Translations under genes and position numbers: made by a program | The notes under the pieces: model-generated | Database searches by the model: none | The model's input: the letters and a program-made list of their open reading frames with translations, nothing else | What the model was told of the DNA's origin: nothing | Part shown: positions 1 through 64,000 of the stretch, one piece after another | Position numbering within the stretch: the first letter of the stretch is position 1 | Layout of the letters: each line of letters opens with the position of its first letter | Source of the DNA: Syntrophales bacterium | GTDB lineage: Bacteria > Desulfobacterota > Syntrophia > Syntrophales > UBA2210 | Direction: 5' to 3' | Length of the DNA: 64,000 bases | NCBI GenBank assembly: GCA_963662405.2 | Contig: CAXXKT010000003.1 | Coordinates: 320,001-384,000, forward strand

Positions 1-261
1 GAGAAAGATTCGTTTCCGCCCTGTCATGTCGGCAATCCTTCCCATGGGCAGCAGGAATACGGCCGACGCCAGGATATAGCCGGTGACAACCCAGCTCAGG
101 ACAAGGGCGCTCCCCGCGAATTCCTCCCCGATCAGGGGTAATGCCAGATTTGTCGAACTGCCGATAAAGGTCGTAAAAAACGATGTCATCATAACGGAGA
201 GGACGATGCCCTTCTCCGGCAATACCGGTTTACGGTTGATATCTCTTGTCTGCTTTTTCAT
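1..261 (-). CDS. MFS transporter (EmrB/QacA-like), N-terminal part; runs off the window
   Basis: Not in ORF track. Manual translation: MKKQTRD...SSTNLALPLIGEEF...SWVVTGYILASAVFLLPMGRIADMTGRKRIFL, with MFS motif A (GRIADMTGRKR). Confidence 0.85.
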   Translation of the reverse strand, partial: MKKQTRDINRKPVLPEKGIVLSVMMTSFFTTFIGSSTNLALPLIGEEFAGSALVLSWVVTGYILASAVFLLPMGRIADMTGRKRIFL

Positions 262-471
262 CCGTACCAATTGTCTCCATGGCATCTTTCACAACCGGCG
301 GCGAGTCAGAGATCGTTCTGAATCGGTATCCCGATCCGGTTCCATACCGTTGCATGCCATCGATGCGTTCCGGAACCAGCACCTATATCTCAATGAGAAA
401 AGAGGGTCAAACCCTTATCCTTTTTTGAGAGGATACGGCCCGGTCGGGGGATCCGATGGATTGCGAAGGGG

Positions 472-617
472 AACAAGTATCCAGCGCCGGATCATCATAT
501 TATACAATGTGACGCTGTTTCAGGAAAGGAGCGGGTCCTGGGGGATTTTCACAAAGAATCCGGTACGAGAAATTGGCGCGTTTCTCGGCAGGGAGCAGGA
601 CTTCGCCAAGCCGCTCA
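472..617 (+). repeat. ~145-bp direct repeat, copy 1 (copy 2 at 2365-2507)
   Basis: Near-identical sequence aacaag.atccagcgccggatca...ttcgccaagccgctca at both sites. Confidence 0.95.
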
Positions 618-850
618 CCCCTGAAGGAATACGCGGGGGGACACACCTCCTGAAGGAGGCGACCATATTCGCCTTCGGCCTGTCGGAGTGAGGTCCCCGG
701 CACGGGGTTGCCATCTCTGAACCTGTTACTCCACGGGGAGCAACAGATCCTTTTCGCCAGGGATTCGGTTTCACCCGACAATACCCTTGCTAAAGCTCAG
801 AAGAGATCGGGGCGTTATTTCCTTTCAGTGTGCCCTTGTCCGCAGGCATC

Positions 851-2059
851 TTATTCCGCCTGATTAGAGAATAAAAGATGCAGCCACGGTGCCACCACAG
901 GAGTGGTAGTTCCCTCCTGCGGTGTTTCGTCCCAGCGGGCGATGTTGTTGACGGACACGGCACCGGCCTGGCTGAAACACCCGGAGATCACGATCGATCC
1001 CGAACCGATGAGGGCCATGTCGGTAACGCTGTAGTTTGTTCCGTTATTCGTTTCGTCACCGAGTAGTGACCACTCGGTCCCGTCCCATTTGGCGATATAA
1101 TTGGCATATACACTCCCCGCGGAGAGGAAATATCCCCCGGCGTAGAGGTTCGTCCCATCGAACACCAGGGAGCCCGGTGTCTGATCGATTGTGTACCCGA
1201 CGCCGCTGGCGAGTTTGTTCCAGGTGGAGCTGGTGGTGTCCCACCGGGCGATCCTAATGGCGTTCAGGGGATCGGGCCCGACTGAGCTGAATTTCCCCCC
1301 CACGTACAGGTTCCCTCCGCCGAAAGCCATGGCGTAGCCGTACCCGTTGACTCCTCCACCGACGTCCGACCAGGAAGATCCGTTCCACATGGCGAGACGG
1401 TTCACCGTTACCCCGCCGGCTTCCGTGAAATTACCGCACGCGTAGAGGTTGCCGAAGTTGTCGAAAGCAAGGTCATACACATTACCGTTCATCCCCGTAC
1501 CCAGGGCTGACCAGGAGGTCCCGTCGAATTTGGCTATGTGGTTTACGGTGATTGAATCCTCGTAATTAAGCCGGATAACGGTAAACGTTCCTCCGACATA
1601 GAGGTTCCCTGAGCTGTCCACCGCCATGCATTCAATGTCGCTCCCGAACCGCGGATAATCATCATTTCCCGTACCGACTTTGTGCCAGGCCGATCCGTCC
1701 CAGCGGGCGATACGGCTGAGCTCCACTCCGCCCGCGTCGGAGAAGGGCCCGGTAGCGTAGAGATTGCCCGCGCCGTCGGTAACCAGACCCGTGACGATAC
1801 CGTTGGTCCCAGTGCCCAGGGCTGACCAGGCAAAGCCGTTCCACCGGGCGATGTGATTGGCGGGAACGCCGCCAGCGGTATCAAAGTCCCCCCCGGCATA
1901 AATGACCCCCGATTGACCGACGGCCACCGCCCGGACCCAGTTGTTTGTTCCTGAGCCGAGGGCGGACCATTCACCGGCACCCGACGTGCCGATGGCGAGA
2001 AAGAGGATGAAAAGAGTTACCGTGACAATGACCGTTCGAAAGGATAGAATCTGTTTCAT
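851..2059 (-). CDS. Secreted beta-propeller repeat protein
   Basis: Signal peptide from MKQILSF (ATG 2059); about seven repeats of WSALGxGxN...LYxGGxF..AG...xNxIARWDG; C-terminal TTTPVVAPWLHLLF tail. Confidence 0.8.
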   Translation of the reverse strand: MKQILSFRTVIVTVTLFILFLAIGTSGAGEWSALGSGTNNWVRAVAVGQSGVIYAGGDFDTAGGVPANHIARWNGFAWSALGTGTNGIVTGLVTDGAGNLYATGPFSDAGGVELSRIARWDGSAWHKVGTGNDDYPRFGSDIECMAVDSSGNLYVGGTFTVIRLNYEDSITVNHIAKFDGTSWSALGTGMNGNVYDLAFDNFGNLYACGNFTEAGGVTVNRLAMWNGSSWSDVGGGVNGYGYAMAFGGGNLYVGGKFSSVGPDPLNAIRIARWDTTSSTWNKLASGVGYTIDQTPGSLVFDGTNLYAGGYFLSAGSVYANYIAKWDGTEWSLLGDETNNGTNYSVTDMALIGSGSIVISGCFSQAGAVSVNNIARWDETPQEGTTTPVVAPWLHLLFSNQAE

Positions 2060-2364
2060 AGTGTAGTTCACTCCCAACATTAAATTAGGGACAGCGCCCA
2101 ATTAATTACCATAACCGGTTCTGCTGCAACCAGTGCAACGACTGCATCATGAGTGTGAAAGAGCCTGCGTGTCGCCCCAGCATTTAGGGTGCCAGTTTGT
2201 TAAAAAAGTTGATAGATGTCAAGGAGAATTGCACAGTATGGCACGATCGTGGAGATCTGTTCAAATGTATTGAGGGTCGTGCCCTTTTCACCGCTCCTTT
2301 CATGTGCCAAAGGCACTTCCTCTTGGTCCGTGATAATGTATGTAAAACTCTCATTCATGATGGT

Positions 2365-2507
2365 AACAAGGATCCAGCGCCGGATCACCATATTATACAA
2401 TGTGACGCTGTTTCAGGAAAGGAGCGGGTCCTGGGGGATTTTCACAAAGAATCCGGTACAAGGCGGCGCGTTTCTCGGCAGGGAGCAGGCCTTCGCCAAG
2501 CCGCTCA
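2365..2507 (+). repeat. ~145-bp direct repeat, copy 2
   Basis: Matches 472-617. Confidence 0.95.
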
Positions 2508-2660
2508 TTTCCAAACAGTATGCAGGGGGCGATCCGGATACCCGCCGCCGGGACACGGCCCGCAATGACGAGTATTCGGAACTCCCGGTCTTCTGCGGCC
2601 TGGGGTACTGGCTCTGCTTCCAGGTGTCGATCCTCGGCCTGGGCCCCATCTGGATGAGCC
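2470..2660 (+). pseudogene. Acyl-CoA dehydrogenase fragment
   Basis: Translates DTARNDEYSELPVFCGLGYWLCFQVSILGLGPIWMS; the copy-1 region continues LLKEATIFAFGLSE (~645-690). Both resemble conserved ACAD segments recalled from memory. Confidence 0.55.
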
Positions 2661-2727
2661 TTCATGAAAAGGGGAAGCATATGAGACATGCCGTCCGATC
2701 TTTTCTTCCCCCCCCTCCCGCTATGCC

Positions 2728-3876
2728 GTGGCTGTCGTTGCCGATCAGATTCGAGTCTCATCAGATCCGGGCTCACCCTTGATTCCCTCAGCTGGAATTA
2801 TTATCATAATGAATCGAAGCCAAGCGGATGCGTTGGAAAAAGGTACGTTGAAGGTGAAAACAGAGATGCACGCACATGACCGGATATCCACGCCAGAGAA
2901 ACCGGAAAGGCCGCTCCATCGCGGACTCTTCAGCGTGAGATGGGGGCGAAGCCGGTTTCTCGTTGGGTTGGTCGTTATCATGACCGGGTTTGCCCTCGCT
3001 TTTTGTTTCCTGACGGGATCAGTGCAGGGACAGGAAGCCGCTGGTTTTCCGTCCCTGTTGGATGGGTATGGATCCCCTGCGCAATGTCGAGAAACCATCG
3101 CGCATATGGCGTATCACGACAGGATTCCTTGGGGGAAGGATGATCGATTTTTCTTTACCCGAAATGAAGCGCTCGCCCCGTGCCGGGGAACCGAAACAGG
3201 GGATTACACGTTCCGGTTCGATGATGACCAAGTGGCACACCGGGCGTTGAAAGGAGTCCCGCCGTTTTTTCTTCCCGGTGAATGGGGAGACTGGCGGCGG
3301 TATCCTCGCGCGTGGATGGCACCGGATCTTGCTCTTGATGTGGAAAAGGAGGTAAAAGAGGAAAAAATGCCGGGGCAATGGGGAGCGGACGGGCGGCAGA
3401 TGGATCTGTTCGAACCGGACCCCCGCATGGAGGATCTTGTCAACTCATTGAAGACAGTGCTTCTAAAAGAGGAGGCCATCGGTTTCTTTCAGGAAACACG
3501 TGCCGAGCGGTTTACCGTTACCCCCGAACCTTTGGAAGAATCCGTCCCGCCGCAACCGTATCCCGCTCCTGCGGGCGACTTGTTCGGTGGCCGGGATGAA
3601 AAATATACCTTGTTGCATGATGGGGACGCGCAGAACGGGGGAAACGTCAGGCTGTCCCTCTCTGTTCCTTGGTCACGAGGGAAAACGGGCCGTGCCGGGA
3701 TCCTCCCGGATGCCGTCTACCTGGGGACCGACGTTGATTATTTCAGTATCGCTGAGGGACTGCAGTCAGGCAACGCAGACTACCGGACCCTGCCATCGGA
3801 GCTGAACCGGCTCGGATCGGATTGGCTCGAAACACCGACCGGGTATATCCATTTTGAATGGCGCCTGGGAAAATAG
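2728..3876 (+). CDS. Hypothetical exported/membrane-anchored protein (true start probably downstream, 2809 or 2866)
   Basis: 382-aa ORF with one N-terminal hydrophobic segment. Confidence 0.6.
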   Translation: MAVVADQIRVSSDPGSPLIPSAGIIIIMNRSQADALEKGTLKVKTEMHAHDRISTPEKPERPLHRGLFSVRWGRSRFLVGLVVIMTGFALAFCFLTGSVQGQEAAGFPSLLDGYGSPAQCRETIAHMAYHDRIPWGKDDRFFFTRNEALAPCRGTETGDYTFRFDDDQVAHRALKGVPPFFLPGEWGDWRRYPRAWMAPDLALDVEKEVKEEKMPGQWGADGRQMDLFEPDPRMEDLVNSLKTVLLKEEAIGFFQETRAERFTVTPEPLEESVPPQPYPAPAGDLFGGRDEKYTLLHDGDAQNGGNVRLSLSVPWSRGKTGRAGILPDAVYLGTDVDYFSIAEGLQSGNADYRTLPSELNRLGSDWLETPTGYIHFEWRLGK

Positions 3877-3923
3877 AGGGGGACAAACACAATCACGCCG
3901 TGTGAGGGGTGTGTAGACAGCGC

Positions 3924-3960
3924 AAAAAACAAGGGGTCACCTAAGCTGGTAACCCCCTTG
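3924..3960 (-). terminator. Rho-independent terminator downstream of the tRNA 3' end (possibly bidirectional)
   Basis: caaggggtcacc-taagct-ggtaacccccttg hairpin followed by a T-run on the minus strand. Confidence 0.7.
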
Positions 3961-3967
3961 ATATTTA

Positions 3968-4012
3968 TGGTAGTCCCACGGGGAATCGAACCCCGGTTTC
4001 CGGCGTGAGAGG
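3968..4012 (-). mobile_element. att site: 3' half of tRNA-Glu(CTC); left boundary of an integrated island
   Basis: Reverse complement CCTCTCACGCCGGAAACCGGGGTTCGATTCCCCGTGGGACTACCA contains the anticodon loop, T-arm GTTCGATT and CCA; D-arm and 5' acceptor strand are absent. Confidence 0.88.
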
Positions 4013-4955
4013 GTTTCCATGCCACCCTATTATCATTGATATTATTGAGTATTTCCTTGCAAGAGAGTCACCGAAGGCATCATAATACACCACGTTGTGT
4101 GTCCGCAGGTGTGTCCGTATTGACTACATACATACCCGTGTCAGAGTATCCATGCACGACAGTTCATAATGCAAACAGGACGACCGTGAAAGATTCAGTA
4201 GATCGCACTATCGAGAAATTGAAATCACAGAGTTTCCTGGTTCTATAAGAATATACTTTTCCTCAACGGAACAGACTGAGTTTAACCAAAAGAACCAAGA
4301 ACTGATTTGTCTGAACAATACTCTCGATAATGTACTAAACAATATATCTGATGGTGTTGTGACTGTCGATAGTACTGGTAATTTTGAAACAACTTAACAG
4401 TTCATTTATTTAAGATTCGATTCGTTTCCTAAAATTATACGGCATCCATCGATTTGATATCATACCCCATGGCCCGGTAGCCACGTCGGCGTTTTTCCCA
4501 CATGCGGGAGAGTTGAGGTTGATCAGTTTCGGCGTAATCGTAGATACGTACATCCTGCTTGTCAGCATGCTCGCGGTGCAGGCGTCCCGCGTATTGATGC
4601 AAAGTTCCTTTCCAGGAAATCGGCATGGCCAACACCAGCGTGTCAAGCGGCGGGTGGTCAAAGCCTTCACCGATCAACCGTCCGGTTGCGAGTAATACTC
4701 TTGGCACGGATTCCTCCATTGAATCCAATTCGGCTAAAACCGCTGCTCGTTGTTTCTTCGACAAACGGCCATGCAGCACGAAGCAGTGTTCGACATGATC
4801 TCCCAGTGCCTCCCGCAAAAGTGGTAGGTGGTCCGTCCGTTCGGTGAGCACTAGCAATTTACGTCCTTCCCGATAGGCGGTAAGCACATCCCCGGCGATG
4901 CGCTGGTTGCGGGTCGCATCGTTGGCGATAATGCGGAACACATCCTGAATTAGTG

Positions 4956-5490
4956 TCACTCTCGGGGATGGTTGAAACCCCTCGCCTTTAGGCGAAGAAA
5001 AGTTTATAGATGTCGCTATGCGACGTTATCAAATTGGAGCTCATACCAAGACAGATTTAAAGGTACATCTCATTTGGATACCGAAATACCGGAAGAAGGT
5101 ATTAATCGGTCCAGTAGCAATTCGCGCGCGAGATGTTCTGCGCCAAATTGCTTTTGAGCATGAACTTGACATCATTACGGGGAAAGTAGCGAGCGATCAT
5201 GTACATATGTTCATTTCATATCGTCCCAATCAGGATATCAGCAAGATTGTTCAAAAGTTGAAGGGAGTAAGCTCGCGGATACTGTTATCCGAATTTCCAC
5301 ATCTTAAGAAGCAATTTTGGGGCAGGCATCTTTGGGCGCGCGGATACCTTGCTGTAAGTTCCGGTAATATAACTGACGAGATGATAGAACAATATATTCA
5401 AGAACAAGAAGGGGAGCCGGTAGTTGACGACAGTCGATTTTCAATCGACCCGTCATAACCTCTCGACTTGTAGTCGAGGGTAGTTTAGTG
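4956..5490 (+). mobile_element. IS200/IS605-family element (tnpA only)
   Basis: 535-bp insert with subterminal hairpins tcgcct-tt-aggcga and ctcgact-tgt-agtcgag; TTAGTG at both junctions. Confidence 0.9.
5018..5458 (+). CDS. tnpA: IS200-family HUH (Y1) transposase
   Basis: HLIWIPKYRK, DHVH (HUH), KGVSS, LWARGY, YIQEQ. Confidence 0.95.
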   Translation: MRRYQIGAHTKTDLKVHLIWIPKYRKKVLIGPVAIRARDVLRQIAFEHELDIITGKVASDHVHMFISYRPNQDISKIVQKLKGVSSRILLSEFPHLKKQFWGRHLWARGYLAVSSGNITDEMIEQYIQEQEGEPVVDDSRFSIDPS

Positions 5491-7530
5491 AGTCCGGCGG
5501 GATCTCCGGTGCGGGTAGCACCTTCGGCCAGACTTCCAATTGCGACGGAGCGGATTCCGGTCTAGCGGCGGTGTGGCGGATCGGGCCGCACTGCATGAAG
5601 ATGATCGGCTGATGACCGTCACGGCGTATCGGCGTGGCGGTCAGGCCCACTACAAATTTTGCCTTGGCCTGTTTGAGGATCGCCTCGAAGGAATAGGCTG
5701 ACAGGTGATGACATTCGTCGATAATGATCTGCCCGTACTGGTCAAGGAGTCCGCTCAGGTCCTCCCGACGCGAGAGCGACTGCATAACGGCGATGTCGAT
5801 CATGCCGGATGGTTTCTTCTTGCCCCCGCCGATGACACCCAACTTGCCCTTGGTAATTTCAAGAAATTCCGTCAATCGTTCCTGCCACTGACGCAGCAGA
5901 ACGGTGCGGTGAACCAGCACCAGCGTGCTCACCTTGCGCCGGGCGATCAGAGCGGCGGCGGTAACCGTCTTGCCAAATGCCGTAGGAGCGCAGAGCACGC
6001 CAATCTCATGCTTGAGCATCTCCCGCACAGCTGCCTTCTGATTCTTACGCAAGGTACCGGTGAATTTGGCCGTCACCTTCCGTCCGGCCTGGCGTTCGTC
6101 CTGTAATTCAGGATAGATGCTGTTCTCCTGTAACAGATCCAACACTGCATCGAGGCAGCCTCGCGGCAGGCCGATATGCTGGGGATAGTTCTCGGCGCAG
6201 CCGATGATGCGCGGTTTGTTCCACACCGGCAGACGCATAGCCTGAGCTTTATAGAACTCCGGATTTTGGAAAGCGGCGAGCCGGATCAGACGATTGGCCA
6301 GTGGCTGCGGCAGATCGGCCTTGGTGATGAAAATCTGATTGGCCAGCACCAGAGTCAATGATTCCGGCAGAGGGCCGGTAATTCGTGCGGGCACTGGTGA
6401 GGGACGTTGCCAGGGCTTGCTGTCCTCTTCTTCGGTGGCAAAGGCGACATCCAGGGGATGGCGACCTCCGTTGGCCTGCAGGATGGAGTTTTCCAAATCT
6501 CGTCGGGTCATTGGACGAACGGATGAGAGAAACGCCCACTGATCTGGATAGGGTTGCAGGTGTTCATCGACGAACGCGCTGCACTCCGATTCCCTCGGTT
6601 GTTTCTGCAAGGGCAGTGCAATCAGGTTGCCGAAACCACCCTTGGGCATGCTATCTTGGTTGGGAAACAGACGGTCATAGCTTGCCAGAGACAATTGCCG
6701 GGTGCGGTCGCAGGTGTAACTGATCAGTGCGGCCCCGAGCTGCCGGGCCTCGCGGGCCGGAACCGGCACGGCAAAAAAGATCCAGGCGTGTGCGCCGTTG
6801 CCGGAGCGGGAAATCTCCAATGCTGCCGGTATGCCAAGTTCCCGGCAGGATTGCATGAAAGCCTTGGCATCCTCCCGCCAGTCGGCTTCGTCGTAATCAG
6901 CCGCGAGAAAATAGCAGCTGTCATCGCTCAGAAGTGGATAAATGCCGATAGTCTGTTTCCCGGCCAAGTGGTCGTAGATCACCTGATCGCTCACCGGCAG
7001 CAACTGCCGCTGGTTGCAGTCGCCGCATTTCACCCGGGGTTTGTGACAAATGCCGGGTTTCCACTCATTGCCGCAGGCCGGTGAATAACCCGACGTGCCC
7101 TGGGTAGACTCCCAGCGCTGGGAGTAGACATCCTCGCGCCCCCGGAACAGGCTGCGGAACAGGGCGATCTTGTCGGCTGTGCTGAAATGGATGGTAACTG
7201 GAGTTGGTTCCGCTGGAGCCGAAACGGGTTCAGGGGTGATCGGTTCTTCCCAAGGGATGTCATAACGAATCAGCAATTCCTTGAGACGGGCGTTCTCCTC
7301 GCGCAGTTGCCGCAGTTCATTTTGCTTATTCAATCTTTGGTCACTCTTCGGCAAATCCACACTCCCGTCATCAGATCGTCCATGTTATCGCCAACGTCCC
7401 GACCCCCAAGTCAACCCCCAAGATGTCGCAGCTTTTATTCAAGCTGAACCATGCCTACGATTCCTTTCCAAAATGCGCTAAATACGCTTGGTGACAAGTT
7501 GGCAAAAAAGATGAAATGTAAAATGCCGGT

Positions 7531-7866
7531 TTAGGTGGCATGAACGATATGATCTATCGTTTCAACAATCCATTGATTGAGGCTTTTCCCTTCTGCTGAA
7601 GCTCTCGATGCTATTTCAGCGTGCAGTTCAGGGGAAATGCGCAAATTGAATTTACCCGAATACTCCTTATATGGTTCAATCCCTTTTTCTTTGCAGACAT
7701 CAAGAAATACTTTTAACGACTTTTTAAACTCCCTACGCAGTTCCTCGGGAGTCTTGCCGTAAAAATCAGCGCCTCCGTTAAGTCCGAGTATTTCGCCCCG
7801 AAACATATCAATATCAGAGTCATAATCGATTTTAGCTTTATTTCCTTTATACGTCATTATATTCAT
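7531..7866 (-). CDS. hicB: HicB-family antitoxin
   Basis: MTYKG..., GKTPEELRREF, YSGKFNLRISPELH, GKSLNQW; overlaps hicA stop. Confidence 0.9.
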   Translation of the reverse strand: MNIMTYKGNKAKIDYDSDIDMFRGEILGLNGGADFYGKTPEELRREFKKSLKVFLDVCKEKGIEPYKEYSGKFNLRISPELHAEIASRASAEGKSLNQWIVETIDHIVHAT

Positions 7867-8117
7867 GGTGTAACTCCATGGCTCTCCAACCATTTTCTAA
7901 TGCTTGAAACTGCGCCCTTGTCAGTATCCGGCGTTGGGTGTGGCCTATGAAATATCATAACCTCATCAAACAAAAACACTGCCACCCTGGAACCTTCTCG
8001 CTCGCTGACCTCAGCACCAAGAGCAATAAACATTTTCTCGATGTCGATCCATTTAATACTGCCACTGACAGGTCTGCGAAAAATGAGTTCCAGCGTCTTG
8101 CGATGTTTTTGTTTCAT
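7863..8117 (-). CDS. hicA: HicA-family toxin
   Basis: EREGSRVAV...FHRPHP motif, 84 aa, upstream of hicB. Confidence 0.9.
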   Translation of the reverse strand: MKQKHRKTLELIFRRPVSGSIKWIDIEKMFIALGAEVSEREGSRVAVFLFDEVMIFHRPHPTPDTDKGAVSSIRKWLESHGVTP

Positions 8118-8176
8118 GCTTTCAATAGTACCAAATAATAGTACTCTGTCAAGATTTTTTTAGGAAGAGTATACCA

Positions 8177-8420
8177 TGGATTCAATAATCATCGACCTGT
8201 GCCTGTCTTTGTTTCCTTGGGCCATCTCCCGTAAGAACAAAGGAGCCGTCAAGCTTCATACCCTTCGAATCTGCGGGGCAGTATACCGACCGTTGTCATT
8301 GTCACTCACGGCAAGATCCATAACGTGAATATCCCCGATCAGATCACCACGAACCGGCTCTTTCTATATCGTCGATCATGGCATCACAATTTTACAGATT
8401 TTGAGCGTTCACTTTTTCGA
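8177..8420 (+). pseudogene. IS4-family transposase fragment
   Basis: DSIIIDLCLSLFPWA..RKNKGAVKLHTL, then after a frameshift LRGSIPTVVIVTHGKIHNVNI. Confidence 0.75.
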
Positions 8421-8503
8421 AAAAATGTCTATATGACAAATATTTTCAAAGAACGATCATGCGTTTTTAAAACCCAAACCAAGCAACCAACTGCATTTAT
8501 TAT

Positions 8504-8575
8504 ATTAATGTTGGAACACTACTGATAATGAATATCATCTTAATATTGGCATCCGGATTGCTGGCCTGTAGCGCC
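8504..8575 (+). repeat. 72-bp direct repeat, copy 1 (copy 2 at 37315-37386)
   Basis: 65/72 identity by manual alignment. Confidence 0.92.
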
Positions 8576-9164
8576 GGTGTCCCCCAAAAGCGCCAAATCG
8601 AAAAAATACATATTAATAATATCGAATACTTATGATGTGAAAATTTGTTGAAAAACAAAAAAAAGACATGAGATGTGTCCACACATAAATAGTGAACTAC
8701 CACCGAGCTTGCTCGGTGGTAGTTCACTGAGCTTTTTTGATTTTTCAGAGACATACTTTCTTGTAAATGGCATTTCTTAATGAGCTGCAAGTTTTGTAGT
8801 TATAGACCATTGAGCATAGTTACTCCATACCAACATTTCAGCTTCATATACGAAAACCGTAAAAAATGCCTTGTTAATTATGTGCAAATGTAACAAATTA
8901 ACCAATATGCTAGGGTACGTTTAGTTTCACGAAGTTTCACGAAGAACGAAAACAGAAAATCCCATTATAAAATCAACACCAATGAATTTTCCCCATTGGG
9001 TTATTTGTGATAATAAAGAAGCAAAAACCCAGCGAGTATAAATGCTGGAAAATGGCAACAGCTGATAATGAATACCCTTTGAAATAATGCACACCTTAAA
9101 AAATACCGAACGCTCTCTCTCAGGAAGACTTCAATAGAAATTCTATCTACAGACTTACCAATAG

Positions 9165-9410
9165 GAACTATCCGATTAATATCGCTATGTACTCCCAATC
9201 AGGATAATATTTCCGTATCTCGTTAAAGTTGGTTTCTAGATACTGCCATACTCCCTTAAGGATTTTTCGCCTAAACCTCGTTATCCACACTGTACAGTAA
9301 TGGGCTCTGACTTCCTCAGTCTCATAGAGCTAATATATCAAAGTTCACCCAGGGAATACAGGATATGCCTCTCACCCCCGCTCTTACGAACGAGAAACTC
9401 TCTGAATTAG
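9165..9410 (-). mobile_element. Degenerate IS200 remnant (tnpA 5' part and element end), related to 36590-37137
   Basis: Shared blocks aaggatttttcgcctaaa, atccacact, ctgacttcctcagt, atatcaaagt, tacaggata, ctctcacccccgc. Confidence 0.85.
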
Positions 9411-9435
9411 ACTGTCAACCTCCCTTCAACGCACC

Positions 9436-9585
9436 CCTCAATATGCTGAGGGTTCCACCAAGTGCTGAGGCCAAACGAACCGTTTCATACCCTTCTGCAG
9501 CGCTATCCTGTTAATCTAATCCACTGTTAATAAAGGATGAATCAAAATTTATAATTTTCCTTCGGCTATTGGCAGGCTATTTGCT
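9436..9585 (+). promoter_or_regulatory. Sigma-54 promoter with palindromic upstream activator sites, copy 1
   Basis: TGGCAGGCTATTTGCT at 9570-9585 (GG-N10-GC); CCTCA-N6-TGAGG at 9436-9451. Confidence 0.8.
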
Positions 9586-9681
9586 CTTATTCTATATACT
9601 CTTGGTTATCTCATTCAGGAGCAGCCCGAATGTTCAAGAGAATAGATAAAGTAAACGAACATCCGAACAGAGAAAGAGGGA

Positions 9682-10074
9682 ATGGATATGAATGAAGATG
9701 TTCTGAAGGGGAAATGGCAGGAGATAACGGGGACGGTTAAAGAAAAGTGGGGGAAACTCACCGATAATGCTCTTGGCGAGATCGAAGGGAAAGGTGAGAA
9801 ACTTCTTGGGCTTTTACGGAAAAAATATGGATATATTAAGGACAAAGCCAATCTGGAGTATGAGGATGGTGTGGGATTGGCAGAAATTATAAGTAGGGTA
9901 CACGAAATAAAGACAAGAAAAAAAGATATCATAGCAATTGCATTTATTGCTCGCTACGGTCAGCCCCTTTTAGCTAACAAACAAGAGAATCTGATTCGGC
10001 AGTTGAGCGGAGCCCGAAGGGCATATATATCAGACTCTTGGTTCTCCCCGCAGCGAAGTGAAGGGGGAGAATGA
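9682..10074 (+). CDS. CsbD-family stress protein with C-terminal extension
   Basis: MNEDVLKGKWQEITGTVKEKWGKLTD...LRKKYGY. Confidence 0.8.
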   Translation: MDMNEDVLKGKWQEITGTVKEKWGKLTDNALGEIEGKGEKLLGLLRKKYGYIKDKANLEYEDGVGLAEIISRVHEIKTRKKDIIAIAFIARYGQPLLANKQENLIRQLSGARRAYISDSWFSPQRSEGGE

Positions 10075-10101
10075 CAGTAAAGAAGGAAAATCGCGTGTAC
10101 A

Positions 10102-10227
10102 ATGCCGATGGGCATTTTGATTCTTGTCTTCATCGGTGCGCCACCCACTTGGCCATACACCAGGAGCCGGAGGTAATATTCCAGCGGTGGACTTGGATTG
10201 ATCTTTCTGATTTTGATCACCTTTTGA
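10102..10227 (+). pseudogene. DUF3309-like small membrane protein with internal stop
   Basis: ILILVFIGAPPTWPYTRSRR*YSSGGLGLIFLILI. Confidence 0.65.
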
Positions 10228-10315
10228 TACAAATGAAGATTTTTTATTAGAAGCGTATGTATTTGTCACAAACAACGGGAATCGAATTTCTTCCTAAGCC
10301 GACAATAACGATAAA

Positions 10316-10504
10316 ATGAGAGGAATGAAAATGGATAAAAACGCGGAAGATCAGGAGTGGGGAAAAATACAGGCACATATTGAACAGCTGTTCGGCAGAT
10401 ATTTCAGGAATAGCCTTGATCCTATTGAGGACAAAACCCGAAATGCACTCTCTCTGCTGTCTAAGTCACAAGATAACCGGAGAGATGATCCGGAGATATT
10501 GTGA
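10316..10504 (+). CDS. Small hypothetical protein
   Basis: 62-aa ORF with RBS-like gagg, co-oriented with neighbours. Confidence 0.35.
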   Translation: MRGMKMDKNAEDQEWGKIQAHIEQLFGRYFRNSLDPIEDKTRNALSLLSKSQDNRRDDPEIL

Positions 10505-10516
10505 GTAGGGGGAAAT

Positions 10517-10957
10517 ATGATGTTTGAATCTAATATGATCTGCATGGCATGCGGATACCAGGGTTCTATCGATGCGCAAGGAGTATCCATAGAAGATTCG
10601 AGGTTAGACGGTTTCAGATACTTGGGACATGACTCGTTGATGGGCACAATGCACTATCGGTGTTCTCGGTGCCATTCCTTCCTTAAAGTCGATCCGATGG
10701 ATATCCTCAAAATGTATTCCACCGGACAGCCGACCGTGGGCCCTCCGGGAAAAGATTCATGTATTATTTCGGAGGACAACAACCTTCTCCGGCTGTTGCC
10801 CGATATAATTAAAGACGGAGTGCTCAGGCTAACAAGATATATCAGAGGGTCACATATTTCGAATTCAGACACTGAAACTCTGTTTACGAACAGCCCGCGG
10901 ACAGGTTTTAGCGGATCCGATGATCTGGATAAATCTGAAATTCAAGCCAGCCAGTGA
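10517..10957 (+). CDS. Hypothetical Zn-ribbon protein
   Basis: CMAC and CSRC pairs; RBS aggggg. Confidence 0.6.
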   Translation: MMFESNMICMACGYQGSIDAQGVSIEDSRLDGFRYLGHDSLMGTMHYRCSRCHSFLKVDPMDILKMYSTGQPTVGPPGKDSCIISEDNNLLRLLPDIIKDGVLRLTRYIRGSHISNSDTETLFTNSPRTGFSGSDDLDKSEIQASQ

Positions 10958-11233
10958 CTACACTTTGTTTGCTTCTGCCCCGGCCTCGTCTTCATCGAAG
11001 CAACTGTCGTAACACGCGAGGGTTGAACCTATTCCCGCAACTTGGGAATCTGGAACGACCTGGCATATTGAACTGCTGGCTCGGGTCGCCCGCTTTATTC
11101 GCCGCATGGGCGCGAAGTGGCAGGGATTCACCTCGCTGCCACAGGTACGCAGGTAGACAGTAAGAGCCCCATGGTGAACAGTAGAATACTGAAGGAAAAC
11201 TAACATATCTTATAAATTTTAAGGGGGATCGTC

Positions 11234-11785
11234 ATGAGCCAATACAAAATCACCGTTGTTACAGGAAGCCTTCGCCAGGAGTCATTCAACCGCAAGCGGG
11301 CAATTGCCATTGTAAAGCTTGCGCCGTCGGATTTCTCGTTCAAGTAGGTTCAAATCGGCGACTTGCCGCTCTACAACCAGGACGATGACGCGAACCCGGC
11401 CGAGTCGGTCAAACTGCTGAAGAACGAAATCAGGTCAGCTCAGGGCCTTCTGTTTATCACGCCGGAATACAACCGCTCAATCCTTGGCGTGCTCAAGAAC
11501 GCCATCGACAATGCCTCCCGTCCCTCCGGACAGAGTGCCTGGGCAGGCAAGCCCGCCGGTGTGCTGGGCGTTTCGCCCGGAGTTATGGGCACGTCCATGG
11601 CACAACAGCATTTGCGTAATGTTCTTGCGTCCCTGGATGTTCCGACGCTTGGTCAACCTGAGGCATTTATCCATGCGAAGGATGGATTGTTTGACAAGGT
11701 CGGCAACATTGGTACAGACAGCAAACAATTTCTAAAAAACTGGATGGACCGGTATATCGCATGAGTGAAAAAGCACGCTGCCTGA
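11234..11785 (+). pseudogene. NAD(P)H-dependent FMN reductase with nonsense codons
   Basis: GSLRQESFN, TPEYNRS, LKNAID; in-frame TAG 11345-47 and TGA 11762-64. Confidence 0.88.
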
Positions 11786-11940
11786 TGCAAGCAAAATAAA
11801 ATAACAGGCCAAATCACGGTTACAGTTATAGGTAAGAGAATTATAGTGATTAAAGGATCTTAAAGGAGAATGGGTGCCGGCGAGAGACGGAGAAAGAAAA
11901 GATTATGAGCAAACTGCAAAATGACGAAGGGCTGTCATCC

Positions 11941-12894
11941 ATGAAACCGGCTAACCCACGCATCCTGACGATCAATGGTGGATCGTCGAGTATAAAAATT
12001 GCGCTGTTTGAGATCGGTGATCAGTTCCGGTGAATTCTGTCGGGCGGGATTGAGCGGATTGGTCTGCCTGAAGCCACCTTGCAGGTGAAAGGCTTGAACT
12101 TGCGGGATAACTTTTCGCGATTAGTAACAGCACCGGATCACACGCAGGCGGTGGGTACACTGATGGATTGGATCGAGGAACGCATCGGATGTGATGCTTT
12201 GGCCGCGGTGGGGCATCGCCTGGGACACAAGCATGAGTTTCACCCCGACAGCCGGAGAATTTTCCAGCGGATGAACAGCTACGCGATCTACCGCATCACC
12301 GAGACGATCCGCGTGCTCCTATTCATGACGCTGGCGATCCTGGTCTTCAACTTTTATCCGTTGACGGCGGTGATGATCGTAATGCTGGCCCTGCTTAACG
12401 ACGGTGCCATCCTCTCGATTGCCTATGACAACGTTCATTACAAGGATCAGCCCGAGGCCTGGAACATGCACATGGTGCTGGGGGTCGCCACGGTACTAGG
12501 GGTCATCGGGGTTGTCTCCGCATTCGGCCTGTTCTATCTTGGCGAGCGTGTCTTCCATCTCGACCGCGCGCACATCCAGACGCTTATGTATTTGAAACTG
12601 TCGGTGGCGGGATATCTGACGATCTTCCTCACGCGCACGCGCGGCCCGTTCTGGTCCATACGTCCCGCGCTGATTCTATGGGTGGCCGTACTCGGCACGC
12701 AAATAGTGGCTACGTTGATCTCAGTTTATGGCTTGTTTATGACACCCCTCGGCTGGGGGTGGGCACTGTTCGTCTGGGGCTATGCTCTGGCTTGGTTTCT
12801 TGTGAATGACCGTGTGAAACTGCTCGCGTATCGGATTTTTGATCCCGACAAAGCCGAGACACCGGTCGGTTTGACTCCTCAGATCGCCAAGTAA
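11941..12894 (+). pseudogene. Chimeric remnant: acetate kinase N-terminus fused to P-type H+-ATPase C-terminus
   Basis: ILTINGGSSSIK...AVGHR (AckA, with internal TGA), then SRRIFQRMNSYAIYRITETI...LLNDG...TRTRGPFWS (type IIIA ATPase). Confidence 0.85.
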
Positions 12895-12988
12895 TATATG
12901 AGCGGTAGTGCCGCAGGATTTGACGACCCGGGACATGATCATAGCCTCTAACCAAAGTAGCAAAAATCAAGAACGGGGAGACACCTTA

Positions 12989-13777
12989 ATGAAGGACATG
13001 CCGAAAAGAAACTCACGACTGGTAGTCCTCTTGCGACATGGGGAAAGTGAATGGAACAGGGAGAATCTATTTACCGGATGGACTGATGTTGATTTGAGTA
13101 AACACGGCAAGGAAGAGGGGCTGGAGGCAAGCCGCGTCTTAAAAGAGTATGGGTTTTCGTTCGACGTCGCTTTCACATCCGTTTTGAAGCGCGCCATTCG
13201 GACTCTGTGGATCGTGCTTGACAAGATGAATCTTATGTGGATCCCTATCCATCGTGATTGGCGATTGAACGAACGGCATTATGGCGCCCTGCAAGGGCTT
13301 AACAAGTCCGAGACGGCCAGACAGTACGGCGAGGCACAAGTCAAGTCATGGCGTAGGAGCTATGACATCCGTCCGCCCGCCCTCGAAGAAAAAGATCCGC
13401 GACATCCCCGGCATGATGCACGTTACGGGAATCTCGGCAAATGGCAACTCCCGGCTACGGAATCCTTGAAAGACACTGTAGCACGAGTTCTCTCCTGCTG
13501 GCACGATTACATCGCTCCGGAGGTTTGTTCAGGGAAACGTGTACTGCTTGTAGCACACGGAAACAGCCTCCGTGCACTGGTTAAGTATCTCGACGACGTT
13601 TCTGACGCCGACGTCGCAAATCTGAACATCCCCACAGGAATTCCCCTTGTGTACGAACTGGACGAGGAGCTTCATTCCATCCACCATTATTACCTTAATG
13701 GTGCCGAACGCGTGCAAAAGGCGATGCAGGCCGTGGCAAATCAGGCGTCGCTGAAAGACCGGCAGGAGAAATCATGA
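12989..13777 (+). CDS. gpmA: 2,3-bisphosphoglycerate-dependent phosphoglycerate mutase
   Basis: [44 protein letters not shown]. Confidence 0.95.
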
Positions 13778-14000
13778 TGCTTGCTTCCAACAAAACGAAG
13801 TTTGTGTGTACGATCGGACCGGCATCCGAATACCCCGATATCCTGCAGCAAATGCTGCATGCCGGGATGAATGTCGCCCGTATCAACTTTTCCCATGGCA
13901 TAAAACGGCGATCCACACCGTGTCTTCTCGCGGTTGGCAAGCCGGTGGGGAACATCCTGTTTATCAACGACGGTGTTATTCAGCCCCTTCATCACCGGAC
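13774..14000 (+). pseudogene. pyk: Pyruvate kinase N-terminal fragment
   Basis: [12 protein letters not shown]...[13 protein letters not shown], an internal deletion to ILFINDG, then homology lost. Confidence 0.85.
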
Positions 14001-14243
14001 AGGAACGGCGAAAAACCCTTTTCTTCAAAAGGCATATGTGAGTAGATGCGGTATATGGTCGAGAGGATATTGTGTGCTATTATATGTAGGAATGTATGAA
14101 AAGAAACTTTTCGCCTATGTTGTGTATGTCAGGAAAAAGGAGACGAGGGGCAACTGCAATTAACGTCGCACTTCAAACGGAGTAATGATTATAATGCATA
14201 CGTCCCAAGCAAATAATTCATAACGAGTCAAAGGGGAACAGAA

Positions 14244-16139
14244 ATGCCGCCAAGTGAAAAGAAAGCACCTCTGAAAGATTTAAAGGATAAGGTCCATGCA
14301 CTATTTGCTCCTGTGGGCATAGAAAACAAGAAGGGCGCCTTGTCCTCCAAGACGCATTTCAGTATCTGGTATTTCCTGATTACCTTTCTATTAATTGTCT
14401 ATTTGCAGCAGTACTTTTTTTCTCCCAAGGTGGATACAATTCCTTACAGCCAGTTCAAGCAAAACCTTGTATCCGGCAACGTGGCAAAATTGGTTATCAG
14501 CTCGGAGAACATCAAAGGAACATTCGGAAGTGCCGGAGAAACGCCGGAACGGGCGTTCATAACGCTACGGGTAGATGATCCCAATCTGGTCAAGGAACTG
14601 GATGAACATAAGATCGATTACTCCGGACACTACGAAAGCAAATTGCTGGGCACCATTCTTTCCTGGATCCTCCCTCTCGGCATCATGCTTTTGATCTGGC
14701 GGTTTGCCATAAAAAAGATGGGCCCGGGGATGGGCGTGATGTCATTCAGCAAGAGTAAAGCAAGGCTTTTTGCCCAGAATGAGACGATGGTTACCTTTGC
14801 CGATGTGGCGGGCATCGATGACGCCGAAGAAGAGCTTCTGGAAGTAGTGGAATTTTTGAAAAATCCGGACAAGTTCCAGAAGTTGGGAGGGAGAATCCCC
14901 AAAGGGGTACTGCTGGTCGGCCCGCCGGGGACCGGCAAAACCCTGCTTGCCAAAGCGGTAGCTGGCGAGGCAAAAGTGCCGTTCTTCAGCATCAGTGGGT
15001 CCGAGTTCGTGGAGATGTTCGTCGGCGTGGGAGCATCGCGTGTGCGCGACCTTTTCTCTCAAGCCGCCAGTCAGGCTCCCTGCATTATCTTCATCGATGA
15101 ACTGGACGCGCTGGGGAAAGCCCGAGGAATCAACGTCCTGGGTGGAAATGACGAACGGGAGCAGACACTAAACCAGCTCTTGGTCGAGATGGATGGATTC
15201 GAATCGAATAAAGGTGTCATCATCATGTCAGCCACTAACCGTCCGGAAATACTTGATCCTGCCCTTTTGCGTCCGGGAAGGTTTGATCGGCAGGTCCTGC
15301 TGGACCGTCCGGATATAAATGGGAGGGAAGCAATCCTGAAGATCCACTCCCGAAAGGTCCTTTTGGACCCCGAGATAGATCTCCGCAAGATCGCCGGTCT
15401 CGTTCCAGGCTTTGCCGGCGCGGATCTGGCGAACCTCGTCAATGAGGCTGCCCTTCTGGCTGCCCGGAAAGACAAGGAAACGATCGGGGCGGCGGAGTTC
15501 GATGCGGCTATTGATCGGGTGGTGGGTGGGCTAGAGAAAAAGAACCGGGTGATGAATCCTCAGGAAAAGAAAATTGTGGCCTTTCACGAGTCCGGACATG
15601 CCATTGTGGCTGAATCCGTCAAGCATGCAGATCCGGTGCACAAGATATCCATTATACCCCGCGGGATTGCGGCGCTCGGATACACCCAACAACAGCCGAT
15701 GGAGGATCGCTACTTGTTGACGCGCCCCGAGCTGCTGGACCGACTGGCCGTTCTTTTAGGGGGAAGGGTGGCGGAAGAACTGGTATTCGGAGAAATATCA
15801 ACAGGGGCTCAAAATGACTTGCAGCGAGCAACCATCATTGCACGGTCTATGGTTGCGGAATATGGCATGAGCGATCGCCTTGGACTGGTGACCTATGAGT
15901 TCACTCGTCAGCCGATGTTTCTTCCGGAAAACTATACCCCCAATAAAACTTGCAGCGAAACAAAGGCGACCCAGATTGATGAAGAAATCTCTGCTGTGAT
16001 GGAACAAACTCATCAAAGGGTACGCAAAATTCTGTCTGACCGCCGGAAAGTGCTGGATAATCTCGCCCATCTTTTGTCAGAGAAAGAAATTGTGCAGGGA
16101 GACGAACTCCGGCAGATGTTAAACGATTCGACCGCCTGA
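14244..16139 (+). CDS. ftsH: ATP-dependent zinc metalloprotease FtsH
   Basis: Two TM segments, [27 protein letters not shown]. Confidence 0.97.
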
Positions 16140-16227
16140 GGTATCAATGCGGGAGCGTTTCCTTTGCGCTGCCGCTGTTGCAATGGGGTGATCTATAAGA
16201 TTCTTCACAACTCTTTAACAAAAAGGA

Positions 16228-19200
16228 TTGAAAGTGGATTTAATCAACAAGACTATTCCCTGGATTCTATCCCATTTGCGGGCGAGTCTCCGTGGCAACG
16301 ATTTGACACAAAAGTGTGCATCTTTCGAACCGCCCCTGAGAGCAGAGTTATTCAGCGCTGATCAAATGGAGCAGCATGGTAAGATCCTCGCAGGCTCACA
16401 CGAGGTAACCCCCAGGCACGCCCCGGATCGGCTTCTGCGACGGCTGGATGAAAATGAAGACCTGCTGATTGGAGTACACCATTTAACGACGGAAACGGCT
16501 AAGGCAAACCGTCGGATCACGCCTGCCGGGGAATGGCTGCTGGACAACTTCTATCTGATTGAGGAGCAGATTCGAACTGCCAGGAGGCATTTGCCGAAAG
16601 GGTACAGCCGGGAGCTTCCACACCTGATGAATGGTCCTTTGGCTTCTCTGCCGCGCGTATATGACATTGCGCTGGAGATGATCTCGCATGGCGACGGGCG
16701 AGTCGATCCGGAGATTCTCAGCAGATTTGTAGCCGCGTACCAGACCGTAACCCCTTTGAAATTAGGCGAGTTGTGGGCCATTCCCATCATGCTGCGTCTG
16801 GCGCTGATCGAGAATCTCCGGCGTGTTGCCGCCCGGATCGCTACCGATAGAATCGATCGCAACCTGGCCGATTACTGGGCGGACCAGATGACGGAAAGCG
16901 CCGTGAAGGACCCGAAGAGCCTGATTCTAGTGGTCGCAGATATGGCGCGGTCGGACCCACCGTTGGTGAGTTCTTTTATAGCGGAAATTACGCGGCGTCT
17001 GCAGGGACAAGGCCCTGCCCTGTCGTTGCCGCTGACCTGGCTTGAGCACCGGCTGTCTGAGTTCAACCAGACGATTCAGCAAATGGTCCTGGTGGAAAAC
17101 CAGCAACAAGCTGCAGATCAGGTATCCATGAGCAACAGTATCAGCAGCCTGCGATTTCTGGGTGCAATGGACTGGCGCGAATTCGTCGAGACGATGAGTG
17201 GGGTCGAACGGGTGCTGCGCGAAGACCCCCGCGGTGTTTACGGTACAATGGATTTTTCTACCCGCGACCGTTACCGCCATGTCGTCGAAAAGATTGCAAG
17301 ACACAGCCGGTTTTCAGAAAGCGAGGTGGCGCGAACGGCGATAAGACTGGCGCAGGAGGGCGCGAACGGGAAAGAGGGCAATGATCGCACGGCACATGTC
17401 GGTTTTTACCTGATCGACAAGGGATTGCCGCAACTCGCACGGACGTTGAAGGTACGCCTTTCCCCATCTGAGCGTCTTCGTAAATGGAGCAGCCGGTTCT
17501 CCCTATTCCTCTATCTTGGCGCCATAGCCCTGATAATGGCAATCTTTGCCGGGGGGGGCCTTGCGAAGGCACATGTCGGCGCCTTGCCGGGATGGGCCAT
17601 GGTTCTGATCGCGCTCCTCTTTGGTCTGGGCGCAAGCCAACTGGCCGTTTCCCTGGCAAACTTGCTGGCAACACTGCTTGCGACACCCCACCCACTGCCG
17701 CGCATGGATTTTTCCAAAGGGATACCGCCGGAATTCCGCACGCTGGCCGTGATTCCGACGATGCTCACCAGCACGCAGAATATAGAAAAGCTGATCGAGG
17801 CGCTTGAAGTGCGGTTCCTGGCCAATCGGGATGCGAACCTGCATTTCGGACTGTTAACCGATTTTCAAGACGCACGTCAGGAAAAGCTCCCTGAGGATGA
17901 GCCGCTGTTGCGGCTTGCACGGCAAAGAATCGAAGAATTGAATGCCCGGTACGTTAATTCCCAAGAAGACACCTTCTTTCTTTTTCATCGCCCGCGCCTG
18001 TGGAATCCTGAGGAGCGGATCTGGATGGGTTACGAGCGCAAGCGGGGAAAACTGGCGGCATTGAATGCACTCCTGCGCGGCGAGGACCGCGCGAGCGAGT
18101 GTTTTTCACTCGTTATAGGTGACATAAAAGTCTTGTCGAACGTAAAGTATGTGATCACACTGGACACGGACACGCAACTGCCGCGCGATGCGGCGCAGCA
18201 GTTTGTAGGTGCCATGGCACACCCGCTGAACCGTGCAAGGTACGATGAAAAAAAACAGCGTATTTGTGATGGCTATGGCATCCTTCAGCCGCGTGTGGCT
18301 GTAAGTCTGACCGGCATGAACCGGTCGCGATATGCGATAATGTACGGAGACGAACCCGGGATCGATCCCTATACCCGCGCTGTATCCGATGTCTACCAGG
18401 ACCTGTTTGGCGAAGGTTCGTTCATCGGCAAGGGCATCTACGACATCGAGGCCTTCGAGCGAACGCTCAAAGGACGTTTCCCCGAAAACCGGATCCTCAG
18501 CCACGATCTTCTGGAGGGGTGTTATGCGCGGGCGGGGTTGCTAAGCGATGTCATGCTCTACGAGGAATATCCGCCTCGCTACAATGCAGACGTGAACCGC
18601 CGGCATCGCTGGATTCGCGGTGATTGGCAGCTCCTGCAATGGGTGTTGTCGGGCGTTCCCGGACCAGACGCGCGTCTTCAAATAAATCCACTCTCATGGT
18701 TGTCCCAGTGGAAGATATTCGACAACCTTCGGCGCAGTCTCGTGCCAGCGGCGTTGACACTCCTGCTGTTGCTGGGCTGGACGGTTTTGTCCTCGGGCCA
18801 GGGGGACTGGGGGGCCTGTTTCTGGACCCTGTCGGTGCTCGGCATCATCCTGATTCCCTCTATGATTAGCTCTTTTTTGCAAGCACTGCGTAAGCCGGAC
18901 GATGTGCTTCTGAGTCAGCACCTCAATTCTGTTTTGCACTCCGCCGGCCGGAGTCTCGCTCAGGCGACCTTTACACTTGTCTGTCTTCCATACGAGGCGT
19001 TTTTCAGTCTCGATGCGATTGTGCGCACGGGCTGGCGGATGCTGGTTGCCCACAAGCGGCTTCTCGAATGGAACTCGTCGGATGAACGATTCGGCAGTGA
19101 CCGCGCAGACCTTGGCTCTTTTTGCTGGTCCATGTGGATCGCCCCGGTTCTTGCCGCTGCCGCGGTGATCGATCTGATGTTTTCGAGACCGATGTCCTTA

Positions 19201-22200
19201 GTGGTGGCCGGTCCCATACTGGGACTCTGGTTTGTCTCTCCTGTTGTCGCCTGGTGGATCAGCCGGCCGCTGGTTCCCCTCGAAGCACGGCTGACTGCCG
19301 ACCAGACCGCCTTTCTCCGGATGGTTGCCCGCAAAACCTGGTCTTTTTTTGAAACCTTCGTCGGCCCGGAAGATCATTGGCTGCCCCCTGATAATTTCCA
19401 GGAACATCCCAATGCTGTCATCGCGCATCGCACGTCGCCGACTAACATGGGCCTGGCCCTTCTCGCCAATTTGTCCGCCTACGACTTCGGTTACCTCTCG
19501 GCGGGACAACTCATCGAGCGCACGGCACAGGCATTCCATACAATGGAAGCATTGGAACGATACCGAGGCCACTTCTACAACTGGTATGATACGCAATCCC
19601 TGCAACCGCTGCAACCTGCCTACATCTCGACCGTGGACAGCGGAAACCTTGCCGGTCATCTGCTGACCCTGCGCCAGGGGCTGCTTGCGCTTCCCGACGA
19701 TCCCATCCTGGGACCGCGATGGCTTGAGGGAATCAACGATACGGTCCGTGTCCTCGTGGGCATCGACGGGAAAACTTTTTCGGACCAACTCGCAGACCTG
19801 CAAAAACTGCTGACGTCCGCAATTAATTCCCCGCCCGCCACGCTGGCGGCGGCGAGATTGTGTCTGGAACAATTGGCAACATCCGCCGCAGAAGCGGCTA
19901 CCGGCATCAATGCCCTTGATGCTGACCCCGAGAACCAGGCGCAGTGGTGGACGCGCGCCCTTGCCGGGCAATGCCAAACCGCCCTCGATGATCTGACGTT
20001 TCTCGCGCCAAGGGCATCCTTGTCGTTATCATCGGACAGGGAAAGTCGCTGCGAGATGTCGGGTATCGATAACATCCCGACGCTGCGTCAATTGGCCGAT
20101 CTTGACGGAGAGGCGAATGCAGAGATAAGCCGGCGTGCCAAGGTAAGAATCGGTGCTATCGAAGGACTGGCACGGCAAATCGACGAAATCGCCTATATGG
20201 AATACGACTTTCTGTTCGACAAGGCATGCAATCTCTTGTCTATTGGTTACAACGTCAGTGAACGCCGGCGGGATCTGAGTTACTACGATCTGCTGGCTTC
20301 GGAAGCAAGATTCTGCAATTTCATCGCGATTGCGCAGGGACAACTGCCTCAGGAGAGTTGGTTCGCCCTGGGACGACTTCTGACCACTGCTGGTGGAGAA
20401 CATATTCTCCTTTCGTGGAGCGGTTCGATGTTCGAATATCTCATGCCACTTCTCGTGATGCCGACGTACGAACACACCCTGCTCGACCAGACCTGCAAGG
20501 TGGCAGTGGCTCGGCAGCTCGAGTATGGGAAGAAACGCGGGGTTCCCTGGGGCAGTTCGGAATCCTGCTATAACGCCATCGACGTTGATCTCAACTATCA
20601 GTATCGCGCCTTTGGCGTACCCGACCTTGGTCTCAAACGCGGGCTTGTCGAGGATCTTGTTATTGCGCCCTATGCCTCGGCACTCGCGCTGATGGTGGCA
20701 CCCGAAGAGGCCTGCTTGAACCTTGAACGACTGGCAGTTGAAGGTCTTGCCGGAACGTACGGCTTTTATGAGGCAATCGACTACACGCCGACACGCCTGC
20801 CGCAAGGACAATCAAGCGTTGTGATCCGCTCCTTCATGACACATCATCAGGGCATGAGCTTCCTCTCTCTGGCTTATGTGTTACTGGACCGTCCAATGCA
20901 GAAGCGATTCGAGTCGGAACCCATGTTCCAGGCGACTCTGCTGTTGCTCCAAGAGCGTATCCCCAAGGCAACAGCCTTCTTCGCGCACACCGCCGAGTTT
21001 TCCGACAGTTATGCAGCGCCCATGAATACGGAGGCACCGGTGCGCCTGTTCGGCACCCCGAACACGGCTAAACCGGAAGTGCACTTGTTGTCAAACGGCA
21101 GATACCACGTGATGATCACGAACGCAGGCGGCGGGTACAGTCGCTGGAAAGACCTGGCCGTCACCCGCTGGCGCGAAGACGGCACCTGCGACAATTGGGG
21201 CACATTCTGTTACCTGCGCGACGAGACAAGCGGGGAATTCTGGTCGACGGCCTATCAGCCGGCGCTCAAACAAGCGGATATGTACGAAACGGTCTTTACG
21301 GAGGCAAAAGCAGAGTTCCGTTGCCGCCACCTCGATCTCGATACACGGACAGAAATCGCCGTCTCACCCGAGGACGATATTGAGTTGCGCCGCATCACCA
21401 TCACCAACCGTTCCGGGAAACGCAGAACCATTGATGTCACGAGTTATGCGGAAGTCGTCCTCGCTTCGCCGGCCGCGGATGCGCTGCATCCGGCGTTCAG
21501 CAAACTCTTTGTTCAGACCGAGATCCTCCACCGGCAACGGGCAATTCTCTGCACGCGCCGACCCCGATCTCGGGACGAGCATACGCCCTGGATGTTCCAT
21601 TTGATGGCTGTGCACGGCGCGAATATCGGAGATATCTCTTATGAGACCGACCGCTCACAATTCATCGGACGCGGCAATACGGTTGTCAATCCACAAGCGA
21701 TGGGTGACGCATCGCTGCTCTCCGGCAGTGACGGTTCCGTACTGGATCCCATCGTCTCTATCCGTTATTACGTCACACTTGATGCGGAAGAAACGGCAAC
21801 CGTCAATATTGTCTCCGGCATCGGAGAGACTCGCGATGCGGCCTTAAGCCTGGTCGGAAAATATCAGGACCGACGTCTCGCGGACCGAGTTTTTGACCTG
21901 GCGTGGACACACAGCGATATTTTTTTGCGACAGATCAATGCCACAGAGACCGACGCACAACTCTATGGAAGCCTTGCCGGCTCAATGATCTATGCAAATG
22001 CAGTTCTGCGCGCCGATGCGAGCGTCATCTTCAAGAATCACCGCGGGCAATCCGGTCTCTGGGGCTACGCCATTTCCGGCGATCTGCCGATACTGCTCCT
22101 GCGGGTTGAAGATGCCGTCAACATTGACTTGGTGCGTCAAATTATCCAAGCCCATACCTATTGGCGATTAAAGGGTCTGAAAACGGACCTGGTGATCTGG

Positions 22201-24918
22201 AACGAAGATCACGCCGGATACCGGCAGTTGCTCCACGATCAGATTATGGGGCTCATTGCCGTAGGCGTTGGAACCAACATGACGGATCAACCGGGCGGTA
22301 TTTTTGTCAGGTCCGCAGAGCAGATATCGGACGAGGACAGTATCCTGCTTCGAACTGTTGCCCGCGCGATCATCACCGATGGTCAGGGAATGCTGGCGGA
22401 ACAGATCAACCGCAAGAGCCTCGTGGAATTAAATATGCCTCGCCTTACTCCGAGCCGGACTCACCGTGGCGCTCCTACGGCAATTGCCGCCTTGCCTCGC
22501 CACGATCTACTGTTTTTTAACGGACTCGGCGGATTCACCCCTGATGGCCGCGAGTACATCATTACCACCACGCATGATCAGGCGACTCCGGCACCATGGG
22601 TGAATGTCCTGGCGAACCCACACTTCGGAACCGTCATCTCGGAGAGCGGCTCTGCCTACACCTGGGCCGAGAATGCCCACGAGTTCCGCCTCACTCCCTG
22701 GTATAACGATCCCGTGAGCGATACAAGCGGGGAAGCGTTTTACCTCCGCGATGAAGAGAGCGGCCACTTCTGGTCTCCCATGCCCTTGCCCAGCCGTGGG
22801 GCAATGCCTTACGCCACCCGGCACGGATTCGGCTATAGCGTCTTTGAGCACACAGAGTGCGACATCCGCTCCGAGGTATGGGTCTACGTGGCCATGGATG
22901 AATCAATCAAGTTTACGGTGCTGAAAGTGAAAAACGAGTCCGGGCGGTCACGGCGGCTTTCTGCGACCGGATATGCGGAATGGGTTCTGGGAGATTTACG
23001 GCCCAAAACGACCATGCATGTGATCACCGAGATTGATCCCGTGAGTGGTGCGCTTTTTGCGCGTAACCCTTACAATACAGAATTTCCCGACAGGACTGCC
23101 TTTTTCGATGTGGACGAATCTACCCGAACGGTCAGTGGCGACCGGACGGAATTTCTGGGACGCAACGGCACGCTCGCCAATCCGGCGGCGATGACCCGTG
23201 TGCAGCTCTCCGACAGGGTAGGTGCGGCTCTGGACCCCTGCGCCGCTATTCAGGTTGCCTTCGAACTGGCCGCAGGGCAGGAACGTGAGATCGTCTTCAG
23301 ACTCGGCGTAGGGCAAAACGCCGAGGACGCCGGAAACCTGGTGCGGCGCTTCCGGAAACCTGCCGCCGTGCGCACCGCACTTGAAGAGGTTTCGCGGTAC
23401 TGGCAGCATACACTAAGCGCTGTAAAAGTAGAGACACCCGACCAGTCCCTTAACATACTCGCCAATGGCTGGCTCTTATACCAGACGCTGACATGCCGCC
23501 TGTGGGCGCGAAGCGGCTACTACCAGTCCGGAGGCGCCTATGGCTTTCGCGATCAGTTGCAGGACGTGATGTCGCTCATCCACACCGAGCCGCTCCTTGT
23601 GCGGGAGCACATCCTTCTTGCCGCGAGCCGTCAATTCCCCGAGGGTGATGTGCAGCACTGGTGGCATCCTCCTCAAGGTCGAGGCGTACGCACACGCTGT
23701 TCCGACGATTACCTCTGGCTGCCCTTTGCGGTATGCCACTACGTTCGAAGCACCGGAGATTACGGTGTATGGGACGAGAACATCTCTTTCCTCCAAGGCC
23801 ACGCAATAAGCGAAAACGAGGATTCCCATTACGATCTTCCAGATCGGACCCAGAAGGAAGCGGCCAGTTTGTACGAACACTGCGCAAGAGCCGTCTTGAA
23901 AGGGCTCAACTATGGCAAGCACGGATTGCCGCTCATGGGCTCCGGCGACTGGAACGACGGTATGAATATAGTGGGCGCAAAGGGGAAAGGCGAAAGCATC
24001 TGGCTGGGCTTTTTCCTGTATGACGTGCTGATGCAATTTACCGAGGTTGCCCGCAGGCGCGGCGATCTACCCTTCGCCCAGAGATGCAAGGCCGAAGCGG
24101 CTCAACTGCGCCGGAACATCGACCAGCATGGCTGGGATGGCGGGTGGTACCGCCGTGCTTACTTCGACGACGGTTCGCCGCTGGGGTCGATGGAAAACCC
24201 CGAATGCCGAATTGATTCGATTGCGCAGAGCTGGTCTGTCCTCTCCGGTGCGGGAAATGCCGAACACACGCGCCTCGCTATGGAGGCAGCGGATCAGCGG
24301 CTTGTTCACCGGGACCAGGGACTGATCCAACTTTTGGACCCGCCCTTCGACGCGTCTGATTTGAATCCCGGCTATATCCAGGGATACGTCCCCGGCGTGA
24401 GGGAAAACGGCGGGCAATACACCCACGGGGCAATCTGGCTGGCAATGGCCTTCGTGAAACTGGGCGACAACCGGCGCTCCTGGGAACTGACGGCCATGAT
24501 CAATCCGGTGAACCATACGAGGTCTCCTGAGTCGATTGCGACTTACAAAGTGGAACCCTACGTCATGGCGGCCGACGTCTATGCGTTTTCGCCGCACACC
24601 GGCCGGGGCGGATGGACATGGTACACCGGTTCGGCCGGCTGGATGTACCGGCTGATCGTGGAATTCCTCCTGGGGCTGAAGCTGGAGGCAGATACACTGA
24701 GTTTCGAACCGGTACTCCCGGCAGACTGGGAAGGTTTCAAGGTGCACTACCGGTATCGGGAAACGGTCTATCATATCGAGGTTATGCGCATGCATAAAGG
24801 CGACAGCAGAAAGAGTGTAACCGTCGACGGAGCACTGCAAGGAGATACAGCGATTCCCCTTGTTGACGACCGGCAGGAACACACAGTCGAGGTGAGAATA
24901 CCCGCCGGAGTGGACTGA
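16228..24918 (+). CDS. Cyclic beta-1,2-glucan synthase (NdvB/ChvB-like; GT + glucoamylase-like + GH94)
   Basis: 2896 aa; GYERKRGKL, TLDTDT, LSHDLLEG, RWIRGDWQ, SWSGSMFEYLMP, YQSGGAYGFRDQLQD, GDWNDG, RENGGQYTH. Confidence 0.95.
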   Translation: MKVDLINKTIPWILSHLRASLRGNDLTQKCASFEPPLRAELFSADQMEQHGKILAGSHEVTPRHAPDRLLRRLDENEDLLIGVHHLTTETAKANRRITPAGEWLLDNFYLIEEQIRTARRHLPKGYSRELPHLMNGPLASLPRVYDIALEMISHGDGRVDPEILSRFVAAYQTVTPLKLGELWAIPIMLRLALIENLRRVAARIATDRIDRNLADYWADQMTESAVKDPKSLILVVADMARSDPPLVSSFIAEITRRLQGQGPALSLPLTWLEHRLSEFNQTIQQMVLVENQQQAADQVSMSNSISSLRFLGAMDWREFVETMSGVERVLREDPRGVYGTMDFSTRDRYRHVVEKIARHSRFSESEVARTAIRLAQEGANGKEGNDRTAHVGFYLIDKGLPQLARTLKVRLSPSERLRKWSSRFSLFLYLGAIALIMAIFAGGGLAKAHVGALPGWAMVLIALLFGLGASQLAVSLANLLATLLATPHPLPRMDFSKGIPPEFRTLAVIPTMLTSTQNIEKLIEALEVRFLANRDANLHFGLLTDFQDARQEKLPEDEPLLRLARQRIEELNARYVNSQEDTFFLFHRPRLWNPEERIWMGYERKRGKLAALNALLRGEDRASECFSLVIGDIKVLSNVKYVITLDTDTQLPRDAAQQFVGAMAHPLNRARYDEKKQRICDGYGILQPRVAVSLTGMNRSRYAIMYGDEPGIDPYTRAVSDVYQDLFGEGSFIGKGIYDIEAFERTLKGRFPENRILSHDLLEGCYARAGLLSDVMLYEEYPPRYNADVNRRHRWIRGDWQLLQWVLSGVPGPDARLQINPLSWLSQWKIFDNLRRSLVPAALTLLLLLGWTVLSSGQGDWGACFWTLSVLGIILIPSMISSFLQALRKPDDVLLSQHLNSVLHSAGRSLAQATFTLVCLPYEAFFSLDAIVRTGWRMLVAHKRLLEWNSSDERFGSDRADLGSFCWSMWIAPVLAAAAVIDLMFSRPMSLVVAGPILGLWFVSPVVAWWISRPLVPLEARLTADQTAFLRMVARKTWSFFETFVGPEDHWLPPDNFQEHPNAVIAHRTSPTNMGLALLANLSAYDFGYLSAGQLIERTAQAFHTMEALERYRGHFYNWYDTQSLQPLQPAYISTVDSGNLAGHLLTLRQGLLALPDDPILGPRWLEGINDTVRVLVGIDGKTFSDQLADLQKLLTSAINSPPATLAAARLCLEQLATSAAEAATGINALDADPENQAQWWTRALAGQCQTALDDLTFLAPRASLSLSSDRESRCEMSGIDNIPTLRQLADLDGEANAEISRRAKVRIGAIEGLARQIDEIAYMEYDFLFDKACNLLSIGYNVSERRRDLSYYDLLASEARFCNFIAIAQGQLPQESWFALGRLLTTAGGEHILLSWSGSMFEYLMPLLVMPTYEHTLLDQTCKVAVARQLEYGKKRGVPWGSSESCYNAIDVDLNYQYRAFGVPDLGLKRGLVEDLVIAPYASALALMVAPEEACLNLERLAVEGLAGTYGFYEAIDYTPTRLPQGQSSVVIRSFMTHHQGMSFLSLAYVLLDRPMQKRFESEPMFQATLLLLQERIPKATAFFAHTAEFSDSYAAPMNTEAPVRLFGTPNTAKPEVHLLSNGRYHVMITNAGGGYSRWKDLAVTRWREDGTCDNWGTFCYLRDETSGEFWSTAYQPALKQADMYETVFTEAKAEFRCRHLDLDTRTEIAVSPEDDIELRRITITNRSGKRRTIDVTSYAEVVLASPAADALHPAFSKLFVQTEILHRQRAILCTRRPRSRDEHTPWMFHLMAVHGANIGDISYETDRSQFIGRGNTVVNPQAMGDASLLSGSDGSVLDPIVSIRYYVTLDAEETATVNIVSGIGETRDAALSLVGKYQDRRLADRVFDLAWTHSDIFLRQINATETDAQLYGSLAGSMIYANAVLRADASVIFKNHRGQSGLWGYAISGDLPILLLRVEDAVNIDLVRQIIQAHTYWRLKGLKTDLVIWNEDHAGYRQLLHDQIMGLIAVGVGTNMTDQPGGIFVRSAEQISDEDSILLRTVARAIITDGQGMLAEQINRKSLVELNMPRLTPSRTHRGAPTAIAALPRHDLLFFNGLGGFTPDGREYIITTTHDQATPAPWVNVLANPHFGTVISESGSAYTWAENAHEFRLTPWYNDPVSDTSGEAFYLRDEESGHFWSPMPLPSRGAMPYATRHGFGYSVFEHTECDIRSEVWVYVAMDESIKFTVLKVKNESGRSRRLSATGYAEWVLGDLRPKTTMHVITEIDPVSGALFARNPYNTEFPDRTAFFDVDESTRTVSGDRTEFLGRNGTLANPAAMTRVQLSDRVGAALDPCAAIQVAFELAAGQEREIVFRLGVGQNAEDAGNLVRRFRKPAAVRTALEEVSRYWQHTLSAVKVETPDQSLNILANGWLLYQTLTCRLWARSGYYQSGGAYGFRDQLQDVMSLIHTEPLLVREHILLAASRQFPEGDVQHWWHPPQGRGVRTRCSDDYLWLPFAVCHYVRSTGDYGVWDENISFLQGHAISENEDSHYDLPDRTQKEAASLYEHCARAVLKGLNYGKHGLPLMGSGDWNDGMNIVGAKGKGESIWLGFFLYDVLMQFTEVARRRGDLPFAQRCKAEAAQLRRNIDQHGWDGGWYRRAYFDDGSPLGSMENPECRIDSIAQSWSVLSGAGNAEHTRLAMEAADQRLVHRDQGLIQLLDPPFDASDLNPGYIQGYVPGVRENGGQYTHGAIWLAMAFVKLGDNRRSWELTAMINPVNHTRSPESIATYKVEPYVMAADVYAFSPHTGRGGWTWYTGSAGWMYRLIVEFLLGLKLEADTLSFEPVLPADWEGFKVHYRYRETVYHIEVMRMHKGDSRKSVTVDGALQGDTAIPLVDDRQEHTVEVRIPAGVD

Positions 24919-25068
24919 GTAGTGCAGATCGGTTTAAGATTTCCCATATATTTACTTCCCCTCTATGGATAATCAAAAACCCGGGAATCTACTTTCAGCC
25001 TGCGAATGACTCACTTTTTGAGCATTTTTTTGAGTTGATTTTTTTCGAAAGTCTGTATAGCATTCAAT

Positions 25069-27123
25069 ATGATATGGAGACAAGAAAAAAGCAGAGGAAT
25101 TAGGGAGATGAGCGATATTATGCCTTCCCCCAAGACCATACAAACAAAGCAGCAGCTTCTCCTTGAGGTGGAAAAGCTTCAGGCGAGGCTTGATGCCTCA
25201 GAGAGGCGCTTACAGGAGACCAACGACATATTACAAGCTCAAATCGCCGAGCGCAAGCGAGCAGAGGAAGCCTTTGAGGAAGTTCAGGGATACACTAAAG
25301 ACATCGTGGAGACAATACGTGAACCACTTATCGTGCTTGACTCCGACCTGAAAGTTATCTCGGCAAATCGCTCCTTCTATGAAACCTTCCAAGTATTGCC
25401 TGAAGAGACCGAGGAAAGATTTATCTTTGAGGTGGGCAATCACCAGTGGGATATTCCTGCATTACGAAAGCTGTTAGAAGAAATTGTTCCCCAAAATACC
25501 CACTTCAATGATTTCGAGGTCGACCACACGTTTCCACACATTGGGCGGAAAAGGATGAATCTCAACGCTCGTCGGGTCTTTCGTGAAGGTAAAGGCACGG
25601 ATAAGATACTCCTTGCTTTTAAGGACATTACCGACCAAAAGCGGGCAGAAGAGGCACTCAAATTCTCTGAAAAGCGATACCGCCGCCTTTTTGAAACAGC
25701 CCAGGATGGAATATTAATCCTCGATGCCGAAACAGGGCAAATATCGGATGTGAACCCCTTCCTGACAGAAATGTTGGGTTATTCGCATGAGGACTTTTTA
25801 GGAAAGAAACTCTGGGAAATTGGGCTCTTTAAAGATATTGACGCATCGAAGGCCACCTTTTCGGAATTGCAGGATAACGGGTATGTCCGCTACAAAGATT
25901 TACCACTTGAGACAAAAGACGGACGGGTCATAGCCGTAGAGTTTGTCAGTAACGTCTATCTGGTCAATCATCATAAAGTGATTCAGTGCAACATCCGTGA
26001 TATCACCGAACGGAAACTTATAAGAGCGGCTTTACAAAAATCCCACGACGAACTGGAACAACGCGTTGAGAAACGGACACTCGAACTTCGGACGGCTCTT
26101 TCCGAGATTCAAACAATGAAAGACCGGCTAGAGGCCGAGAATATTTACTTCCGTAAAGAGGTCAAGAGAAGGGGCCAATCCAGCAATATAATAGGGCAAA
26201 GTGACGGGATCAAATATGCTCTCTATCGGGCGGAACAAGTTGCTCCTTCGAACACGACGGTCCTCATCCTTGGTGAGACCGGCACAGGGAAGGAACTGAT
26301 CGCTTTTGCCATCCATGAGATGAGCCCCCGCAAGGAGCGGCCGCTTATCACGGTCAACTGTGCTGCCCTGCCGGGCAATTTAATTGAGAGCGAACTATTC
26401 GGCCGGGAGAAGGGGGCATTTACCGGGGCCGATACCCGGCAGATCGGCCGATTTGAAATTGCCCATGGTTCCACCATTTGCCTGGACGAGATCGGGGAGT
26501 TGCCGCTGGAGTTGCAGGCAAAGCTGCTCCGGGTGATTCAGTATAACGAGTTTGAGCGCCTGGGCTCGTCCCATACCATCAAAGTCGATGTGCGGATTAT
26601 AGCTACGACCAATCGAACCCTTGAGGAAGAGGTCCGCAAAGGCCGGTTTCGGCAGGACCTTTACTATCGGCTCAACGTCTTCCCCATCACTGTTCCACCA
26701 TTGCGGCAGCGGAAAGAAGACATCCCATTATTGGTACAGATCTTCGTAGAGCGATACTCCAAGAAATTGGGCAAACAGATCACGTCGATCCAGAAGGAGA
26801 CGATGAAGGAACTACAGGATTACCCGTGGCCCGGGAACATCCGGGAGTTGGAAAGCATCGTTGAACGGGCAGCGATATTGTGCCCCGGGCCTGTCTTGCA
26901 TCTGGTAGATAAACTGAAGATTTCATCCTCTGCACTTTCATCAACCTTTAGGACATTGGAAGAGTCGGAGCGAAACCAGATTCTTAAAATTCTTTCTGAG
27001 ACAGGGTGGCGCATCGAGGGAAAGGACGGGGCCGCAGCGATCCTTGGCCTCAACCCAAGCACCTTACGAGCGAGAATGCATAAGCTTGGGATAGTCCGGC
27101 CGGAGATAAAAGAGCCCCAATAG
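25069..27123 (+). CDS. PAS-domain sigma-54-dependent transcriptional activator
   Basis: Two PAS domains, [23 protein letters not shown]-terminal Fis-type HTH. Confidence 0.95.
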
Positions 27124-27148
27124 AGCGTCCATCTCCCCTCAAAATATT

Positions 27149-27298
27149 CCTCAAGATATTGAGGGTTCCACCAAACACTGAGGCCAAACGAATGGTTTCA
27201 TACCTTTCTGCTGCTGCCTCCTATCAATCTAATTTACTGTTAATAAAGGATGAATCAAAACTTATAAATTCCCTTCGGCTACTGGCAAGCTATTTGCT
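27149..27298 (+). promoter_or_regulatory. Sigma-54 promoter with activator sites, copy 2
   Basis: TGGCAAGCTATTTGCT 27283-27298; CCTCA-AGATAT-TGAGG 27149-27164. Confidence 0.82.
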
Positions 27299-27309
27299 GT
27301 TATCTTTTT

Positions 27310-27615
27310 ATGATCCTCGTAATTACACAAATGAAGGTTGTTTCTGAAAAACGCATGGAATTGTTACAGACGATTGCTTCACTGTCTGATTTCATAGGGC
27401 TGGAGAAAGGATGCAATCGCTGTAACTTATGCCAGAGCATAGAGGATGAAAATAGACTCTTTCTTCTTGAAGAATGGGATACCAGGAAGAGCCTTATGGT
27501 CCATATGAGGTCGGAGCGATATAAGGTGTTACGGGGAGCAATGAACCTTCTTCAAGAGACCTACGAAATGATGTTCCACACCGGTTTCCATTCGGAGGGA
27601 ATGGAGGATATTTAA
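27310..27615 (+). CDS. Antibiotic biosynthesis monooxygenase (ABM)-family protein, copy 1
   Basis: EKGC...EDENRLFLLEEWDT...HMRS. Confidence 0.8.
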   Translation: MILVITQMKVVSEKRMELLQTIASLSDFIGLEKGCNRCNLCQSIEDENRLFLLEEWDTRKSLMVHMRSERYKVLRGAMNLLQETYEMMFHTGFHSEGMEDI

Positions 27616-27686
27616 TGAGGAGATTTAATGTGAAACAGCTTTTACTGAAATAGATGGAGGGATTTTTCCTCAGAAAGGAGGAGCAT

Positions 27687-27836
27687 ATGTTGTGGACGGT
27701 TGCTGCTGTACTGGTAATTTTGTGGCTGCTGGGTCTGGTGAGCAGCTATACGTTGGGTGGGTTCATTCATGTCCTGCTGGCCGTTGCCATTGTTGTTGTG
27801 TTGATCAGAGTCATTCAGGGGAGAAGAGTGTTGTAG
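27687..27836 (+). CDS. lmo0937-like small membrane protein
   Basis: MLWTVAAVLVILWLLGLVSSYTLGGFIHVLL; RBS aggagg. Confidence 0.85.
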   Translation: MLWTVAAVLVILWLLGLVSSYTLGGFIHVLLAVAIVVVLIRVIQGRRVL

Positions 27837-27994
27837 CGCGTAAGTTCCTTGCCGGAGAAGGTGAGGTTTTTGAAGAGGAAGGAAGCAAGCACATCTCCGG
27901 AAAGATTTTGCCGAATCGTTTGATATCTTAGGGTAGAAAAGGTTTCGTAATGAGTCATTTACAATCAAAGTCACAGAAGAGAGGAATACTTCCC

Positions 27995-28309
27995 ATGAAG
28001 AAGAGAAATATTGTTATCCATTTTTTAGTGATTCTTATGCTGATCGCCACCTTTGCAGCCTGTGCATCGACACGCACACAGTCAAGTGCAGGTGAATACG
28101 TTGACGATTCGATCATAACGACAAAGGTAAAATCCCTGCTTGCGGAAGATGATTTTCTCAAGTCATTTCAGATCAGTGTCGAGACTTACAAGGGCGCCGT
28201 TCAACTGAGCGGCTTTGTTGATTCTCAAAAGGCTGTCGATAAAGCGGGTGAAATAGTAAGGAGCGTTACAGGGGTCACATCCGTAAAGAATGATCTGATC
28301 GTGAAATAG
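27995..28309 (+). CDS. BON-domain (OsmY-like) lipoprotein
   Basis: Lipobox FAAC; DDSIITTKVKS, VETYKGAVQLSGFV, VTGVTSVKNDL. Confidence 0.9.
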   Translation: MKKRNIVIHFLVILMLIATFAACASTRTQSSAGEYVDDSIITTKVKSLLAEDDFLKSFQISVETYKGAVQLSGFVDSQKAVDKAGEIVRSVTGVTSVKNDLIVK

Positions 28310-28686
28310 ATGAAGAAGAAATACCTTGAAATCAAGCACGAATGACCGGCTGGAAGGCACGTTTCACCAAATGAAGGGCAAAACTAAATAATTGTACGGC
28401 TCAACAAAATCAACCCCATCGTGAGATGAAGGTAATGAGCTGTGTTTCTCCATACTGACGAGGAAAATGAGGGTTAAAAGATGGAAAAGATGCTTAGAAA
28501 AAGTTCTTATTTAGTCGGCGTTCAAGCTATTTATCGCAATGGTGAGCTGATCTATAGCGGACAACAAACCAAGGTCGATATGAAATCCAATCAGGTGCAG
28601 GGGGGAACAGATAAGAAAGACGAGGACAATAATCAAAATAAATCATGAAAAAACAACAGTAACAACAATAAAGGGATAACATATAA

Positions 28687-28986
28687 ATGAAAAAATACAC
28701 AGAATAGTAGTAACAATGACAGCGATGGCATCTAATGATGCTCAGTATGCCTGCGTACGCGTCCAAAGTGGATGACCTCATCGAATCATCAGCCAGAAAT
28801 TCGTATGTGTTCAAGACCTGCCTCAAGGGTGATGATATCAAAGTCGAATCCAAAGACAGTGCTGTTACCTTGACGGGGATCGTCTCCGAGGAATCTCATA
28901 AGTCATTGGCCTAGGAGACCGTAGCAAGTCTCTCAGGTGTCAAGAGTGTGGACAACAAACTGGAAGTTAAAGGGGGACAGCTGTAA
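28687..28986 (+). pseudogene. Second BON-domain gene, disrupted
   Basis: SYVFKTCLKGDDIKVESKDSAVTLTG...SLA*ETVASLSGVKSVDNKLEV; TAG at 28912-14 and a 5' frameshift. Confidence 0.75.
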
Positions 28987-29082
28987 GGGGCCGCAGTGAT
29001 CCTGGGTCTACACCCAAGCACCTTAAGATCAAGAATGTATAAGCTCGGGATAGTCCGTCCGGAGACAGAAAAACCGGATTAG
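28987..29082 (+). pseudogene. Duplicated HTH tail of the sigma-54 activator
   Basis: [26 protein letters not shown] matches 27028-27123. Confidence 0.85.
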
Positions 29083-29107
29083 GCTGTCCGCCTCCCTTTA
29101 AAGTATC

Positions 29108-29256
29108 CCTCAATATATCGAGGTTCCACGAAATATTGAGGCTGTATGAATCATCTTAACCCCTTCCGTCGTTCCCTCCTGATGATCTAATGGACTGTTA
29201 TTATAGGATGAATCAAAGCCCCTGGTCTTTCTTCAGTGATTGGCAAGCTATTTGCT
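29108..29256 (+). promoter_or_regulatory. Sigma-54 promoter with activator sites, copy 3
   Basis: TGGCAAGCTATTTGCT 29241-29256; CCTCA-ATATAT-CGAGG 29108-29123. Confidence 0.8.
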
Positions 29257-29267
29257 GTTATCTTTTT

Positions 29268-29573
29268 ATGATCCTCGTAATTACACAAATGAAGGTTGTT
29301 TCTGAAAAACGCATGGAATTGTTACAGACGATTGCTTCACTGTCTGGTCCCATAGGACTGGAGAAAGGATGCAAGCGCTGCAACTTATGCCAGAGCATAG
29401 AGGATGAAAATAGACTCTTTCTTCTTGAAGAATGGGATACCAGGAAGAGCCTTATGGTCCATATGAGGTCGGAGCGATATAAGGTGTTACGGGGAGCAAT
29501 GAACCTTCTTCAAGAACCCTGTGAAAAATCGTTTTACACTGTTTACCATCCGAAGGAAATAAATGATATTTAA
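29268..29573 (+). CDS. ABM-family protein, copy 2
   Basis: Nearly identical to 27310-27615 until the last ~18 codons. Confidence 0.8.
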   Translation: MILVITQMKVVSEKRMELLQTIASLSGPIGLEKGCKRCNLCQSIEDENRLFLLEEWDTRKSLMVHMRSERYKVLRGAMNLLQEPCEKSFYTVYHPKEINDI

Positions 29574-29629
29574 GAAAGATACAGAGGAGCTACAGCACAC
29601 ACCACAATTCAGAAGGAAAGGAATGATCG

Positions 29630-29992
29630 ATGAAAGCAGAGATGAAAGTAAAGATGAAATACGGGTGTTGGGGAATGATTTGCGGGGCTGTTATTGCAAT
29701 GATTATCGGATTTTCATGGGGTGGTTGGGTAACCGATAGCACGAGCCAGGCGAAGAGCGGTGAGGCCGTCTTGGCCAACCAGGCGGCGATTTGTGTCGCC
29801 CAATTCATGGAGGAACCGAACAGTCAAGAAAATCTCAAAGTATTTGAAGCGATGGAGAGCTACAAACGATCCGAATTTATTGAAAAGGGTGGGTGGAACA
29901 AAATGCCTGGGCAAACAGAGGCCAACTACGGTGTTTCCTACGCATGTGTCTCGGGACTAGAAGCTCTTATCAAGAAACAGAAGAATCAATAA
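29630..29992 (+). CDS. Hypothetical membrane-anchored protein
   Basis: TM segment followed by GFSWGGWVT; two distal Cys. Confidence 0.7.
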   Translation: MKAEMKVKMKYGCWGMICGAVIAMIIGFSWGGWVTDSTSQAKSGEAVLANQAAICVAQFMEEPNSQENLKVFEAMESYKRSEFIEKGGWNKMPGQTEANYGVSYACVSGLEALIKKQKNQ

Positions 29993-30004
29993 TGGGGATT
30001 AAAA

Positions 30005-31816
30005 ATGCCGAAAGGAAAAGTAACATTGTTTAATATTTCAGGCACCCAGCCCCGCCATCCGCTTGGAACCAAGGCTCATATCTTGTTGACTAGCGTTTTC
30101 GGCCCCTACGCTCAGGATGATGAATATGGCAGCCGTAAAATCAACCCGATGGAATTGTATCAGAATCAGGTAACGCGCACTCAGGGAGGCTTCTCGCTTC
30201 GTATGTTTCATCGCTCCTTCGGTCTCATGATGATTCAGGCCAACCTCGAAGCTCCCTGTACACTTCTTGATTTTCCTGATCTTGAAAGATTCGTCGAGGA
30301 AATCCGGAACCATGCCTATGATGTCATCGGCATCAGCGGGATTCTTCCCAATGTCGGGAAGGTCGAGAAAATGTGTCAACTCATTCGGCAGCATCAGCCT
30401 GCTGCCACGATTATCATTGGGGGTCATATTACCAGCAAAGAGGGGCTCAAGCAGATGATCGATGCGGATATTATTGTCCGCGGCGAGGGCATCCGATGGT
30501 TTCAGCGATACTTGGGACAGGATGACAAGGCACCAATCAAGCACACCATGACCATATCCGGTTTTGGCGGCAGAATCATGGGCATTGATCTTGGCAGCAG
30601 ACCCGGCGGGACGGCTGCAATCCTGATCCCCTCGGTCGGTTGCCCAGTTGGATGTAATTTCTGTGCAACGTCCGCCTTGTTTGGAGGCAAGGGCAAATTC
30701 GTCCATTTCTACGAAACAGGTGATGAACTCTATGCTGTCATGTGCGAGATCGAAAAGAAGCTCAAGGTAAGATCCTTTTTTACTTTGGACGAAAATTTCC
30801 TCCTTCACAAAAAAAGAGCACTCAGGCTCCTCGAACTGATGGAGGACAACAATAAAAGCTGGGCGATCTTTGTTTTCAGCTCCGCCCGGGTTTTGAAATC
30901 CTACACTATCGATCAACTGGTAAGACTTGGCATCGGTTGGGTCTGGATGGGACTGGAAGGAGAAGAGAGTGCCTATGACAAGTTAAAAGGCGTGGATACC
31001 CGTGATTTGGTAAGAACTCTGCAATCTCAGGGTATCCGTGTCCTGGGGTCTTCTATCATCGGACTCGAAGATCACCGTCCGGAAAACATCAATGCCATTA
31101 TAAATTATGCAATCAGCCACGAAACGGTCTTTCACCAGTTCATGCTCTATTCACCCGTTCCGGGAACGTTCCTCTATGAAAAGCATAAGAAGGAAGGTAC
31201 GCTGCTTTCAGAGTTAGAATTTTCCTATGCCGACGCCCATGGGCAGTATCGCTTCAACTATCGCCATCAGCATATCAGGGACGGGCAGGAAGAACAGTAT
31301 CTGCTGGATGCTTTCCGGAGCGACTTTAAGGTTAATGGCCCTAGCCTGTTGCGCTTGATCAGGGTTCTGCTCAACGGTTGGCAGACCCATAAGGATCAAC
31401 CGCTGCGTATCCGGAATCGTTTCGCCTGGGAGGTATTTCCCGTACGATCAACGTATGCCGGTGCCGTCTGGGCTATGAGAAAGTGGTATCATGACGATCA
31501 GAGAATGGCCGGGATGGCCGATAGACTCCTCAAGGACATATACGACACGTTTGGTTGGTCGACTAGACTAATCACGCCATTTTTTGGCAGGTATGCCTAT
31601 TTTATGCTGAAGAAGGAGGAAGAACGACTTGCCGCAGAATGGACTTATGAACCTCATTGTTTTTGTGAGAAAAATCTTGCTGCCCGTATGCTGAAAAAGA
31701 AAGAACCCGTAAAACGCAAGACCGAAGCGGGAAAGCTTCACCCTGTATGTGCACCACGAAACTACACAAGAGAAGAGGGGGTGTCCCTCGAAATCGGCTC
31801 TCAGGAACCGGCTTAA
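30005..31816 (+). CDS. Cobalamin-binding radical SAM protein
   Basis: B12-type IIIGGH...GEG region and CPVGCNFC (CxxxCxxC). Confidence 0.88.
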   Translation: MPKGKVTLFNISGTQPRHPLGTKAHILLTSVFGPYAQDDEYGSRKINPMELYQNQVTRTQGGFSLRMFHRSFGLMMIQANLEAPCTLLDFPDLERFVEEIRNHAYDVIGISGILPNVGKVEKMCQLIRQHQPAATIIIGGHITSKEGLKQMIDADIIVRGEGIRWFQRYLGQDDKAPIKHTMTISGFGGRIMGIDLGSRPGGTAAILIPSVGCPVGCNFCATSALFGGKGKFVHFYETGDELYAVMCEIEKKLKVRSFFTLDENFLLHKKRALRLLELMEDNNKSWAIFVFSSARVLKSYTIDQLVRLGIGWVWMGLEGEESAYDKLKGVDTRDLVRTLQSQGIRVLGSSIIGLEDHRPENINAIINYAISHETVFHQFMLYSPVPGTFLYEKHKKEGTLLSELEFSYADAHGQYRFNYRHQHIRDGQEEQYLLDAFRSDFKVNGPSLLRLIRVLLNGWQTHKDQPLRIRNRFAWEVFPVRSTYAGAVWAMRKWYHDDQRMAGMADRLLKDIYDTFGWSTRLITPFFGRYAYFMLKKEEERLAAEWTYEPHCFCEKNLAARMLKKKEPVKRKTEAGKLHPVCAPRNYTREEGVSLEIGSQEPA

Positions 31817-31945
31817 AACCTCCATTAGCTGCATTGGCAAAGAAAACAAACATCAATTATCGGGAGAAACCGGTTTGTTCGACTCAAATGGGGCGATTCT
31901 CGAAGGTCGAGGTAAAAGCCCTCGAAAAATGAAAGGAGTGCAGTT

Positions 31946-32704
31946 ATGTTAGCCATGTATCCGCTTATCGTCTTGGTTGTTCTGGTCGTCCTGTTCCTCG
32001 CGTCGGCCATCCGGATCCTCAACGAGTATCAACGGGCCGTCATCTTTCGATTGGGGAGGATCATTGCCACAAAGGGACCGGGTCTCATCATCCTGATACC
32101 GATCATCGACAGGATGGTCAGGATCGACATGCGGACGATTACGATGGATATTCCCCCGCAGGACGTCATCACCCGGGACAACGTTTCGATCAAGGTCAAC
32201 GCCGTCATCTATTTCCGGGTCATTAACGCGAACGCCGCCGTGATCGACGTGGAGAATTATCTCTATGCGACGTCGCAGCTCGCCCAGACGACCCTTCGGA
32301 GCGTCTGTGGACAGATGGAACTGGACGAGATTCTTTCAGAGCGGGAGAAGATCAATCTCCAGCTCCAGGAAATTCTGGACCGGAGTACCGCACCCTGGGG
32401 AATCAAGGTTTCTCACGTCGAGGTCAAGCAGATCGATCTGCCCGAGGAGATGAAACGGGCCATTGCCAAACAGGCTGAAGCGGAGAGAGAGCGGCGGGCA
32501 AAGGTGATCAATGCGGAAGGGGAGTTTCAGGCCGCCCAGAAGCTGATCGAAGCGGCGGCGCTCATGGAAACACAGCCCATGTCACTACAGCTTCGCTATC
32601 TTCAGACCTTGAACACGATCGCGGCAGAGAACAACTCCACGGTCCTCTTCCCCATCCCGATCGATCTGTTCAAACCATTCTTGAAGCTGGTCGAGAAGAG
32701 CTGA
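31946..32704 (+). CDS. SPFH/band-7 (slipin) protein
   Basis: [44 protein letters not shown]. Confidence 0.93.
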
Positions 32705-32758
32705 ATGCGCATGAAACTGGGAGGGATTGAGACTGTACCGTCCCATCACTCGATTGCC

Positions 32759-32790
32759 CTAGTTCCCGACTAATCGGGAACTAGACAAAA
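32759..32790. terminator. Hairpin/terminator between the SPFH gene and groES
   Basis: ctagttcccga-ctaa-tcgggaactag followed by an A-run. Confidence 0.55.
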
Positions 32791-32961
32791 AAGAGTGTGC
32801 CAAGATGCCGGTAGAACGAATGAAGCTCGCGCCCGTTAACGTCTTTTATCCTCATCATGGCACAAAAAGACGCATACCTCTACGGAGAATTAGTGACTTA
32901 CTCAATATATAAAGTTAGATAAGTGAAAACAAATTATATTAGTAAAAGGGGAGGTTGAAGA

Positions 32962-33252
32962 ATGAAAATCAAACCATTACATGACAGGGTGATTGTGAAG
33001 CGAATCGAAGAAGAGGGAAAGACCAAAGGGGGCATCATTATTCCTGATCACGCCAAAGAGAAGCCCATAGAAGGAATCGTCGTCGCCGTGGGTAAGGGAA
33101 AGACAGCAAAAGCCGGAAAATTAATCAAACCCGATGTTAAAACGGGTGATCGTATTCTTTTCGGAAAGTATTCTGGAACCGAAGTGAAGCTCGACGGTAG
33201 CGATCTTCTGATCATGCGTGAGGATGACATCCTTGGAATAATAGAGGAATGA
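32962..33252 (+). CDS. groES: Co-chaperonin GroES
   Basis: [28 protein letters not shown]. Confidence 0.97.
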
Positions 33253-33290
33253 TCATTTGATTATACTGATTATATACGGAGGAACCATAA

Positions 33291-34907
<1,617 letters not shown>

Positions 34908-34948
34908 GTTACATTTGAAAAAATATGTTTTTAAAGGAGTGTGTCAAA

Positions 34949-35293
34949 ATGCGGGTAGAACGAATGAAGGTTGCCCCCGTTACAGTAGCTTATGCAGACG
35001 GGGAGAAGCACAAGCTAATAGTGGAATTCGCAATCCCAGGAGCACCAACGGAGACCATTGATGTCAAGATCCTCAAAGATAGTCTTTATTTATTGGCACC
35101 AGCAAGGGACATTGAATACGTTTCGGCACTGGCTTTGACTTGGCCGGTTAAACCTGACAAGGCCGAGGCGACATATGAGCACGGATTGCTCCGCATTGAG
35201 GTGCCTTTAAAAGATCCAATGGAAGATGCGGTGAAAGTTGCCATTAAGACAGGCCTGATTGAAACTAAGACCGAAAGGATTTCAGCTAAATGA
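34949..35293 (+). CDS. Hsp20/alpha-crystallin family protein
   Basis: EFAIPG...AEATYEHGLLRIEVP. Confidence 0.8.
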   Translation: MRVERMKVAPVTVAYADGEKHKLIVEFAIPGAPTETIDVKILKDSLYLLAPARDIEYVSALALTWPVKPDKAEATYEHGLLRIEVPLKDPMEDAVKVAIKTGLIETKTERISAK

Positions 35294-35617
35294 TCCGCTA
35301 ATGAGTTGGGGTTTTTAACAGAGGAAAAACAAAATTAATATTGAAGCCCTGTCTCATTGGTGATGAAGAACAATATCTTATAATCGACGAGATACAGCGA
35401 TACGCGTATTGAGTCTATTTTACTGGATGTTAACAAAAGGCTGATTATCGGGTCTTCGTGGTGATTTCCGCCCTTATAGGCCGGATCTTGAATGATGGAC
35501 TCCAGCACAAGACAAAACGGCATTCGCGGTTCAAGCCCTTAGTTCGTGAGAACGAAAAAATTCGGGTGAGAAATGCAAAATAACTTTTAGGTGAAGCTAT
35601 TCACAAAGGAGAACGCG

Positions 35618-36055
35618 ATGAGAACCAAAGTGGGTCTGTGGATTGACCATAGGAAGGCTATTGTAGTGACTGTCACGGACAAAGGGGAAGAAATAGGACT
35701 GATAATATCGGTGGTTGAAAAACAGCTCCGCCGTTCTGGCGATTCACCTCTCAAAGGTTCCTATGAATCACAACAGGTACCTGCGGATGATAGCCGTCAG
35801 AGAAATCTTTCGGGGCATCTCAACCTTTATTACGATGCGGTAATTACGGGCATTGGTGATGCGGAATCCATTCTGATATTTGGTCCTGGTGAGGCAAAAG
35901 GCGAACTGAAGAAACGTCTTGAAAAAAGCAAACTGGGTAAAAATATCGCAGGTATTGAGACAGTTGACAAGATGACGAATCGCCAAATTGCGGCGAAGGT
36001 TCGACAGCACTATTCGTTAATAGAGTCGAAACGTAATCACCTAACATGTGCTTAG
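35618..36055 (+). CDS. Conserved hypothetical, eRF1/host-attachment-like fold suspected
   Basis: GLWIDHRKA...ILIFGPGEAKGEL...DKMTNRQIAAKVR; RBS aggag. Confidence 0.65.
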   Translation: MRTKVGLWIDHRKAIVVTVTDKGEEIGLIISVVEKQLRRSGDSPLKGSYESQQVPADDSRQRNLSGHLNLYYDAVITGIGDAESILIFGPGEAKGELKKRLEKSKLGKNIAGIETVDKMTNRQIAAKVRQHYSLIESKRNHLTCA

Positions 36056-36589
36056 GGCGGAAGATCACGCAAAACTACAGGCACCCATAAAAGGACAGAG
36101 AATCGTGGGGCGAGTTCATGAGGAAAAGTCATTCATATGAAAAGATCGTTGGGGGTTAGATAATGAATTTCCATATGATGATCATTGAAAAGCTTTCGAC
36201 TTGCTTGGCTTCCACGCGGATCTTTCAGTCACAGATCAAAATGTCTTTGCCGTTGATGGAAATTAATACTATCTGGCTGTGGGCAATGGTTGCATTTAAA
36301 CTCTGCTATCGGAATGATGCTATTTGTTGTCACCTGGCTGACACTTTGGGCAAGGCAACTGGTAAAAAATGGATTTGACAGATTAGGCTATTATAATAAC
36401 AAAAAATCACGCTGATAAGAGTCTGACAGCGGGAAAAAGAAAAACGCAACGGGAGACAAGAAAGATAAGGAAAAGAGTTAGAAACAAAAATAAAAAACAA
36501 GTCTTGATAAGCACCCAACAGGAAAGCCTTGATAGAAATCACGGTAATGCGATTAAAAGCATTTTTTGTGGGACGTATCATCTGTGCAG

Positions 36590-37137
36590 AATGAATCTCC
36601 ACGCCCTTACGGACGTGGTATCTTATAATTCAAGCTCCGCTTGTCCTGTATCTTCTTCCCCCTGCATCTCAACATATTTCCGAATAATCTTCTCGTTAAT
36701 TCCAACTGTTGAGACGAAAAATCCTTTTCCCCATATTCCCCGCTTATCCCAATATATCTTACTCAAAAAACCAAATTTCGCCTTTAACGCTCCGCTCGTG
36801 TTTGCCTTGATGATATCCACCACTTCACTCACTGAATATCTCGGCGGTATCACCATGTGTATGTGAACATGATCAACATCAATCCCTATCGCTGTACTCC
36901 CACTCAGGATAATACTTCCGCACCTCGCGAAATTTGGTCTCCAAATACTGGCGAACTCCCTTGATAAGGATTTTTCGCCTAAATCTCGTGATCCACACTA
37001 TATGGTACTGCGTCCGGTAAACTGTATGTGCTGACTTCCTCAGTTTCATACAGCCTCTATATCAAAGTGCCCCCAGAAGATACAGGATACGGCTCTCACC
37101 CCCGCCCTCACGGACGGGGAACTCCCGCTAAATTAGA
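36590..37137 (-). mobile_element. tnpA: IS200-family element with frameshifted tnpA (36623-37049)
   Basis: MKLRKSAHTVYRTQYHIVWITRFRR..., frameshift near 36890, DHVH, IPPRYSVS, WGKGFF, YVEMQ; terminal hairpins. Confidence 0.88.
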
Positions 37138-37143
37138 ATTTTG

Positions 37144-37321
37144 TAACGACGCGTAAAAGGGAACAGAAATGCTGCCATGTTAAAAGAAACCGCCGTTGGA
37201 AGATTTAAAGGATAAGGTCCGTGCACTATTTGCTCCTGTGGGCATAGAAAACAAGAAGGGCGCCTTGCCCCCCAAGACGCATTTCAGCATCTGGTATTTC
37301 CTGATTACCTTTCCATTAATT
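37144..37321 (+). pseudogene. Truncated duplicate of the ftsH 5' end
   Basis: Aligns to 14221-14396 and stops at the 72-bp repeat. Confidence 0.9.
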
Positions 37322-37386
37322 TTGGGACACTACTGATAATGAATGTCATCTTAATATTAGCATCTGGGTTGCCGGCCTGTAGCGCC
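37315..37386 (+). repeat. 72-bp direct repeat, copy 2
   Basis: Matches 8504-8575. Confidence 0.92.
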
Positions 37387-37594
37387 TATGCCTCCAAACA
37401 AATAATCAACGAAAACTTTAAATACTCATAATATCAATAGATTGTAAGAATTGCGGACAGGCTGAAAATAATGAAAAGAGCTTGTTTTGTGTCCATGGGT
37501 GTATCCACGCATGTCTTTCCCATGAAACAAAAACCTATATCACTCCGCTAATCAAACAGAAGATCAAAACAATAACTCATCGGGCAGGTTTCTC

Positions 37595-38353
37595 ATGAAA
37601 CAGCATACCATTGCCATTATCAATCAGAAGGGAGGTGTCGGAAAGACCACCACCTCAATAAACCTTGGTCATGGCCTTGCCATGCTCGGGAAGAGAGTTC
37701 TTCTTATTGACCTTGACCCTCAGGCGCATTCAACCATTGTGCTTGCCATTGATCAGGATTTCCGCTCCGGAACGATTGGGGATGTGTTGCTACACAGGAA
37801 AGACATCCACAATATCGTTACCAAAACCTGCATTGACAATCTCGATCTGGCGCCATCAGGTATTGATCTCGATAAGACGGAACAACTGCTCGTGCCTGAG
37901 ATGTTCAGGGAAACACGGCTTTCCAAGGCTCTTTGCGGCCTGGATTACGAGTTTATCATCATTGATTGCCGTCCTACCTTGGGAATCTTGTCCATCAATG
38001 CCCTTTATGCAAGCAATACGGTGTTGATCCCCTGTGAGATGTCCCGCTTTTCTCTCGAAGGGTTTGCAGACCTTCTGAACACAATCAAGATCCTGAAGAA
38101 AGACGACTATGACAACAATCAATGCGGCATGAGGATTCTGTTATGTAAATTCGACTCCCGTAAAGCGATCGGCAATGAGTGGACCCTCAAACAGCTGGAG
38201 CCGTACCGGACCCTGCTGCTCAAAACCCGGATCAGACAATGCGAGGGCCTGAATCAGGCCCATATGGCCAAAGAATCCATCTTTACCTTCAAACCAAAAA
38301 GTCACGGTGCCGAAGACTACATGGATCTGGCCAGGGAGTTTATAGGCACATGA
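37595..38353 (+). CDS. parA: ParA/Soj-family partition ATPase
   Basis: NQKGGVGKTT, LIDLDPQ, IIDCRP. Confidence 0.93.
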   Translation: MKQHTIAIINQKGGVGKTTTSINLGHGLAMLGKRVLLIDLDPQAHSTIVLAIDQDFRSGTIGDVLLHRKDIHNIVTKTCIDNLDLAPSGIDLDKTEQLLVPEMFRETRLSKALCGLDYEFIIIDCRPTLGILSINALYASNTVLIPCEMSRFSLEGFADLLNTIKILKKDDYDNNQCGMRILLCKFDSRKAIGNEWTLKQLEPYRTLLLKTRIRQCEGLNQAHMAKESIFTFKPKSHGAEDYMDLAREFIGT

Positions 38354-39219
38354 ACTCAGCCCGAAAGAAATTAAGCGACAACGCCACACGACTGGCGGAC
38401 ATGCCTGAAAAAGTAGGAGATCATCCAGCCATGCACAGGGATGACCCTGACGGAGGGTTCTTTTACGTTGATCTTTCATTGATCTCTATCGACCCGACCC
38501 AGCCGCGGAAACACTTCGATCCGGATTCACTCGCCAATCTCTGCGAGTCCATCAAAAGTAAGGGGGTTCTCCAGCCGGTAATCATCCGCAAAGACGCCGA
38601 TGACAGAATCTGGCTGGTTGCGGGAGAACGACGCTACAGGGCTGCATGTATGGCAGGACTTGATAGAATTCCGGCAATTCTTACTACGGGGAATCCTCAC
38701 GAAATCGCCCTTATCGAGAACCTGCAGCGCGAGGACCTGAAGCCGATCGAAGAAGCCGAGGCCCTGGAGCGTCTTGCCGCCGATTATCGATACACACACG
38801 AAGAACTCTCGACGATCATTGCCAAGGCCCGTTCCACCATCACGGAAATCCTCAGCCTGACCAGGCTTCCGGAAACAATAAAAGCAGAATGCCGCACGTC
38901 GAATACATATCCGCGCCGTCTTCTCGTAGAAATCGCCAAATGCAACAATGAAGACGATATGGTGCTCCTTTTCGAAAAGGTTAAAAAGGACGCGCTCAAG
39001 AGCTCCCAGCTCCGGCCGTTAACGAGAAGAACGCCTGACAGCCGGAAAGCCACTGCCGTTTACGCCATTATTCGAAAGGCGAAAAGTCTTTCCCGTACGT
39101 TTGATACCTTGAGTCTGGACATTGCCAGTGAAGAAGAGAAGGGGCAGTTACATGACGAGTTGATCAAGCTCGAACAGCGGCTCGCCGACATCCTTGCCAT
39201 TGTCGGCGCGCCGACATAA
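38350..39219 (+). CDS. parB: ParB/Spo0J-family partition protein
   Basis: QPRKHF, GVLQP, AGERRYRA, ENLQREDL, HTH; ATGA overlap with parA. Confidence 0.93.
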   Translation: MNSARKKLSDNATRLADMPEKVGDHPAMHRDDPDGGFFYVDLSLISIDPTQPRKHFDPDSLANLCESIKSKGVLQPVIIRKDADDRIWLVAGERRYRAACMAGLDRIPAILTTGNPHEIALIENLQREDLKPIEEAEALERLAADYRYTHEELSTIIAKARSTITEILSLTRLPETIKAECRTSNTYPRRLLVEIAKCNNEDDMVLLFEKVKKDALKSSQLRPLTRRTPDSRKATAVYAIIRKAKSLSRTFDTLSLDIASEEEKGQLHDELIKLEQRLADILAIVGAPT

Positions 39220-39275
39220 GAAATGGTGCTATCGAGGTCATTGCAGGCACAACATCGTATCGGAAAATACTCGAT

Positions 39276-40202
39276 ATGAGCAAAACATCTTCTCCCAGAA
39301 CCAATATGCTTCCTCAACATGACATGGCCCTGCTTTCTACCATCGGTGAGTATCGGGTGGTGACCGTACGGCAATTGGCTGCCATCAGCGAACGAAGCTG
39401 CCAGGTTGTCCGACGCAGAATACGATCACTGGAAGATCAGGGGCTGATCATCAAAAAGCCTTTTGGCTATGGCAAGCATCAGGGGCGCCCCGAAGAAATC
39501 ATATATCTCTCAAGTAAGGGTATACATGTCTTGTCTGAACAGGGGCTTTTTTCGATGTCTATCAACTGTCGGCTGGATATCAGCAATCATCATATCGATC
39601 ATGAGCTGCTCGCCAACTGGTTTTACATCCACTGGAAATATATGGAGAGGGTTATCCCGCATCTGACGTTTACCTATGTATCATCGCAGACACCCTCGGC
39701 TGGACTCAGCAGTCTCCTGAGGATCTCAATTCCCGGAAATGAACCGGGCAGAAATCTGCTCATCATCCCGGATGGCATCCTTATAGTGAAAGACAAAGAA
39801 AAGGGCAAAGCGCTCCTGTTTTTTCTGGAAGTTGACATGGATAGTGAAACCATGTCCGGAAGAAAACAAAACACCAATACCATCCAGCATAAGATCCTGT
39901 GTTACCGGGAACTCTTCAGGCAGCGGCGCTACAAGAGTTTTGAAAAGACCTTTGACGCCACGTTGAACGGATTCCGAGTACTCTTTCTCGCCGCTACGGA
40001 CACCCGGGTGGCTTCCCTGTGTCGCTTTGTTCGAACGTTCCCCAATACGGACTTCATCTGGTTGGCCGATCAGTCGCAGATGTTCGAATGCGGCCTCTCA
40101 TCTAATATCTGGGTTCGAGGAGGAAAATACGAGGAACATCGAGAATCCATTCTCGGATCGAACCTTTCCATAGAAGCACCCCTCATGACGCATATCCGAT
40201 GA
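39276..40202 (+). CDS. Replication-relaxation family protein
   Basis: N-terminal wHTH, HHIDHELL, IIPDG, FFLEVDMDSE, GFRVLF. Confidence 0.75.
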   Translation: MSKTSSPRTNMLPQHDMALLSTIGEYRVVTVRQLAAISERSCQVVRRRIRSLEDQGLIIKKPFGYGKHQGRPEEIIYLSSKGIHVLSEQGLFSMSINCRLDISNHHIDHELLANWFYIHWKYMERVIPHLTFTYVSSQTPSAGLSSLLRISIPGNEPGRNLLIIPDGILIVKDKEKGKALLFFLEVDMDSETMSGRKQNTNTIQHKILCYRELFRQRRYKSFEKTFDATLNGFRVLFLAATDTRVASLCRFVRTFPNTDFIWLADQSQMFECGLSSNIWVRGGKYEEHRESILGSNLSIEAPLMTHIR

Positions 40203-40440
40203 ATGTTTCTCGTATCGAGATTGAATATACCCGCCAATAGTACCTCTCAGCGCAAACGATATGCCCTCCAGGGGGTGTAACAAAAACATGGTCAGAGTGT
40301 AATAAAAGTGCTTCAATCCCCAATCATTATGGTATACCCAATCCGAGATTATCCTTCCGTATATCGGAGGGTTGCCACGTATAACAAAAGTCGACTAATG
40401 ATAAATATACTAAAACAATTCTCTGTCTGCCTCTCGTTAT

Positions 40441-40923
40441 TCAATAGCGTTTCCCTGAACGATGCCCATAGACGGATTTGTTTCCCCTTCTTTGATAAGG
40501 AACGGATTGCCGTTGCGACCAGTACGGTTTGGATTTGAGATTGTTGTAACGGCGAAGTGTGAACTTCTCCAGCTCATTCATGATGTACTTCTGCCAATCA
40601 TTACTGAAGGTCCAGGGGTACACAGGAATCACATCCATACCCATCTGTTCATAGGTGGAGAGTTTCATCCTTGTTCCTTCATCGTAGCTTTTCTTTCCGG
40701 TCATTCCAAAGTATTCAATGTATGATGCGAACTCAGGGAGATGGAAATCAGGATACCAGATACGTGTTTTTTCATATGGGGTTTGTACTAGAATTCCGGG
40801 TTCGTATTGGTAACGGATCGAGTTGTCATCCAGAAAGTAAGCGATTTTCCGTTCTCCTTCCGATTTGAAATGTACTCTGTTCGGGCTTAATACTCCTTCC
40901 AGACCATCACGCATATCATTCAC
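40441..40923 (-). CDS. PD-(D/E)XK-like nuclease domain protein
   Basis: KSEGERKIA...YQYEP...YPDFHL...IEYFG. Confidence 0.65.
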   Translation of the reverse strand: MNDMRDGLEGVLSPNRVHFKSEGERKIAYFLDDNSIRYQYEPGILVQTPYEKTRIWYPDFHLPEFASYIEYFGMTGKKSYDEGTRMKLSTYEQMGMDVIPVYPWTFSNDWQKYIMNELEKFTLRRYNNLKSKPYWSQRQSVPYQRRGNKSVYGHRSGKRY

Positions 40924-41301
40924 CGAGGCATCGAAACGGGAAGGATCCTTATAAATCCGAGCGACTACCTATACGTGACGAAAAAAAGCACATCAGACTT
41001 CTATGATCGTTCCATGGAATCTCCAAGAACACTGGATCAGCTGGGTTTCAAATGTTTTGATACGTATTGACCCCATACCGCCTAGTAAAGGGGATCGGCG
41101 TCGAGACGTGGCCCCAAAGCGTCGCTGCACGGGATCCCCACCCACCCTCCCCACGGGACAAGTGGGTTTTCTTCACGCCTAAAGCTTTAAAAAGGAGTTT
41201 GCTCCGGGCGCAAACTCCTCATTTTAAATCTTTCCCCCTTCGGGGTCGGCTAAAAACCGACTGATTGGATCCCTGGGAGCGGCACGGTTCTTCCGCAACG
41301 A

Positions 41302-41337
41302 GCTCACTCTCTGTTTCCCAACGAACAGAGAGTGAGC
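41302..41337. repeat. Inverted-repeat element, copy 1
   Basis: GCTCACTCTCTGTT-N8-AACAGAGAGTGAGC. Confidence 0.9.
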
Positions 41338-41362
41338 AAAGACTTACTCCACAGGTGTTACA

Positions 41363-41941
41363 ATGTATGGAAGACAGAAAGCAGCATATGAAAACAGCAT
41401 ACCGGTAGAAGAATTGCCGGTAAGAGCGGGCCTGACGGTCATCAGAACCAACGACCCGGACTTTGGCCTGAGCGAAGACGAAATCTCAGACAGAAACGAG
41501 TTCATTCACTGCTACCTTATGAGAGAATTTGAGCTCCTTGTCATGATCCCTTTCCCTAAGCCTGACAGCGATTTCTTTTTTCCCGATTGCTACGTTACGG
41601 ATGATGCCTACAGCGCGTTCAACACCGTAGACTTCGAGATGACCGTCAGGCCCTTTGATCGATATGGATACGCGATCAAGAAGATGATGGAGCGCGTAAA
41701 AGACCTGGCGATGCTGCATTCCGCTGTCTACCGCGCAGAAAGCAGGCAGAACCTTGCCCGGAGATTCGAGTTCTTTGTTGATTATGAGTTCCGAGATCCT
41801 TTGTTGCGCTACGTCGACCGGTTCAAATCGTCAGGGACCGAAGCACAGAAGGAACATTGCAAAAAGAAGATCGGCGAGATGAATCGCAGGATTCTCGAAG
41901 CAAAAAGAATATGGGAGCGTTACGCTCCCTGGGACACGTAA
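41363..41941 (+). CDS. Hypothetical protein
   Basis: 192-aa ORF with RBS aggtg. Confidence 0.7.
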   Translation: MYGRQKAAYENSIPVEELPVRAGLTVIRTNDPDFGLSEDEISDRNEFIHCYLMREFELLVMIPFPKPDSDFFFPDCYVTDDAYSAFNTVDFEMTVRPFDRYGYAIKKMMERVKDLAMLHSAVYRAESRQNLARRFEFFVDYEFRDPLLRYVDRFKSSGTEAQKEHCKKKIGEMNRRILEAKRIWERYAPWDT

Positions 41942-42029
41942 GCATTTTCCAAGTGGAACTTTCCTGTCCCGGGGCAGGGGAAACGGCTCTCTTTAAATAA
42001 TTTTCGCTTCTATTCTCCCTCCCCACAGA

Positions 42030-42060
42030 TCACTCTCTGTTTTCATCGAACAGAGAGTGA
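42030..42060. repeat. Inverted-repeat element, copy 2
   Basis: TCACTCTCTGTT-N7-AACAGAGAGTGA. Confidence 0.9.
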
Positions 42061-42082
42061 GTGTAAGAACTTTCTCTAGGAG

Positions 42083-42319
42083 GTGAATGTAATGGCAGAC
42101 ATCAAAGCATCGGATGAATTCAAAGTAACAGGGCCTCAGATGCTTCCCGTGGTAACCTTGAGTGATGGAAAAACCTATTTTATAGACGCACGACTGCATC
42201 AACTTCGAAATGTCAACAATCCCTCTGATTTCATTGCTGACTACATGAATGTCCTTAACGATATTGACAAGGTCAGGGTGAATCGTTGTAAGCGGCAGCT
42301 TGCAGTGTTGGGCACTTGA
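42083..42319 (+). CDS. Small hypothetical protein
   Basis: RBS aggagg; YFIDARLHQLRNVNNPSDFI. Confidence 0.65.
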   Translation: MNVMADIKASDEFKVTGPQMLPVVTLSDGKTYFIDARLHQLRNVNNPSDFIADYMNVLNDIDKVRVNRCKRQLAVLGT

Positions 42320-42445
42320 GATCATGATTTGAAAATGTGCTCCCTATTTTTCTCAATACGATAGTGGCTTTAAAATGATTTTCATTCCATAAGGGATCTA
42401 TTCAAATAGAATCCCTTATGGGAAAACTGAAACGAGGTGAAAGAC

Positions 42446-42712
42446 ATGGCAAAACCAGAGAAGAGTTTTAGATGCGGCGGTTGCGAAACGGCAATCTTCG
42501 GAAACGAGATTTTCAAGGGAGGGAAAACCGTGATCATTAAAAAGGTTGCCTTCCAGAAGCGGTACAAAAATGCCGAAGGAGAATGGAAATCTACCAACAG
42601 TCTTGATGTGAACGAAATACCCAAAGCCATTTTGGCTTTATACAAGGCCTATGAGTACGTATGCTCCTACAATGGCGGCGACAGTGAAAGAGACAGCACT
42701 TGTGGGGAATAG
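42446..42712 (+). CDS. Small basic beta-rich protein, possible ssDNA-binding
   Basis: KRYKNAEGEWKSTNSL..NEIPKAILALYKAYEY. Confidence 0.6.
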   Translation: MAKPEKSFRCGGCETAIFGNEIFKGGKTVIIKKVAFQKRYKNAEGEWKSTNSLDVNEIPKAILALYKAYEYVCSYNGGDSERDSTCGE

Positions 42713-42875
42713 ATCGATTGTCTTTTTTTATGTTGTTGTTCAATTCGACTTAGCTGGCAACGGGTCATCTCAGAAAAAATGGGAGGGAGTAGTTTAATGC
42801 CGTCCTTACCGGACAGAAAGGAGGCCAAGACACTTAGGAATGACATTCGACGACCATAGCACATCTCATTTCATA

Positions 42876-43391
42876 TCACTCCGTAAATTCTACTTTTACC
42901 CCTTTGAGATGTGTCTGCTGTTCATCGCGATCTTTTTCACCTTCCGATCGCTCATTTTCCTGCTCGTCCCGCAACCTGTCAACAGCTTCTTTCCCTTGTT
43001 CTGCTGCCACTTTCGAATTTTCTAATTCTCCTTGGGCGGTATCGGTGGTCAGTTTTCTGCGATCGATACGATCTATATCTTCTGCCACACCATCACTTCT
43101 TTCTTCAAGCTCTTGCTCATGTTCTTTTTGGGGAGTAAACACATTTTCAATGGCATCTTCATTCTGTTCTTCAAATCGATCATCAGTAGCTTCTCCTGCT
43201 GACGTGACATTATGCCTGATTTGCTCTCCTGCTTCCGAAAATCCCGGAAACTCCAGTTCTGAGGCAAGTTCGCTTATAGATTCCTTATCTTCAACGGTCA
43301 GATCTCTTTCATTTTTTTTGATATCACGCATTTCCTTGTACGTATCTTTCCGCTCTCGCGCTTCCCTTTCCTCTATCTCTTTCAGGGTCAT
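42876..43391 (-). CDS. Acidic all-helical/coiled-coil protein
   Basis: E/D/K/R-rich 171 aa; start overlaps the ATPase stop. Confidence 0.75.
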   Translation of the reverse strand: MTLKEIEEREARERKDTYKEMRDIKKNERDLTVEDKESISELASELEFPGFSEAGEQIRHNVTSAGEATDDRFEEQNEDAIENVFTPQKEHEQELEERSDGVAEDIDRIDRRKLTTDTAQGELENSKVAAEQGKEAVDRLRDEQENERSEGEKDRDEQQTHLKGVKVEFTE

Positions 43392-46267
43392 GCATCTTTC
43401 CTTTCTTTCATAAAGGTTCTGATCGCTGTTTCCAGTTTCCCTAGTTCATCGTCCATAGCTACAATTTTCGTTTCCAATTGCTCTTGATAAAGCAAAACGA
43501 TCCGTCTGTACTCACAAAGATCCTTTTTTCCCAAGTGCTCAGTGATATCATGAGGAATCGATTTCACGAAATCGGAAAATGAGCGGCAACCATGCAATAT
43601 TCTTTTACGGGTGTCGATAATATCTTGATGCAATGATAATAGGTATTTGTCTATATTCTCAGTTTTTGAAAGGACTTTGAATTGCAGGAAATCATCACGA
43701 TAATCCTTCAAACCTTCCAGCTCCCTTCCGGCAAGCCGCTCAAGAGATGCATAATGGTCAAAAAGTGTGTGTACTACGTATGAATATCTCCCATTCTTTA
43801 GCGTAAGAAACCATTTCTGTTCTTTGATAACTGACATCAGGGTGTTGTTATCAGGAAGTCTGTTATTCCGGAAATCAAGATATTGATTGGCGTCAAGCCC
43901 GACGATTTGGCGCGGTGCATACAGACCCTCCGTATAATAATATGCCTGCCCGGGCTCCAATCGTGCAATTTCCTCCATCTGGAATTTTTCTAATAACATG
44001 GCACCACCTAGGTCTTCTCTGTCATTAAGGCTGACCAACCGGTGTGCAAGTTTGGTGCCGGTAGTTTTGACCACCGAAGCGGCTACAGCCGTTGGAAGCT
44101 GATCTGCTATGATTATTCCCTCGCCCATTGCCCGAATCTCCGCCAACATGCGAACCACAAACTCTGCCGCATAGACTTTTGGATCCGCAAAATCTTCAGA
44201 GGGGTGTGCATTGTCGCTCCGCCCCACGATATTGTGCGCTTCTTCAATTACCGTTACATGTTTCAGATCTCTGCTGTACTGTCGGGTAATTTTAATTTCC
44301 TCCCAAATGGAGGTAAGGAGAAAGAGCACTAATAGACAGGATTGAAAGGTGTTAAGGTTTTGCACTTCTATTACGGTCGGGTGTTTCAAGAGTTCAGTGA
44401 TTGAAGGCATAGACTGTCGGCAATTAAATATATTCCCCATTATAAGTCGAGTAAGACTGGATAAGCGCACATCTATTGCCGCCGCAAGATTAGAGCGTAC
44501 CTCTCCGACGTATCCTTTGGTTGCCATAATCGCTCTGGCAGCATCAACCAAGTCATTCATGACAGGAAAATCAGTCAGCTGCTGGTCACGCTTTTTGTGA
44601 CGCTTCCTGTTTTCATATACTGCCTCGACTGACTCTGACAGCAATGCCTGCAGAGGGCCGCCAAGCGGCATGGAAGCTTCGAAACATGTCAAAAGTTGAC
44701 TGATATGCTCTCCGGTGGTAATCCCCTCGCTGAATTGAAAAGGATTAAAACGAAACGGCGACACTTCCTCTTTTCCTGGTGTATAGATTCTGAGTTCGCT
44801 CGCCAAATTGCGAATCATGGGATCAGGATGGTTGCCAAGCATCTTTAGCTGACGATATTCTGATTTTCCCGGCTCTATGACAAGGAATGGTATCCCTTTG
44901 CCAAAAAGTTGAACAAGCAGGTTGAATATCGCTGTTGTTTTACCCGAACCGGGGACTCCCGCCACGAACATGTGCTTCGTTAAGAGATTGTCCGGCATGT
45001 AGACAGGCGCATTGCCTTCACTAACCGTAGCCCAATAATCATTATAAGTTCCAAGGTTCATTTTGTCCGGAATTGACTCATTTCCTGTTTCAATTGCATG
45101 CCCCACGCACAACCCATCCCCGGATGCAGTTTTTCGATGATAATCAGTTGATTTCCAAAGGCATCGAGGTATGCTGTATCCTGAAACGGGGAAGCGAAAC
45201 ATTCCTTTAAATTCGTCAACGGAAGCCATATGAATGAGTTTTTTAAGATCGTTGCCATTGAGGAAGTCTTGTGAAGTGTGGTCGCGTGACTCAAAAAAGG
45301 GGATCATCTCAATGCTTGATCGCAAAGATTGTGCAAACCATGGATGGCTTTTGTCATAATCAATCAGTTTGTACAGTCCTTCCTCCAAGCCGCATTCTGC
45401 GGCAGTTGAAGCTAAGATGCGTGCATTCTCCTGAGAAGCTGCCCATATCTTTATGCTGAATGCTAGTTGAGGCTGCCGAAGTATGCGATGAACCTCTCGG
45501 TGAATTTTCAGAAATTCATCGGCCATGGGATCCTTGGCCCTCAGTTCATTTTCTCCCGGTAGTTTTGGCTCATACAGATCCTGAAAGGGGTCCAGTTGGT
45601 CCACGTCAATTATATAGTTGTTCCTGCTGTAACTATTAACGGCCATTAATTTCACAATTTCTCTATGCTGCAATTCTAATTGATCATGCTGCGAGGTTGG
45701 TTGAATCATAATTTCCAATAGAGCAGGATCGCGTACATAAGAGCATGCCTTGTCAAACATCATAAAATCGTTGTCATCCCTTGATTTGAAGGGGTGGATG
45801 CAATAATACATTTCGGGAACAAACTCATTGAGCTTGTGAATGTCTAATCCTGGTGGGCTTGAAGGTGTGATGTGTTCTTCGAGCCTGATTATCTCTGTGG
45901 CGGCTTGAAAAGATTTCCAATGTATAGGTAACGTAGCTTGTTTTTCAAATTCGTAGAATTCAGCTAGGGGACCTGCGAGAATGATTTGATTAATGAAGTC
46001 ATGGGAAATATTTCTTCTCGTTTTGATTCCCAGACAGCACCTCAGCCTATCTTGCGGTTTCCCGCCCAATTGTGGATTGTAATAAAATCGAAACACTAGA
46101 GTCAGTGCTCCGGGCTGGAAATTCGCAACCATCCGCAGCAAGTGTTCGGCTCTCATGAAGATTTGTTCCCGTACGGAACCTTCATATGCGGTTGTGAATT
46201 TGTAATGCGTGTAATCGGGGATCTCAGGAATATGGAAGTGATATTGAATGTCATTCATAGGCGCCAA
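43388..46267 (-). CDS. HerA/FtsK-like (DUF87-type) ATPase
   Basis: KHMFVAGVPGSGKT, IEEAHN, EIRAMGEG, ADQLP; long N-terminal region and coiled C-terminus. Confidence 0.88.
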   Translation of the reverse strand: MAPMNDIQYHFHIPEIPDYTHYKFTTAYEGSVREQIFMRAEHLLRMVANFQPGALTLVFRFYYNPQLGGKPQDRLRCCLGIKTRRNISHDFINQIILAGPLAEFYEFEKQATLPIHWKSFQAATEIIRLEEHITPSSPPGLDIHKLNEFVPEMYYCIHPFKSRDDNDFMMFDKACSYVRDPALLEIMIQPTSQHDQLELQHREIVKLMAVNSYSRNNYIIDVDQLDPFQDLYEPKLPGENELRAKDPMADEFLKIHREVHRILRQPQLAFSIKIWAASQENARILASTAAECGLEEGLYKLIDYDKSHPWFAQSLRSSIEMIPFFESRDHTSQDFLNGNDLKKLIHMASVDEFKGMFRFPVSGYSIPRCLWKSTDYHRKTASGDGLCVGHAIETGNESIPDKMNLGTYNDYWATVSEGNAPVYMPDNLLTKHMFVAGVPGSGKTTAIFNLLVQLFGKGIPFLVIEPGKSEYRQLKMLGNHPDPMIRNLASELRIYTPGKEEVSPFRFNPFQFSEGITTGEHISQLLTCFEASMPLGGPLQALLSESVEAVYENRKRHKKRDQQLTDFPVMNDLVDAARAIMATKGYVGEVRSNLAAAIDVRLSSLTRLIMGNIFNCRQSMPSITELLKHPTVIEVQNLNTFQSCLLVLFLLTSIWEEIKITRQYSRDLKHVTVIEEAHNIVGRSDNAHPSEDFADPKVYAAEFVVRMLAEIRAMGEGIIIADQLPTAVAASVVKTTGTKLAHRLVSLNDREDLGGAMLLEKFQMEEIARLEPGQAYYYTEGLYAPRQIVGLDANQYLDFRNNRLPDNNTLMSVIKEQKWFLTLKNGRYSYVVHTLFDHYASLERLAGRELEGLKDYRDDFLQFKVLSKTENIDKYLLSLHQDIIDTRKRILHGCRSFSDFVKSIPHDITEHLGKKDLCEYRRIVLLYQEQLETKIVAMDDELGKLETAIRTFMKERKDA

Positions 46268-46360
46268 CTTCAGTAATTAAGAATTTTCTGATGAGGTTTC
46301 AGTCATAATTTTCTAAAAATGTGGCAATTCTTAAACACTCGGTGAAAAAAGCACCCTTTT

Positions 46361-47320
46361 CTATGGTATGGAGAGGTCGCCCTTCGGTAATGCTGCAATA
46401 ATCGCCTCGGCTTCCTCTTCAATTTGCTTGCGGTTCATTCCCAGCTCATTTTCGAGTAACGCCCACTTGTCGCATGTAGGGCAATTTTTCCGTTTGTGAA
46501 CATTGGCGTATATGCATTTAAACGGGTCAGGAAATATCCATTCCTTCCGATTCCCCCACAATAAAAAATTATAAGGGATATCTTCAAGGAGGCTCTCCGT
46601 ATTTCTGAGAAGAGTGAGCAGTGCGATTTTTGCTTGGATGAGCGCTATAAAATGGATATCCAATCCAAGCCCAGGTTCGGCTTGATAGTGTTCCGTACTT
46701 TCTATGTTGCTATACGCAACGGACCCTATGGGTTTTGAGTCGAAACATTCAAGCTGCTGTATCGAGCCGATGACACAATCGTAGCAGGGCGTTTCTCCAG
46801 GAATTACCCGCATCACATCCCCGCCAAACGCGCGCTCATAAGCGCCGGCATATATAGCCGGGATTGAAATTCCTTTTTCATGCCACAATCGTATACACAC
46901 GTCGTTGATTATATATTTTGATTCTTCGGAATCCGTGCAGGGAAGAAGCAAATCAGAATTCTCGATCATCCATTCAAGGGTTGCTGTTTCTTCCGTTACG
47001 TCAACATTGAAGCATTCTGCCTCTGCCGCCGGATTGATATTGAGGATTGCATCCTTGACCGCCTCGGTTTTATACCTCCCGATATCACGCATTCCGCACA
47101 CATGACGCGAAACATTGTGGATTTCGAGTTTGTCAAAATCAGCAAGATAAAATCGAGAAACACCACACCTTGCCAGTGCAATTGAGGCAAAGGAACCTCC
47201 CGAACCAAGCCCGACAACAGTGATACGCTTGTCTTTTAAAATGTCTGTCTCGAAGATGCCGTTGATTCGCGAAAAAAGCTCATTGTGCGATAATGCCGTT
47301 TTTGTTTCTTTTTTTTGCAT
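46361..47320 (-). CDS. ThiF/E1-like adenylating enzyme
   Basis: VVGLGSGGS, DFDKLEIHNVSRH, GRYKTEAVK, CTD, Zn-binding PCYDC and CPTC. Confidence 0.92.
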   Translation of the reverse strand: MQKKETKTALSHNELFSRINGIFETDILKDKRITVVGLGSGGSFASIALARCGVSRFYLADFDKLEIHNVSRHVCGMRDIGRYKTEAVKDAILNINPAAEAECFNVDVTEETATLEWMIENSDLLLPCTDSEESKYIINDVCIRLWHEKGISIPAIYAGAYERAFGGDVMRVIPGETPCYDCVIGSIQQLECFDSKPIGSVAYSNIESTEHYQAEPGLGLDIHFIALIQAKIALLTLLRNTESLLEDIPYNFLLWGNRKEWIFPDPFKCIYANVHKRKNCPTCDKWALLENELGMNRKQIEEEAEAIIAALPKGDLSIP

Positions 47321-47352
47321 TGCTGTCTCCCGTGGAGCAATCTTCGGAACTC

Positions 47353-47961
47353 TCAATGATGAGCCCAGCGATGAGCGTAGTAACAAACGATGCCACAAAA
47401 ACGATATTTACTGTCTCCACAATCATGGCAATAAGTATATCGGGAACCTAATTTACCGCCGCATTGGGCGCACACATTATGAAGAAGATACCGGTCCGCA
47501 CATCTTGAGCTGCAAAATCTCAGTTTTTCCCTCATTGCACGGTCAACTTTATCGCTGTGCCAATACTGACTTGCCAGATGAGAACCGCATTGTGCACAGA
47601 TATTCTTATCCCAAAAGGAATCAAAACAGGAATCGCTGCAGAAGCGTAATTTTTTGCCCGTTTTCGAATTGAGTTTTTTACTATATGTGTAGCTCCTTCC
47701 TAATTTTCCACCGCATTCGGCGCAATATTCTTCCTCATAGTGTTTGTCGCGAAGATGCCGTTGAAAACATGCATCGGAACAATAACGTTTATCGTCATTG
47801 CAGCTTGTACAAACGAAATGAGTAAGATCGAGTTCTTTTCCGCACATATGGCAGCGTTTCTTAACCGGACTGGGAGAGGTAGCCTTAGGTGTCGAGACCG
47901 CTAAGTCCTTTCCCTCGACAATCTCACCATATTCATTAAACCGAGCTTTATTATAATCCAT
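47353..47961 (-). CDS. Tandem Zn-finger (TRASH/FCS-like) repeat protein
   Basis: Four repeats of CxxCG...(R)FCSxxC. Confidence 0.8.
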   Translation of the reverse strand: MDYNKARFNEYGEIVEGKDLAVSTPKATSPSPVKKRCHMCGKELDLTHFVCTSCNDDKRYCSDACFQRHLRDKHYEEEYCAECGGKLGRSYTYSKKLNSKTGKKLRFCSDSCFDSFWDKNICAQCGSHLASQYWHSDKVDRAMREKLRFCSSRCADRYLLHNVCAQCGGKLGSRYTYCHDCGDSKYRFCGIVCYYAHRWAHH

Positions 47962-48050
47962 TCAAGTTATGCCCTGTGTAACTGTTTTCAAGATGATTGG
48001 GTAATCTTATTCATGAATTGTTTTACAGTTGCGATTGAATCAGGCAAAAA

Positions 48051-48635
48051 TTACGCTTCTTTCCCAGGCCAATACTTACAGGGAATCTCGCTGCATCCGC
48101 AATGTTTTTCGTGATATTCATAACACCACAACCACGTCGAAGCCATCGCTATCAATGTGGCCCCTGTGGTGTTTGTCTGCCATGTGTTATCGTTCGGATG
48201 CATTAGGCAGAGTTCCCCTCCAGGAAATTGATGTTTCGGAGCGTTGATTTTAGGGTCTAGAACCCAGACATTTGGGTGGCTATACGGAAAATTTGAAGGG
48301 TAGATCAGTGCTACTTGATATGAACGGGTACCTTCCGGACGTACGTAACCTTTCCATGCCAGACCTTGTTCTGTTTCGAGGAGGGTAAAATAGGGGAACC
48401 TCACTTGCATCGCTCGTTTTTCCAACAGGAGTCGGCCCGGGTTGTCATGATACCATGCAAACCATCGCTGTGGTTTCAAACGAGTGGCTGATTCACCAGA
48501 GGAGGGATCAATTCTCCCTCCATCTTTCGACGGAATGGTATCATCTCCAGAAACAATCTCACCTTCTTCAAGGATGTCTATAGGTTTGCCTTCATCCAAT
48601 TGTCGCTTTATTTCATCCTCCAGACGTCTCGACAT
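48051..48635 (-). CDS. Prokaryotic E2 (UBC-fold) protein with acidic N-terminal extension
   Basis: LAWKG...YPSNFPYSHPNV...PKHQFPGGELCL (candidate catalytic Cys)...W...WPG. Confidence 0.8.
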   Translation of the reverse strand: MSRRLEDEIKRQLDEGKPIDILEEGEIVSGDDTIPSKDGGRIDPSSGESATRLKPQRWFAWYHDNPGRLLLEKRAMQVRFPYFTLLETEQGLAWKGYVRPEGTRSYQVALIYPSNFPYSHPNVWVLDPKINAPKHQFPGGELCLMHPNDNTWQTNTTGATLIAMASTWLWCYEYHEKHCGCSEIPCKYWPGKEA

Positions 48636-48756
48636 ATACACCTCCTTTTTCGAACCTCAGGGATTGAGAATAGTTCACATCGGAACTTATCCAAGAGTGA
48701 GACCATGCTTCCTTGTTATTGCCACGAAACCATCATACATGACCAGAAAAGAATCT

Positions 48757-49950
48757 TCATTCTCTTCTCAGGTCAGCAAACCCTAATATGTTCACAATAC
48801 CCCCAATACAGGGGGGTATTCTTCCAGATTCCCAATCAGACTTCAGTTTTTCCACCATCCCTTGCACATAGGCATGCCAATCCATCTCCCTATTTTCAAC
48901 ACGGCCGTCAAAATCAATAATATTTTCAATCGTTCCGTTGTGCAGCAAATACAGTTCCGGGAAGGTGTTTGGATAATCATGGGAACAGATCACCTCCAGA
49001 AAAACTCGTCTATAATGCGGAGAGGCAAATCTCCAGGCAAGTCTTCCGGTCGGCAACATTCTCAGGCCGACTCTACTACACAATGATTTGAGTGTTCTTT
49101 TTTCTGCCATCAATAGATTTTTCCCTTGCGCGGTTTCATACCATCGATCGTTCTTGTCTTTATGTTGTTCCACCGTTTCAGTATCATGTAACAATTCATG
49201 TGACACGTCTTGCAGCTGATTTTCTTTCGATACACAGCATGATGAAGAACCCGCTGATTCACGCCTATCGCTATGAGTGCCACCACCGTCTAACGATGAT
49301 GGGGCACCAGCGTCAGTGAACTTGTTACACAATTCTCCAGCATTGGTCTTGTCAAATGTCTTGCAGTTGACATATGCCGTGTAAAATTGACTGACTTTCT
49401 CTTGTGTGCCTAAGTCGCAGGAAGCAATCTGGAAGTGAAAAGGATGGAACTGGAAAGTGTTATCCATATAGTAGGGATAGCAAGCAATGTTTTGTTCAGT
49501 AGGCCAGAAGAAGTATTCAACAAGGGCACGATGGAAAGGCAACTGCAGGTAATCGGTAGTGTGAGACAATACCCACACGGGGAATACCATTAAATCTCCG
49601 GTTTTATAGTCGGGATCTTTCAATATCTCCTCCACGCCTTTTCTATCTTCTTCGCTCGGTTCTGTAAGTGTCGGAGGATGTTTATGCCACTCACCGATGT
49701 AATCGACTCCGGTTTTTTCGGCAAAGTGATCAAGTGCCGCTTGAGAAAACTCCAGGTCTCTTTCAAACATGGCGGGCCTGTGGACCGCTTTCGGTCCGGG
49801 GGGAGTGGCGTGCGTAATCAACCGACCATTAGGCAACTTTGTTCCCAATAACAGGCCCCCTGTTTCCAATCTATGATCAACTTTCAGAAGTTCCTCCTCA
49901 ATGAACGAGAGGACGGAAGGGAAAATTATAATATTTGGTGGAGGTCTCAT
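48757..49950 (-). CDS. JAB/MPN metalloprotease fused to a degenerate E2-like C-terminal domain
   Basis: ETGGLLLG, GEWHKHP, PSEED; C-terminal WYET..LLMAEK...LAW...DYPNTFPELY. Confidence 0.85.
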   Translation of the reverse strand: MRPPPNIIIFPSVLSFIEEELLKVDHRLETGGLLLGTKLPNGRLITHATPPGPKAVHRPAMFERDLEFSQAALDHFAEKTGVDYIGEWHKHPPTLTEPSEEDRKGVEEILKDPDYKTGDLMVFPVWVLSHTTDYLQLPFHRALVEYFFWPTEQNIACYPYYMDNTFQFHPFHFQIASCDLGTQEKVSQFYTAYVNCKTFDKTNAGELCNKFTDAGAPSSLDGGGTHSDRRESAGSSSCCVSKENQLQDVSHELLHDTETVEQHKDKNDRWYETAQGKNLLMAEKRTLKSLCSRVGLRMLPTGRLAWRFASPHYRRVFLEVICSHDYPNTFPELYLLHNGTIENIIDFDGRVENREMDWHAYVQGMVEKLKSDWESGRIPPCIGGIVNILGFADLRRE

Positions 49951-49979
49951 GTATCAGTCCCATCTGTTCGGAAAGATAG

Positions 49980-51533
49980 TCAAAGGGTTTCGAGCAGCCG
50001 AGTCGCTTCGCGATACCCTTGTTCAGATGCCTTGCGAAGCCACTGCTCTGCGGTGACTTCATCAGCTGGAACACCTATCCCCTTCAGATAACAGTATCCG
50101 AGGTTGCACTGAGCAACCGCATTTCCTTCCATCGCCGCTTTATTATACCATCGTACCGCCTCAGCCTTGTCTTCTTTGACTCCTTCTCCATAGTAGTAAC
50201 AATTTCCAAGTGCGTTCTGGGCATCGGAAACACCTTTTTCGGCTGCGATACGATACCACTGCAAGGCTTCTCTCATATCTTTAGGCCGCCCCTGACCATA
50301 GTCATAGCAAAGCCCCATACCATACTGGGACATACCATGACCTCGTTCAGCTGCAAGCTTCCATAAGTGACATGCTTCCACCCTATCCTCACCGACTCCA
50401 TCCCCAAGGAAATAGAGAAGCCCCATCCTGTACAAAGCATCAGGATCGCCATCTTGGGCACCCCGTCGCAACGTGTCTAAGGCATCAGGTATCCATTGTT
50501 GAACTTCAGCAAAGATTTTTTCCTTAGGCTTTGAAGCATTCCAATACATGTCAAACCGTTCAAATAGCATATTGAGCTTTGCCGTATGGTCTTCGTCTGT
50601 GTATGGAGTAGTTGATGGATCCTTTTGATAGAGAGCCCCAGATAGCTCTGTGACATCACAAAAACGATGAGATGGGTCAAATTCCAAACTTTTCCATAGA
50701 ATGGAGGCTAAGGGTTCTCCGACATCCCTTAATTTTGGTTTGACGCCCCTGTAGTGCTTTTCCAGTATATCCTGGAGCGTTCCCACATAGGGAGGATCCC
50801 CATCCAGCAATTCAAAAAGGATGCATCCAAGGGAATATATGTCAGCTGTGCATGCAACATCTTTGGGACGAGCGGCCATGATCGATTCGGGAGCAATATA
50901 ATGGGCTACCGCCGATTCATTCCACTTAGTGGATGAAATTTTTACTCCCATGTTCTCTAGCTCGCTGGAAAGGCCAAAATCGGCTATTTTCAAGACATCG
51001 TTCACGAATAGTATATTCTCCGGTTTCAAGTCCAGATGAACAAGCCCGGCATCGTGAATGGCACCAACTCCTCGACAGAGTTGTTGAAAATAATTCAGTG
51101 CTTTGGCTTTTCTTTTCTCCACACCTGGGTTTGCAATCATCCAGTTTCTCAGACTGCCTTCAGCAAGTTCCATGGGCATCATTACAAGAGATAAGCCCTT
51201 GTACATACAATGAACAGGCAGATAACCATTTAAAATGTGACTCCTGTCCTTAATCTTCTCCCGTATACGGAATTCCTGGGCCAAATATTTGATAATTGAA
51301 GGCGTGTGGTCGTCGTCAGGTAGTGCCACGATCTTTAACGCAAGATTCATAGCCATCTGATTATCATAGACACAGTAGACAGAACCGTGCCGGCCTTTTC
51401 CCAGAAATTCCTTTATTTCGAAACGTCCTTCCTGCAAGTGGTCTCCTTCAGACAGCAAAACCGATTGAGAAGCTGTCGTATCACCTTCGGGCGAAAATCC
51501 AGCGTGAAACGAATCGTTTGAATTGTTCAACAC
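49980..51533 (-). CDS. Ser/Thr protein kinase with C-terminal Sel1-like repeats
   Basis: GKGRHGSVY, ALK, HLDLKPEN, DFG, APE, DIYSLG; four AQxxLGxCYxxGxGV repeats. Confidence 0.93.
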   Translation of the reverse strand: MLNNSNDSFHAGFSPEGDTTASQSVLLSEGDHLQEGRFEIKEFLGKGRHGSVYCVYDNQMAMNLALKIVALPDDDHTPSIIKYLAQEFRIREKIKDRSHILNGYLPVHCMYKGLSLVMMPMELAEGSLRNWMIANPGVEKRKAKALNYFQQLCRGVGAIHDAGLVHLDLKPENILFVNDVLKIADFGLSSELENMGVKISSTKWNESAVAHYIAPESIMAARPKDVACTADIYSLGCILFELLDGDPPYVGTLQDILEKHYRGVKPKLRDVGEPLASILWKSLEFDPSHRFCDVTELSGALYQKDPSTTPYTDEDHTAKLNMLFERFDMYWNASKPKEKIFAEVQQWIPDALDTLRRGAQDGDPDALYRMGLLYFLGDGVGEDRVEACHLWKLAAERGHGMSQYGMGLCYDYGQGRPKDMREALQWYRIAAEKGVSDAQNALGNCYYYGEGVKEDKAEAVRWYNKAAMEGNAVAQCNLGYCYLKGIGVPADEVTAEQWLRKASEQGYREATRLLETL

Positions 51534-51650
51534 ATCAGCCCTCCTTCAATGTCTGTAAACTGTTTTATGGGCCAGCCAGATCATATTTCACTGAACTTCC
51601 GAAACAACGGCTTATGGTACTGACTCTGTATCTTACACGAGTTGCTCAGT

Positions 51651-53531
51651 CTAACCCCCCGAACACGGTGCATATCTATCGAGTTCTTTCATTGTCTTAT
51701 GGATGCCGCTTACCCAGTTATCTATTGATCGTTGCCGGTTCAAATTCAGCAATCGGTACTCCCGTGCCAAAAAGGCATTAGTACGGATCACACTGTCAGA
51801 TGAATGACTCTTCTTGTTGGGATTGAATATGCAGTACCCGCTGACATGCCCGGTTTCTGCCATTATTTCGATTGCGTAATCCAGAAGAGGCGAGGGGGCA
51901 GGCAACCCTATCTGAGAAATATTGAGCCATCTGGTTTTTCGGATGCAGTGGCCATCGCAGAATGTTACATTCTCCTGTGACATACTCACAGATCTGCCTT
52001 TGGACGCAATCTTTTCAGCAATGCTTCTTTCCCAAAGCGCTAACGTTTTAAGCGACCGAATCCGCAATAGAGTCAGTTCTCTGACGGGGATTATTACCCG
52101 CCATTGAAATGGTCGTTCTAGAACTGCATCTTTTTCGATTTCCTGAACAACCAATTGTTCAGTAGAAAAATCAGACCTTATTGTATTACAGGGATCGATG
52201 CGACAGATCGAATGCACTCGAAGTTTTTCGATTACTTCCGAAAGGCCCTCTTGATAGGATGTTATTTTCTCATAATTTTCTATGGCTAACTCCGGTTCAT
52301 TCAACATTTCAAGCAGCTCAGCCAAGCGATAAAAAATCCCTGCGGTATCTTGTGATATACTGATTTTTTTCGTCAATTGGCGCAGAAATCCCAATTCGTG
52401 AAGTGATTTGCCCCGCAGTCGAGCACTTTCAGCCTGAAGGAGCTTGGCTTCGGGCCAGAATCCTTTTTTAACCAGTTCTTTGAGCATAGGCTTCATTTTA
52501 TCTGGATTCATCGCCTCTGCCTGTGCTTGTTCTATCAGCTTATTCTTGACCACTGTGACTTCATTCCGTTTCAACCTTTCAACAACCTTGGGCGGTAATG
52601 TAGTCAGAGATCGAAGACTTAGATTCCTTACGGCACCCATTTGCCGGAATTGAGGCAATGAGAAGATTCTAAGAGTTTGGTTTTTATCTGCACCAATGCA
52701 AAGAGCGGCGATTTTCTCCTTTCCCACTGGAGCAAGTCTCAAGATGGCAGAAGGTAATGCTTTTTCATGCACCAGACTTTTTTTTCTCAGATCCCATAGC
52801 TTCAGCTTCTTATCTTTCATGCCACCAGTTATTAAATGTTCTCCACAAGTGGCGACTGCATAAAAGACTCCGTCGTGACCCGTCAAAGTTTCATGCCGGC
52901 ATTCGTCTCGAAGGTTTATTAGGTGTAATCGTCCCTCCATTGAAGGAGCACATATATATCCGGCATCAGCATCAAAAGCCAGGACTGGGAAGAGATGTAG
53001 AGGGTCTCTTGGGAAGAGAAATCCTTCCATCTCAAATTGGCTAGCACGTGAATCAAGATCCCATATCTTAAGCTTTCCATCGATTCCCAGGCTCGTGACA
53101 ACTCTGTTGCCCAAAGCAACAATAGAGCAGATAGTGCCACGATGGGCATCCAGATCCCCTATTGGACGCTGTTCAGGGATTGAGATAAGACGGATTTTAC
53201 CATTGGCTCCAGCTGACAGAAGTATTTCGTCCGTAAGAAACGTTAAAGATGTTACAGGACAAAGCTGATGGTATATCTCAAAAAGAGGAGGGGTGTTTTC
53301 AGGAAGGCTTTGACTAGGGAAAAGCCAGAGACGAATCATCCCGACTTTCGAACCTGCTGCCAAATATCGTCCGCTTGGGGAAATCGAAAGGGCATAGACG
53401 CCTTTTGTTCTTTTATCACTGAACAGTATGTGACCCGTTTCATTTATACCGATGCTCCGCCAAATACGAAGTTCTCCATCAGCATCCGTTCCAGCTCCCG
53501 TTATCACGCTGTCATAATAAGGAATCATCAT
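51651..53531 (-). CDS. WD40-repeat protein with TPR-like helices, ending in -PCSGG
   Basis: SISPSGRYLAAGS..IRLW, AH..LKIWD, GH..LKLWD; YRLAELLEMLNEPELAIENYEK. Confidence 0.85.
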   Translation of the reverse strand: MMIPYYDSVITGAGTDADGELRIWRSIGINETGHILFSDKRTKGVYALSISPSGRYLAAGSKVGMIRLWLFPSQSLPENTPPLFEIYHQLCPVTSLTFLTDEILLSAGANGKIRLISIPEQRPIGDLDAHRGTICSIVALGNRVVTSLGIDGKLKIWDLDSRASQFEMEGFLFPRDPLHLFPVLAFDADAGYICAPSMEGRLHLINLRDECRHETLTGHDGVFYAVATCGEHLITGGMKDKKLKLWDLRKKSLVHEKALPSAILRLAPVGKEKIAALCIGADKNQTLRIFSLPQFRQMGAVRNLSLRSLTTLPPKVVERLKRNEVTVVKNKLIEQAQAEAMNPDKMKPMLKELVKKGFWPEAKLLQAESARLRGKSLHELGFLRQLTKKISISQDTAGIFYRLAELLEMLNEPELAIENYEKITSYQEGLSEVIEKLRVHSICRIDPCNTIRSDFSTEQLVVQEIEKDAVLERPFQWRVIIPVRELTLLRIRSLKTLALWERSIAEKIASKGRSVSMSQENVTFCDGHCIRKTRWLNISQIGLPAPSPLLDYAIEIMAETGHVSGYCIFNPNKKSHSSDSVIRTNAFLAREYRLLNLNRQRSIDNWVSGIHKTMKELDRYAPCSGG

Positions 53532-54454
53532 TCTTCTTCGAGTATTTCAGTATCAAATGATAATATGTGGGCCTCAGGGTCTACAGAAAGGCGGTAGCTC
53601 CCATCAAACCCAGCTTCTGTCAATAAGGACGCGTCGTATCGCTCATTTATTGTTCCGTCATCAGCACCTGTTCCATATGGTCCGTCATACAAATCAGAAG
53701 AGTCAGAATGTGTATTTCCCACAAGCAAATCTCCGCCGTGACTGTCGGCATTGATTTGTGCAGCCTTTTTCTCTCCCAAAGGAATTTTGCTCAACGTGAT
53801 GGTGAGGTCTGTTGAAACTGCATGGTTATCAGTGGCGGTAGCAAGATCGGAGGGTTGAAGATCCTCTGTGATCCTGTTATTCAGTCTTGGAACCCGGGCA
53901 TTTTCCAAACCGACCAAAAGGGATTTGATGTCAAACCTAGGGTCTCGGTCATAAGTCAAAGGCTGCAAGCTGGTATGAAAAGATGGTTTGAATGGTTGCT
54001 GCGAGGAGGGGGCATCACATTCTTCATCTCTTTGCAGAACCTTATGTATTTGCGTCAAAAGTTCGTTCAGGCGATTCATCTCCGATTCAGCGATCTCAGC
54101 AGCTCGGGTTATTTTTTCATCTGCATGGGGGGTGTTCAGATGGTGCGTATCTAATGCTTGGAGGTTTCTCTCCATGGCTTCCAAAGCCTGCTGTACTTTT
54201 TCTTCAATGGATTCCAGCTCTTTGCACAGGATCAAAATTCTTTCCTGTAAAATATAAATATGAGAATAATCTTCATTGCCTGTCCTGATACTATTCAAAA
54301 GTAATGTTAAGGTGTTGCGGCTGGATGAAATGTCCTGCATGAGGAACCACGCACGGTTCTCAACCTCGCGTAAATCAAAGCTGTTTGATTTGTTATGTTG
54401 GAGGGATTCAGTAGTCAGAGAAAAATTGGGGTCATCTTTTGTCAGATCATCCAC
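53528..54454 (-). CDS. Hypothetical coiled-coil protein, first gene of the operon
   Basis: 308-aa ORF whose stop overlaps the WD40 gene start. Confidence 0.7.
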   Translation of the reverse strand: MDDLTKDDPNFSLTTESLQHNKSNSFDLREVENRAWFLMQDISSSRNTLTLLLNSIRTGNEDYSHIYILQERILILCKELESIEEKVQQALEAMERNLQALDTHHLNTPHADEKITRAAEIAESEMNRLNELLTQIHKVLQRDEECDAPSSQQPFKPSFHTSLQPLTYDRDPRFDIKSLLVGLENARVPRLNNRITEDLQPSDLATATDNHAVSTDLTITLSKIPLGEKKAAQINADSHGGDLLVGNTHSDSSDLYDGPYGTGADDGTINERYDASLLTEAGFDGSYRLSVDPEAHILSFDTEILEEE

Positions 54455-54745
54455 AGGATTCTTCCTCTAAAATCCAAACTCGATATTAATTTGTATTAAT
54501 GGTTTTGGGATATTTTTCGATAATAAAACAATTGAGCAATGCACTCGCCTCATATGAAACTTCTTGACGCTTCCGGAAGTGCACCGTTCATTTCATTATA
54601 TAACTCTTGATTTAATTCTTAAATGAGAAATATGAGATATGTCAAGCTCAAATTGAGTATGTTGTTAATTTTTTAATGTTATATAGATGCCGCATGATTG
54701 GGTCTATACAGCTGCCCCGTTCCGTTGATGCTTATTCTATATACA

Positions 54746-55159
54746 TCACAGATAGTTGAAGAGGTCTCTATCTTTCCGCTCTTGAAGACCGTCTTTTCTT
54801 TCCCTGAAATCCTGCATAAGTGATGAAAGACGATTCAGTGAGCGAGAGAATCTGTTTGAAAAGACCCATCCCTCCCGGTAACCATAAAGCTTATTGAATC
54901 GGGAGACGTGGTCGATGATGCCCATCCTCCTCATTTTGCTCCGGACAGTTTCCAGCATACGGGGTGAAAATCCGTACCTATCGCATAAGGGGCTCAGTTC
55001 CGCCAAGAACTCACTGGGGGCGTATTTAAGCTCGATAAATATTGCCAGGAAGATCTTCTGGTGATTTTTATTATTGGGGAACAACAGTGCTGCAATCTCA
55101 TCCAAGCCCTGAGTGCGGGCAATTTTATTGTAGGTAACCTCGATCTTTGTGTTTGACAT
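54746..55159 (-). CDS. Hypothetical winged-helix-like protein
   Basis: FSPRMLETVRSKMRRMGIIDHVS helix-wing pattern. Confidence 0.65.
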   Translation of the reverse strand: MSNTKIEVTYNKIARTQGLDEIAALLFPNNKNHQKIFLAIFIELKYAPSEFLAELSPLCDRYGFSPRMLETVRSKMRRMGIIDHVSRFNKLYGYREGWVFSNRFSRSLNRLSSLMQDFRERKDGLQERKDRDLFNYL

Positions 55160-55406
55160 TTTTCACCCCAGCCTTTTTGATCAAAATATGGCCTTCGAGA
55201 GGGTATAGGCTCTTCTTCACTCTGTTAAAATCTTTTCTCACTTTGATCCCTGTAAACCAGATAAACTGCTGCTTACCGAAAACCCTGCGATTCCATGGCA
55301 GTCCTGCTCAAAAGGGCAGGGGGACCAGTGAATCGTTCCTCTTCCTATGCCTTTCTATAGGACTTACGCAGTCTCGATACCCAAGATTTTAGGAGGGTAA
55401 TTCCCT

Positions 55407-55799
55407 TTACAATTCAGGACCTGTGGGATTGGTGGCTTTGTCGTTGCTTTCTCGACGACAAAAGGACAAATCGCCTATTTTTTGCTGTTTTTTACGCATC
55501 TCAACCCGTTCCCTGACAATTGCCAGTGCCTGCTGTCGGAGTTGGGTCCCGAACTGACTTTCGATCAGGTAGATCGCCTCATAGGCCGAAACGTATATGT
55601 CATTGAACAGCCGCTGGAACCGCCAGCGGACTCCCTGCCTGGTCATTTTGAAGGAGGTCTCTATCTTATCGCCATAGTTCTGTCTCAATACGAGGCGCTT
55701 ATATCCGGCATCTTTCATATCGACAGCCAGGTCTTTTGCATCGAGCAACAACTTTAATCGTTCCAGGTAATCCTTATCCTTCTGCGTAAGCTTCATCAT
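55407..55799 (-). CDS. Hypothetical protein, possible HTH
   Basis: MTRQGVRWRFQR; overlaps the upstream gene. Confidence 0.65.
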   Translation of the reverse strand: MMKLTQKDKDYLERLKLLLDAKDLAVDMKDAGYKRLVLRQNYGDKIETSFKMTRQGVRWRFQRLFNDIYVSAYEAIYLIESQFGTQLRQQALAIVRERVEMRKKQQKIGDLSFCRRESNDKATNPTGPEL

Positions 55800-56637
55800 T
55801 ACATCTCCGTATGAGTAAATCATCGCCGGATTGTTGCAGGACAACCTCGCGATCGTTATCCATGAAGATCAGAGCCGTGAACCGCCGTGCCCTGTCGCAT
55901 CGGCAGTCCTCGATAAGGGGCGATATGGAGGAGAAAAGAAGGGTGTGGTGACCCAGTACCGCCAGAATATGAGACCGGTAGGCATTGAGATCGAAGTCAC
56001 TCTTCAGATCGAAGAAATCCGTATATGCCGCCATAGGATTTTCGAGGATGAACGCATCCAGGTCTTTGGAGAAATCGGAGAGGATATCCGACTCCGGATT
56101 TTCCATGAGAACCAGTTCCCCGGATCGGGACTCGGCCAGCAGTCTTCTGATGGCTTCTCGTTTCTCTCTGGACCGGTTCCGCGACTCCTGCATCATCTGC
56201 CGGAAATACTCGGCATCAAACAAACGTTCATCGAATATGAATCGCGAGGGGACCGTCTTATGACATGTTGAACAGGAGTAATGAAACGTTTTTCGAACGA
56301 GCGGCGCCTGGCAGCAGGGGCTTGTCTGAAAGGCGACCGTCGGATCGAACACGTGTCCTCCCTGACAGGTGCATTCACTCTGTCCGCTCATGGTGATTCC
56401 CCTGCCGCAGGTTGGACAGGCGTAGTTGGAAAGCATTACCTGAAAATAAAACTCCTTTGCACGTTCTTTATAGGACTCTATATGTTGAAGAATGCCATTG
56501 ATTCTGCGGACAAGAGGGTTTTTGAAGAAGGCATCCTGAGTTGCGGTTCCTTCCGGCACTATGCGTTCGAAAGGTACTTCGCATGTGAGTAACGGGATGC
56601 TTCTTTTTCCAACCGGTATGTCTTCTTCGTTTTCCAT
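55774..56637 (-). CDS. Zn-ribbon protein with ScpA-like C-terminal winged helix
   Basis: CPTC, CTC..H, CC, CSTC; C-terminal ARRFTALIFMDNDREVVLQQSGDDLLI. Confidence 0.65.
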   Translation of the reverse strand: MENEEDIPVGKRSIPLLTCEVPFERIVPEGTATQDAFFKNPLVRRINGILQHIESYKERAKEFYFQVMLSNYACPTCGRGITMSGQSECTCQGGHVFDPTVAFQTSPCCQAPLVRKTFHYSCSTCHKTVPSRFIFDERLFDAEYFRQMMQESRNRSREKREAIRRLLAESRSGELVLMENPESDILSDFSKDLDAFILENPMAAYTDFFDLKSDFDLNAYRSHILAVLGHHTLLFSSISPLIEDCRCDRARRFTALIFMDNDREVVLQQSGDDLLIRRCNDEAYAEG

Positions 56638-56650
56638 GGTGAGCTGTGCA

Positions 56651-57892
56651 TCAGGTAGCTGGATTCAGGTCAAACTCCATCAGAATGACCTGTGTGAGCC
56701 TGTCCGAGATCTCCTTCGGCAGGTTGATCGTGATTTCCTTGGTTCGCCCATATCGGCCATGGGAAAAGACCCGCGCCTGGATGAAGCCGTACATGTCCAA
56801 CTCCGAAACGAGATCGCTGAAGGCTCTTTGGGTCAAGACCCGCAGCTTGATCGTGGAGCAAAACTGACGGTATCCTTCATAGGCGTCACCGGTGTAGACC
56901 GGTTTCGTCGTCCTTGCCGTAAGGAGAATAACGGCAAAAAGGGCGGCCTGGAGCTGCTTGGGGCTGGATTTTATCATCGCCACGTACTTGTCCTTCTCGA
57001 TGTCATCCAGTGCCCGATCGACCAGATCCATGGTAATTTTTGTCCCTTCCTTTTCCGCCATGAGTGCCGACTTTGAAAGAAGCTCCACCGCCTTTCGTGC
57101 ATCGCCATGGGTCCTGCTCGACACGGCAGCGATTTTTTCCAGAACGCCCGCTTCGATCATTTCTTGATTGAGGGCCTTCTGTATGCGCAGCGCAAGGATT
57201 TGTTGTAGATCGTAGGCATTGTAGGGTTTGAAGAATATCTCGTTGATCTTCAGAAAAGACTTGATCCGCGGATCGATGTTCTCCTGCCAGTTAAGTCTGT
57301 TTGAGGTAAATACCAGAATGAGCTTCAACGGCACGGTTTGAGGCAGTCTCTTGGTCAGGAACTTCAGAAAACTGTCGATATCCCTTCTCACATGATCGAC
57401 TTCATCGACAAAGATGATGAAATATCCACGATAGTTTTTCATCTTCTCTTCGATCTTGCCCATGAGTTCGTCCAATGAGATCCCCTTCTTGTAGCGCTTT
57501 GACGCATCCAGGTAGCAGGCGAGATCGTTTAACACCCGAAAGCAGGGTTTTGGTGTCGATAGATCCAGATGTATATACATCATTTCGATCATCTTCTTGT
57601 GGCAGATCGCCTTCAGCATGTTCAGGTAATAGAGCATCGTCACCGTTTTACCGGTGCCCGTTTTTCCATAGAGTGACAGATGGACAGGATGGTCCCCTCT
57701 GAACATGGGTGCGAAATGGGAACTCAGGTCTTCGATTTCGGTGTCTCGAACATCCAGGGCAAAGATCTCCTCCAGCACCTGGAATTGTTCGCTCCGGTCG
57801 AGCTGCTCATCGTCAAGATATCGTCTATCCAGGATGATGGTATTCTTGAGCAGGGACTGAATCTGCTTTTCAATCTTCAAATCGGCTCGCAT
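56651..57892 (-). CDS. cdc6: Orc1/Cdc6-family AAA+ replication initiator
   Basis: YGKTGTGKT, DEVD, DPRIKS, FKPYNAYDLQQIL..R, HGDARKAVELL, wHTH SELDMYGFI...GRYGRTKEI. Confidence 0.9.
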   Translation of the reverse strand: MRADLKIEKQIQSLLKNTIILDRRYLDDEQLDRSEQFQVLEEIFALDVRDTEIEDLSSHFAPMFRGDHPVHLSLYGKTGTGKTVTMLYYLNMLKAICHKKMIEMMYIHLDLSTPKPCFRVLNDLACYLDASKRYKKGISLDELMGKIEEKMKNYRGYFIIFVDEVDHVRRDIDSFLKFLTKRLPQTVPLKLILVFTSNRLNWQENIDPRIKSFLKINEIFFKPYNAYDLQQILALRIQKALNQEMIEAGVLEKIAAVSSRTHGDARKAVELLSKSALMAEKEGTKITMDLVDRALDDIEKDKYVAMIKSSPKQLQAALFAVILLTARTTKPVYTGDAYEGYRQFCSTIKLRVLTQRAFSDLVSELDMYGFIQARVFSHGRYGRTKEITINLPKEISDRLTQVILMEFDLNPAT

Positions 57893-57896
57893 GGTG

Positions 57897-58130
57897 GTTC
57901 CACTGGAAATTTACCGGGACATGCGACAGCTTCTGAATAACCACATATTTATATTTTTCGTTTTTTCAGTGTGAGTAATTTTCCAGTGGAGATTGGGGAG
58001 GAAAGATGTGTTGTCCTTTTTTGAAATTCATCGCAATATTTTCTATATAGAAAGTAAATATACATAAAGATATAGATATATACCGATACATACATACCGT
58101 GTTCCATCGGAAATTTACTCTCACTGGGGA
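57897..58130. other. Candidate replication origin: ORB-like boxes around an AT-rich tract
   Basis: GTTCCACTGGAAATTTAC 57897-57914; inverted 25-mers at 57967-57991 and 58102-58126. Confidence 0.7.
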
Positions 58131-58209
58131 TGGGACAAAAGTTCAATGAGAGCATGAGAATTCAAACTACTGAAACCATCTGAAAATAGAAAGATTAATA
58201 AACGAAGTA

Positions 58210-58482
58210 TTGTATGGAATGAGGATGGAAGATTTTTACAATATAATTCCCTTTCCGTATCGAACAGAACGAATTGGGAGGATCAGGGATGTCATAACTC
58301 AAATCAGAGCCGATTCTGAACGCTATATGGCGATCAAACAAAAGATTGAAGCGGGTTTCGGCGATGATGCAGATATGGAAGAACTACAGCAGACAAGAGC
58401 ATGGTTACAAAAGGAAAAGTTTACTTACAAACGAATGAATTCTAAGGGTATCGAAGGGATCGCATGTACATTTCATTTATAA
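58210..58482 (+). CDS. Small hypothetical protein
   Basis: 90-aa helical ORF divergent from cdc6. Confidence 0.4.
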   Translation: MYGMRMEDFYNIIPFPYRTERIGRIRDVITQIRADSERYMAIKQKIEAGFGDDADMEELQQTRAWLQKEKFTYKRMNSKGIEGIACTFHL

Positions 58483-58628
58483 TACTGATGTGCATTAGAT
58501 TTCCGTATTATATAGGAAACTGTCTATTTAATGTTCTGCTCTGATCTGATGTCTTTTTTGTTCCTCTTGCCTTCAGTATGTCGGTCTGGTATACTTCTGT
58601 AAGAACGACGTTCTTACGGAGGTGTAAC

Positions 58629-58835
58629 ATGATTAAACATCTACAGAAGGTCGGGAACAGCAGGGGCATCGTGTTGGACCGGCCCATCTTGAAGCTTCTG
58701 TCTGTACCGCCAGACGGCGCTTTCGAGGTAACGCCTCAGGAGGGCGGACTGTTTCTCAGGCCGATCACAACACAAGAAGCCTACGAGAGGGTATCCAAAA
58801 AGCACCAGAAATCGCTGGACAAGCTTTCCCGATGA
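58629..58835 (+). CDS. AbrB/MazE-type antitoxin
   Basis: LQKVGNSRGIVLDRPIL; RBS ggagg; overlaps doc. Confidence 0.85.
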   Translation: MIKHLQKVGNSRGIVLDRPILKLLSVPPDGAFEVTPQEGGLFLRPITTQEAYERVSKKHQKSLDKLSR

Positions 58836-59233
58836 CAGAAGAGCCCTATTTCATCACCCTTGAAGAGGCCATTCTCTTCCACCGCGAGGAGATAGAACGG
58901 ACCGGGGGAGCCGAGGGCATCCGTGATCTGGATGGATTGACCGCAGCACTCGCTGCCCCACAAGCGTCCTTTGGTGGTTCCTATCTATTGGTGGATCTGT
59001 TCGAGATGGCGGCTGCTTACGTGGAGTCGATCTGTATGCGACATCCATTCGTCGACGGCAACAAGAGAACCGGAACGGCCTGTGCTCTTGTCTTCCTGCT
59101 GCTGAATGGCTACGAGATCGACGAAGAACACGATGAGGCGCTTGCCGACCGCGTTCTCGATTTGGTGACACATAGGACGGACAGAGAGGGACTTGCCGAG
59201 TATTTCCGGACGAGATCAAGAGAGGCCGGGTGA
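58832..59233 (+). CDS. doc: Doc/Fic-family toxin
   Basis: HPFVDGNKRTG. Confidence 0.92.
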   Translation: MTEEPYFITLEEAILFHREEIERTGGAEGIRDLDGLTAALAAPQASFGGSYLLVDLFEMAAAYVESICMRHPFVDGNKRTGTACALVFLLLNGYEIDEEHDEALADRVLDLVTHRTDREGLAEYFRTRSREAG

Positions 59234-59368
59234 GGTAAAACAATAGCTTGTACTGGACGGAGTTCCGCGGATCGCTCCACTGCGCATAGTCCTTGATAAT
59301 GTATTATTGCGCTGTCAAGTACCCAAAATTTTTGATATACGAAATAGCATCGTTCACAGGAGAACCGA

Positions 59369-59800
59369 ATGAGTAACCAAGAAGAGAAAGAGGACGCAGA
59401 GATCTCTGGATATTCACAGCGTATATTAGGACACGAGGCATTCGCTGAATTGTACCCGACCATTGAAGAGATTCAAGTCATCGTCAAACGGAGCGGCAAC
59501 GGCAAACCCACCCACGCAGACACACAAGCATATTATGATCGCTACGGAAAAGATGTTGTGGACTATGTCGATTGCGCAAACCCGATGTGCCGCAACGGTG
59601 GTTTCTCTATTGGCAGTCTCATTGAGAAAATGGTTGTTTCCAATCAGACAAATTTGCAGAAAGACTATATTCCTTGCCCGGGATATGAAGATTCCAGCCC
59701 ACGAGTTGGCCGAACTCACCAGTGTACCAACTTCTTCGGGATCAGGATCAACATCAAATACAAATCACAATCTTCCAGTGAAGATAGCGAATTCGCATGA
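59369..59800 (+). CDS. Hypothetical Cys-containing protein
   Basis: CANPMCRNGG, CPGYE, C; RBS aggag. Confidence 0.65.
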   Translation: MSNQEEKEDAEISGYSQRILGHEAFAELYPTIEEIQVIVKRSGNGKPTHADTQAYYDRYGKDVVDYVDCANPMCRNGGFSIGSLIEKMVVSNQTNLQKDYIPCPGYEDSSPRVGRTHQCTNFFGIRINIKYKSQSSSEDSEFA

Positions 59801-59869
59801 GCCACCCCATTATCAGAATAAGAATATTATACATATAATAATTATTTTCTTGAAGGAGGAATCCCTGCC

Positions 59870-60154
59870 ATAGCCCTAACAAAAGGAGACATCGTCAAGT
59901 CAATCCAAGATCAGTTAAACTTACCAAAGGACAAATCTACAGGCTTACTTGAATCCGTTCTGGAGAGTATAACCCAATCGCTTGCCGATGGTGAGGATGT
60001 TGCGATCAGCGGATTTGGGAAGTTCTGTGTCATTGACAAGAAAGCACGATCCGGGCGAAATCCTCAGACAGGCGAACCGATGGTTATCGGGCCACGAAGA
60101 GTTGTCACATTCAGGAACTCTTCACGATTAAAAGAGAAGCTCAACTCGAAATAG
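59870..60154 (+). CDS. ihfA: Integration host factor alpha-like (IHF/HU) protein with ATA in the start position
   Basis: Not in ORF track: (I)ALTKGDIV...ISGFGKF...RSGRNPQTGEPM...RRVVTF; RBS aggagg upstream. Confidence 0.85.
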   Translation: MALTKGDIVKSIQDQLNLPKDKSTGLLESVLESITQSLADGEDVAISGFGKFCVIDKKARSGRNPQTGEPMVIGPRRVVTFRNSSRLKEKLNSK

Positions 60155-60443
60155 AAAGAATAATGGTGTGAAAAATTCTTGATATAAGCTCAGAGAGCTA
60201 GAAGGCTGACATCTTTGATCTTGATGCCTTTTCTGCTTTTGACTGGCCGTAGCCGGAGGGTTTATAGCCTGATCATCAAAGCCCTGTTTCTTATCAAAAG
60301 AAGTGGGGTCAATAGCAGATCTCCAGCTCGTTCAATCCGTAGATTTTGGTCGATTTCCTTCACCACCCCCCATCATAAAACCGAAAACTTTATATACCAG
60401 TATCACTTCCCAGTAACAAAAAGGGACAGATGAGCTGGTTTGC

Positions 60444-60980
60444 ATGATCATAAACTCGATAACCCCGGACTACGATAACGGAAATTTCCCCGTCGAAGTC
60501 AGCTCTGCGTCCCCCTCTATAACGTATCTTTATCCCCAGAGGTATGGCTATCATCGAACCTGCCCCGCATATCCCATTACCTTCCCCTTTGAGCGAAAAC
60601 CGATGTTCTACGCGACTGGCTTGGGTCTCGAGGGACTCCTCTACCAGAAACAGGAGGTCATCGATTCCAAGATCCGCATGGTCCTTTCGGAGATCGACCA
60701 GCGCCGGCTCATGAAGGACTATCATCTCTATCGAATCGATTGCGATCAATGCTCCTGCCGGAACTTGGTGTACTTTATCGGCATGGACTACAAGGACCGC
60801 CGCAGGGTGGATATCGAAAAGAAGATCATCGATCTGGAACAGGAAAAACGACGTGAACGCGCCGCCTACTTTCGGGATGTCCTCTTCCTCAGAAAGGAGC
60901 TGAGGGAATCGTTCATCGAGAAGCTGGAAGAGGAACAGAAGGCGGAGATATTTATGAACCCCAAGGAGGAATTCCCATGA
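60444..60980 (+). CDS. Hypothetical coiled-coil protein
   Basis: 178-aa ORF, translationally coupled to the next gene. Confidence 0.7.
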   Translation: MIINSITPDYDNGNFPVEVSSASPSITYLYPQRYGYHRTCPAYPITFPFERKPMFYATGLGLEGLLYQKQEVIDSKIRMVLSEIDQRRLMKDYHLYRIDCDQCSCRNLVYFIGMDYKDRRRVDIEKKIIDLEQEKRRERAAYFRDVLFLRKELRESFIEKLEEEQKAEIFMNPKEEFP

Positions 60981-61129
60981 ACGAGATAACCAAGGAAGAC
61001 ATTCGAAAGCTGAGAAACGACCCGTTGAGCTTTGCCGTGCTTATGGAAAACCAGCATTTAGAGCACGTCATCGCCACCTTCGTGTCGGTTCTGAACAAGA
61101 GAAGACGAACGCGAGGTGATCAGAATTGA
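60977..61129 (+). CDS. 50-aa hypothetical protein
   Basis: RBS aggagg, ATGA overlap; MNEITKEDIRKLRNDP... Confidence 0.55.
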   Translation: MNEITKEDIRKLRNDPLSFAVLMENQHLEHVIATFVSVLNKRRRTRGDQN

Positions 61130-61871
61130 ACGACGCATCCTGAGCCCCACCGCAATCAACACCTACCTGGCATGTCCCCGCAAGTTTTACCTGCGCTACA
61201 TCAAAAAGCTGCCCGGCAGGCCCTCCATTCATCTTATACGAGGTTCTCTCGTCCATAAAACCCTCCATGACTTTCATGTCAACCTCTCCAGAATTATTCC
61301 ATACAACGATCCCGAAGCGATCGGCACCGCCCTGATCGGCATATTCCAGCGCCACTGGCAGGCGGAAAAGACGGCCCTCGAATCCCTGGGACTCTCTCAG
61401 GAGCGCCTGGAATACTACCGGCGCGACAGTGCGGACATGCTGACCAATTACGCCCGATGGTTCGCCGGCCAGAGGGCCCCTCCCGTGGTGGATGCCACGG
61501 AACTCAAGATATTTTCCGGAAAGCTTCGCCTCATGGGAGTCATCGATGCCGTGAAGATCCAGGGAGGCGAAACCTTTCTCACCGATTACAAGACATCGAA
61601 GAGCACTTCGATCACCGAGGATATCACGCGGCAGGCCATCATCTATGCACTGCTCTACCAGGACCGGTACGGAGACATCCCCGCGGCGGTCTATATCCAT
61701 TTCCTCAGGGATCCCAAAGATCCGGCGGTGCTCTACATGGACGATGTCCAGCTCGAGTACGGAAAAATATTAATAGACGCCATCCGCAACAAGACCGGGA
61801 CCACCGATGAAAAGGACTACCCCTGCACCTGCGGTGGCACCTGCGATAGAGACTTCATCACCGGTCCATGA
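61116..61871 (+). CDS. PD-(D/E)XK nuclease (RecB/Cas4-like)
   Basis: SPTAINTYLACPRKFY, GSLVH, GVID, DYKT, QAIIYA, C-terminal CTCGGTC. Confidence 0.88.
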   Translation: MIRIERRILSPTAINTYLACPRKFYLRYIKKLPGRPSIHLIRGSLVHKTLHDFHVNLSRIIPYNDPEAIGTALIGIFQRHWQAEKTALESLGLSQERLEYYRRDSADMLTNYARWFAGQRAPPVVDATELKIFSGKLRLMGVIDAVKIQGGETFLTDYKTSKSTSITEDITRQAIIYALLYQDRYGDIPAAVYIHFLRDPKDPAVLYMDDVQLEYGKILIDAIRNKTGTTDEKDYPCTCGGTCDRDFITGP

Positions 61872-63811
61872 CGATGATCGATCACGTGGAAGAAAAACTG
61901 AGGCTGCTGAAACCGATCCTCCCCCGGAAACAGTGGGAGTATCTCAGGATCAGCCATGCCCTGGAAAAGAACCAAAGGAAGCGCTTCGAGATAGAGAGCC
62001 TCATGGACTCCCTGATCGCCAAACATGTGCCGGGCCTCCGGATGGACGAGATCCTCCTGCCGCCGCCTGATGAGAATCTGCTTTCCGGCGACTGCCCCAT
62101 CGGCCGGACCGTCTATCCCAACAGTTCAGATTCCGTCTTCGGCATCCGGGACGGGGAGTGGATCAAACACTGCGGCATCTTCGGCAAGACCGGAAGCGGG
62201 AAGACCACACTCATGGTGCGGATACTGAAAGACCTCTGCGACAAGGACAGGCCCTTTCTGATCTTCGATTACAAACGCAACTACCGGGACCTCCTGAAGC
62301 ATCCCGATTTCGAGAAGAGCGACATCATGATCTTCACCGTGGGCCGGAAAGACGTGGTTCCCTTCCAGTTCAATCCCAAGGCGGGTCCCGAGGGCGTGGA
62401 AGGATATGTCTGGATCAAGCAGCTCGCCCAGATCATCGAGAAGGTGTATCTGCTGGGGCCCGGCGCCAACGACGTCTTCATGGAAAGCGCCGGTCTCGAT
62501 ACCTTCAAGGAGATGCAGGACAAGGTCCTGAAGCAGCGGAAAAAGGCGCGAGAGCTCCTCTGGTGGGCCAGCGTCAAGAGGACCCTGAACGCCATCAATT
62601 ATCCGGGACTGGGCGAAGTGGTCAACTGCCGGCAGGGATACCCCATCCCGGAGCTTTTGACAAAGAAGGTCATCTTGGAACTGGACGGCCTTTCCGATTC
62701 CGATCAGGCCTTCATCATCGGCAGCCTGCTCCTCTGGATCTACCACTACCGTATGCGGCAGCCCGAACGGGAGACGCTGAAGCACTTCATCATCATCGAA
62801 GAGGCCCACCACCTGTTTTTACAGACCAGGAAGGAAGAAGACATTGCAGATATCATCATGAGGGAGATCCGCGAGCTGGGCGAGGCGATCATCGTCATCG
62901 ACCAGCACCCCAGCAAGATGTCCGTGAGCGCCCTGGGGAACCTTTCCACCAAATTCGCCCTGACCCTGTCCCTCAACCAGGATGTGGCATCCCTGGCCAA
63001 TGCCATGCTCCTGGGAAAGGACGAACGGCGGTATCTCGCCATGCTGACCCTGGGGCAGTGCATCTGCCGTTCCGATCGTTTCCCCTGGCCGATCCTGCTT
63101 GCCATCGACAACTATCCCCTTCAAAAGGGCGCGGTCACCGATGAAGACCTGAAGACGCGCATGGCCGGGTATTTGGAGCATTTGACCCCGGAAAACCCTT
63201 CAATGAGCCCACAAAGGGATATTCACGGTATTCAGAGCCAGGAAACACTCTCCCCCCTGGGGCGGATCGTACTGGAAAACATCGAGCTCAAACCCTTCAT
63301 CGGCTTTGTCAGGCGCTTCAGAGACTTGGGGCTCACCATCCCCGATGGCTACAAGGTAATTGAAGAATTGACCGCCATGGGGCTGATCGTTCCCCTGACC
63401 ATCGACGGCCAGCGGCTCTACGAACTGAGCCGGAAGGGAAGAGACGCCCTGGGAAAAAAGGTTTTCCACAAGGGCCGGGGCGGTCTCGAACACCGCTACT
63501 ATATCGAAAAGATCAAGGACCATTACCTGAAGGAAGGAGGATTCACCTTCCTGGAAAAGGACGATATCGACATCGTCATCGAAAAGGTCGATCGCACCCT
63601 CGCCATCCAGATGGAGACCGGGAAATCCGACATCCAGGCGAACCTCTTGAAACTCGGCCGGTACCGAGCGGACTTCAAATACAGCCTCGCCACCAACCGG
63701 GAGACAGAGGTACTCATCCGGGACATCCTGAAACAGAACTTCCTGCCCGACCGGGAACGGATCCAGGTCGCCTTTGTCAAAGAGTTCCTCCGATCCCCTC
63801 CCAAACTGTAA
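61868..63811 (+). CDS. HerA/VirB4-like (DUF87-type) ATPase with C-terminal wHTH and nuclease-like tail
   Basis: KHCGIFGKTGSGKT, IEEAHH, REIRELGE, IDQHPS; tail GRGGLEH...DIDI...AIQMETG. Confidence 0.85.
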   Translation: MTMIDHVEEKLRLLKPILPRKQWEYLRISHALEKNQRKRFEIESLMDSLIAKHVPGLRMDEILLPPPDENLLSGDCPIGRTVYPNSSDSVFGIRDGEWIKHCGIFGKTGSGKTTLMVRILKDLCDKDRPFLIFDYKRNYRDLLKHPDFEKSDIMIFTVGRKDVVPFQFNPKAGPEGVEGYVWIKQLAQIIEKVYLLGPGANDVFMESAGLDTFKEMQDKVLKQRKKARELLWWASVKRTLNAINYPGLGEVVNCRQGYPIPELLTKKVILELDGLSDSDQAFIIGSLLLWIYHYRMRQPERETLKHFIIIEEAHHLFLQTRKEEDIADIIMREIRELGEAIIVIDQHPSKMSVSALGNLSTKFALTLSLNQDVASLANAMLLGKDERRYLAMLTLGQCICRSDRFPWPILLAIDNYPLQKGAVTDEDLKTRMAGYLEHLTPENPSMSPQRDIHGIQSQETLSPLGRIVLENIELKPFIGFVRRFRDLGLTIPDGYKVIEELTAMGLIVPLTIDGQRLYELSRKGRDALGKKVFHKGRGGLEHRYYIEKIKDHYLKEGGFTFLEKDDIDIVIEKVDRTLAIQMETGKSDIQANLLKLGRYRADFKYSLATNRETEVLIRDILKQNFLPDRERIQVAFVKEFLRSPPKL

Positions 63812-63968
63812 CCCTCCAGTCACTTCATCATTTCACCTCCTCATGCTCACCGAAAGAATGCACCGGCTGCGGATGACTATTGCAGCGGCAGGCGCACCGT
63901 GCATTTCACTTAAAAACCCATCAGGCAGATAACAGACCACAGCGATATGGAATTGCCGTCCGGAATAC

Positions 63969-63995
63969 CCGTCTCCTTCGGGAGGCGGTTTTTTT
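63969..63995 (+). terminator. Rho-independent terminator
   Basis: ccgtctcc-ttcg-ggaggcgg followed by T7. Confidence 0.85.
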
Positions 63996-64000
63996 GTAGC

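Follow-up and report, generated by a model that had tools for sequence, protein, structure and literature searches.

Archaeal-type Orc1/Cdc6 gene with ORB-like boxes and BRE-TATA-like promoter motifs on a tRNA-integrated element of a Syntrophales bacterium

An integrated element in the genome of a Syntrophales bacterium carries an archaeal-type orc1/cdc6 gene together with three ORB-like boxes, an AT-rich tract and an archaeal-style promoter motif. This cassette is best explained as the replicator-initiator of an integrative-element family of archaeal descent which now resides in anaerobic bacteria. The window, i.e. the whole stretch of 64 kb that was analysed, comprises positions 320001-384000 of contig 3 (C3) of a 3.8-Mb host genome in 3 contigs, which is 100% complete by markers. 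Since this genome carries tmRNA, DnaA and DnaB, the host is a bacterium, and the named closest relatives of the element proteins are labelled Syntrophales. A first-pass annotation had already described the initiator and the boxes, and this part of the cassette content stands; a co-travelling gene trio and the promoter motif had been overlooked.

The element is bounded by a 45-bp att repeat of the tRNA-Glu 3' end, found at window positions 3968-4012 and, 113 kb away, at C3:437047-437091 within tRNA-Glu C3:437047-437121, where a tyrosine integrase gene adjoins the tRNA. A tRNA search returned no whole tRNA in the 64-kb window; as the terminal 3' 45 bp of tRNA-Glu recur at window 3968-4012, the earlier designation as a tRNA-integrated element holds and applies to about 113 kb. 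Thus, att repeats at a tRNA gene and a tyrosine integrase, by which integrative elements are recognised, are both present. The element makes up 3% of the genome DNA and its bacterial cargo includes sigma-54 activators, groEL, gas vesicle genes and parAB; a toxin-antitoxin pair is also encoded. An empty-site comparison in 5 same-genus genomes is confounded by the similarity between the flanks of the two att sites. In one metagenome sample the contigs at the right end had a greater depth within the element than beyond the att site (7.27 vs 4.8-4.9 and 5.53 vs 2-3.3). This step is only a hint of extra copies, because no contig continues through the tRNA repeat and the element itself had served to find the runs; it could also reflect other carriers in the sample. 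No single metagenomic contig of that sample bridged the att site, the breaks falling at the tRNA repeat.

Several further features of this genome were observed. AEP-TOTE primase genes lie near both ends of the element (window 4435-7360 and L006:10609-11631), the left one carrying a fused helicase whose remainder is encoded in a separate ORF. Ubiquitin-like modules of prokaryotic type (ThiF, JAB, E2) at window 46361-49950 and L006:3574-5961, with a kinase and a WD40 protein nearby, are likely defence cargo, and the gas vesicle genes of the cargo are clustered, together with a gene for a CDC48-like ATPase, from L004:15576 to L005:10068. A second island of about 32 kb (C2:323092-354974) is bounded by a 45-bp tRNA-Lys repeat and lacks cdc6. 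It has some genes and intergenic DNA in common with the cdc6 element; intergenic segments that recur both inside this element and in the C2 island are found at window 8504-9590, 14230-14396, 27028-29573 and 36660-37398, one set of them near the parA promoter region.

The orc1/cdc6 gene (56651-57892, minus strand) encodes 413 amino acids in which Pfam recognises the AAA+ domain, the Cdc6 lid and the winged-helix Cdc6_C domain, in agreement with the full-length Cdc6/Orc1 that had been described. Its score of 260.7 bits against the orc1/cdc6 model TIGR02928 is above the cut-off of 181.3 bits, but it falls short of what the archaeal equivalog models require (270 < 501). The best solved relatives are the archaeal Orc1 proteins 2qby_A (E 2e-55) and 2v1u_A. 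In a FastTree tree of 191 proteins, midpoint-rooted and with no donor group claimed, the relatives form one clade with two subgroups (support 0.996, counting two proteins of unknown context), which stands apart from the archaeal Orc1 encoded beside polD. The phylogeny suggested in the first-pass annotation thus yields a separate and well-supported clade, and a grouping with non-initiator AAA+ families, named there as a refutation, was not observed. Of 57 clade proteins, 55-57 retain Walker A and B, sensors I and II and the arginine finger, with S or T as the sensor I residue. The lid residues I232, L233, R236 and A240 are common to the clade and 23 archaeal proteins, whereas position 241 is L in 57/57 clade proteins and F in 23/23 archaeal ones; this stretch of the lid is the putative MCM-recruitment motif. 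The DNA contacts of archaeal Orc1-1 given as G120, R341 and R365 (Table 1 of PMC3089459), mapped through the alignment with PDB 2qby_A, correspond to G137 (56/57), R356 (55/57) and R380 (54/57, the rest being gaps) in the clade; the ISM glycine and the HTH and wing arginines expected of the initiator family are therefore present. Judged by its sequence, the gene is a true Orc1/Cdc6 with intact ATPase and DNA-contact residues.

Upstream of the gene the three boxes read as quoted earlier, at 57897, 57967 and 58102. The distal box A (58102-58126, minus strand) and the gene-proximal box B (57967-57991, plus strand) are inverted 25-mers with 5 mismatches, just as had been estimated, and a repeat search returns the pair as 24 nt with 83% complementarity. 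Box C (57897-57914, minus strand) is oriented as box A and lies just before the start codon, where it is likely an operator. Between A and B extends a spacer of 110 bp with 71% A+T (57992-58101), matching the AT-rich DNA of about 110 bp reported before; it is a candidate unwinding element, and windows of its size reach 70% A+T in 155 of 34,509 cases genome-wide. The boxes are built of a dyad and a tail, with the tail pointing outward from the spacer; in box B, accordingly, the dyad faces the AT tract and the tail points away. Outward tails also occur at L068, the one archaeal locus with both boxes caught. On the same strand and at the same distance, the tail is C-rich in the clade and G-rich in most archaeal boxes examined, the archaeal loci L086 and L090 likewise having C-rich tails. 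Compared with archaeal ORBs, inverted boxes around an AT-rich tract adjoining the initiator gene are found here, and a G-rich tail 3' of the dyad is not. The G-run that had been taken to follow one box proved to lie on the inner side of the middle box and occurs in 1 of 75 flanking boxes, namely this one. The exchange of G for C in the tail might be tolerable through minor-groove contact.

A pattern derived from the boxes matches 3 times in the window, compared with 0.02 times on average after shuffling, a circular comparison since the pattern was made from the boxes themselves. With a matrix of 97 boxes from other loci, which had first been found with a matrix including this locus, no site in the whole genome scores higher than the three boxes (28.8, 28.4 and 25.9 bits; next 18.9). 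Conservation was assessed in 58 other clade loci, of which 20 with partial genes or little upstream DNA were left out; near-duplicates L011 and L017 were excluded, and 3 of the 38 remaining loci had helped to train the matrix. The inverted pair is found in 27/38 of these loci, box C in 30/38 and all three boxes in 22/38; the pair is undetectable in 11/38, and the three-box layout recurs down to about 40% protein identity. Away from the upstream windows the box matrix gives 54 matches in 694,769 bases. Conservation of the boxes upstream of homologues, which had been put forward as a check, is thus borne out, and the recurrent placement of box C next to the start codon is consistent with the autoregulation suggested earlier. 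The spacers (n=29) measure 86-269 bp with a median of 116 bp, and each is more AT-rich than its own locus. They share a near-palindromic core, here at 58040-58053, with a T-rich flank to the left and an A-rich flank to the right; this pattern, picked by eye, occurs in 19/29 spacers against a shuffle mean of 0.12 and maximum of 2. Furthermore, half-boxes lie just 3' of the promoter motif at many clade loci.

Some loci show additional arrangements. A second inverted pair around an AT-rich tract is located just 3' of cdc6, about 1.35-1.55 kb after the cdc6 start, in L017 (complete) and in L002 (cut by the contig end). At L044:1453-4340 a dnaB gene, which passes the TIGR00665 cut-off, is arranged head-to-head with a divergent clade cdc6 which has a TATA-like motif and box C without the A-B pair; it is the only dnaB seen adjoining a clade cdc6. 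Among the archaeal polD-linked loci L064-L093 several cdc6 genes have a partial box just 3' of the TATA box, the same position as that of the half-boxes in the bacterial clade.

The element core contains a Replic_Relax-family gene (39276-40202, plus strand), with matches in 9 other fetched loci, and an operon (60444-63811, plus strand) encoding a 178-aa ORF, a PD-(D/E)XK (Cas4-like) nuclease and a HerA/CedD-like ATPase, as well as genes for a membrane protein and for a small protein that looks secreted. As candidate conjugation genes, Replic_Relax and HerA/CedD/TraD-like ATPases were found under cut-offs, and no mating-pair family was recognised in the element. Relatives of the ATPase (window 61868-63811) with 65-67% identity exist in the cultured Desulfosarcina variabilis Montpellier and Desulfocarbo indianensis; cultured sulfate reducers with the core ATPase are candidate hosts. 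No replicative helicase or primase is common to the element core in the fetched loci. The lack of MCM in the window, noted already in the first pass, extends to the whole genome: MCM_OB (PF17207) is absent from this genome (100% complete) and from five other carriers (completeness 94-98% or not given), with 4/4 archaeal controls positive. Four weak partial matches to PF00493 outside the element were rejected as MCM, as this model fires in all 14 control genomes.

Three companion genes follow cdc6 on the minus strand. Gene A (55774-56637) encodes 287 amino acids with zinc-ribbon motifs, a long helix and, C-terminally, a winged helix, gene B (55407-55844) about 130 amino acids from a conserved start, and gene C (54746-55159) a strongly conserved winged-helix protein of 137 amino acids. 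None of the three is named by Pfam, PHROGs or NCBIfam. In 19, 12 and 9 fetched loci, respectively, they are found near cdc6, either downstream of it or upstream in divergent orientation. Among 401 genomes of the phylum, gene A is present in the 3 with a clade Cdc6 and in no other, and gene C has no match in the two cdc6 carriers G402 and G403. In the predicted structures, A ends in a winged helix and C has one as well, and their fold matches are generic winged-helix proteins, all tied, with TFE-alpha, Rpa2, RPC34 and kleisins in the top rows. For gene A, Foldseek puts kleisin C-terminal domains first, weakly (E about 0.01), and a structure comparison (VIA) gives kleisin a Z of 8.0, tied with unrelated winged helices; a profile match to the host ScpA and a meaningful match in a PDB sequence search were both lacking. 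Cdc6 modelled jointly with its three companions scored 0.00, unlike the calibration, which is evidence neither way.

It is somewhat more likely than not that the cassette serves as the origin of the excised element, with autorepression by Orc1 and a helicase other than MCM, probably the host DnaB. In archaea, opposite-polarity ORBs around a DUE are the layout for positioning two helicases (PMC6742236), and the winged helix of MCM binds the Orc1 ATPase domain (PMC5333045). By analogy, one Orc1 monomer would bind each of boxes A and B with the winged helices toward the AT tract, and once the element is excised as a circle this binding would mark the tract for unwinding and helicase loading. At box C, just 3' of the promoter motif, Orc1 would repress its own gene. 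Host DnaB is proposed as the helicase because MCM is absent; its loading, possibly via the co-travelling winged-helix proteins, is the weakest step of the proposal. The companions may also read the archaeal-style promoters.

Several observations count against an origin, namely the absent helicase partner, the Replic_Relax gene as another route of replication or transfer, the 11/38 loci without the pair, the internal stops in two G067 genes, the C-rich tail, the missing gene C in G402 and G403 and the lack of a bacterial plasmid among the PLSDB matches listed. With a conserved Replic_Relax gene and a missing helicase, a non-replicative role is conceivable: Orc1 may have been retained to bind DNA as a regulator or organiser, be it an autorepressor, a partition factor or a transfer-origin factor, with the element copied via Replic_Relax nicking or passively. 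Box C at the gene start in 30/38 loci and the half-boxes 3' of the promoter motif at many loci fit such a role, as do the Replic_Relax matches in 9 other fetched loci and the failure to find a helicase partner in this genome, the five carriers or the element core. However, repression calls for no inverted pair at 86-269 bp and no AT-rich spacer containing a conserved core, the ATPase machinery is complete, I232, L233 and R236 of the lid are retained, and the second pair and spacer of L017 lie 3' of cdc6, away from the promoter. A purely regulatory Orc1 is thus regarded as possible but rather unlikely.

The promoter motif of cdc6 lies between boxes B and C (57945-57962, minus strand). A de novo search of the B-to-C region of 46 loci gave an 18-nt motif with a score of 677 against 315-350 in five shuffles, mostly 26-30 bp ahead of box C. 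In Pyrococcus furiosus the BRE extends from -36 to -32 and the TATA box from -30 to -23 (PMC6640164), and the motif columns of the clade fit these positions; CAT stands at columns 35-39, near the expected start, in 27/46 loci. A contiguous BRE and TATA with a start about 23 nt 3', as in an archaeal promoter, is therefore present in terms of sequence and spacing only. The element holds the genome's three best matches and 6 of the 29 above 13 bits, among them one 187 bp before the parA ORF start (37408-37425, plus strand, 19.9 bits) and the best of the genome before the operon of the 178-aa ORF, nuclease and ATPase (60380-60397, plus strand, 21.0 bits); a match was found for 2 of 2,433 host ORFs. 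The clade matrix also marks archaeal genes in polD loci (10/10 trmB at 12.4 bits or more). Sigma-70-type promoters, scanned with the consensus hexamers, occur 5' of cdc6 in 6/45 loci vs 14.0 in shuffles, and a second, -10-like box after the TATA-like motif scored 136.3 vs 121.6-142.3 in shuffles; both were rejected. A degenerate second box for an alternative sigma factor is possible, with a weak C at one column (46%). The use of Shine-Dalgarno variants (core 28/174, host 120/3,028, archaeal loci 3/165) is not discriminating.

These signals bear on the idea of a shuttle between the domains, in which the core would be transcribed and replicated in archaeal hosts supplying TBP, TFB and MCM and merely be parked in bacterial chromosomes. 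Besides the Pyrococcus-like layout and the second box that does not exceed shuffles, it is favoured by a matrix trained on 57 archaeal upstream regions, which picks the identical site in 43/44 clade loci with a median of 10.4 bits, compared with 0.0 in 2,289 host ORFs and 3.0 in 483 AT-rich host ORFs. ATG lies 39-40 nt from the motif start at 11/34 non-cdc6 sites vs 0.79 per column on average, 2 of the 11 having a sigma-70-like -10; this spacing is as expected for leaderless archaeal messages. In the archaeal set itself ATG is found at columns 38-41 in 2/20 cases at that threshold and at columns 39-40 in 8/57 at a lower one. TBP (PF00352) and TFIIB/TFB (PF00382) were detected in 0/5 carriers and 4/4 archaeal controls. 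In addition, the ATPase and the integrase have CedD (E 1e-21) and the archaeal XerA model as their best NCBIfam matches, both far under cut-off. Nevertheless, the taxon labels seen on clade members, with archaeal chromosomes outside the direct search, are all bacterial (Syntrophales, Thermodesulfobacteriota, Desulfobacterales, Deltaproteobacteria, Aminicenantes, Balneolales), and 105 ORFs in the neighbourhood included none recognisable as an archaeal housekeeping gene. PLSDB, although it contains archaeal plasmids, yielded no match to companions A and C, and in the top Atlas clusters of these two the few members that have a record are 100% bacterial. Parking in bacteria is thus considered unlikely. 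A broader proposal, less likely than not, is that elements of this family use the archaeal-type origin and promoters in bacteria by means of adaptors of their own, the winged-helix trio linking Orc1 to DnaB and the BRE-TATA-like motif to bacterial RNA polymerase, or that they are transferred between archaeal and bacterial cells in anaerobic communities.

The clade is patchily distributed, being found in 3/401 genomes of the phylum (one 31% fragment not counted) and 1/281 of the order. The match in G007 was rejected as a clade member (31% identity, 1.5-kb contig, boxes absent). Carriers differ in their numbers of cdc6 and gene C matches (G067 5 and 4, G306 2 and 2, G401 1 and 1, G402 and G403 1 and 0), and two of the G067 cdc6 genes contain internal stops. 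About 30 kb from a cdc6 of G306 an XPB helicase and DUF790 gene pair was observed (L110:2221-4915, G306:C291), the DNA between them encoding a cyclic-nucleotide synthase as well as a type I restriction system. Relatives were not found in IMG/VR or GenBank phages, and among the 40 of 447 PLSDB matches listed, all at most 30% identical, none was a bacterial plasmid. The rarity in the order, the metagenomic source reads and the contig breaks at the tRNA repeat might suggest an assembly chimera or the decaying relic of one transfer from an archaeon, but this is largely refuted and most improbable in view of at least 120 distinct relatives that are nearly full-length and 69-100% identical, independent bacterial contigs of up to 4.07 Mb carrying a clade cdc6, the single well-supported clade apart from polD-linked archaeal Orc1 and the non-coding signals conserved across it.

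With archaeal oriC1-type origins (Sulfolobus oriC1, Aeropyrum ORC1-ORB, Pyrococcus oriC) the cassette shares the protein family and the DNA-contact residues (PMC3089459), the dyad core and the boxes of opposite polarity around an AT-rich tract beside the gene (PMC6742236, PMC5333045). Unlike these origins, it resides on an accessory element and not beside polD, in a bacterial host with DnaA and DnaB in which MCM was not found, and its tail is C-rich instead of G-rich. Mobile orc/cdc6-origin cassettes are known from haloarchaea (PMC3528665, PMC4010727), where 42/102 origins lie near integrases or transposases (PMC3528665). Like haloarchaeal integrative elements and archaeal plasmids, initiator and origin appear here to be mobile as a unit with several copies per genome (five in G067). 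However, the hosts of those cassettes have MCM, TBP and TFB, and the archaeal plasmid proteins among the PLSDB matches listed are at most 30% identical to the initiator. The element also resembles replicating bacterial ICEs and islands in being tRNA-integrated and in having an integrase, partition genes, toxin-antitoxin and a replication or regulatory module of its own. Such modules include the MCM-like helicase of SCCmec and the SetCD activator of SXT/R391; we know of no replicating bacterial ICE or island with Orc1/Cdc6 and ORB-like boxes or with BRE-TATA-like promoters. The literature search returned no paper on a bacterial counterpart; by titles and the beginnings of abstracts, the papers were archaeal or unrelated, most subscription journals lying outside its coverage.

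Few features separate Bacteria and Archaea as sharply as the initiation of replication and of transcription. Selection in Bacteria for Orc1 together with ORB-like boxes and BRE-TATA-like signals would imply either a hybrid machinery, that is an Orc1 loading a non-MCM helicase and a TBP-free reader of TATA promoters, or a shuttling of DNA between the domains, with syntrophic and sediment communities as the setting. Both alternatives are testable with a cassette of about 3.5 kb.
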